DNA from: Nitrosopumilales archaeon
Lineage (GTDB): Archaea; Thermoproteota; Nitrososphaeria; Nitrososphaerales; Nitrososphaeraceae
DNA: 32,982 nt
Direction: 5' to 3'
Assembly (NCBI GenBank): GCA_044507735.1
Contig: JBIQJB010000004.1
Coordinates: forward strand, 1-32,982
Below the pieces are notes generated by a model. That model saw only the letters and a program-made list of their open reading frames with translations, made no database searches and had not been told where the DNA came from. Made by a program: the position numbers and the translations under genes. Positions 1-32,982 of this stretch are shown piece by piece. The first letter of the stretch is position 1, and every line of letters starts with the position of its first letter.

Positions 1-960
1 AACATATATGGTCAGAATTGCTAATAACTGATCGGGATGCGACGTGTTTGCTTTTAATTGCTTGTTAATCCCAATCCTTTTATCTTGTGGTAGTGAATGA
101 ATAAAGAACCAATTTTGTAACGACTCTAAACGAGCTATCAATCAAGTATGAAGAAGCTAATTGCAACGAAGTCACGCTGAATGTCTTTCAAGCAAACTGA
201 GTTGTCAGTCAAGAGGTCCATCATCATAGGAAATTCGATGTTCCGGAAAAGTGATGGATGCTGTTCTAGGTGCCTTTCCTTGTGCTAAGAGCGAACTTGA
301 CTATAGCAACGCGATCCAGCTCATCTTCGGGTGCCTCCATGCGGCTCGTATGGTACAATGGTCAGCAGAATTTCCTGCCTTGCGTTCTCCAAGTTATCTG
401 ACTGGAATGGAAGCTCGACAGTATGCACGCTGCTAGCAAAGTTTCCCCTGATCCGTGACTTGGTTGCCGGCTTTTGCCAGTCTTTCAGCATCACCGCAGC
501 ATGCCACGATACATTCAGAATGCTGTTGTACAAATAGTACACCACAGGATTGTATCGGAGTTCTTGCAAGCTTTTGCAGGCGTGGACACATATCTGCACT
601 CCTCATATTGCATAAACTGCGGTCTTGCTGCTCTGCATGCCCTCCAGCGCGACTTACGCAAGATCCACCGGACCGCGTCGTTATCGCACGAAGATCGCCA
701 TCTTGCAGACAGCAGATAGGATAGTTTGAAGAAGCGAGTTGATTTTGTGGGCACAAACCACAATGTGTGGTATTGTCACTTTGTAGATTCGCGCACCCAC
801 ATTTGCCCAAAGGATGCGGATTGCCCCTGGAATGGCATTGTCAAAAGGGCATCTCATGAGCTATTCCAAAGACGAAAAAAAGATTGTCCGATTAGGCATG
901 AGTGCCATGCCAAGACATAAGGCAGATGAAGAACGCATAAGAGCGAGAAGGAATGTTGAC

Positions 961-1389
961 ATGAGCTTCAGGATAAACTTTGAAGAGCCGATACCGGACC
1001 TGATAGAACGACTGCAGAAGGAACACAGGCACTTTGAATCCAAGCTGGCAGAGTTAGAAGCGGCCGACACTTTCAACAAACATTCAATGGAAATCCTAGA
1101 GGAGTTGAGCGGGCCAATAGTACGTCATGCAGTAGAGGAGGAAGCAAGAATCATGAGGGTCATCTTGCACAAAGCAAAACGACAGTCAGAAGAGTCCATC
1201 AAGATTGCACAAGAACACAACTGGATTGCAGATTTCATCAGGAAGACAATGCCGATGCTTGCGTCAATGTCCCAGCAGCAAGCCATGCAAGAAGTGGCGA
1301 AGTTTGTCCAGAACCTGAGAAATCACTTCATCGAAGAAGAGCGGGTGATGTTTCCACTTGCCCTCAAAGCAGATTCTCTACAGGAATAG
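961..1389 (+). CDS. Hemerythrin/HHE cation-binding domain protein
   Basis: His/Glu ligand pattern EHRHFE...HAVEEE...EHNWI...HFIEEERVMFP. The ORF is open from 814; ATG 961 (MSFRINFEEP) gives a single-domain size, but the start is uncertain. Confidence 0.8.
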   Translation: MSFRINFEEPIPDLIERLQKEHRHFESKLAELEAADTFNKHSMEILEELSGPIVRHAVEEEARIMRVILHKAKRQSEESIKIAQEHNWIADFIRKTMPMLASMSQQQAMQEVAKFVQNLRNHFIEEERVMFPLALKADSLQE

Positions 1390-1981
1390 TCTTGGTGAAA
1401 TATCCCAGGGACGTGGCGGTATAAGGCAACAGATAGTCTCCATCTTTTTGGCATTTTCACTATTGATTCAATCTGATATCCTGTATACCATTTTGCTTCC
1501 ACCAATCACTGTTTTCTTGTACTTTGACACCTTGTTTCTTGGGATTATTTCTTCTCCTTTTGGAAATGAATCATCGGACGAAAGATATGCAGATATTTTA
1601 AACAATACCTTCCCATTGTAGCAGATTCTTGCAAATTGGAAACCGGTTGCAATCGGTATGCCCAAGGTGTCTTGAAGGTGAACAGGTCTCTGAACAGTTA
1701 GCCCAATTGTCGCGGAGATTTGCAACCATCCAATCTACTGGGATAATGATCCGTCATTTTCTAGAATGCCAATAGGCTTGGGCTAAAGCCACCTGCTGTT
1801 GAATCAAAGCACTAGATTCCTGATTGTTCTTGGGTGAGGAAACATTTAGGTAACTTGGAATGAGACCATTGTCAATTTCCTTCTCAAGATCATGTTTCTC
1901 CAAGTTACCACTGTCAATTTGCTCGACCAGCATGCAGAGGAGCGATTACCAATTGAAGACTGTGGAAAGCAAGATAGGTTC

Positions 1982-2974
1982 CTACATCGCCGGTTCAATT
2001 TCTCTGATGCTAGCCCACTTGTAGAGTAAACCATCATTACCCACACCATCGCTCCTGAAATAGACGGCAACGTTTGGTCTCCCTGTCTCTGAACCCGGCC
2101 TGTCATTCGACGCAGTGAGAGGCAATCCTGCACTTACACCAGGGGCGCAACTGCTGCTATTAACACCAAAGTTAGTACCATCGTCGACAAACTCGGCAAT
2201 CTTTGTCCATGTCCCACCGTTCAAGCCGTTTGTGGTATCAATATATGCTTCTAGCTTGACGTTTCCATTCCGGAGGTCCCTGACGATGAATTTGTATCCG
2301 ATCCATGTATTCTTTGGCATTCCACTGGACCAGATTGTTTTTTGTTCCACCTGCGCATATCCATTTGAGTTGTGATGGTTTGTTTCCTTCTCAAAGAGAA
2401 ACTGGCCGGGGTATGTCAACTGTGCTCCATAGCCTCTTGTATCACAGGCGTTCGCCTCCTCATCACCTATCGCTCCGTGATTTGTACGAGCATATGCTTG
2501 GATGCCTGCCCAATCTATGTTTGTGTCTGCCACCCGCTGTGCGTAAAGGGTTATCTCCACATTGCGCCAATCCTGCTGCCGGTTGTAAACATACATTCTC
2601 GGGGCGAACCCCGAGATCTTTAGAATACCGTCTCCTTCAGTCCGGTAGAAACCGTCACCCATGCCACCGCCGTTCTTTGAGGTTATGAACAACGGATCAC
2701 TGGGATCGTTTTCGTAATTACCAAAGGTCCTTGCTACCCCGTTGTGCCAAGTTGAAATCCACGATCTTCCACCAGTTGTTGCAGACTCATATAGTTCCCT
2801 TATTCCAAACTCGTCAAGCCTGATACTTTCAACCTCACTGGGTGGGGGGCTTACCGGCGGTTCTGTATAAAGAGAAAAGACAATGACCACTACAGATACT
2901 GTAACTCCGGCGATTGCGGCAATCACTGCGATCCACTTAATCGTCAAAGAAGGCCGATCTCTTGCTTTCACCAC
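1982..2974 (-). CDS. Membrane-anchored extracellular beta-rich hypothetical protein (possible carbohydrate-binding/ConA-like fold)
   Basis: N-terminal TM (WIAVIAAIAGVTVSVVVIVF), Pro linker, then a Trp/Tyr/Gly-rich beta domain (WRNVEITLY, WIGYKFIVRD, VKLEAYID, FRSD). The fold call is inference. Confidence 0.6.
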   Translation of the reverse strand: MVKARDRPSLTIKWIAVIAAIAGVTVSVVVIVFSLYTEPPVSPPPSEVESIRLDEFGIRELYESATTGGRSWISTWHNGVARTFGNYENDPSDPLFITSKNGGGMGDGFYRTEGDGILKISGFAPRMYVYNRQQDWRNVEITLYAQRVADTNIDWAGIQAYARTNHGAIGDEEANACDTRGYGAQLTYPGQFLFEKETNHHNSNGYAQVEQKTIWSSGMPKNTWIGYKFIVRDLRNGNVKLEAYIDTTNGLNGGTWTKIAEFVDDGTNFGVNSSSCAPGVSAGLPLTASNDRPGSETGRPNVAVYFRSDGVGNDGLLYKWASIREIEPAM

Positions 2975-3298
2975 TATTCAAGATTGCGACCATGAATATA
3001 AAGAAAAGGTGCAACAAGTGGTGGGAGATTGCCCATTTTGTGGCATTCTTTTATACACTGGTTGTAAGGCAAAGTGCGCAAGAATTGACTGCGGGCATGG
3101 TCGGCCTACTCTAAGAAATCACCCAAATGGAGACCAGCTTGCTATGGTGCAACTACGCTTTTGCTTCTATGAATATACTTTCAGATGCATCCTATGAGCG
3201 CGAATATGGGCATATGGCGCGCAGTTCCACTCATCCAACCGATTGGACAGGAGAATTGGCATCGGAACAGGTCAAAAAATAGAGAAAGGTAGCAGTAG

Positions 3299-3529
3299 TC
3301 ATGCTACCTTGTACATCATGACTTCTCTATACGGTATCGAAAGAAATACTTCTGATCCATTAAAACCATCCACGGTCGATTTTGGAATGTTGTACTCACG
3401 GCTTGCCCCTTGCATTACGGTGAAGGTGTCGCCCGATTCCGAAATGATATTTCCAATATCCATTCCGTCACTTGACCGCACGTTCTTGTGTATGACACGT
3501 TCCCAGTGCAGTATTACTGGTTCTGACAT
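3299..3529 (-). CDS. Small PRC-barrel-like protein
   Basis: VIHKNVRSSDGMDIGNI...YNIPKSTVDGFNGSEVFL matches the PRC-barrel pattern. Start placed at ATG 3529 (MSEPVILHW). Confidence 0.65.
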   Translation of the reverse strand: MSEPVILHWERVIHKNVRSSDGMDIGNIISESGDTFTVMQGASREYNIPKSTVDGFNGSEVFLSIPYREVMMYKVA

Positions 3530-3626
3530 GTCAGAATTACAATAGAGCGTTGCACTATTTAAAATTAATTGGTCACAAGGACAAATTGGTGTATAGAATA
3601 CAATAAACACAACCACTCGTGTCAAT

Positions 3627-4685
3627 TTACACTATTCTTGATACCGCCACTGTGAGATTGGGAGGGAACTTTTGTTTGGGCACAATAAGCACTCCTTTTG
3701 AGCTCAGGAGCGACGATGCTTCAGACACGCTAGGCGTCCCCTCGAACTTTTGCACCGTCTCTGAAGGGTTGGGAACGCTGACCGATGCGAGCTTGTCCTT
3801 GTCATAGATTTCGACTGGTATTCCATATTGCTTTGAAAATTCCTCCAAGCCTTTCGCTCTTGCCCCCCGATTAATGCTGGAGATGTTCCTTATGCTCCTG
3901 AATGAAAGTCCCCTTTCATTGAATACCGTCTTAACCCCGGACTCGATAACATCTTTGCTCGTGTCCCAGTGAAGGCCGATTCCAACCACGAGGGATTTAG
4001 GCCTATAGATTACCGATTTTTTCCTGACCTCTGGATCAGAAATTTCTCTGTCAGAAATGACAAGCCCCGCCTTGAACTCTGGCGATTTTATCTGATCAAT
4101 GCTACTTACAGCGACAATGTTTTTTGGGAGCGTTCCGTGCCACCAATTTTTCTCGCCCGCATCTTGGTAAACTGCGATTTTCTCTTCATTGACCATGAAT
4201 GCGCTAGTCTTAGTTACATTCTCAAAGTTCTCAATGGTCCATCCAAACTCTCTTCCAACCAGATCCACGGCAATAGTTTCGTTGACGTCTGCAGCTGTGG
4301 TTATAACAGGTTGCGACCCAAGGAAGGAAGATATCAATCGTGCGAGTTCATTTGCGCCTCCCAAGTGTCCCGATAGTGCGCTGATGACATAATTTGCTCT
4401 GTCGTCTATCACAATGACTGCGGGATCGCTCTTCTTGTCTACCAGATGGGGCGCGATCATTCTGATGACTGCGCCAAGCGAGAATATGCAGATCAGTGCG
4501 TCATGCGTTTTGAATAGGTTGCTGACGAGCTGTGTGCTCTGTTCTGAAAACCAGCTGATGTCTGTTCCGCCATCGCTGTGCTTTTCAGGGACGTAAATTT
4601 CAACTTCAGGCATTTTCTGCTTTATCCTGCGTGCTAGCTCTATCCCATGCTTTGTAATGGCAATAACAGCTGTCCTAGGCATCAT
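3627..4685 (-). CDS. cbiG: Cobalt-precorrin-5A hydrolase CbiG
   Basis: DKKSDPAVIVIDD, VISALSGHLGGANELA, PVITTAAD, LVVGIG, GTPSVSEA motifs. Confidence 0.92.
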   Translation of the reverse strand: MMPRTAVIAITKHGIELARRIKQKMPEVEIYVPEKHSDGGTDISWFSEQSTQLVSNLFKTHDALICIFSLGAVIRMIAPHLVDKKSDPAVIVIDDRANYVISALSGHLGGANELARLISSFLGSQPVITTAADVNETIAVDLVGREFGWTIENFENVTKTSAFMVNEEKIAVYQDAGEKNWWHGTLPKNIVAVSSIDQIKSPEFKAGLVISDREISDPEVRKKSVIYRPKSLVVGIGLHWDTSKDVIESGVKTVFNERGLSFRSIRNISSINRGARAKGLEEFSKQYGIPVEIYDKDKLASVSVPNPSETVQKFEGTPSVSEASSLLSSKGVLIVPKQKFPPNLTVAVSRIV

Positions 4686-4785
4686 TAGATGCAGAAAAGC
4701 AAGAGAAAATAATCTTTTGCAATTGGATAGAGATTATCACAATAATATTCATTAGTGCATGTCTTCTACTTGAGCTGAATCCCTA

Positions 4786-6291
4786 GTGAATTTGTTGGCT
4801 GTTGCAAGGACGCGCAAGGTATTGCATTTGACGATATTGTTACCCCTTGCCCTCTCTTCATTCACTCATCTGTGGAATCCAACAGGCTTTCCAGATCTCT
4901 TCTTTGACGAAGGGATCTATATGAGAAGGGCAGTGCATTTTTTAGAATATGGGACCCCTCAAGAGGCCTTTTTCCACGATCATCCATTTTTTGGTCAGAT
5001 TTTTCTTGCAGGCGCGCTAGCTGTAATTGGGTATCCGGATTCTCTGAACCCGACTAAAGATGTTCAATCCATAGAATCACTATATCTTGCGCCAAGAGTC
5101 CTGATGGGATTGCTCGCAATAATAGACACATTCTTGATATACAAGATTTCAGAAAAACGCTATGATTCCAAAGTTGCCCTCATCGCAGCAATCCTTTTTG
5201 CAGTGATGCCAGTCACCTGGTTTGTCCGGAGGATTCTGCTCGATTCCATCCTGTTGCCATTTTTCTTGACCTCTATATTATTTGCCGTCTATTTGAAAGA
5301 CTCTGACACAACCGATTATGGCAGGAATAAGCGGCGTAGATATGTGCTGATAGCATTGTCAGGCGCTTTTTTGGGATTGGCTATATTCACAAAACTTCCT
5401 ATTGTCACCTTTGTTCCACTCGTAGGTTATCTCGTTTATTCAAACGGCAGCAAAAAACTCTGGAGCATAGGCTTGTGGATAATACCAGTGGTCTTAATAC
5501 CTCTGCTATGGCCTCTTGAGAGCATTGCCACAGGGCAATTTGATCTATGGGTCAGAGATGTGCTGTGGCAGGCAAACAGAGACTCCGACAGAATAGGTGC
5601 CCTAGTAGTGCCGCTTTCGATCATCGACCCAGTCCTGCTGGCTGTTGGATCAGCAGGGATCGTTTATTCTGCAATAAAAAGAGACATACTCATATTATTG
5701 TGGCTCTTACCTTTCCTACTTTTCCTGTCATTTGTTGGGTATGTTCAATACTTTCACATAATACCGATCATACCCGTATTTTGCGTCGCTGCTGCTTTGC
5801 TGATCAACAGTTTGGCATCCAGAGCAAGGAATAATGCTGCAAAACGGAACATCGCAAGGATCGGCATACTCCTGCCAGTGGCATTATTCGGGTTTGTCAG
5901 CACGGTACTCTTGATAACCACAGATACGACATCAGCTCAACTTGAAGCGGCGGCCTTTGTTCTATCTCTCGCAGATGATGGGCATACTTCGATAATCGCA
6001 AGCCCAATTTATTCGTGGATGTACATCTATGTTTTTGATGTAGACAACACATTTCGGGACTACCTTGATGTGCTCTACTATCCAATCCAGACGGAAAAGA
6101 TTATTGTTGTATCAGATAATCATCTAGAGAATGACCTGGACATTGGGGAGAAACTTAGACAAGCATATTCCGACACACATGCGATAAGAACCTTTGAAGG
6201 CAATGTGCTGAACTATGATCTTGAACAATATCCGTATACAAGCATGAACAAGAATTACGAAGGCAGCAGAATCGAAATCAGAACAAACTAA
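4786..6291 (+). CDS. GT-C membrane glycosyltransferase (ArnT/PMT-like)
   Basis: DEGIY and DHPFFG in the first loop, many TM helices, GLAIFTK motif. Confidence 0.8.
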   Translation: MNLLAVARTRKVLHLTILLPLALSSFTHLWNPTGFPDLFFDEGIYMRRAVHFLEYGTPQEAFFHDHPFFGQIFLAGALAVIGYPDSLNPTKDVQSIESLYLAPRVLMGLLAIIDTFLIYKISEKRYDSKVALIAAILFAVMPVTWFVRRILLDSILLPFFLTSILFAVYLKDSDTTDYGRNKRRRYVLIALSGAFLGLAIFTKLPIVTFVPLVGYLVYSNGSKKLWSIGLWIIPVVLIPLLWPLESIATGQFDLWVRDVLWQANRDSDRIGALVVPLSIIDPVLLAVGSAGIVYSAIKRDILILLWLLPFLLFLSFVGYVQYFHIIPIIPVFCVAAALLINSLASRARNNAAKRNIARIGILLPVALFGFVSTVLLITTDTTSAQLEAAAFVLSLADDGHTSIIASPIYSWMYIYVFDVDNTFRDYLDVLYYPIQTEKIIVVSDNHLENDLDIGEKLRQAYSDTHAIRTFEGNVLNYDLEQYPYTSMNKNYEGSRIEIRTN

Positions 6292-6323
6292 GGTTATAAG
6301 ATAGTCATGCCAACAGAAAATTA

Positions 6324-6770
6324 TTGCCAGTTCAGCTTGACGACACCGATGTCGCAATATTGAAGTCATTGATGGAGGATGGGAGAAAATCCTTCCGTGC
6401 AATATCTCGAGAAATCAAAGTGAGCACGCCCACTGTCAAGTCCAGATATGAACGACTGCTGAACTTTGGACTCATAAGGGCAGTCAGGCCCGAAATCGAT
6501 TTTTCAAAAGTAGACAAGAAAAGCAGAGATGACCTAGGGGATACCCTGCAGACGCTAAAGAAACGTAAAAGGCATTTTCACGTATATGTAGAGGGTCTAA
6601 AAGTCAGATTACAATGCGATCTCTGCAACGGCCCCATCCACGGAAAACCCAAAGTCCTGAAATTCGCCAACATTGAGCGGTACTTTTGCTGCAACCAGTG
6701 CAGGGCATCTTACAAAGAGAAGCACGCGGGCAGGATAGAGATGCTCAAAGAGCAACATAGAAAGCACTAG
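6324..6770 (+). CDS. AsnC/Lrp-type HTH regulator with C-terminal TRASH metal-binding domain
   Basis: LDDTDVAILKSLMEDGRKSFRAISRE..VSTPTVKSR HTH; CDLCNGPI...YFCCNQC TRASH signature. Confidence 0.85.
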   Translation: MPVQLDDTDVAILKSLMEDGRKSFRAISREIKVSTPTVKSRYERLLNFGLIRAVRPEIDFSKVDKKSRDDLGDTLQTLKKRKRHFHVYVEGLKVRLQCDLCNGPIHGKPKVLKFANIERYFCCNQCRASYKEKHAGRIEMLKEQHRKH

Positions 6771-7930
6771 CCAGGGCAGTAGCTACCTATAACCCTACCA
6801 TCAAACTCGAACAGGATTACTCTTATCTGCATTCTAGGATTCTTTGCGTAATCGCTCATCTGTTCATGAACCTTCTTGCATACAAGGTCAAAATAACCCG
6901 ATACGTTGTTCTTGGTTATGATTTCTGATACATGCCGAGCGGTGTTTGCAGCCCTGATATCTTCGATTACATTAGGAGGGGCGCTGCACTCCTCTGCAAG
7001 TCTCGCCATGAAACCCATGTTAACGTGCGAGCCGGCGACATGCGTCTGTTTGATGCCCATTGCCATTTTGGTCAGTTTGCCTATGAAACCAGCGATGATC
7101 GCTTCTCGCAAGTTCCTGCTGGCACACTGCTTTATTGAATAGCCGGCAAAGTCCCCCATCTGTACAAAGCAGTGTTCGGGCAGCTTGAACAGTTCTTTTG
7201 CAAAGTCCTCGCTCCTGCCACCCGTGGTAAGGACTACAGTATCTGCACCCATTGCTATCGCAATATCCAGGCTCTGCCTTATTGAAGCGGCAAACGATGC
7301 AGTTGAATACGGAAGCACAATGCCGGTGGTGCCAAGTATTGAGATGCCGCCGAGAATCCCGAGTCGAGGGTTGTCGGTCTTTTTAGCTATTTCCTCACCC
7401 TTTGGAACAGATATTATGACATCGATGCCGCCTTTTTTCAAATATTCGCCGGCGGCTTCTCGCACTGCCTGTTCCAGCATTTTCATAGGCGTGGGGTTGA
7501 TAGCCGCCTTGCCAATAGCAAGCCCCAGCCCAGGTTTGGTGACCCTTCCGACTCCTCTGCCACCGTCAATGTTTATCTGACCTACGTTATCGTTAAGCGA
7601 TACCGTGGAGCAAATTTCCGCGCCGTGGGTTACGTCGGGGTCATCGCCGCCATCCTTTATAGCAGCGCTAGTGACCTTGCCACTGCCTTCGACTTTGGTC
7701 CACGCGATCTTGAGCGTTGCTGTCCTATTTTTTGGCAGCGACACCGTTACCTGATCGACTGGCTTGTTGCCCAGTAGTGCATAAAGTGCACCCTTTGTCG
7801 CCGCAGTGGCCGTTGTTCCTGTAGTATACCCTGTCCTAAGTGCCCCCTTCCTCTTCTTTTCCTCGATTTCTGGTGGAAGCTCTTGTTCGCTCTCTGCCAG
7901 TTCCAAATCCTTATCTTCTTCAGACATCAT
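6767..7930 (-). CDS. cbiD: Cobalt-precorrin-5B C1-methyltransferase CbiD
   Basis: LRTGYTTGT, KDGGDDPDVTHG, AINPTP, NPRLGILGGISILGTTGIV, TGGRSE, MGDF motifs. Confidence 0.95.
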   Translation of the reverse strand: MMSEEDKDLELAESEQELPPEIEEKKRKGALRTGYTTGTTATAATKGALYALLGNKPVDQVTVSLPKNRTATLKIAWTKVEGSGKVTSAAIKDGGDDPDVTHGAEICSTVSLNDNVGQINIDGGRGVGRVTKPGLGLAIGKAAINPTPMKMLEQAVREAAGEYLKKGGIDVIISVPKGEEIAKKTDNPRLGILGGISILGTTGIVLPYSTASFAASIRQSLDIAIAMGADTVVLTTGGRSEDFAKELFKLPEHCFVQMGDFAGYSIKQCASRNLREAIIAGFIGKLTKMAMGIKQTHVAGSHVNMGFMARLAEECSAPPNVIEDIRAANTARHVSEIITKNNVSGYFDLVCKKVHEQMSDYAKNPRMQIRVILFEFDGRVIGSYCPG

Positions 7931-8679
7931 TATAGCAACACCGTTCCACCGTCTATCACTATTGTATTTCCGGTAGCGAAAGCAAAATCGTCACTTGCCA
8001 CGCTTGCTGCGACCTTGGCTACTTCTGAAGGCTTACCCCATCTTTTCATCGAATTTTCCATTGCTGCCTTTTTCCTTTCTGCCACAGTCATCGATTTGAA
8101 CGTGGCGTCAGTCGAGATATTTCCAAGCGCAAGCGTATACGCCCGGATATTCTTGGTTCCATATTCCAGCGCAATATGTTTTGTAATTGCGATGACACCG
8201 GCTTTCGCAACAGTGTATGGTGCACCTTCTGTATATCCAGATATTGCTGGTGTAGAGGAGATATTTATGATGACGCCTCCTCCGCCTTTGATCATGACAG
8301 GAATGGCAGAGTTGCAGAGCCTAAGAGTCCCCTTCAGATCCACGTTGATGACGTTGTCAAACTCGTCTTCAGTAACTTCATGGAACTTCTTTGTCCAGAT
8401 TTTGCGGTCGAAAGGATATCCCGCGTTATTGACCAATATGTCAATGCGCCTATGCCTATCCGCAATGTGACGGATGAATTCTACTACACCGCCAGCGTCA
8501 GTTACATCTAGCTTTTCAGGATACGCCCTTCCCTTTATCATGCTAGCACATTTTTCCACATCCGCTAACTTGCGTGAACATACTATTACCTCGGCCCCGC
8601 GTGTGGCAAATTCCTTAGCAATCTCAAAGCCGATGCCGCGGCTGGATCCAGTGACTATGGCGACTTTTCCCTTTAGCAA
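7930..8679 (-). CDS. Short-chain dehydrogenase/reductase (FabG-like)
   Basis: TGSSRGIG, NNAG, NISS, YTVAK catalytic YxxxK, TGNTIVIDGG. Confidence 0.92.
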   Translation of the reverse strand: MLKGKVAIVTGSSRGIGFEIAKEFATRGAEVIVCSRKLADVEKCASMIKGRAYPEKLDVTDAGGVVEFIRHIADRHRRIDILVNNAGYPFDRKIWTKKFHEVTEDEFDNVINVDLKGTLRLCNSAIPVMIKGGGGVIINISSTPAISGYTEGAPYTVAKAGVIAITKHIALEYGTKNIRAYTLALGNISTDATFKSMTVAERKKAAMENSMKRWGKPSEVAKVAASVASDDFAFATGNTIVIDGGTVLL

Positions 8680-8713
8680 CTGAAAAGTCTATGTCACCGG
8701 GCCATTTTTAACA

Positions 8714-9856
8714 TTAGCTCAGAAGCGAAACCTTGTCCGTCTTTTCCCAGGTGAACCCGTCACCACTTCTTCCAAAATGGCCATACGCTGCAGTCTCGCG
8801 GTATACTGGGCGTTTCAAGTCAAGCGTCTTTATAATGCCAGCTGGCCTCATATCAAACACCTTCCTCACCCGGGACTCAATCTCCTCTTCAGGGAGCTTG
8901 CCTGTGCCAAAAGTATCAACCAATATAGAAACTGGTTCTGCCACTCCTATTGCATAAGCCACCTGCACTTCACACTTTTCCGCTAGTCCGGCAGAGACCA
9001 CGTTCTTGGCTACATATCTTGCCATGTAACATGCAGACCTGTCGACCTTTGACGGATCTTTGCCCGAGAATGCACCTCCGCCATGTCTTCCCATACCGCC
9101 ATAAGTGTCGGCGATTATCTTTCTTCCCGTAAGCCCAGTGTCCCCGGGTGGACCACCGATGACAAATCTGCCTGTTGGGTTGACTAGGAATTTTGTCCTT
9201 CCGTCAATCCAGCTGCCACAGACAGGCTTGATTATCTTGCTGATGACTTCTTCACGCAGCTGAGCCATACCAATGTCAGGAGAATGCTGTGTCGAAATGA
9301 CTACGGTGTCAATGCGCTTTGGCACGCCATCCTCATAGACTACAGAGACTTGTGACTTACCATCCGGCCTCAGCCATTCCAGCTCTTTACTCTTCCGCGC
9401 GCTTGCAAGCCTCATTGAAAGTTGATGGGCCATGGTAATTGGAAGTGGCATGAGCTCAGGCGTTTCATTTGTGGCATATCCAAACATAAGACCCTGGTCA
9501 CCTGCTCCTTGTTCTTTGTCTGAGGTAGGCGTCACGCCCATTGAAATGTCAGGACTCTGCTCATGCAATGCTGCAAGCACTGCACAAGAATCACAATCAA
9601 AACCATAATCAGGCCTGTCGTAGCCAATTTCCCGGATGGTGTCTCGAACGATCTTCTGTACGTCGACTCTGCCTCTTGATGTGACCTCACCTGCGACAAA
9701 CACAATACCGGTTGTTGTCATTGATTCGACCGCAACGCGCGAATCGGGATCTTGTCTCAGAAATTCATCCAAGACTGCGTCAGAGATCTGGTCGCACACC
9801 TTATCAGGGTGCCCTTCAGTCACGCTCTCAGAGGTGAACAGCCAACGTTTTACCAT
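8714..9856 (-). CDS. metK: S-adenosylmethionine synthetase (bacterial/eukaryotic type)
   Basis: [43 protein letters not shown]. Confidence 0.97.
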
Positions 9857-9884
9857 TTGTAAATCGACACCACATATGTGACTA

Positions 9885-10136
9885 CTAGAATTCTTTTTCT
9901 AGTTTGATGAAGAGGACATTGTTCCCCCTGATGACAACCTTGCCGTAGTTTGCAAGAACATCAGAGCCATTGAATTCTTCTGCATCTGTCAGGATCAAGT
10001 TCATGTACGAGTCGACATTGTTCATCCGACCCTTGTACTCAATCTCACTTTTGAGCCTGACAGCAACCTTCCTGTTTATCGCGCGCTGAAGTGTGGAGAG
10101 TGGACGCTTCGGCTGCTGTGATGAGGGTGAAGACAA
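9885..10136 (-). CDS. Sm-like archaeal protein (Lsm/SmAP)
   Basis: Sm1 [19 protein letters not shown] and Sm2 [11 protein letters not shown]. Confidence 0.92.
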
Positions 10137-10250
10137 TCTAACTAATCACTTTTCAACAAATCGAGGCTTGAATAAAAAGGTTCCTTTGCCTGCAGGTTCA
10201 TAAGCGGGCATCGCTCAAGCAATAACAGGACAAGACCATCTCGATACACC

Positions 10251-10949
10251 TTGACAATGATTTCCACAGGCTCTAAAGCATTGGATACCCTGCTTGGAGG
10301 AGGAGTACGGACAGGGATGATGACTGATGTTTATGGGCAGGCCGGTTCGGGCAAGTCGCAGCTGTGCTTCACCCTGTGTGCCAACTGCGCAAAGAATGGC
10401 GGCACTGCGATCTTTGTGGACACTGCAGGCACTTTCAGGCCTGAGCGCATTGTAGAGATCTCTGGGTCTTCCGGTGCTCTTGACAGGATCACTTTTGTAA
10501 GGGCACTCAATACATACGATCAGGAAAATGCAGTAAAAAAGATAGCAGAAATTGTCCCCCAACTTGTTGTAGTTGACAGCGTGACGTCATTGTTTTCAGC
10601 AGAATATTCTGGCCCCGCACGACACCTTGCTGTGATGAAGCACCTACATGAGCTGGGCCTTGCGGCCATAAACGTTGACTGTGCAGTTGTAGTTACAAAC
10701 ATGGTTAGAAACATCCCGCAAACCACAGTCGACCAATCTGGACGCAACATTGCACAGACCAATATCTCGTCACGGCAACGAGAATATCTTGGAAGCTCGG
10801 TCTCTATTTATTCCCACATAAAAATAAAACTAGAGATAGTGAATCTTGCTAGATCACTGTTTCAAGCTACACTCATTCAGCCTGCAGACAAACAGCAACA
10901 ACATGTCCCATTTACCATAACTACGCGCGGCATTTCAGATATTTCTTGA
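10251..10949 (+). CDS. RadA paralog (RadB/Rad51-like ATPase lacking the N-terminal domain)
   Basis: ISTGSKALDTLLGGG, Walker A GQAGSGKS, FVDTAGTFRPERI, Walker B LVVVDS, VVTN. Confidence 0.85.
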   Translation: MTMISTGSKALDTLLGGGVRTGMMTDVYGQAGSGKSQLCFTLCANCAKNGGTAIFVDTAGTFRPERIVEISGSSGALDRITFVRALNTYDQENAVKKIAEIVPQLVVVDSVTSLFSAEYSGPARHLAVMKHLHELGLAAINVDCAVVVTNMVRNIPQTTVDQSGRNIAQTNISSRQREYLGSSVSIYSHIKIKLEIVNLARSLFQATLIQPADKQQQHVPFTITTRGISDIS

Positions 10950-10974
10950 CTAAAAATTTATACCTGTATCCCTA

Positions 10975-12156
10975 TTGGTGCTTGTGGACCTGCCCAGGCA
11001 GGAAGAGCTGCTAAAGACCGGCAATGTACCGCTGTCAATAGTCCTTCCAACATATAACGAATCTCAAAACATAACCAGGATGCTAGACTCCATAGCAGAG
11101 GCACTTCCTGTTGACGCACACGCAGAAATCATCGTCGTGGATGACAATTCTCCTGATGGAACGGGCGACATTGCAAGCCGGCACAAAGTCAGCAACAAGA
11201 AATTGAGCATCCAGGTCATCAAGCGTCCCTGCAAGCTGGGCCTTAGTTCTGCCATACTTGCGGGAGTCCAGTCTGCAGCCGGCCAAATTGTAGTTGTCAT
11301 GGACGGAGATTTTTCGCACCCTCCTCACACAATCCCCAAGATGGTAGAAGAGCTTAAAGACTCAAAATATGACATCGTGGTCGCGTCTAGGTACATAAAA
11401 GGAGGATCCGTGATCGGCTGGCCGTTCAAGCGGAGGCTGATGAGCAAGGGCGCCACCAAGATAGCGCAGGTCGGACTCGGCATACAAGTCAACGATCCCA
11501 TGTCAGGGTTCTTTGCATTCAAGCGGGGTATTATAGAAGGCATCAAGTTTGACGCCATCGGCTACAAGATGCTACTTGAAATCCTCGTTAAGGCGAAAGG
11601 CGCACGCATCAAGGAAGTGCCGTATACATTTACCAACAGGCGCGCTGGTGCGAGCAAGCTAGATTCTTCTGTCATGATCGACTATTTCAGGGCGGTTTGG
11701 CGGTTGTATCGCTACGGCAGAACGGTAACTCAAAATGAAAAGCGCGCATCTGTCAGGTTCCTCTCAAAGGCTGGCAGGTTCTATACTGTCGGAGCAACTG
11801 GACTGCTTGTTAACTATCTCGTCTCGCTTCTGTTCAAGACAGTCATCCCAGACCTCTGGTACATCTATGCAACTATTGTTGGCATAGTATGCTCCATTTC
11901 ATCGAACTTTTTCCTCAACAAGATATGGACTTTTGAGGACAAGGATTTCAACCGCAAAAGGACCGCCATTCAGTACGGTCTGTTCATGGGATTTAGCTCA
12001 CTTGGTGCTCTCGTACAGCTTGGCATGGTATATCTACTCACAGAAAGCTACGAACTGAGCTACGAGCCGGCGCTCATCATGGGTGTGGTCACTGCGGCTG
12101 TTGGTAACTTTTTGCTCAACAAGAAATGGACTTTCAAGGAAAAAATATGGAGTTAG
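10975..12156 (+). CDS. Dolichol/polyprenol-phosphate mannosyltransferase (GT2) fused to a GtrA-like domain
   Basis: LPTYNE, VVDDNSPDGTG, VMDGDFSHPP, VVASRY, DPMSGFF, R..GASK; C-terminal 4-TM GtrA-like part (NFFLNKIWTF, NFLLNKKWTF). GTG 10984 may be the true start, since TTTATA at 10957-10962 lies about 27 nt upstream. Confidence 0.9.
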   Translation: MVLVDLPRQEELLKTGNVPLSIVLPTYNESQNITRMLDSIAEALPVDAHAEIIVVDDNSPDGTGDIASRHKVSNKKLSIQVIKRPCKLGLSSAILAGVQSAAGQIVVVMDGDFSHPPHTIPKMVEELKDSKYDIVVASRYIKGGSVIGWPFKRRLMSKGATKIAQVGLGIQVNDPMSGFFAFKRGIIEGIKFDAIGYKMLLEILVKAKGARIKEVPYTFTNRRAGASKLDSSVMIDYFRAVWRLYRYGRTVTQNEKRASVRFLSKAGRFYTVGATGLLVNYLVSLLFKTVIPDLWYIYATIVGIVCSISSNFFLNKIWTFEDKDFNRKRTAIQYGLFMGFSSLGALVQLGMVYLLTESYELSYEPALIMGVVTAAVGNFLLNKKWTFKEKIWS

Positions 12157-12609
12157 AGTAACTATTGACAGAATACTGCCAGGATTATAACGAATTGTAA
12201 TCAAAATACTTAATAATTTATCTCCCTATTGACAAACAACCGAAAAACATCCGCTAAATGGGCAGAGACCCTCCGTATCAAAAAGTGGGTATTTGATGTC
12301 CCCTGCGATAGGAGGACGACTCTACCCATTCGTAATTATCTTTCGATTTTGTTGCACAGCGAGATGCAGTGAGACTAGGGGGAATAATACATGCAACATT
12401 GATAATGATCAATGACATCTCTTCAAGCATCTTCTCTTGCACGTGAAGGTTGCAATCCACCCGGTAATAGATAACACGGTAATCAGCTAAACTATTGGAA
12501 CCTATAGGATCGCCTTCATTGGAGTTGCGTCTGCAAATACCTTCATTTCGCAAGCAGACCGCAGATAGAACTGAACTATTTGAATATGTATTAAAAAAGT
12601 TTGACCGGA

Positions 12610-14016
12610 TCAGAAGAAGCGCCTTTTCAACACAAAAGATGCAGCAATGCTTCCTACTATGGATAGCATCATTATCAATGGAATAACAGCGAATTCTGGG
12701 ACGACTCTTGAGCCGGCAATTTCTACCGATTCAGAGCCTTCGGACACATCGAATCTGATGGTAGTTGAATTAGTGTTTTCCATTTTATCGAATGGAACTT
12801 CTACATTTCCAGTCTTAACCGAGTATACTCCATCGATTACTATTTTCGGTAGCTCCAATTCCAACTCTCCGCTTCCAACTACAACTAGCAAAATATTGGA
12901 TTCGTTGGGATTTATCGAAAAAGATTGAACTTTCACAGATGTAGAATTGCCAGCTATTGTATACAATTTACCACCTAGTTCGGACGCAACGCTAAAGCGT
13001 TCTGGCGAGTCATAAAACATTTGCATATTTGCGAGATCTTGGCCAGAGATGTAGACAGCACCTGTAACAGGGTTGGAAATTATTGATTCAGGATGACCTT
13101 CAACCTGTATAGTCTCTGTTACTTTGTTTGTATTTCCATCAATTATAGAAATTTCCTGCGAGGCGAACTCTGCCACATAGATTCTGTTCAAAGTTGGATT
13201 CAGAGTGATCGCAGACGGATTAAGTCCCACTGTAACGTTAGCTAGAAGTTGGTTCGTAGAGCTATCAATAACGGACACAAAGCCTGCAGGGTATTGTTCC
13301 TCGGCTAATCCTAAGTTGAGTACATAAACTTTGCCCGTGTCTCGGTTGATCAACATTGCAGTTGGTGAATTCCCTGCAGACAAAATGTTTTGTCTTTTGA
13401 TTGCAGAATCGAAAACAGCTATTTGATTTGTGTTATTATAGTTCAGTACGTAAAGCCGTTTTCCACTCTGGTCAAAAATAATGGGACCTGTTGATTTTTC
13501 AATGGTAACGGTTTTTGTTAATTTATCGGTGTCCCCATTTATCAGAAATATTGATGTGTCATTTGAATTGCTAAAGGAATGAGCCTGTTTTGCAAAGATT
13601 AGATTGGAGTCTTGATCAATTGCAAGCTGTACTTCATCTTTTGTCTGCAGTACTGAACCGATAACCTTGTTTGCTGAACCATCAATGACAGAAACCTGGA
13701 GGCCGTCATTGATATGGTGTGCCACATAGATCTTGTCAGTTACCGGGTTTACTTCCAGATCGTAGGGATGAACCGGGACGTCTATGCGTGCCTGTATCTT
13801 GTTTGTACTTCCATCTAGCGCTATCACTTGGCTTGAATCATAGAGAGCCACATATACAATATTTTTCTGCTCATTTACTGCAAAGACGGCAGGCTCCGCG
13901 TCAACGGCAAGGCCCATAAGTGACGTTTGTGCACTAGCGGGGATTATTCCCAACAGTGCAACGAGGAATACGCCTGCCGCCATGCATAGCTTCAAGTACC
14001 GATTTGGGTATGTCAT
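12610..14016 (-). CDS. Surface YVTN/YncE-type beta-propeller protein with PEFG-CTERM-like sorting signal
   Basis: Signal peptide; repeats VNPVTDKIYVA, VSVIDGSANKVI, NPTLNRIYVA, ISIIDGNTNKV; C-terminal VVPEF + TM + KRRFF. Confidence 0.85.
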   Translation of the reverse strand: MTYPNRYLKLCMAAGVFLVALLGIIPASAQTSLMGLAVDAEPAVFAVNEQKNIVYVALYDSSQVIALDGSTNKIQARIDVPVHPYDLEVNPVTDKIYVAHHINDGLQVSVIDGSANKVIGSVLQTKDEVQLAIDQDSNLIFAKQAHSFSNSNDTSIFLINGDTDKLTKTVTIEKSTGPIIFDQSGKRLYVLNYNNTNQIAVFDSAIKRQNILSAGNSPTAMLINRDTGKVYVLNLGLAEEQYPAGFVSVIDSSTNQLLANVTVGLNPSAITLNPTLNRIYVAEFASQEISIIDGNTNKVTETIQVEGHPESIISNPVTGAVYISGQDLANMQMFYDSPERFSVASELGGKLYTIAGNSTSVKVQSFSINPNESNILLVVVGSGELELELPKIVIDGVYSVKTGNVEVPFDKMENTNSTTIRFDVSEGSESVEIAGSRVVPEFAVIPLIMMLSIVGSIAASFVLKRRFF

Positions 14017-14035
14017 GGGTGTTCTTTGCCTTTTA

Positions 14036-17000
14036 CTATATTTCGTATGCTGCTATTACATTGTCCAACTCTTTAAGGAGCTGTTTTTGCAGAGATGCGT
14101 CTATTATCAGGTCGTCTTCCTTGCTATTTCCAACCGAGCCGTCAGCCTTGGATCTTATTTCTTTTAGTATCTGCACCATGTTCTTCACATCGTCTGTCTT
14201 TGCATGCATTACTGCACCGTTCGCTTCAGACAACAGCATATTGTCCAAGATGTTCTTAGATCCATTGGATTTGAATGCACTATCAGGCATGGAATCAATC
14301 AATGCCGCAATGCTATTGATGTTCGCAAGCCTTATCTCTCTGACATTTTCGATTGTAAGTTCGTCAAGTCCTGTGATATTTCCGGCACCATCCACATAGA
14401 ACTCAACGCTTGTTGTGCGTGCGAGTCTTATATTAGCCCAGTCGTTGTATCCGGTCAGGGTTTGCCCTGCTGACGTACCGCAACTGTTGCCGCTGATTCC
14501 TATATTGCTGACATCGGCGGCTACGCCCGTATCAACGAGATCGCCATCGCGGTTCCAATCGAACGCTTGACCGGTGACCCTTGTCAGCCGCGGGGTTGGA
14601 CCATATACAGTTGTCAGGCCTGAAGGAGTGCTTGTGTTTATGCCTGTAGGCTCGCTGAGGCTGGCCTCGTTCAACGTGTTCAGAGTCGATCTCGAATAGT
14701 CAAGGGGCCTACTTGCCACATAGTCATTGAATTGGAATGCGTAGGTCATGACGCTAAGATAGTTTGGCTTGCAGTTTATGTCATCCGAACCTCCGTGCCT
14801 GAGGTTAATATTGTGGCCAAGTTCATGCATCAGTGTTCCTGCCTGTTCGTCATTGTCGCCGACGTTGTGACCTCCTACCGATGTGAAGCTTCCCAATGAG
14901 ACTATGAAGTCGTTTCCGGGCAATTCCGCTATTCCAGAAGAAGTGCCACCATTGTAATTGTGTGCCCATAAATTATAATGGTAGACCATCCTCTTCGCCG
15001 CTATCGTATTAGCATTTGCTCTCTCTGTGGCCGTGCCAAAATTGGCGTTCTTTATTGTATTAAAGTCAGTGTCCCAGACTATGTTATTCTGGTGTGTTAT
15101 CTGTTCATCAATGTCTAAATGCAGTGTTATGCCATTTACTCCGTTGGGGTTCGTGACTGGAGCATTGTTGAATGCATTGATTACATTAGTTTCAGCCGTT
15201 GCAGTTGGGTGATGGAATTCCATGTAGTCGATTTCGATATAGAGATCCTTGTGTTGCGAATTTGCCCCAGCTAGTGTAAGGTCGTTGGTGCCATCGAGGT
15301 TACCATCTATACCACTTGTTTCCCAAAGATCGTAGATCCCGTCATCGTCAACGTCGATGTTCGTCCGCTCATATCTCAAATTATACGGAGTCGTACTTCC
15401 CTCGTGCCATAATGCTCCGGCCTGACCTATTCCACTGGTCAGCCCGTTGGGAGAAGTGAAGGTCGTGCCAAATGGGTTGGCGGGAGCGGCCCAAGAGCCA
15501 TTGTGGTCACTTTTCTGCGTGACATAGACACGACCGCCGCTTAGAGTGTATATACGAATAGTGCCGTCGGGAGTTACTGTGATGGAAGGCAATGCGTGTG
15601 AGAGAGTGCTATCAGCTGTTTCAAATGCAGAGAAGGTGCCCGTATTTGCAAACCTTGCGACTCTTAATGTCCCCGATGTTCCGCCATTCAAGAATGCAAC
15701 AAACGCCTTCCCTGTATAGTCGCTATCCGAAGAGATCTGCTTGACGGTGTTTGCGCTCATCCCAGTTGAAGTCTGTGACTGGACCGAACCCCAAGTTGAA
15801 GTGCTCTGAGTATATACCCTGTAGAAGAGGCTGGCAGAGTCATACCGCGCATAGGCAAGAAGCATGTTCCCGGAGGCCAGATCTGTCAAGGTCATTTCTA
15901 CTCTTGTACCAGCTCCAGAACTGACTTCTGCAAGTGATGTTGTCCAAGTTGAACCGCCATTGGTTGAAGTTAGGATCCTGTATGCATAGGTGGAAGAACC
16001 GGAGGGAAGATATCGGAAGGCGACATGGATTCTGCCATTCAGGACGTTGGAATCGGCAGCTGCTGTAGCTGCTGCGCATACTCCACTGCTACAGGCAGCA
16101 TTATTTGCTATAGTGAACAATGTGGTGGCAGACCCCCATGTAATAGTGGTTCCACTCACGGTTCCGCGCATTGAGCGGAAGTCTGTATTTGTCCCACTCT
16201 GCTGGAAATAAAATAGTATGATGTAATCTGTCGTTGGTCCTTGGGAGCTCGTTGCATAGGAGATATTAGCAATGGTCCACCTGTTATTGTCGCTGTTTAT
16301 AGTACCAGTCGCTGGCTGGTTTCCTCCTGTTGTCCAAGACGTGCCTCCATTTGTTGAATATCTCCATCGGATATTTGAGCCATCATAGTAAAATGCAAAG
16401 ATGTTGGAGTTGATTTCTACGACTCTTCGCTCGCCTTCATAATAATCAGTAGAGAAGGGTGAAATTGCTGCTGAAACAGTCGTTACTGTGGTAGGATCAA
16501 TATCGAACGACTTATCAACATCAATCCTTATCATTTTCGATTCGGAATCAAAGCTTACATTGTATCCGGCTGAAACAGCATCAGACCAGTCGAGACCCAC
16601 GCCCTCTCTTTGGTCTTCCAAAACTTGTGAATTAGAAATAGTTGAATTTGACTGGAGGGTGCGGTCATATACATTGTTCTTCAGTGCGGTAAAGCCATTG
16701 CCTTTAGCTTCAATGTCCTGCGAGCTCGCGACAGCCAAGATTATGGTTGACGGCTTTTTGCTCTCGCCTACGACAGCAAACTTGTATTTGTCCACTGTGC
16801 CCTTTTCGTTCTGCACAGGCGTCCAGTTTATATCATACTGCAGATCCCGGCTTGAAAACACGCTGTATCACATCTTCACCATTTTGGAGCAATGTGATCT
16901 TGCCCTGATTTTTCTGGTATGCTAAGTGTAAAGCTATTTCCTCTATCATCAGAAATGATCGTGCTGCCATCAGGGTTCCAAGTTATTGTTTGTTTTAATT

Positions 17001-17199
17001 CAGAAACTACTTCATCCTCAAATAGCAAAACAGGAAAAGAGAATGACTTGGTAATGCTTTCGTTCGAGACTGTTGGCGTGTTGCCAGCTTGGGCGTAAAT
17101 TATTGGCAATAAGGAGCTTGCGACTAGATCAGGTGCTGCGACCATGGACACGACTATAGCCAGTACAGGCAGTGCGAGAAACATCAGCCGAAAATTCAT
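14036..17199 (-). pseudogene. Large secreted Asp-box propeller + metzincin-like metalloprotease protein, split by two frameshifts (ORFs 16876..17199 and 14036..16861)
   Basis: The signal peptide is only in the upstream ORF. The main ORF has YSTNGGTSW/TSTNGGSTW Asp-box-like motifs, DVDDDGIYDLWE Ca-type motif, HELGHNINLRH and Met-turn SVMTY. A third frame (NQGKITLLQNGEDVIQRVF) bridges the two ORFs. This may be an assembly error rather than real decay. Confidence 0.7.
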
Positions 17200-17218
17200 A
17201 GTTTATGGAAACAATATC

Positions 17219-17230
17219 AGTTATATAACT
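17219..17230 (-). promoter_or_regulatory. TATA box (palindromic AGTTATATAACT) for the surface-protein gene starting at 17199
   Basis: TTATATAA lies about 22-29 nt upstream of the ATG, typical archaeal leaderless spacing. Confidence 0.5.
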
Positions 17231-17410
17231 ATTATCTGGTATAGTTTCATATAAGTAGCTACTGTTAAGCATTAATATCCAAATTCACTATTTTTATATT
17301 ATTACCTAAAGAAGATTATAAGCGCTACAAAACCGGGTGCTGGTAACTTATCCTAAGATAGACGAACAGTGGAGTGATCCGTTGCCCGACGAATAGTTAA
17401 CAGCACCCTA

Positions 17411-17713
17411 TCAAGAACTAAGCTCTTGACTACGATTCCGCCTAAACTGGTTGACGCCTATCACAGCGGCCCCGCCCACTGCGAAGATCAGCATTCCAAT
17501 GGCAAAGGTCTCATTCATTATGGGATCAAGATAGGGCGGTCTAGCTCCGAATTCTCTACATTGCGACTCTCCAATTACCATGTCCACACACTGTGTTATG
17601 CGGGGATATGCCATGCCTGCAAGGACAACTAGCAGAAATAGGGACACTCCCGAGACAAGCATCGCTAGTCCTGCAATGCTGATTATGTGACTATGCGGAA
17701 CGCTAGTCTGCAA
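17411..17713 (-). CDS. Hypothetical 2-TM membrane protein
   Basis: Two hydrophobic segments flanking a loop with two Cys, followed by a basic tail. Confidence 0.55.
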   Translation of the reverse strand: MQTSVPHSHIISIAGLAMLVSGVSLFLLVVLAGMAYPRITQCVDMVIGESQCREFGARPPYLDPIMNETFAIGMLIFAVGGAAVIGVNQFRRNRSQELSS

Positions 17714-17779
17714 TTACGGTGAATAATACCTCATGCATATTTATGCAAATATCCAAATGGGATTGCATGACTCTAACTT

Positions 17780-19135
17780 CTAGATGTGAACAACTTTGAG
17801 TGTGGTGCTCAGATCAAGGGTATCAAACTTGACATGGATTGATTTTGCTATCTGCGCCTTGACATGCTCCGGAATTCCGCCATAGCATTTGTTCAGTACT
17901 TCAGTGTTTTCCCATCCGCCTAGACTAGCTACATAAGAAAGCGACCAGTTAGTAGCAGCTAGATAGTACTGAGCCATTGTATGCCTGAATAGATGTAAAG
18001 GATGACCATAAAAGTACACTCCATCCCCTAGTGCATATATTCTGGTCTTTTCGTTTAGCCAGCTGCTCTTATCAAGCTCTGAGAATATCTTCTTGAATCT
18101 GATAGCCATCTTTGACATGAAATAGGAAGCTTGCAGAGCATTTGCCTTGTCACTTTTGGCATCTTCAAAGAACAGAAACCTTCTGTCCTTTGGCAGCTTG
18201 TCGTAAGCAGTTTCAACAACAGCTCTGCATTCCTCTGTCGGATACTTGACCCACCATTTACCCTCTTTAGTCAGATACCAATCTCCTCTTTTTGTTTTGG
18301 ATTCAAATTGTTCTACTCTGAACAATGGAGAAAAAGCTATCCTGTCTCGGCTCATGGATGCCATTGCAAATGCTCTAGCCCCTGTATGCAGGTCAATGTT
18401 CATAAAAGACCAAGCTTCCCAGTCTTTTTTACTCATAAGCAGCTTGTTTACTTTGTCAATCTGCTCTGGCGTTAACAGAATATCTTTGTACTCTCCTAGC
18501 CTCTCAGATGTAGTAGACAATCCATACCTCTTGCCCTCACCATGTGCAAAATTGATGTTGTGAGCTGCCAAAAAGCTGCGGTAAGCGTTAATCGTGTTTG
18601 TCTTTTGCATCTGCGGGTACGCAGTATTGAACCAAGCCAGAAAGTTCTGCCAGTATTCAATCGCTATCTCTTTGCGCTTTGTAGTATCAATGGGTATGCC
18701 ATAGCTAACTAGTGTCTCTGGCATCACCTTTAGCTGATTCGATATCCCATGTATGACATTTACAAGATGATTGATTCTGTTAGCCGGTATTGCGCCTGAC
18801 TTTAGAAATGTTATCCATTTCTGAATAGATGGCAGCTGGTTGAACGGTTCATTGTCTAGCTTCTGGTATTGCTGCGCTACTTGCTTTTGAAGTGAGATGA
18901 CTATATTGCCATTAACATCGCGCTTTATTCCCCATTTACCTTCATTTTCCATCTCAGCCAGATACCGCGATATCGTGCTATGGTCTTTGCCAATGTCAAT
19001 GCCTATTTCTCTTGTTGTATAGTTGCCGTTTTGGATGCTGATTGCAATAGCTTCTTTGATCTTCCCCCTGTCTTTGACTCTTAATCCTTTAACCCTTAGC
19101 CGGCTCTTTCTTGTCTGTACAATTGCCTGAACCAT
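17780..19135 (-). CDS. Tyrosine recombinase/integrase with N-terminal winged HTH
   Basis: Catalytic set: HTGAR (R), ESKTK (K), HLFRH (HxxR), LGGW (W), KCYG (Y). N-terminus YTTREIGIDIGKDHSTISRYLAEME is HTH-like. Confidence 0.88.
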   Translation of the reverse strand: MVQAIVQTRKSRLRVKGLRVKDRGKIKEAIAISIQNGNYTTREIGIDIGKDHSTISRYLAEMENEGKWGIKRDVNGNIVISLQKQVAQQYQKLDNEPFNQLPSIQKWITFLKSGAIPANRINHLVNVIHGISNQLKVMPETLVSYGIPIDTTKRKEIAIEYWQNFLAWFNTAYPQMQKTNTINAYRSFLAAHNINFAHGEGKRYGLSTTSERLGEYKDILLTPEQIDKVNKLLMSKKDWEAWSFMNIDLHTGARAFAMASMSRDRIAFSPLFRVEQFESKTKRGDWYLTKEGKWWVKYPTEECRAVVETAYDKLPKDRRFLFFEDAKSDKANALQASYFMSKMAIRFKKIFSELDKSSWLNEKTRIYALGDGVYFYGHPLHLFRHTMAQYYLAATNWSLSYVASLGGWENTEVLNKCYGGIPEHVKAQIAKSIHVKFDTLDLSTTLKVVHI

Positions 19136-19708
19136 TAGCCAGATAACCTCTTTTGATCAACTGCAATAACGCCTAGAACTGACAGAAGCAGTGACGTGGT
19201 AGGGGGATAGATATACCAGATAACAGATAATAAAGTCGGAAAAATCGTTAGTAATGCTTGATGAGCTCTGAAGTAAAAGTTTAGCAGCAGTATATTTTCA
19301 GTGCTATTCTGAAGCTTCGCGCCTATGCAACAAGTTATGCAACGCTTTTGGTGCATTAGACGCTTGATGGAAGCGATATTCTCAAATAATTAATTGATAT
19401 GCACTTGCCTCTCAGAGTTGAGCTATATGACTCTTTGATTCAAATCGACAAGCACGCCAAAGGCACGGGATGTCTTTGCGACACCTGGGAGCATACTAGC
19501 ATTGGCAGCGACTTGGACATCCAATGAAAAGGACCTGGAAGCACATGCATACTGTCTGAAGCCAGATGAAACTAGATGATTGCCAAAGCTGCTTCTCGAA
19601 AGGTGGCGTGATCAATCGCCAGAAAACTACCAGAATGCCACGAATGGAGCAAGGTTTCTAGAGGCCCACTTCAGCATGTAGGACAGTTTACTGCACCCAC
19701 AAAAGGGC

Positions 19709-20779
19709 CTAGCTTGCGCGCCTCTTGCGCGGCTCCATGAGTCCCATCAGCTGGTAGCCATATTCCAAGTTATGCTTAACGTGGTTTATCCCGTGTGTTC
19801 CATGCGGAACAAACTTGCCGTCAAGCACGTTTTCGATGTATATTTTGGCCTTCCGGATAGAGTTGATGGCGTGCTGTAGCTGGTTATCAGTCAGCTTGCG
19901 CCCAAGGTCTCTTTCAACCTCTTTCTTGAACGCTGCTGGGCTTGATAGCTTGCTGTATTTTTGCAGGCGTTTGTAATTGACCGATAGGTCGGTTATCTTT
20001 TTGATGTCTGCGGCCTGCAGGCTCGCAAGCGAGCGCTCTAGGTCTTTCCGCGGTCTGTTCGTGATATTCATCAGGTTTTCCACCAGCTCGTCACTGTAAG
20101 AAACAGGCGCATCGGTATGTACTAACTTGCCACTCTTACTGTCCGATAGAACTGCCGCATATGACGCTGACGGGTCTTCATTTATCGCTGTTGTTTTCCT
20201 CTCCTGGAAGTATCGTTCCAAGCTATAGATTCCGACGGGTTCTCCCCGCGTATCCACACCTTTGTCAAGGGCGGAAATGGTATCGACTATTATGCGCGGA
20301 TAATGCAATTTGGTAGTCTCGTCTGCCTTTGGGTAGTTTTGCATGATATCCTCGTATATGTGAAAAGTTGTGTCGTTGACAGTCTTTGTGCCTGCTCTCT
20401 TCGAGTCAACGCCCTTGGCAGCCACGGTCAAAAAGTCACACATTTCAGACTGTGACAATATCCTGCCAGTGACGGCGGTTGCATCGGCTATTGCCTTTGC
20501 GGCGGTAATCCACTTGCCATAAGTATTGATGGTGTTAAGTGGGACGCTTCCAATGAACTCGACAGCTTTTTTGCGAGTGGACGGATCTTCGATCTTTAGC
20601 GTGTCAAGACATCCAGTCAGTACACTGCCGAGTGAAACAGAATCACTAGTGCGTTCAGATTCCGGGACAGAAGGGGAGGGAGGAGAATGCTGCCTGTTAT
20701 GACTGGCAGAACTGTGAGAAACCATTGCTATTACTAGTAGGCTAAGCTCATGCCTTAAAGCTTTCGCAGGCACCTTCAT
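19709..20779 (-). CDS. Hypothetical protein
   Basis: Long ORF with natural composition, Ser/Pro-rich N-terminus and C-terminal HGTHGINHVKH cluster. Start uncertain. Confidence 0.6.
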   Translation of the reverse strand: MKVPAKALRHELSLLVIAMVSHSSASHNRQHSPPSPSVPESERTSDSVSLGSVLTGCLDTLKIEDPSTRKKAVEFIGSVPLNTINTYGKWITAAKAIADATAVTGRILSQSEMCDFLTVAAKGVDSKRAGTKTVNDTTFHIYEDIMQNYPKADETTKLHYPRIIVDTISALDKGVDTRGEPVGIYSLERYFQERKTTAINEDPSASYAAVLSDSKSGKLVHTDAPVSYSDELVENLMNITNRPRKDLERSLASLQAADIKKITDLSVNYKRLQKYSKLSSPAAFKKEVERDLGRKLTDNQLQHAINSIRKAKIYIENVLDGKFVPHGTHGINHVKHNLEYGYQLMGLMEPRKRRAS

Positions 20780-20838
20780 ATATCGACACTAGTCGGATGG
20801 CAATCCTTTTTACGCCACCGCTTTGACTATAAGTCTCA

Positions 20839-21171
20839 ATGTCGGATACCCTTGAAGAAATTTTTTCAATGCAAAGGGAATTTGCTTCCATGATGGATCT
20901 CGCACGCTATCCCCAGTCAAAGGAAGACAGGATATCTGTGTTATCCACCGCCATAGTCCACGAGGCAGTCGAGTTACAACGGCTTACCAGCTGGAAGTGG
21001 TGGAAAAAGCCCACACCATTTGACAGCGCTGCCGCAAAAGAGGAGCTTATAGATATATGGCATTTTGTCGTTCAGGCATCGATTGAGCTGGGCATGGGGC
21101 CTGAAGATATACTGCAGGAGTACAAAAAGAAAAACAAGGTCAACCGAGACAGGCAGACCTCAGGCTACTGA
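20839..21171 (+). CDS. All-alpha (dimeric) dUTPase-like NTP pyrophosphatase
   Basis: HEAVEL, WKWWK, EELIDIWHF, YKKKNKVNRDRQ..GY. Confidence 0.85.
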   Translation: MSDTLEEIFSMQREFASMMDLARYPQSKEDRISVLSTAIVHEAVELQRLTSWKWWKKPTPFDSAAAKEELIDIWHFVVQASIELGMGPEDILQEYKKKNKVNRDRQTSGY

Positions 21172-21625
21172 CGTCAGATATGCCCACCATATTGATGATC
21201 TCAACCTGCTTGCGAAAGGTGTCGATGTCTTTGGCAGGAGATTTGAGGATTGGATACGGCCCCAGGGCCCCGATTATTCTGCCTTCTTTGGTGACACCAT
21301 TTTCGGCAAGCGCAAGTAGTGCCTGACCCGGACTGTGTCCCTTAACCTCCTTGCCGCAAAGGATTATCCGCTTCAATTCTGGGTGTTCCATAGTGAACCT
21401 TACGATAGCATCTATGCCCTTATTTTCCGATAAGAGCCTTCCCGCAATTGCGATTCTGTCCATGATTGCTTTTGATTCTGAAATTTCCTTCAAAAGATCA
21501 ATGCTCGACAGAGTACAAATGGCCAGCTCTTTTCCCCTTCCAACATAGTACTCATACTTTATCGGAAGGATTGCTTCACATATCTTGCCAGCTACATCGT
21601 CGAACCTTTTCTTGAACTTTGTCAT
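21140..21625 (-). CDS. MtrA-like corrinoid protein (tetrahydromethanopterin S-methyltransferase subunit A family, soluble)
   Basis: LAICTLSS, AIAGRL.SENKGIDAI, IILCGKEVKGHSPGQAL (His ligand), NGV..EGRIIGALG, FRKQVEIINM. No C-terminal anchor. Confidence 0.82.
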   Translation of the reverse strand: MTKFKKRFDDVAGKICEAILPIKYEYYVGRGKELAICTLSSIDLLKEISESKAIMDRIAIAGRLLSENKGIDAIVRFTMEHPELKRIILCGKEVKGHSPGQALLALAENGVTKEGRIIGALGPYPILKSPAKDIDTFRKQVEIINMVGISDVSSLRSACLG

Positions 21626-22029
21626 TTCAGTCCCCAGCTGACCTTGTTGGTTGGAATCACCTTGAGGAAGGGAGCTTCACCTTCGTGCCATGGATCTCTC
21701 CTCACCCACTCAAAGCGCTCGTGAAATATCTGATAGAGGCGGGCAAATTCGTTCCCTCTTTCGACCACTTCTGTTAGACCCTGTATGCAGACTGCCTTGT
21801 TTCCTCCAGAGTTATAGACGTCTACCACAAGAGCTATTCTGTTGTTCTCTTTGATGTTCTTGTACTTTCTGGTTTCATAGTCCGTCGCGATATAGAAAAC
21901 CTCACCGTCAAATACATATGACACTGGTACGACATGCGGCATGTTTTCATGGCATGTCGCAATCCGGCAAGCCTCGTTTTGAGTCAGAAAATCATTTTCT
22001 GCTTTGCTGAAAGTAACCTTGCCCAACAA
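21622..22029 (-). CDS. Pyridoxamine 5'-phosphate oxidase-like (FMN/F420-binding split barrel) protein
   Basis: CRIAT, PHVVPV, RKYKNIKENNRIALVVD, VCIQG, VSWG. Confidence 0.82.
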   Translation of the reverse strand: MLGKVTFSKAENDFLTQNEACRIATCHENMPHVVPVSYVFDGEVFYIATDYETRKYKNIKENNRIALVVDVYNSGGNKAVCIQGLTEVVERGNEFARLYQIFHERFEWVRRDPWHEGEAPFLKVIPTNKVSWGLK

Positions 22030-22236
22030 GAAGATGAGATATTTTCTAGTATTTATAGCAACAACACAGATGATTGAAAGGATCTCAACATAATTGAAAT
22101 TGCCACATCATCCAGGGCAAATACTTCTCGAGCAAGGTGCCTTCCTGCCGCAAGAATATTGTGAACGAGCAGATGGCATACCAACAAGGCGCAACCAGGT
22201 AAAGAACTCAAGCCGCGCATGACCCGTTAGTCTGGA

Positions 22237-22494
22237 CTATCCGGTTTCTGCCTTCTTGTCGGTTCTCCACCGGCTGAAACGGACCATGAAGACTCCTGCC
22301 GCAATTATCAAGAGAGAAATGGCAAGGTATGCCGGCTGCACTACTGCCGCAAGCTGTTCAGGTGCAGTCGAAGTGTAGGTGCAACTCTCATCGACTGTGC
22401 ACTCTTTGTTAACAGGAAACGCTAGCAGGACTGCTACAAAGACTACAAAGAGCGCTATTCCAACTGAAGAGACTATAGCTCCCGACTTTGCCAT
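22237..22494 (-). CDS. Small 2-TM membrane protein
   Basis: MAKSGAIVSSVGIALFVVF... with two TM helices and a Cys-pair loop. Start trimmed to ATG 22494. Confidence 0.6.
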   Translation of the reverse strand: MAKSGAIVSSVGIALFVVFVAVLLAFPVNKECTVDESCTYTSTAPEQLAAVVQPAYLAISLLIIAAGVFMVRFSRWRTDKKAETG

Positions 22495-22537
22495 TGCTTC
22501 CAGGGACAAACACAGATTGTTGACATCAGGCGCTTGA

Positions 22538-23134
22538 TTAAAGTTCCGAGGGGTCGATTGTGGCAAAGCGGAAAGAATCCTCCTTGTGCACCCGCCGGAA
22601 CTGGCTGTCAAAGTATAGGAACGGCTCGTCCTTGTACACATGGCGGTCCCAAAGGTCGTGTACTTTGCCAAAGTAGTCCTTCTTGGTCTTGCCCTTCATC
22701 CTAAGAAGCTCGTGCGCGAGAACATGTGACACTCGCGGGCAGTTCTTTTCCGCATAGAATGCATAGCGCTGCGTTTCGGACGAAACGTCATCCAGCCTCT
22801 GCCACCAAGTCACCCCTAGATTTTCAGCGGTATAACCTTCGGTGTTACAATCTGTCCAGAACGGCTTAAAGTATGCAAGGTAAAAGTGGTAAGTAAAAGA
22901 ACCTCGCTCAGAATGGTCCCTCATAAGATATGCAAGTGACATTCTGTCAAACACTTTGCCAGGAACAACGGGTAGTATGTCGGCGTCCACAGGTAGCTTG
23001 ATGTCGAAATAGCGTTGTGCCCACCACTTGAAGAAACGGGCCATTGATGAAACATAGTTCCAGTCTTCCTGCTGTCTCTGCTGCCACTCACTGGCCTTGG
23101 CGACATAGATGAAAAAGATCTTTTCTGGTTTCAC
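22538..23134 (-). CDS. Hypothetical protein with degenerate zincin-like motif
   Basis: Clean aromatic-rich ORF; SHVLAHELLR (HExxR). Confidence 0.65.
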   Translation of the reverse strand: MKPEKIFFIYVAKASEWQQRQQEDWNYVSSMARFFKWWAQRYFDIKLPVDADILPVVPGKVFDRMSLAYLMRDHSERGSFTYHFYLAYFKPFWTDCNTEGYTAENLGVTWWQRLDDVSSETQRYAFYAEKNCPRVSHVLAHELLRMKGKTKKDYFGKVHDLWDRHVYKDEPFLYFDSQFRRVHKEDSFRFATIDPSEL

Positions 23135-23140
23135 ATCGGC

Positions 23141-23341
23141 TCAGCCTTGGTGGAGCATATCATGGCGGCGATCGTGATGCTGATGGTGGCCACCGCAACT
23201 GCATGATTCTTCGCCGCTTCCAACCCAGCCGGCCCGTTCCGGTTGCGGATGAGCCTTACTCATGTGCTTCATCAACTTGTAATCCGAATCAAATCCCTCT
23301 CCGCAAATAGAGCAGTTTTGCAGTATCCGGAATTCCTTCAC
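23141..23341 (-). CDS. C2H2 zinc-finger microprotein with Cys/His-rich tail
   Basis: CSICGEGF....KLMKHMSKAH plus CSCGGHHQHHDRRH. Confidence 0.7.
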   Translation of the reverse strand: MKEFRILQNCSICGEGFDSDYKLMKHMSKAHPQPERAGWVGSGEESCSCGGHHQHHDRRHDMLHQG

Positions 23342-23376
23342 GTTACACGATTGGATTAAAAAGGCATTAAAACCTT
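23342..23376. promoter_or_regulatory. Compact bidirectional promoter
   Basis: A 35-nt gap between divergent genes holds two opposed TATA-like tracts (TTAAAAA on +, TTTTAA on -). Confidence 0.4.
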
Positions 23377-24237
23377 ATGACTACGATGGCTGCCGCATAC
23401 GATCCAATCAGGTACAAAATCAGCTCGATCCAGAACTGGAATTCGGTTGCCAAGAGCTACCATGGAGAGTGGGCCAGCAAACACAGAGGACCATTCAAAT
23501 CCACCGCTAAGCTAGTAGAGGCAGCTGACATCAGGCCATCAGACGTTGTCCTTGATGTTGCTTGTGGAACTGGAGCAGTATCGATGCAGGCTATGCTCCT
23601 TCTTGGAGACTCAGGTTTGCTCGTAGGAATTGACTTTTCAAGGGGCGCACTAGAGATCGCCAGGTCGTCGGTTCCGGTGGGCCATTTTTTCGAAATGGAC
23701 GCCGAACATATCGGGCTTGCCACTAGATTTGACAAGATATTATGTCAGTATGCCCTGATGTTCTTTCCAAACCCTGCAAGTGTGCTGCGGCAGCTCCATG
23801 ATCTGTTGAGAAAGGGAGGCAGGATAGCAATAGCCGTGCATGGAACATCAGAAGGTGTCCCATATTTCAGCACGGTTATGAACCCGGTGCTCCGCTACAT
23901 TCCCGATATTCGCCCCGCAGGGGCGCCAACTGTTCACCGCTTTGGCAACTCTGCTGATCTAAGAAAAGCTATTGCCGATGCGGGCTTTACTGACGTCTCC
24001 ATAGGGGAATTTACTTTCGACTACGAAGCTGGAACCTTTGAAGAGTACTGGTCGGACTACATGTCGACCACTGCATACTCTATACGCGCTGCAATCGAAG
24101 GAAAGCACCCTTCGGTGGTTGCACAGATAAAAGCAGAAGCAGAGCAAAATGCGAGACGCTTTGTCATGAACAATGACAACAAGATATGCTTCCCGTGGCA
24201 GGTGCTCATAGCAACTGCAGTACGTGCGGAAGACTGA
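23377..24237 (+). CDS. Class I SAM-dependent methyltransferase (UbiE-like)
   Basis: VLDVACGTG, GIDFS, EMDAE, FDKILCQYALMFF, LRKGGRI. Confidence 0.9.
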   Translation: MTTMAAAYDPIRYKISSIQNWNSVAKSYHGEWASKHRGPFKSTAKLVEAADIRPSDVVLDVACGTGAVSMQAMLLLGDSGLLVGIDFSRGALEIARSSVPVGHFFEMDAEHIGLATRFDKILCQYALMFFPNPASVLRQLHDLLRKGGRIAIAVHGTSEGVPYFSTVMNPVLRYIPDIRPAGAPTVHRFGNSADLRKAIADAGFTDVSIGEFTFDYEAGTFEEYWSDYMSTTAYSIRAAIEGKHPSVVAQIKAEAEQNARRFVMNNDNKICFPWQVLIATAVRAED

Positions 24238-24273
24238 TGTAGCCCATTTTCGGACTATCAAGCGTATATACAT

Positions 24274-24792
24274 ATGCAAGGCAGACAGAAAAGACAGGCA
24301 TTTCTTTACGCAGGAATTGGATTTGTAACCATAGGGATTGTTTCAATATTTTTGGTATACATTTTCGTGTATCAGCCGGCCGCCACAAACGAGAGAGCAA
24401 CGGAAAATCAGGAATTTAACCTCGAAGAGATCCATCGCGTCCCACTTGCAAGGCATGACCATGTCATGATGTCGTTATTGGTGAACGGGCAACCCACAGT
24501 GATTCCCGAAGGGGTCGGTATGATGTCGGATCTGTGGCACGATCACTCGCTTGACAGGTACGGGCCCTCAGGTATATCCCCTATGCACACCCATGATACT
24601 TCTGGAACAATCCATATCGAGTCAACAACACCAAGAGCATATACGGTGCGTGAATTCTTGAACGTCATGGGCCTCGATTCGAGCGCAGCGACGCGGATGA
24701 CAGTCAACGGTAATGAGGTCGAGAATTTTCTAGATCACGAGATGCAGAACGGCGAGAGGATCCAGTTAGAGATGACTATTGCTCCACAATAG
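24274..24792 (+). CDS. Membrane-anchored hypothetical protein with HDH...HTHD..G.IH.E putative metal site
   Basis: N-terminal TM; RHDH, IPEGVG, MHTHDTSGTIHIES; C-terminal VNG..V beta-grasp-like end. Confidence 0.7.
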   Translation: MQGRQKRQAFLYAGIGFVTIGIVSIFLVYIFVYQPAATNERATENQEFNLEEIHRVPLARHDHVMMSLLVNGQPTVIPEGVGMMSDLWHDHSLDRYGPSGISPMHTHDTSGTIHIESTTPRAYTVREFLNVMGLDSSAATRMTVNGNEVENFLDHEMQNGERIQLEMTIAPQ

Positions 24793-25078
24793 CATGCTTC
24801 CGGTTCTCTTTCCTTCTCGACTCCAGGTACATCCACATCAACGTTGTTAGCGTATAAGTTGGGATAAGATCTCCTATCACTGGTACGAGCTCTGCCATAT
24901 TAAGTAGCGTTGAGCGCTTGCTTCGAGTTATCGTATACAGCATACTTGTAATCATAACATCGAATATGTCGCCAACTAGAGGGATTCCAAATATCGGCGC
25001 CGCTACATAATCAACAGTGTCTGCCACAATGGAGATTGCAAGCGCCATAGATGCACGAAACTTGAAACTAGAACCCAA
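24776..25078 (-). CDS. Small hydrophobic hypothetical protein
   Basis: IPLVGDIFD / ELVPVIGDLIPTYT internal repeat; TATAAG about 28 nt upstream. Confidence 0.65.
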   Translation of the reverse strand: MGSSFKFRASMALAISIVADTVDYVAAPIFGIPLVGDIFDVMITSMLYTITRSKRSTLLNMAELVPVIGDLIPTYTLTTLMWMYLESRRKENRKHAIVEQ

Positions 25079-25633
25079 CGGTAGTAAATAATGTACACAT
25101 CATGACTTATAGAGCATTCAATCCATTGTTAAACAACCCTTCAGTTTGGTCAAAGTGCCTCGTTCGATGATTTGTTTCTTGACCTTTTCCCTCTTGTAAC
25201 GGCCTTTAGGGCATCTTGGATCTCTCGAATATGCATCACATACTTGTCGAGTGCATGCGCAAGAATCCATCATTCTATTGACATTTGTAAAAGTAAACTA
25301 AAGACGCTTGCGAATACATAATTCACAGTTATTCTTAGTTTCTAGTATTTTCCAGGTCATTTCTTCATTTGGTTCTACTGTCCAACCAACCCAGAAATCT
25401 ATTCATTCTTCCTTGAATTGGCCTACCTTCTATTGAATTAGGTCAATCCTTCTCATCGTTTCCAGCTATGAAGTGAAGTACGAGCCCCAAGGTCATTGCG
25501 CAATAAAGTAGAGTAAACATGCTACCCTATTGTTCATAATTGTTGGCTGTCGCCAGTGTTGCAACAACAAGTGCTATCCCAAACCCTCTAGAGTCTCGCC
25601 ATCAACTTAATGTTGATACTGGATCATATCAGC

Positions 25634-26545
25634 CTATTGCGGAGGAACGTGTTTTGTGATCTGGGCGTCCATCACAGAGCCAAACGTGCCGTCACGATCA
25701 TGTGATAATCCAGGTATTATGTCAAGTGAAGTCTTGAATCCAGCGCGGGTGTAATGATCATATCCTGCTTTTACACTGTATTTTCCGTCTCCAGTGTACG
25801 AGCGATCCTTGCTTCCAACATTCCAGTTCATGTGCACTGATGATTTAAACGATGGTGTATAAGCGACTTCTGGCATTTTTGGTGAACCCCCATACGAAAT
25901 TGCAACGACGACGCCGGACGTCATTGTGCGCTGGGCAGCACCAGAAGGCACCCACCATTCAGTGGCAAGCTGCGCACCGGATGAATATCCTCCGAAGGCA
26001 ATACGCCTTTTGTCAATCCTGTACTGTGACTCTATCTTTCTTACCAGACTCTCAGCCCATCTTGTATAGCCAGGCGGATCGCCCATATACCAGCAAGAAC
26101 CGTCCCCGTCAGCACAGCTCTTGTTTGGGGATAGAGGTGCGAGCAATACCATATTGTGTCTCTTTGCTACGCTGATCAGCCCGTTGTCACCGGCCAATAA
26201 GTATGAGCTTTTAGGATGCTTCAGACCATATTCGCCTGATCCGTCTGCATATATCAGGAGGCCAATTGGCTTTGTGCTATCAAGTCCGTCTGCATAGAGA
26301 AGATATGTTGAAGTATATCCGTTTGCGCTAAATGAGAAGCTTCCGCTAGCTGCTTTTCCATTATCTAGCGCAGCTTTACTCTTATTTTGTGCATTTACTC
26401 GCTCTGAAACGCTAGCGGATGGATTTGGAAGAATCCTTCCCCAGTCAACAAAGGATGCAAATGTCATGACTGCACCTGCGGCTGCAATCAATTTTAGAAA
26501 ATCGCGTCGCGATATTCTTCCCCCGGCTGGCGGCGTCTGCGCCAT
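25634..26545 (-). CDS. Tat-exported alpha/beta serine hydrolase (esterase/depolymerase-like)
   Basis: ISRRDFLK twin-arginine motif; nucleophile GYSSG; VGSKD (Asp); PGLSH (His). Start placed at ATG 26545 (MAQTPP); the ORF is open to 26596. Confidence 0.8.
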   Translation of the reverse strand: MAQTPPAGGRISRRDFLKLIAAAGAVMTFASFVDWGRILPNPSASVSERVNAQNKSKAALDNGKAASGSFSFSANGYTSTYLLYADGLDSTKPIGLLIYADGSGEYGLKHPKSSYLLAGDNGLISVAKRHNMVLLAPLSPNKSCADGDGSCWYMGDPPGYTRWAESLVRKIESQYRIDKRRIAFGGYSSGAQLATEWWVPSGAAQRTMTSGVVVAISYGGSPKMPEVAYTPSFKSSVHMNWNVGSKDRSYTGDGKYSVKAGYDHYTRAGFKTSLDIIPGLSHDRDGTFGSVMDAQITKHVPPQ

Positions 26546-27162
26546 GTTAAGAGAAAAGGATTCTTTGATAATATGAGTATCTGTCTTAGTTTCCACTAAA
26601 CGTCAAAAATCTGATATACGCGGTTGGTTTGCAAGATGTTAAGAAAAATTCCCGCCGCGGCAACAGAAAAACTCAGCATCCTCAAATCCAGAAGAGTTCA
26701 AGCAGCTTTAGGTATGATCATCCACGAAGGATTCCATTTGGAACTTGGTGTCAGACACACACAACAAGCCATCCCTAGATGCTGCAAAATATTGACTTCT
26801 TTCCCTTCATTTCTTCTGCTTAATCTAACAATAGAAATAGTCAGCAACCAGACCATAACCAACTAGCAGCCAATTCGAAAGTCATGCCAACATCTAGGAC
26901 AGAAAGGAGCACCCCAGAGTTCAAGTCACAAATAGGCCAATTGCCTAAAAATTGATGCATACATGGATATATTAGAAAGATTACTATGATCTGGAGAGCT
27001 CTAACATTCCTACCCAGCTTGGCTGCAATGGTGCAATGATGTTTCTCAGTGTAAAGTGATGATGTGAGAAGGCGTCACATAACTTTTAGATTTTATAGAT
27101 CACAGCGTATCCACCAGAATTCTTAATATTTTGAACAACACTGTCGTAAGCGTGGTCTCTCT

Positions 27163-30100
27163 TTGAAGACCGTCGTACACGAAAATGTGAGCGACGCATT
27201 GTGTTGGGTTCCTGATGAAAGGCTCAATCATCTTATCGAAGAAGCTTGCATCCGTTTTGCGGCGAATGATGCCGTGATTGGAAGTAACATCGTTTATAGC
27301 TATAGCGATCTTAATCGCCGTGCAAATCAGCTCGCCCGTCATTTACTCGCGCGCGGAGTCAAGTCCGGCGACCGAGTTGCGCTGATGCTTAATAGATCGC
27401 CAGAAACATACGTGGCGATGCTTGCGGTGATGAAAGTCAATGCGGCATATGTGCCGCTTGACGCAGGCTTTCCGAATGAACGCATCAGTTTCATCTTAGG
27501 AGATGCCAACGTTTCTGCCATCATATCAATGTCGAGTTTCGTCGAGCGCCTCTCCAGCCTCCAGCAAGAAGTCGACAAAATATTTCTGGATTTTGAGCGG
27601 CCAGCAATTGATTCACAGGCAGCAGACCCATTGACTGACATTGAGGAGCCAACAGAGCCGCTATGCTACATCATCTATACATCTGGCACCACTGGCAATC
27701 CCAAAGGTGTCGGCATCGGACACGCAAGCATTTGCAATTTTGTGCGTATAGCCAGTGAGCTTTATGGCTATGCGCCAGGCGATCGCGTTTATCAGGGAAT
27801 GACGATCGCGTTTGATTTCTCGGTCGAGGAGATCTGGGTGCCACTGATGGTGGGTGCAACACTCGTTCCGGGCCCGTCTGGCACGACCTTGATGGGTGAC
27901 GAACTTTCAGACTTTCTGCGGGAACGCCGCGTCACCGTGATGGCTTGTAGTCCGACGCTGCTCGCCACCATCGAACAAGATGTGCCCGAGCTGCGGATCC
28001 TCCTGGTCGGCGGCGAGGCTTGCCCGCAAAATCTCGTAGCCCGATGGTATCGCCCGGGTCGCCGCATTCTCAATACGTACGGTCCCACCGAGACGACGGT
28101 CACGGCGACAATGACCGAGCTGCGGCCAGACAAGCCAGTCACGATAGGCATGCCGCTGCCGACCTATACAGTCGTCATCCTAGATCCTCAAGAAGAAAAG
28201 ACCGTTCCGATTGGCGAGCCCGGTGAAATCGGTATCGCGGGCATTGGACTAGCACTTGGTTACATCAATCGCGATGACTTGACGAAACAGAAGTTCATCC
28301 GTGATTTCCTGCATATCAAGAACAACCCTTCGGGCCGGATTTATCGCACCGGAGATCTTGGCCGGATCCAAGAGAACGGTGAGATCGAATACCTCGGCAG
28401 GATCGACACTCAGGTAAAGATCCGCGGCTATCGCATCGAGCTCAAAGAAATCGAAGCAGTGCTACTCAACCTACCCCAGATCGCTCAGGCAGCCGTGACG
28501 ACATTCGAGGCCGAGGAGGGCGTCGTCGAAATTGTCGCCTATTATGCTCTCAAGCAGGGGGCTACCGAGCTGCCACCTAGCGAGATTTCGCAGGCGCTGC
28601 GCAGCAAGCTTCCCGCCTACATGGTGCCTGCCTTCCTCGAACGGGTCGACGCCATACCAATGACACTGAGCAACAAAACTGACTACAAGAGGCTGCCAAA
28701 GCCGGAGCAGTTGCAGCGTGTTTCTGTCGCCGCGCAGAAATATGTTCCGCCGAAAACCGACCGCGAGCGTATGCTCCATGCCGCGCTTACTGGGGTAATT
28801 CGCGCCGAACGTGTCTCGACGGAGGCACACTTCTTTGATGATCTAGGTGCTAATTCGCTATTGATGGCACGTGTCTGTGCTGCAATTCGCAAGAATCCGG
28901 GCATGTCAAACGTTTCGATGCGCGACATCTATACGCATCCAACGATCGCCAAGCTCGCACGTCATCTCGATTCGTCATCTGTCGGCACACCTGTAACTAC
29001 GACCAAACCTGAACCATTTCACACTCCGTCGACTCTGTCATACGTCTCATGTGGTGCTCTGCAGATCGGATTCCTGGCGGCATACATGCTTTTCAACCTC
29101 TGGATCCTTCGGAGCGGAGCCCTATGGGCACTTGCTTCTAACGGCCCGATGGAGCTTTACGCGCGCAGCGTCGCTTTCGGCGTTGGCGAGTTTGCCGTAC
29201 TGTTCGCACTTCCCATAGCGGCTAAATGGCTGTTAATTGGCCGCTTCAAGACACAATCATTCCCTATCTGGAGTTTTTCATATTTCCGTTTCTGGGTCGT
29301 CAAATTCATGATGCGCACATCGCCAGCAGCTGTGTTTGTCGGTACTCCACTCTACAATATCTATTTGCGCATGATGGGCGCGAAAATCGGCCGCAATGTA
29401 ATCCTGAACTGGCGGTCCGCGCCGGTCTGTACCGACCTCGTGACGATTGGTGACAACACTATTGTACGCAAGAACACCATCCTGCTCGGGTACCGTGCGC
29501 AGTCAAACTTCATCCATACGGGCCCGGTGACGATCGGCAGCAACGCGTTCATCGGAGAAGCGAGTGTGCTCGACATCAACACTACAATGGGCGACAACAC
29601 GCAGCTCGGTCATGTCTCGTCGCTGCAGAGCGGCCAGCGCGTGCCGGATGGCAAGCGCTACCATGGCTCGCCGGCTATCGAGACGTCTACCAATTATTGC
29701 CCGATCGATGGCAGGAACGGCGTTGCGTTCCGAGGTGCCCTTTATGTGTCATTCATCCTTGGGACACTGCTCTTGATCGTGGCACCTGTGATGATGTTTC
29801 TGATCTACACCGTCTGGTATTGGTATTGTCCGTCACCTCTAACCTCTCTGAATTGTCCGGCGATCTCTTCCTTGTCTGTTCCCTTGCTGCTCGCCCTCTC
29901 GGCAGCGGTGTTCTTCGGCGCGCTCGGCCTCTCGCTGGCGGCCATGTATATCATCCCGCGTCTCTTCATGATGGCGCTGCGGCCCGGTGTGACCTATACC
30001 CTTTTCGGCTTCCATTACCTGCTGCAAAACATCATCCGGGGCAGCAGCAACTCAGAGTTCTTCTGCACTCTGTTCGGCGATTCATCAGCCATAGTGACGT

Positions 30101-31236
30101 ACATGCGCTACCTGGGCTGGAACCTGAACACGGTCTACCAGACTGGCTCGAACATGGGCAACGAACAGTTTCACGACAACCCTTTTCTCTGCAATATCGG
30201 CAGTGGCACGATGGTCTCAGATGGGGTGTCGATGATCAACATGCAGATGTCGGCGACGTCGTTCCGGCTTGAGGAATCGAAGATAGGCGACAACAACTAT
30301 CTTGGAAGCGCAATTTCCTACCCGCCAAATAGTCGCACAGAAAACAACGTCCTGCTGGGCACCAAGGTCATGGTACCTATTGACGGCCCTGTGCGCGAGA
30401 ACATCGGGCTGCTTGGTTCGCCTGCCTTCGAGATTCCGCGCATGGTCAAGAGCGATCGGGATATCATCAAGTCGTTCGACGAGCCGACTCGCTGCGCCCG
30501 CCTGCGCCGGAAGAACTTGTACAATCTCGGCACTGCCTTGATCTTCCTAGCCAGTCGGTGGGTGGCCTTTACTTGCTTCGTGTTTCTGCTGTGGCAAATA
30601 GCCTGGAGCTACAGTCATTTTAGCATCTTAGGATTATTCGCAGTCATTGTGGCGAGTACCGCTTTCACCATGGCATTCTTCATCGCGCTCGAGCGAGCGA
30701 TCCTTCGCTTCAAGCGACTCCAGCCTCGGCTCGTGTCGATTTATGATCCCTACTTTTGGTTGCATGAAAGGTACTGGAAGTTGAATCCTCTCTTTGTCTT
30801 GATCATGTTCGCAGGCACCCCGTTCCGAGGCATGCTACTCCGTGCCATGGGCGTGAAGGTCGGTGCCAAGCTGTTCGATGATGGCTCGGTCATCCAGGAA
30901 CGCTCGCTTACAGAGGTCGGCGATTACGCTAATCTGAACGAGGGCTGTGTAATGCAGGGACATTCGCTTGAGGAAGGCGTTTTTAAATCAGACTACATCC
31001 GAATCGGCAACAGATGTTCGCTCGGCCCGGGAGCCTTTGTTCACTATGGTGTCAGCACAGGAGACGACGTCGTGATCGACCCCGATTCCTATGTAATGAA
31101 GGGTGAGACCTTAGATTCTCATACAGGGTGGCGCGGAAATCCTGCTAGGCTGGCACGCTGCCATGAGGTTCAGACAGAGGTTTGCACTCAGAACATCACC
31201 GACGTTACCATCCTAAATAGGCACTCCCTGGCGTGA
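27163..31236 (+). CDS. Pls/PosA-family single-module membrane NRPS (A-T-TM with three acetyltransferase-like repeat domains)
   Basis: A-domain cores YSDLNRRANQLA, YIIYTSGTTGNPKG, FDFS, NTYGPTE, GEIGIAG.GLALGY, YRTGDL, GRIDTQVKIRGYRIE, LPAYMVP, NKTD. T domain FFDDLGANSLL. Then three repeats of TM pair + soluble domain (AAKWLLIGRF..YFRFW..GTPLYNIYLRMMGAKIG; GDS..YMRYLG; FWLHERYWKL..FAGTPF..LLRAMGVKVG). Confidence 0.93.
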   Translation: MKTVVHENVSDALCWVPDERLNHLIEEACIRFAANDAVIGSNIVYSYSDLNRRANQLARHLLARGVKSGDRVALMLNRSPETYVAMLAVMKVNAAYVPLDAGFPNERISFILGDANVSAIISMSSFVERLSSLQQEVDKIFLDFERPAIDSQAADPLTDIEEPTEPLCYIIYTSGTTGNPKGVGIGHASICNFVRIASELYGYAPGDRVYQGMTIAFDFSVEEIWVPLMVGATLVPGPSGTTLMGDELSDFLRERRVTVMACSPTLLATIEQDVPELRILLVGGEACPQNLVARWYRPGRRILNTYGPTETTVTATMTELRPDKPVTIGMPLPTYTVVILDPQEEKTVPIGEPGEIGIAGIGLALGYINRDDLTKQKFIRDFLHIKNNPSGRIYRTGDLGRIQENGEIEYLGRIDTQVKIRGYRIELKEIEAVLLNLPQIAQAAVTTFEAEEGVVEIVAYYALKQGATELPPSEISQALRSKLPAYMVPAFLERVDAIPMTLSNKTDYKRLPKPEQLQRVSVAAQKYVPPKTDRERMLHAALTGVIRAERVSTEAHFFDDLGANSLLMARVCAAIRKNPGMSNVSMRDIYTHPTIAKLARHLDSSSVGTPVTTTKPEPFHTPSTLSYVSCGALQIGFLAAYMLFNLWILRSGALWALASNGPMELYARSVAFGVGEFAVLFALPIAAKWLLIGRFKTQSFPIWSFSYFRFWVVKFMMRTSPAAVFVGTPLYNIYLRMMGAKIGRNVILNWRSAPVCTDLVTIGDNTIVRKNTILLGYRAQSNFIHTGPVTIGSNAFIGEASVLDINTTMGDNTQLGHVSSLQSGQRVPDGKRYHGSPAIETSTNYCPIDGRNGVAFRGALYVSFILGTLLLIVAPVMMFLIYTVWYWYCPSPLTSLNCPAISSLSVPLLLALSAAVFFGALGLSLAAMYIIPRLFMMALRPGVTYTLFGFHYLLQNIIRGSSNSEFFCTLFGDSSAIVTYMRYLGWNLNTVYQTGSNMGNEQFHDNPFLCNIGSGTMVSDGVSMINMQMSATSFRLEESKIGDNNYLGSAISYPPNSRTENNVLLGTKVMVPIDGPVRENIGLLGSPAFEIPRMVKSDRDIIKSFDEPTRCARLRRKNLYNLGTALIFLASRWVAFTCFVFLLWQIAWSYSHFSILGLFAVIVASTAFTMAFFIALERAILRFKRLQPRLVSIYDPYFWLHERYWKLNPLFVLIMFAGTPFRGMLLRAMGVKVGAKLFDDGSVIQERSLTEVGDYANLNEGCVMQGHSLEEGVFKSDYIRIGNRCSLGPGAFVHYGVSTGDDVVIDPDSYVMKGETLDSHTGWRGNPARLARCHEVQTEVCTQNITDVTILNRHSLA

Positions 31237-31335
31237 AGAGACAAACGATCCACTACTACCAGCATATGCCAGACGATCCGATTGCAAAGTCGATCTATGC
31301 GACCTTCGGCTTTGTGAAGGTGGGGTTGTACTCCC

Positions 31336-32064
31336 ATGTCAGGTGATCGCTGTTTTAAGACTCCAGTTTCTGACAGTACGATCGATTCCTCGCTCCAGCA
31401 CACAATCGACGCCCTTGCTGTGCCCGGTCTACTGATCGGCCATCGTGTGATCTCTGAGGGCGATGAACTCGCACTGCTCTACGATGAGGTGAAATCGTTT
31501 TCCTTGCCTACAATCGAGAGGCGCCGCGCCAGTGGCGCAGCAAGGTTCGTTGCACGTGAGCTTATGAATTTGATGGGTGTTGCCAGTCTTCCGATTCCCC
31601 GGAGCAAATTTGGCGCCCCCATCTGGCCAGCAGGAATCATAGGCTCGATGGCGCACGACAATCAAATTGCAGTTGCCGCTGTCGGGTCGCGGCGTGATTT
31701 GGATGCGGTAGGAATCGACATCGAACCTGCGGCGCCGCTGCCGCCAGACATACTCGAACTGGTCGCCACATCGCGCGAGCAGCGTGAAATTATTGGCAAC
31801 AAGTTTGGAGCGAGGCTTCTCTTCGCTATCAAGGAGGCGGTCTATAAGGCAACCTATCCACTAGATCATGAGTTTCTTGATTTTCACGACATCGAAGTCG
31901 ACCTGACCAACCGGCTTGCCACGACCCGATCCGGACTTACGCTAGCGCTCCACTGGGGTGTCTTGTCGCATGTGCTAGTCTTGGCGACAATTCACAATAC
32001 TTCGACGGATCACTTGGCCCCCTGGCTCAAAAAAGCTCGAGTCAGATCGACTGCAGCTTGTTAA
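31336..32064 (+). CDS. 4'-phosphopantetheinyl transferase (EntD/Sfp-like)
   Basis: RRRASGAAR, GAPIWPAGIIGSMAH, VGIDIE, LFAIKEAVYKA. Confidence 0.9.
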   Translation: MSGDRCFKTPVSDSTIDSSLQHTIDALAVPGLLIGHRVISEGDELALLYDEVKSFSLPTIERRRASGAARFVARELMNLMGVASLPIPRSKFGAPIWPAGIIGSMAHDNQIAVAAVGSRRDLDAVGIDIEPAAPLPPDILELVATSREQREIIGNKFGARLLFAIKEAVYKATYPLDHEFLDFHDIEVDLTNRLATTRSGLTLALHWGVLSHVLVLATIHNTSTDHLAPWLKKARVRSTAAC

Positions 32065-32982
32065 TACACAAATGCCACGCTAGTTGCATACCAGGTTGTG
32101 ATGGCGCGCAAGCCCTTGCTTGCAATGAGACAGCAAAATTATCAGCGGAACGATCAGGTTCCATGTCTTGCAACCGCGTCCAAGCTCAGCCTCTGCATAC
32201 ATCTTCTCGCTGGCCTTCGTTGTCTTGATGTCGTCTATTCTAGTCACCAGTATCACATGTGGTCTACCGCTTGCGTCCAGGCTTATAAAAGACGGTACAG
32301 TTCGATTCATCGGTCACCCCAATTCTTCAACAAAATGGGATTGTCGTCATCCGTCCACATAGGTCTACAGCCCAAACGTTGGTCTTTTCCTTCCTTTTCA
32401 GTATCGGCGACTGATCTTTAACAACATCATTTGTTGGTCACTCTTTTAGTGACAAGTCGGGAAAGTAAAGCCACTTGAAGAACTTTGGATAAGTTGCAGA
32501 GAGGATATTGTGCGTGTTAATCCACTTTTTTGTTTACGATCAGCCGATACCGGCTTACGTATGGTGGCGAGATATCACAGAATGCCATCTCTTGTTATCT
32601 ACTTGAAGCGCTTGTGATTCAGAAATCTGCAGACATAAAGGCTGCCGCAAATATGGACGCACTTCGTAACCGTCCTGATGCTCTCGTGAATGATAAAATC
32701 ATCGAGAAAATCCGCCAGGACAAGCCCATTTCTGTAGAAAATTCTTTCGCAGGCTGCCGCTGTGTGTTTGGCTTCAACCCTTCAACAGCATCCGAATCCT
32801 GCGGCCCGCAACGAGGTTCCCGGCACTTATAACAGCAGCAAGCCCACGCTTGTTCACGGAAATATGCACTCTGGGCGCAACTTATTAACTCTCACATTGG
32901 AGGAGCAAAGTTCATTATTTACCTACGCGATGGTTCGATAGGTGCACTTGCTTGGTATTTAGGAAAGTCGGCGCCGTCATAT

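Follow-up and report, generated by a model that had tools for sequence, protein, structure and literature searches.

A Pls/PosA-family peptide synthetase and its partner phosphopantetheinyl transferase in an ammonia-oxidizing archaeon: a cassette apparently acquired from bacteria and predicted to use a short diamino acid

What is a single-module, membrane-bound non-ribosomal peptide synthetase (NRPS) of a bacterial family doing in the chromosome of an archaeon, and what could it make there? The question arises from 32,982 nucleotides of Nitrososphaeraceae DNA (hereafter the window; bases 1-32982 of a 99,289-bp contig), in which a first-pass annotation described an intact synthetase gene and a phosphopantetheinyl transferase gene as a self-sufficient unit. 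In excerpts of a published survey (PMC8024701), NRPSs are rare in archaea: 128 archaeal genomes yielded three clusters, confined to Methanomicrobia and Methanobacteria, and for none of the archaeal NRPSs is a product known. We consider it probable that the two genes form a cassette of a Pls/PosA-family NRPS and the Sfp-type 4'-phosphopantetheinyl transferase (PPTase) that would activate it, that the cassette derives from Hyphomicrobiales and is under purifying selection, and that its monomer is a short diamino acid.

The reading frame of the synthetase contains no internal stop, as first claimed, and a 1357-aa entry in a public protein collection (P0003) is identical to its product. Pfam assigns AMP-binding to residues 27-367 (279 bits), AMP-binding_C to 429-505 and PP-binding to 542-602; at E ≤0.01 it detects no condensation or thioesterase family in the 1357-aa protein, in keeping with the first description, and hexapeptide families give sub-threshold matches only. 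Two NCBIfam profiles are matched above their cut-offs, TIGR01733 (423 bits against 317) and TIGR02353, 'Pls/PosA family NRPS' (667.3 bits against 423.1, residues 630-1328), the latter over profile positions 2-695 of 695 and with 669.9 bits in a six-frame search. The translation displays all 10 adenylation core motifs, and the attachment serine, Ser565, lies in the motif D-L-G-A-N-S-L-L (codon tcg at 28855-28857); the motifs and this serine had both been noted before.

Hydropathy analysis (Kyte-Doolittle, 19-residue window, threshold ≥1.6) resolves six hydrophobic segments arranged as three pairs, and an AlphaFold2 model of residues 610-1357 (pLDDT 87.6, pTM 0.88) shows a threefold recurrence of long paired helices and beta-helical strands, which bears out the three transmembrane (TM)/repeat units proposed earlier. 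Foldseek analysis of this C-terminal model identifies hexapeptide O-acetyltransferases, namely maltose and galactoside O-acetyltransferases, as the best matches, and the model published for PosA agrees with the three TM-hairpin and beta-helix repeats seen here (PMC10522769, in excerpt). The TIGR02353 score, the domain order, the TM/repeat anatomy and the C-terminal fold all support the Pls/PosA architecture first put forward, and the synthetase is a member of that family. The family assignment is already on record, in that NCBI calls a sister-species orthologue 'Pls/PosA family non-ribosomal peptide synthetase [Nitrososphaera sp.]'. The first-pass annotation took account neither of this record nor of the excerpted text of Patel & Gulick 2023 (PMC10522769), where archaeal homologues are mentioned in passing and archaeal sequences are placed in 'group 4' together with PDAP, PDAB and epsilon-poly-beta-lysine synthetases. 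The AT-rich stretch ahead of the start codon may be an archaeal promoter (Table 1); a sigma-70 scan found 6 sites against 4.9 expected, no excess over shuffles.

Table 1. Features of the cassette and the surrounding island, in window coordinates.
Feature	Position	Strand	Details
Variable segment (island) holding the cassette, ~7.8 kb	25078..32900		blastn vs G085:C130
320-aa protein with twin-arginine signal, within island	25634..26596	-	TAT_signal 24.2 bits
Candidate archaeal promoter, AT-rich, TATA-like runs	27085..27133	+	30-75 nt upstream of TTG start
Pls/PosA-family NRPS (single-module, membrane-bound)	27163..31236	+	1357 aa, TTG start
Adenylation domain (core 27-367, C-terminal subdomain 429-505)	27241..28677	+	Pfam
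Carrier (thiolation) domain	28786..28968	+	PP-binding 33.5 bits, Pfam
C-terminal polymerization domain (TIGR02353)	29050..31146	+	three repeats: TM hairpin + left-handed beta-helix
TM pair 1 (residues ~631-693)	29053..29241	+	hydropathy; model helices 15-48, 53-83
TM pair 2 (residues ~853-939)	29719..29979	+	hydropathy; model helices 245-279, 297-327
TM pair 3 (residues ~1122-1180)	30526..30702	+	hydropathy; model helices 498-540, 546-571
4'-Phosphopantetheinyl transferase, Sfp/EntD/PptT type, two-domain	31336..32064	+	242 aa, 4PPT_N + ACPS

The cassette resides in the archaeal chromosome, as had been claimed. It lies within the 99-kb contig and is flanked by archaeal genes on either side, including, 5-11 kb downstream, genes for TFIIB (TFB), an Rpb7-type RNA polymerase subunit, DUF359, NadA and NadC, and the upstream flank is matched in 72 of 72 genus genomes, with both flanks collinear in a complete genome (G062). 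Two archaeal amoA matches over the cut-off identify the host as an ammonia oxidizer, in agreement with the first-pass annotation. Independent Logan contigs from all 4 runs searched (4 studies) span the 25.08-kb and 27.1-kb junctions at even depth, and two further species of the genus have orthologues with 80-91% nucleotide identity, one species at the same site. A chimeric join in the metagenome-assembled genome, or contamination with bacterial DNA, could account for the climb in GC from ~0.44 to 0.54-0.56 at the synthetase gene and for Alphaproteobacteria being the closest named non-archaeal relatives, but it is already contradicted by the contig context, the bridging contigs and the orthologues; moreover, the same contrast to AT-rich flanks recurs at 7 further archaeal loci (synthetase GC 47-62%, flanks 35-41%), and we regard an artifact of this kind as vanishingly improbable.

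The island that holds the cassette was delimited against a same-genus genome that lacks the synthetase (G085:C130) and has ~220 bp in place of the island. In blastn, positions 5-4682 of the corresponding locus (L012) match 20319-25077 of contig C22, and positions 4903/4931-6004 match 32900/33085-34183; G031 is arranged likewise, on contigs C172 and C417. No direct repeats were found flanking the island. The island also encodes a 320-aa protein that carries a twin-arginine signal (TIGR01409, 27.3 bits) and weakly matches the catalytic domain of extracellular PHA depolymerases (26.5 bits, where the cut-off is 150). Among the matches listed, DNA resembling this gene was seen only in G031 and G081, and the gene showed no clustering with ORFs at the other loci compared, whether archaeal or bacterial.

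The PPTase gene follows the synthetase in the same orientation after 99 nt (31237-31335), as first described. Both of its domains exceed their Pfam cut-offs (PF17837, 59.6 bits; PF01648, 50.7 bits), while the protein falls short of the named NCBIfam equivalogs (PptT 91.7 against 365, Npt 90.1 against 370, EntD 29.9 against 169), and by these scores it appears to be a relative rather than a member of them. Its pairing with the carrier domain is exclusive in this genome, where one ACPS-family match and one PP-binding match were found, both within the cassette. Within the genus the PPTase is confined to G000, G031 and G081, exactly the 3 of 72 genomes that carry the synthetase. Of the 11 family genomes that have a synthetase, 10 have kept the PPTase as well, and a PPTase lies directly downstream in 7/10 archaeal and 11/15 bacterial sources compared. 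The earlier description of the PPTase as dedicated is thus well supported.

In a synthetase tree of 83 rows the window protein falls within an 11-row clade (SH-aLRT 100; 7 Nitrososphaerota, 3 unlabelled and 1 probably misbinned contig). This clade has a long stem (0.24) and is nested among Pseudolabrys, Xanthobacteraceae and Pseudorhodoplanes rows. A PPTase tree (36 rows) recovers the archaeal clade at 100 and the same bacterial neighbors at 92, by which the two genes appear to have been transferred together. Because the synthetase tree has no root, the direction of transfer is judged from nesting, distribution and GC. The synthetase occurs in 11 of 238 Nitrososphaeraceae genomes and in 0 of 398 genomes sampled from the remainder of the phylum; in the window its GC is 54.3% against 48.6% for the genome, and at 9 bacterial loci the gap between gene and flanks is 0.1-1.9 points in most and 4.5-6.8 in three. 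These comparisons indicate a bacterial origin, the cassette having apparently passed from Xanthobacteraceae-like alphaproteobacteria of the Hyphomicrobiales into soil Nitrososphaeraceae, and would make it a clean, datable example of a bacterial biosynthetic cassette transferred into this family. Horizontal acquisition from Hyphomicrobiales bacteria had not been mentioned in the first-pass annotation.

Transfer could have left a silent or decaying passenger with no product in the archaeon, and the patchy presence of the cassette in genus and family, a synthetase GC still distant from that of the host, and frames broken in some archaeal copies (L023 and L047, in assemblies whose error rate could not be judged) are all consistent with this. 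However, dN/dS for 8 archaeal synthetase pairs is 0.12-0.28 (dS up to 1.6), which indicates that the synthetase has been maintained under purifying selection, and full-length open frames are found across four genera. The catalytic motifs and the carrier serine are intact, the PPTase has been kept in all but one of the family genomes with a synthetase, and the sequence just upstream is AT-rich and resembles the host genome; we therefore hold a silent passenger to be very unlikely. Some genomes carry a diverged second synthetase copy, with the code DFEALGGVGK, that has no adjacent PPTase. Relative to the bacterial sisters, the TM segments are the most diverged (35-53% identity, against 70-78% for the soluble domains), a pattern compatible both with adaptation to an ether-lipid membrane and with ordinary TM drift.

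For the maintained cassette, the monomer can be approached through the specificity code of the adenylation domain. Gapless alignment to the PosA adenylation domain (PDB ID: 8G95), which recovers the published PosA code DMEHNGTVS, gives the code DFEALGTVTK (D218, F219, E222, A261, L281, G283, T305, V313, T314 and K505), with the tenth position, K505, taken from further alignments rather than from that to 8G95. Positions 1-3 read D-F-E in 175 of 200 aligned sequences, D-F-D in 4 and D-Y-E in 1, and are missing or gapped in 20. In the excerpted text of Patel & Gulick (PMC10522769), every such synthetase conserves Asp1 and Glu3, and position 2, by a rule based on few enzymes, is Phe in PDAP and PDAB synthetases, Met in PosA and Ala in Pls; the M218A exchange in PosA shifts it towards lysine. 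Phe219 at position 2 accordingly predicts a short monomer, 2,3-diaminopropionate (Dap) or 2,4-diaminobutyrate (Dab), rather than lysine, and the combination of Asp1, Phe2 and Glu3 points to Dap or Dab.

A dedicated supply of either monomer was not found in the genome (97% complete). The best match to SbnA reached 189.8 bits against a cut-off of 350, in a gene that scores highest as a cysteine synthase; that to SbnB reached 23.4 against 327, and that to EctB 221.9 against 552, in a gene that meets the ArgD subfamily cut-off only. The profiles searched were TIGR03945, TIGR03944 and TIGR02407, with 0 matches over cut-off. Beside the cassette, no precursor-supply gene is conserved in the archaeal loci and sister bacteria compared, where an ECF sigma factor, an anti-sigma factor and chorismate synthase are found instead. 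In excerpts from work on bacterial producers, PddC and PddD are named as poly-D-Dab biosynthetic cluster genes (PMC8225329), and NjxA and NjxB are shown to make L-DAP (PMC4668381). The claim that the two genes are self-sufficient goes beyond what this comparison supports, as the code points to Dap or Dab, yet a dedicated pathway for them was not found.

The same enzyme, with the same origin, might instead use L-ornithine, L-lysine or arginine and form a poly-ornithine- or poly-lysine-like polymer. An ArgD/LysJ-type transaminase in the genome implies that ornithine and lysine are made in the host, the cassette stands without adjoining supply genes in every lineage compared, and Glu at position 3 suits every diamino acid from Dap up to Lys (PMC12042044, in excerpt), all of which, with the missing Dap/Dab pathway, would fit such a monomer. 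Against it stand the published position-2 residues, the direction of the PosA M218A shift, and a window code that departs from PosA at 4/9 positions and from Pls at 4/9. We rate ornithine, lysine or arginine as unlikely, though far from negligible.

With Dap or Dab as the preferred monomer, catalysis, polymer formation, export and biological role can be predicted from sequence and model. The PPTase would move phosphopantetheine from CoA onto Ser565, and the adenylation domain would activate a cationic diamino acid, Asp218 holding its alpha-amine and Glu222 its side-chain amine, so that the carrier domain could be loaded with the activated amino acid as a thioester. The C-terminal domain, with three beta-helical acyltransferase-like units that three TM hairpins anchor at the cytoplasmic face, would then pass the aminoacyl group, round after round, to a side-chain amine, either on a free monomer or on the growing chain, giving an isopeptide-linked polycationic oligomer or polymer that would exit the cell. 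A six-TM bacterial enzyme would need to function within an archaeal ether-lipid membrane.

To our knowledge, all characterized members of the Pls/PosA family yield homopolymers. The excerpted text of PMC10522769 says the same, which argues against a variant in which the aminoacyl group goes to a membrane or surface acceptor and modifies envelope charge without a free polymer. The catalytic units share their fold with sugar and small-molecule acyltransferases and are placed at the membrane by hydropathy and model, and the Xanthobacteraceae/archaeal subclade has no member of known product, but the Asp/Glu pair for a diamino acid is kept and the second amine would be the nucleophile for polymerization; we find surface transfer scarcely likely. 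The product is most likely a positively charged amino-acid polymer, and its role, most plausibly, that of an antimicrobial polycation.

We also raise, tentatively, the possibility that soil Nitrososphaeraceae secrete poly-Dap or poly-Dab, a short-chain polycationic isopeptide, by means of the captured synthetase and an unrecognized supply route, with the second copy (DFEALGGVGK) giving a second polymer. Such a polymer would target bacterial or fungal neighbors and be tolerated by the ether-lipid envelope of its producer, and it would be the first archaeal non-ribosomal peptide product known, as well as the first secondary metabolite of antimicrobial type from a nitrifier. In ammonia oxidizers that are important for soils and agriculture, the cassette is a minimal and complete system that selection has maintained. 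At stake are whether nitrifying archaea engage in chemical warfare or modify their surface charge, whether a bacterial polytopic membrane enzyme can function in a tetraether membrane, and what the large D-F-E-A-L-G subclade, common also in soil Xanthobacteraceae, produces.

Among known systems, the methanogen NRPSs (e.g. Mru_0351 of Methanobrevibacter ruminantium) are likewise archaeal NRPS genes without a known product, but they are multimodular C-A-T lines ending in a reductase and belong to a different phylum, whereas the window enzyme is a single-module membrane polymerase. Pls, the epsilon-poly-L-lysine synthetase of Streptomyces albulus (7WEW), is of the same family, with a single module lacking C and TE domains and six TM segments in three pairs; its code, read off the alignment, is DAESIGTVV against DFEALGTVT in the window, and by the published rule Phe2 in place of its Ala argues against lysine. 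PosA, which makes delta-poly-L-ornithine in Acinetobacter baumannii (PDB IDs: 8G95-8G98), shares the TIGR02353 family and domain order, aligns without gaps over the specificity region, and has 5 of 9 code positions in common with the window (D, E, G, T, V); at position 2 it has Met where the window has Phe. The PDAP/PDAB synthetases (for beta-poly-L-diaminopropionate in S. albulus PD-1, and the gamma-poly-Dab enzymes) have the same A-T-(TM/C)x3 architecture and share Asp1, Phe2 and Glu3, a likeness taken from the published statement rather than from an alignment of the characterized enzymes. Actinomycete rows in our tree, ~48-51% identical to the window synthetase, share D-F-E within the code DFECLSVVTK and differ at positions 4-7 (CLSV, against ALGT in the window). 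The characterized actinomycete producers, in the excerpts cited above (PMC4668381, PMC8225329), encode dedicated Dap or Dab supply enzymes, none of which was found in the genome of the archaeal host. The nearest bacterial relatives are the cassettes of Xanthobacteraceae, Pseudolabrys, Pseudorhodoplanes and Rhodoplanes, with 59-67% identity, a code (DFEALG[ST]VTK) that is almost that of the window, and the same PPTase directly downstream; in most of these loci the GC of the genes is near that of their flanks, whereas the archaeal copies are mismatched to theirs.

The gene at 27163-31236 encodes a Pls/PosA-type synthetase, as the first-pass annotation had proposed, and the protein scores above the curated cut-off of the NCBIfam model for this family (TIGR02353). 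Its 1357-residue frame is uninterrupted and carries adenylation (A) and carrier (T) domains recognised by Pfam, with the amino-acid adenylation model TIGR01733 (NCBIfam) also above its cut-off. The other features read from the bare sequence were borne out together: the carrier serine codon is indeed tcg, Pfam detects no condensation (C) or thioesterase (TE) family in the protein, the three TM units correspond to six hydrophobic segments arranged in three pairs in the hydropathy profile, and a co-oriented PPTase gene with 4PPT_N and ACPS domains follows 99 nt later. A scan for bacterial-type promoters and terminators gave nothing above shuffles.

Features of the window and amoA matches elsewhere in the source genome (G000); plain coordinates are window positions and residue numbers refer to the synthetase
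Feature	Location	Strand	Details
ORF	14036-16861	-	941 aa; no Pfam/NCBIfam family
ORF	17780-19135	-	451 aa; no Pfam/NCBIfam family
ORF	19709-20779		no Pfam/NCBIfam family
TAT-signal protein gene	25634-26596	-	320 aa; inside the variable segment
Synthetase ORF	27163-31236	+	1357 aa; uninterrupted frame; TTG start
AMP-binding	residues 27-367		Pfam
AMP-binding_C	residues 429-505		Pfam
PP-binding	residues 542-602		Pfam
Carrier serine in DLGANSLL	28855-28857	+	codon tcg
TIGR02353, Pls/PosA family non-ribosomal peptide synthetase	residues 630-1328		NCBIfam; 667.3 bits vs curated cut-off 423.1
PPTase ORF	31336-32064	+	two-domain, 4PPT_N + ACPS (Pfam); start 99 nt past synthetase stop
Small ORF	32098-32421		no Pfam/NCBIfam family
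Small ORF	32530-32832		100 aa; no Pfam/NCBIfam family
amoA match	G000:C17:115287-115835		398.8 bits
amoA match	G000:C9:29699-30247		383.4 bits

Residues 610-1357 were modelled with AlphaFold2 from a 40-sequence alignment (pLDDT 87.6, pTM 0.88). The C-terminal domain is predicted to consist of a long-helix pair, a few short helices and a β-helix, this unit being repeated three times, in agreement with the AlphaFold/RoseTTAFold description of PosA, the poly-ornithine synthetase, by Patel & Gulick (PMC10522769). Foldseek analysis against the PDB identifies maltose/galactoside O-acetyltransferases and other hexapeptide-repeat acyltransferases, each matching one β-helical unit (TMq ≤ 0.17, target TM up to ~0.6), and phmmer hits among PDB sequences were confined to residues ~9-612 (A and T domains); neither search of the PDB found a solved structure covering the whole C-terminal domain. 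The TM elements are all hairpins, which would place the A and T domains together with the three β-helical units on one, cytoplasmic face, as would be needed for the carrier arm to reach the units.

An obvious alternative to residence in an archaeal chromosome, and the main objection foreseen in the first-pass annotation, is that the synthetase segment represents bacterial contamination or a chimeric join. The source assembly (2.33 Mb in 55 contigs, 97% complete, 0.5% contaminated) contains two full-length archaeal amoA matches over the cut-off, on separate contigs. The window is just the first 32,982 of the 99,289 bases of its contig, C22, and the cassette therefore lies in the contig interior; genes for TFIIB, an Rpb7-type RNA-polymerase subunit, DUF359, an Mrp/NUBPL ATPase, NadC and NadA follow 5-11 kb downstream, and the upstream flank (window ~19.6-25.1 kb) is matched by DNA in all 72 genomes of the genus (72/72). 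The complete genome G062 has the two flanks in the same order, ~9 kb apart. Window 23000-32982 was also compared with Logan contigs from four runs belonging to four studies, of which one may be the source sample and the remaining three come from other studies. A contig bridged the position at 25.08 kb in four of four runs, and likewise the intergenic junction at ~27.1 kb; one such contig of 9.6 kb spans 23000-28973 with 2 differences, and the PPTase end was bridged in two of the four runs among the pieces listed. Continuity over 25-33 kb, which had been singled out for checking, is upheld by these bridged junctions and by a flat Logan word depth across the cassette segment. The interior position, the archaeal neighbours, the bridging contigs and comparisons with two genomes of the genus, G085 and G031, lead us to reject a chimera or contamination.

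In G085, which belongs to the same genus and has no synthetase, contig C130 matches C22 over 20319-25077 and then, after ~220 bp, over 32900/33085-34183; this jump in the alignment delimits a variable segment at window ~25.08-32.9 kb. It contains the TAT-signal protein gene, the synthetase and PPTase genes, and two small ORFs without family. G031, a different species with ~80% nucleotide identity, shows the same arrangement, also at this site, though split across two contigs. A third same-genus genome, G081, whose source is given by NCBI as 'Nitrososphaera sp.', carries a cassette 88-91% identical to that of the window followed by DNA matching contigs C32 and C9 of G000, so that either the DNA has been rearranged or the downstream context differs. 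No direct repeats were found flanking the variable segment, no tRNA was found in the window, and no Rfam family reached threshold there.

Several smaller observations concern this region. The TAT-signal protein has a weak match to an extracellular short-chain PHA depolymerase catalytic domain (26.5 bits against a cut-off of 150), and DNA resembling its gene was seen, among the matches listed, only in the two other synthetase-bearing genomes of the genus. Past the PPTase gene, window 32044-32775 (~730 bp), holding a family-less 107-aa ORF and the first part of the 100-aa ORF, is missing from the G031 contig, which is collinear otherwise. Roughly 6 kb upstream of the variable segment, window 17780-19400, which includes the 451-aa ORF, belongs to a repeated element that each Nitrososphaera genome carries several times (75-85% nucleotide identity). 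A copy from a different species (G081:C49:375-1962) matches at 100% identity along 1588 nt, against ~82% in the flanks, and we regard the element as a candidate for a recently active mobile element.

The TIGR02353 search of archaeal genomes suggested at first pass gave matches in 3 of the 72 same-genus genomes and in 11 of 238 across the family Nitrososphaeraceae (4 of 18 genera), 10 of them above the cut-off. No match was found in 24 genomes from other families of the order (one draw) or in a sample of 398 from elsewhere in the phylum; all these tallies are samples and speak for the genomes searched rather than proving absence. The genus tally includes the unpublished genomes G009, G022, G025, G071, G072 and G088, and the family tally the unpublished G241 and G258, all without the synthetase.

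A homologue scan restricted to one genome per species returned 80 loci. The nearest come from Nitrososphaeraceae/Nitrososphaerales MAGs and a Nitrosocosmicus MAG (72-80% identity), the next from Alphaproteobacteria (Xanthobacteraceae, Pseudolabrys, Pseudorhodoplanes and Rhodoplanes; 59-67%), and more distant ones from Proteobacteria and Actinomycetota (~48-55%). An IQ-TREE quick search (LG+G4) on these loci, the window protein and two close relatives gave an unrooted tree that retained all 83 rows. The window protein belongs to a clade of 11 rows (SH-aLRT 100, stem 0.24) made up of 7 Nitrososphaerota-labelled rows, 3 unlabelled rows and one 4-kb alphaproteobacterium-binned contig, and this clade in turn sits inside a succession of Pseudolabrys, Xanthobacteraceae and Pseudorhodoplanes rows (supports 94-100). 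That 4-kb contig, L041, was assigned to an 'Alphaproteobacteria bacterium' MAG; its place in the archaeal clade and a 742-nt flank of 24.8% GC make it probable that the contig is archaeal and was misbinned. A PPTase tree of 36 rows likewise recovers the archaeal clade (100) with the same Pseudolabrys/Xanthobacteraceae neighbours (92), and since it mirrors the synthetase tree the two genes travelled together. Base composition was also compared: the synthetase gene of 7 archaeal loci has 47-62% GC against 35-41% in the flanks, and in the window it has 54.3% against 48.6% for the genome; in bacteria the difference between gene and flank is 0.1-1.9 points in most of 9 loci and 4.5-6.8 in three. 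With the tree unrooted, the direction is drawn from nesting, GC and distribution, and transfer of the two-gene cassette from a bacterium to an archaeon is well supported by these sequence comparisons.

Nei-Gojobori dN/dS among archaeal copies is 0.12-0.28 (8 pairs; dS 0.26 to 1.65), so the synthetase has been under purifying selection since its entry into archaea; divergence is greatest in the TM segments and least in the soluble domains. The cassette has been retained in archaea by selection.

The PPTase and the carrier domain form a closed pair in the source genome. G000 has exactly one ACPS-family match, the cassette PPTase, and exactly one PP-binding match, the synthetase carrier domain; the ACPS model was positive in 10/10 control bacteria and 0/4 control archaea. 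Within the genus the PPTase occurs in G000, G031 and G081, the same set as the synthetase genomes, and in none of the 69 others. Ten of the 11 synthetase genomes of the family have it, the exception being G117 (85% complete), and the seven from outside the genus carry it on the synthetase contig, 0.4-0.9 kb from the matched C-terminal domain. Among bacterial relatives it is directly downstream in 11 of 15 loci. A neighbour comparison of 22 of the 80 loci, together with C22 and two other compared loci (L008 and L010), identified the PPTase as the only neighbour common to archaeal and bacterial loci; 18 of the remaining 58 loci, many of which have short flanks, gave a PPTase blastp match (E ≤ 1e-5). 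Separately, a small AcpS-type PPTase frame (79-135 aa) is present in 20 Nitrososphaeraceae genomes without a TIGR02353 match, a count that includes the unpublished G241 and G258. One example is G259:C10:652986-653306. The frame is concentrated in genera g39 (10/14) and g38 (4/10), and many copies lie no more than a few kb from a contig start.

Substrate preference was examined through the specificity residues of the A domain. Residues 200-330 align without gaps to the PosA adenylation domain (8G95), and the alignment recovers the published PosA code, DMEHNGTVS (PMC10522769), which validates the mapping. The window code is DFEALGTVTK (D218, F219, E222, A261, L281, G283, T305, V313 and T314, with K505). 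Across 200 aligned sequences the first three positions are D-F-E in 175, D-F-D in 4 and D-Y-E in 1, and are missing or gapped in 20; the bacterial sisters have DFEALG[ST]VTK and actinomycete relatives DFECLSVVTK. Among cultured bacterial relatives, Rhodoplanes (R. serenus DSM 18633 and R. roseus DSM 5909) has DFECMGTVTK and Astrobacterium formosum DFEALGTVTK, codes very close to that of the window protein. Patel & Gulick report that Asp1 and Glu3 are kept in all such synthetases and that position 2 tracks chain length, being Phe in PDAP/PDAB (poly-Dap/poly-Dab) synthetases, Met in PosA and Ala in Pls, the poly-lysine synthetase; the M218A change in PosA shifts the enzyme towards lysine (PMC10522769). 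By their rule, Phe at position 2 points to Dap or Dab as the monomer. However, SbnA, SbnB and EctB have no match over the cut-off in G000, where the best matches from these searches score highest as cysteine synthase and an ArgD-family transaminase, and no precursor-supply gene accompanies the cassette at the archaeal or sister bacterial loci compared, whereas characterised Dap and Dab producers encode dedicated supply enzymes (PMC4668381, PMC8225329). Because these supply genes were not found, we assign Dap or Dab only tentatively, at somewhat below an even chance; Orn or Lys is less likely, and the remaining probability goes to something else or to no monomer at all. Full codes of PDAP/PDAB synthetases are absent from the main texts of PMC10522769, PMC12042044 and PMC4668381, and a search for specificity-code strings in literature available as full text returned nothing relevant.

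Two Nitrososphaeraceae MAGs carry two synthetase copies each (loci L021, L022, L031 and L053). The copy type at L021 and L022 has the code DFEALGGVGK, with Gly at the two positions where polar residues support the side-chain amine in PosA, and is followed by a family-less 144-177-aa ORF in place of the PPTase; this type may be a paralogue acting on another substrate.

Public annotation already reveals such an enzyme in archaea: the NCBI pipeline has named the G081 orthologue a Pls/PosA family NRPS. NRPSs are rare in archaea, and earlier reports come from methanogens, with products unknown (PMC8024701). Our full-text searches found no published description of the Nitrososphaera locus or of an NRPS in ammonia-oxidising archaea, so an existing account of the locus, which the first-pass annotation had allowed for, did not come to light; PMC6627896 and PMC13381963, which had looked like candidates, proved irrelevant, and the sole mention of archaeal homologues met in these searches is in PMC10522769. 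There, Patel & Gulick state that homologues of these synthetases occur in a few archaea and place archaeal sequences of unknown substrate in a fourth group; the one archaeal signature that they quote, DLEDIGTV[T/V/I]K, differs from the window code DFEALGTVTK (PMC10522769). The cassette is not a new kind of system: the synthetase belongs to an enzyme family already known, and what is unexpected is the host lineage.
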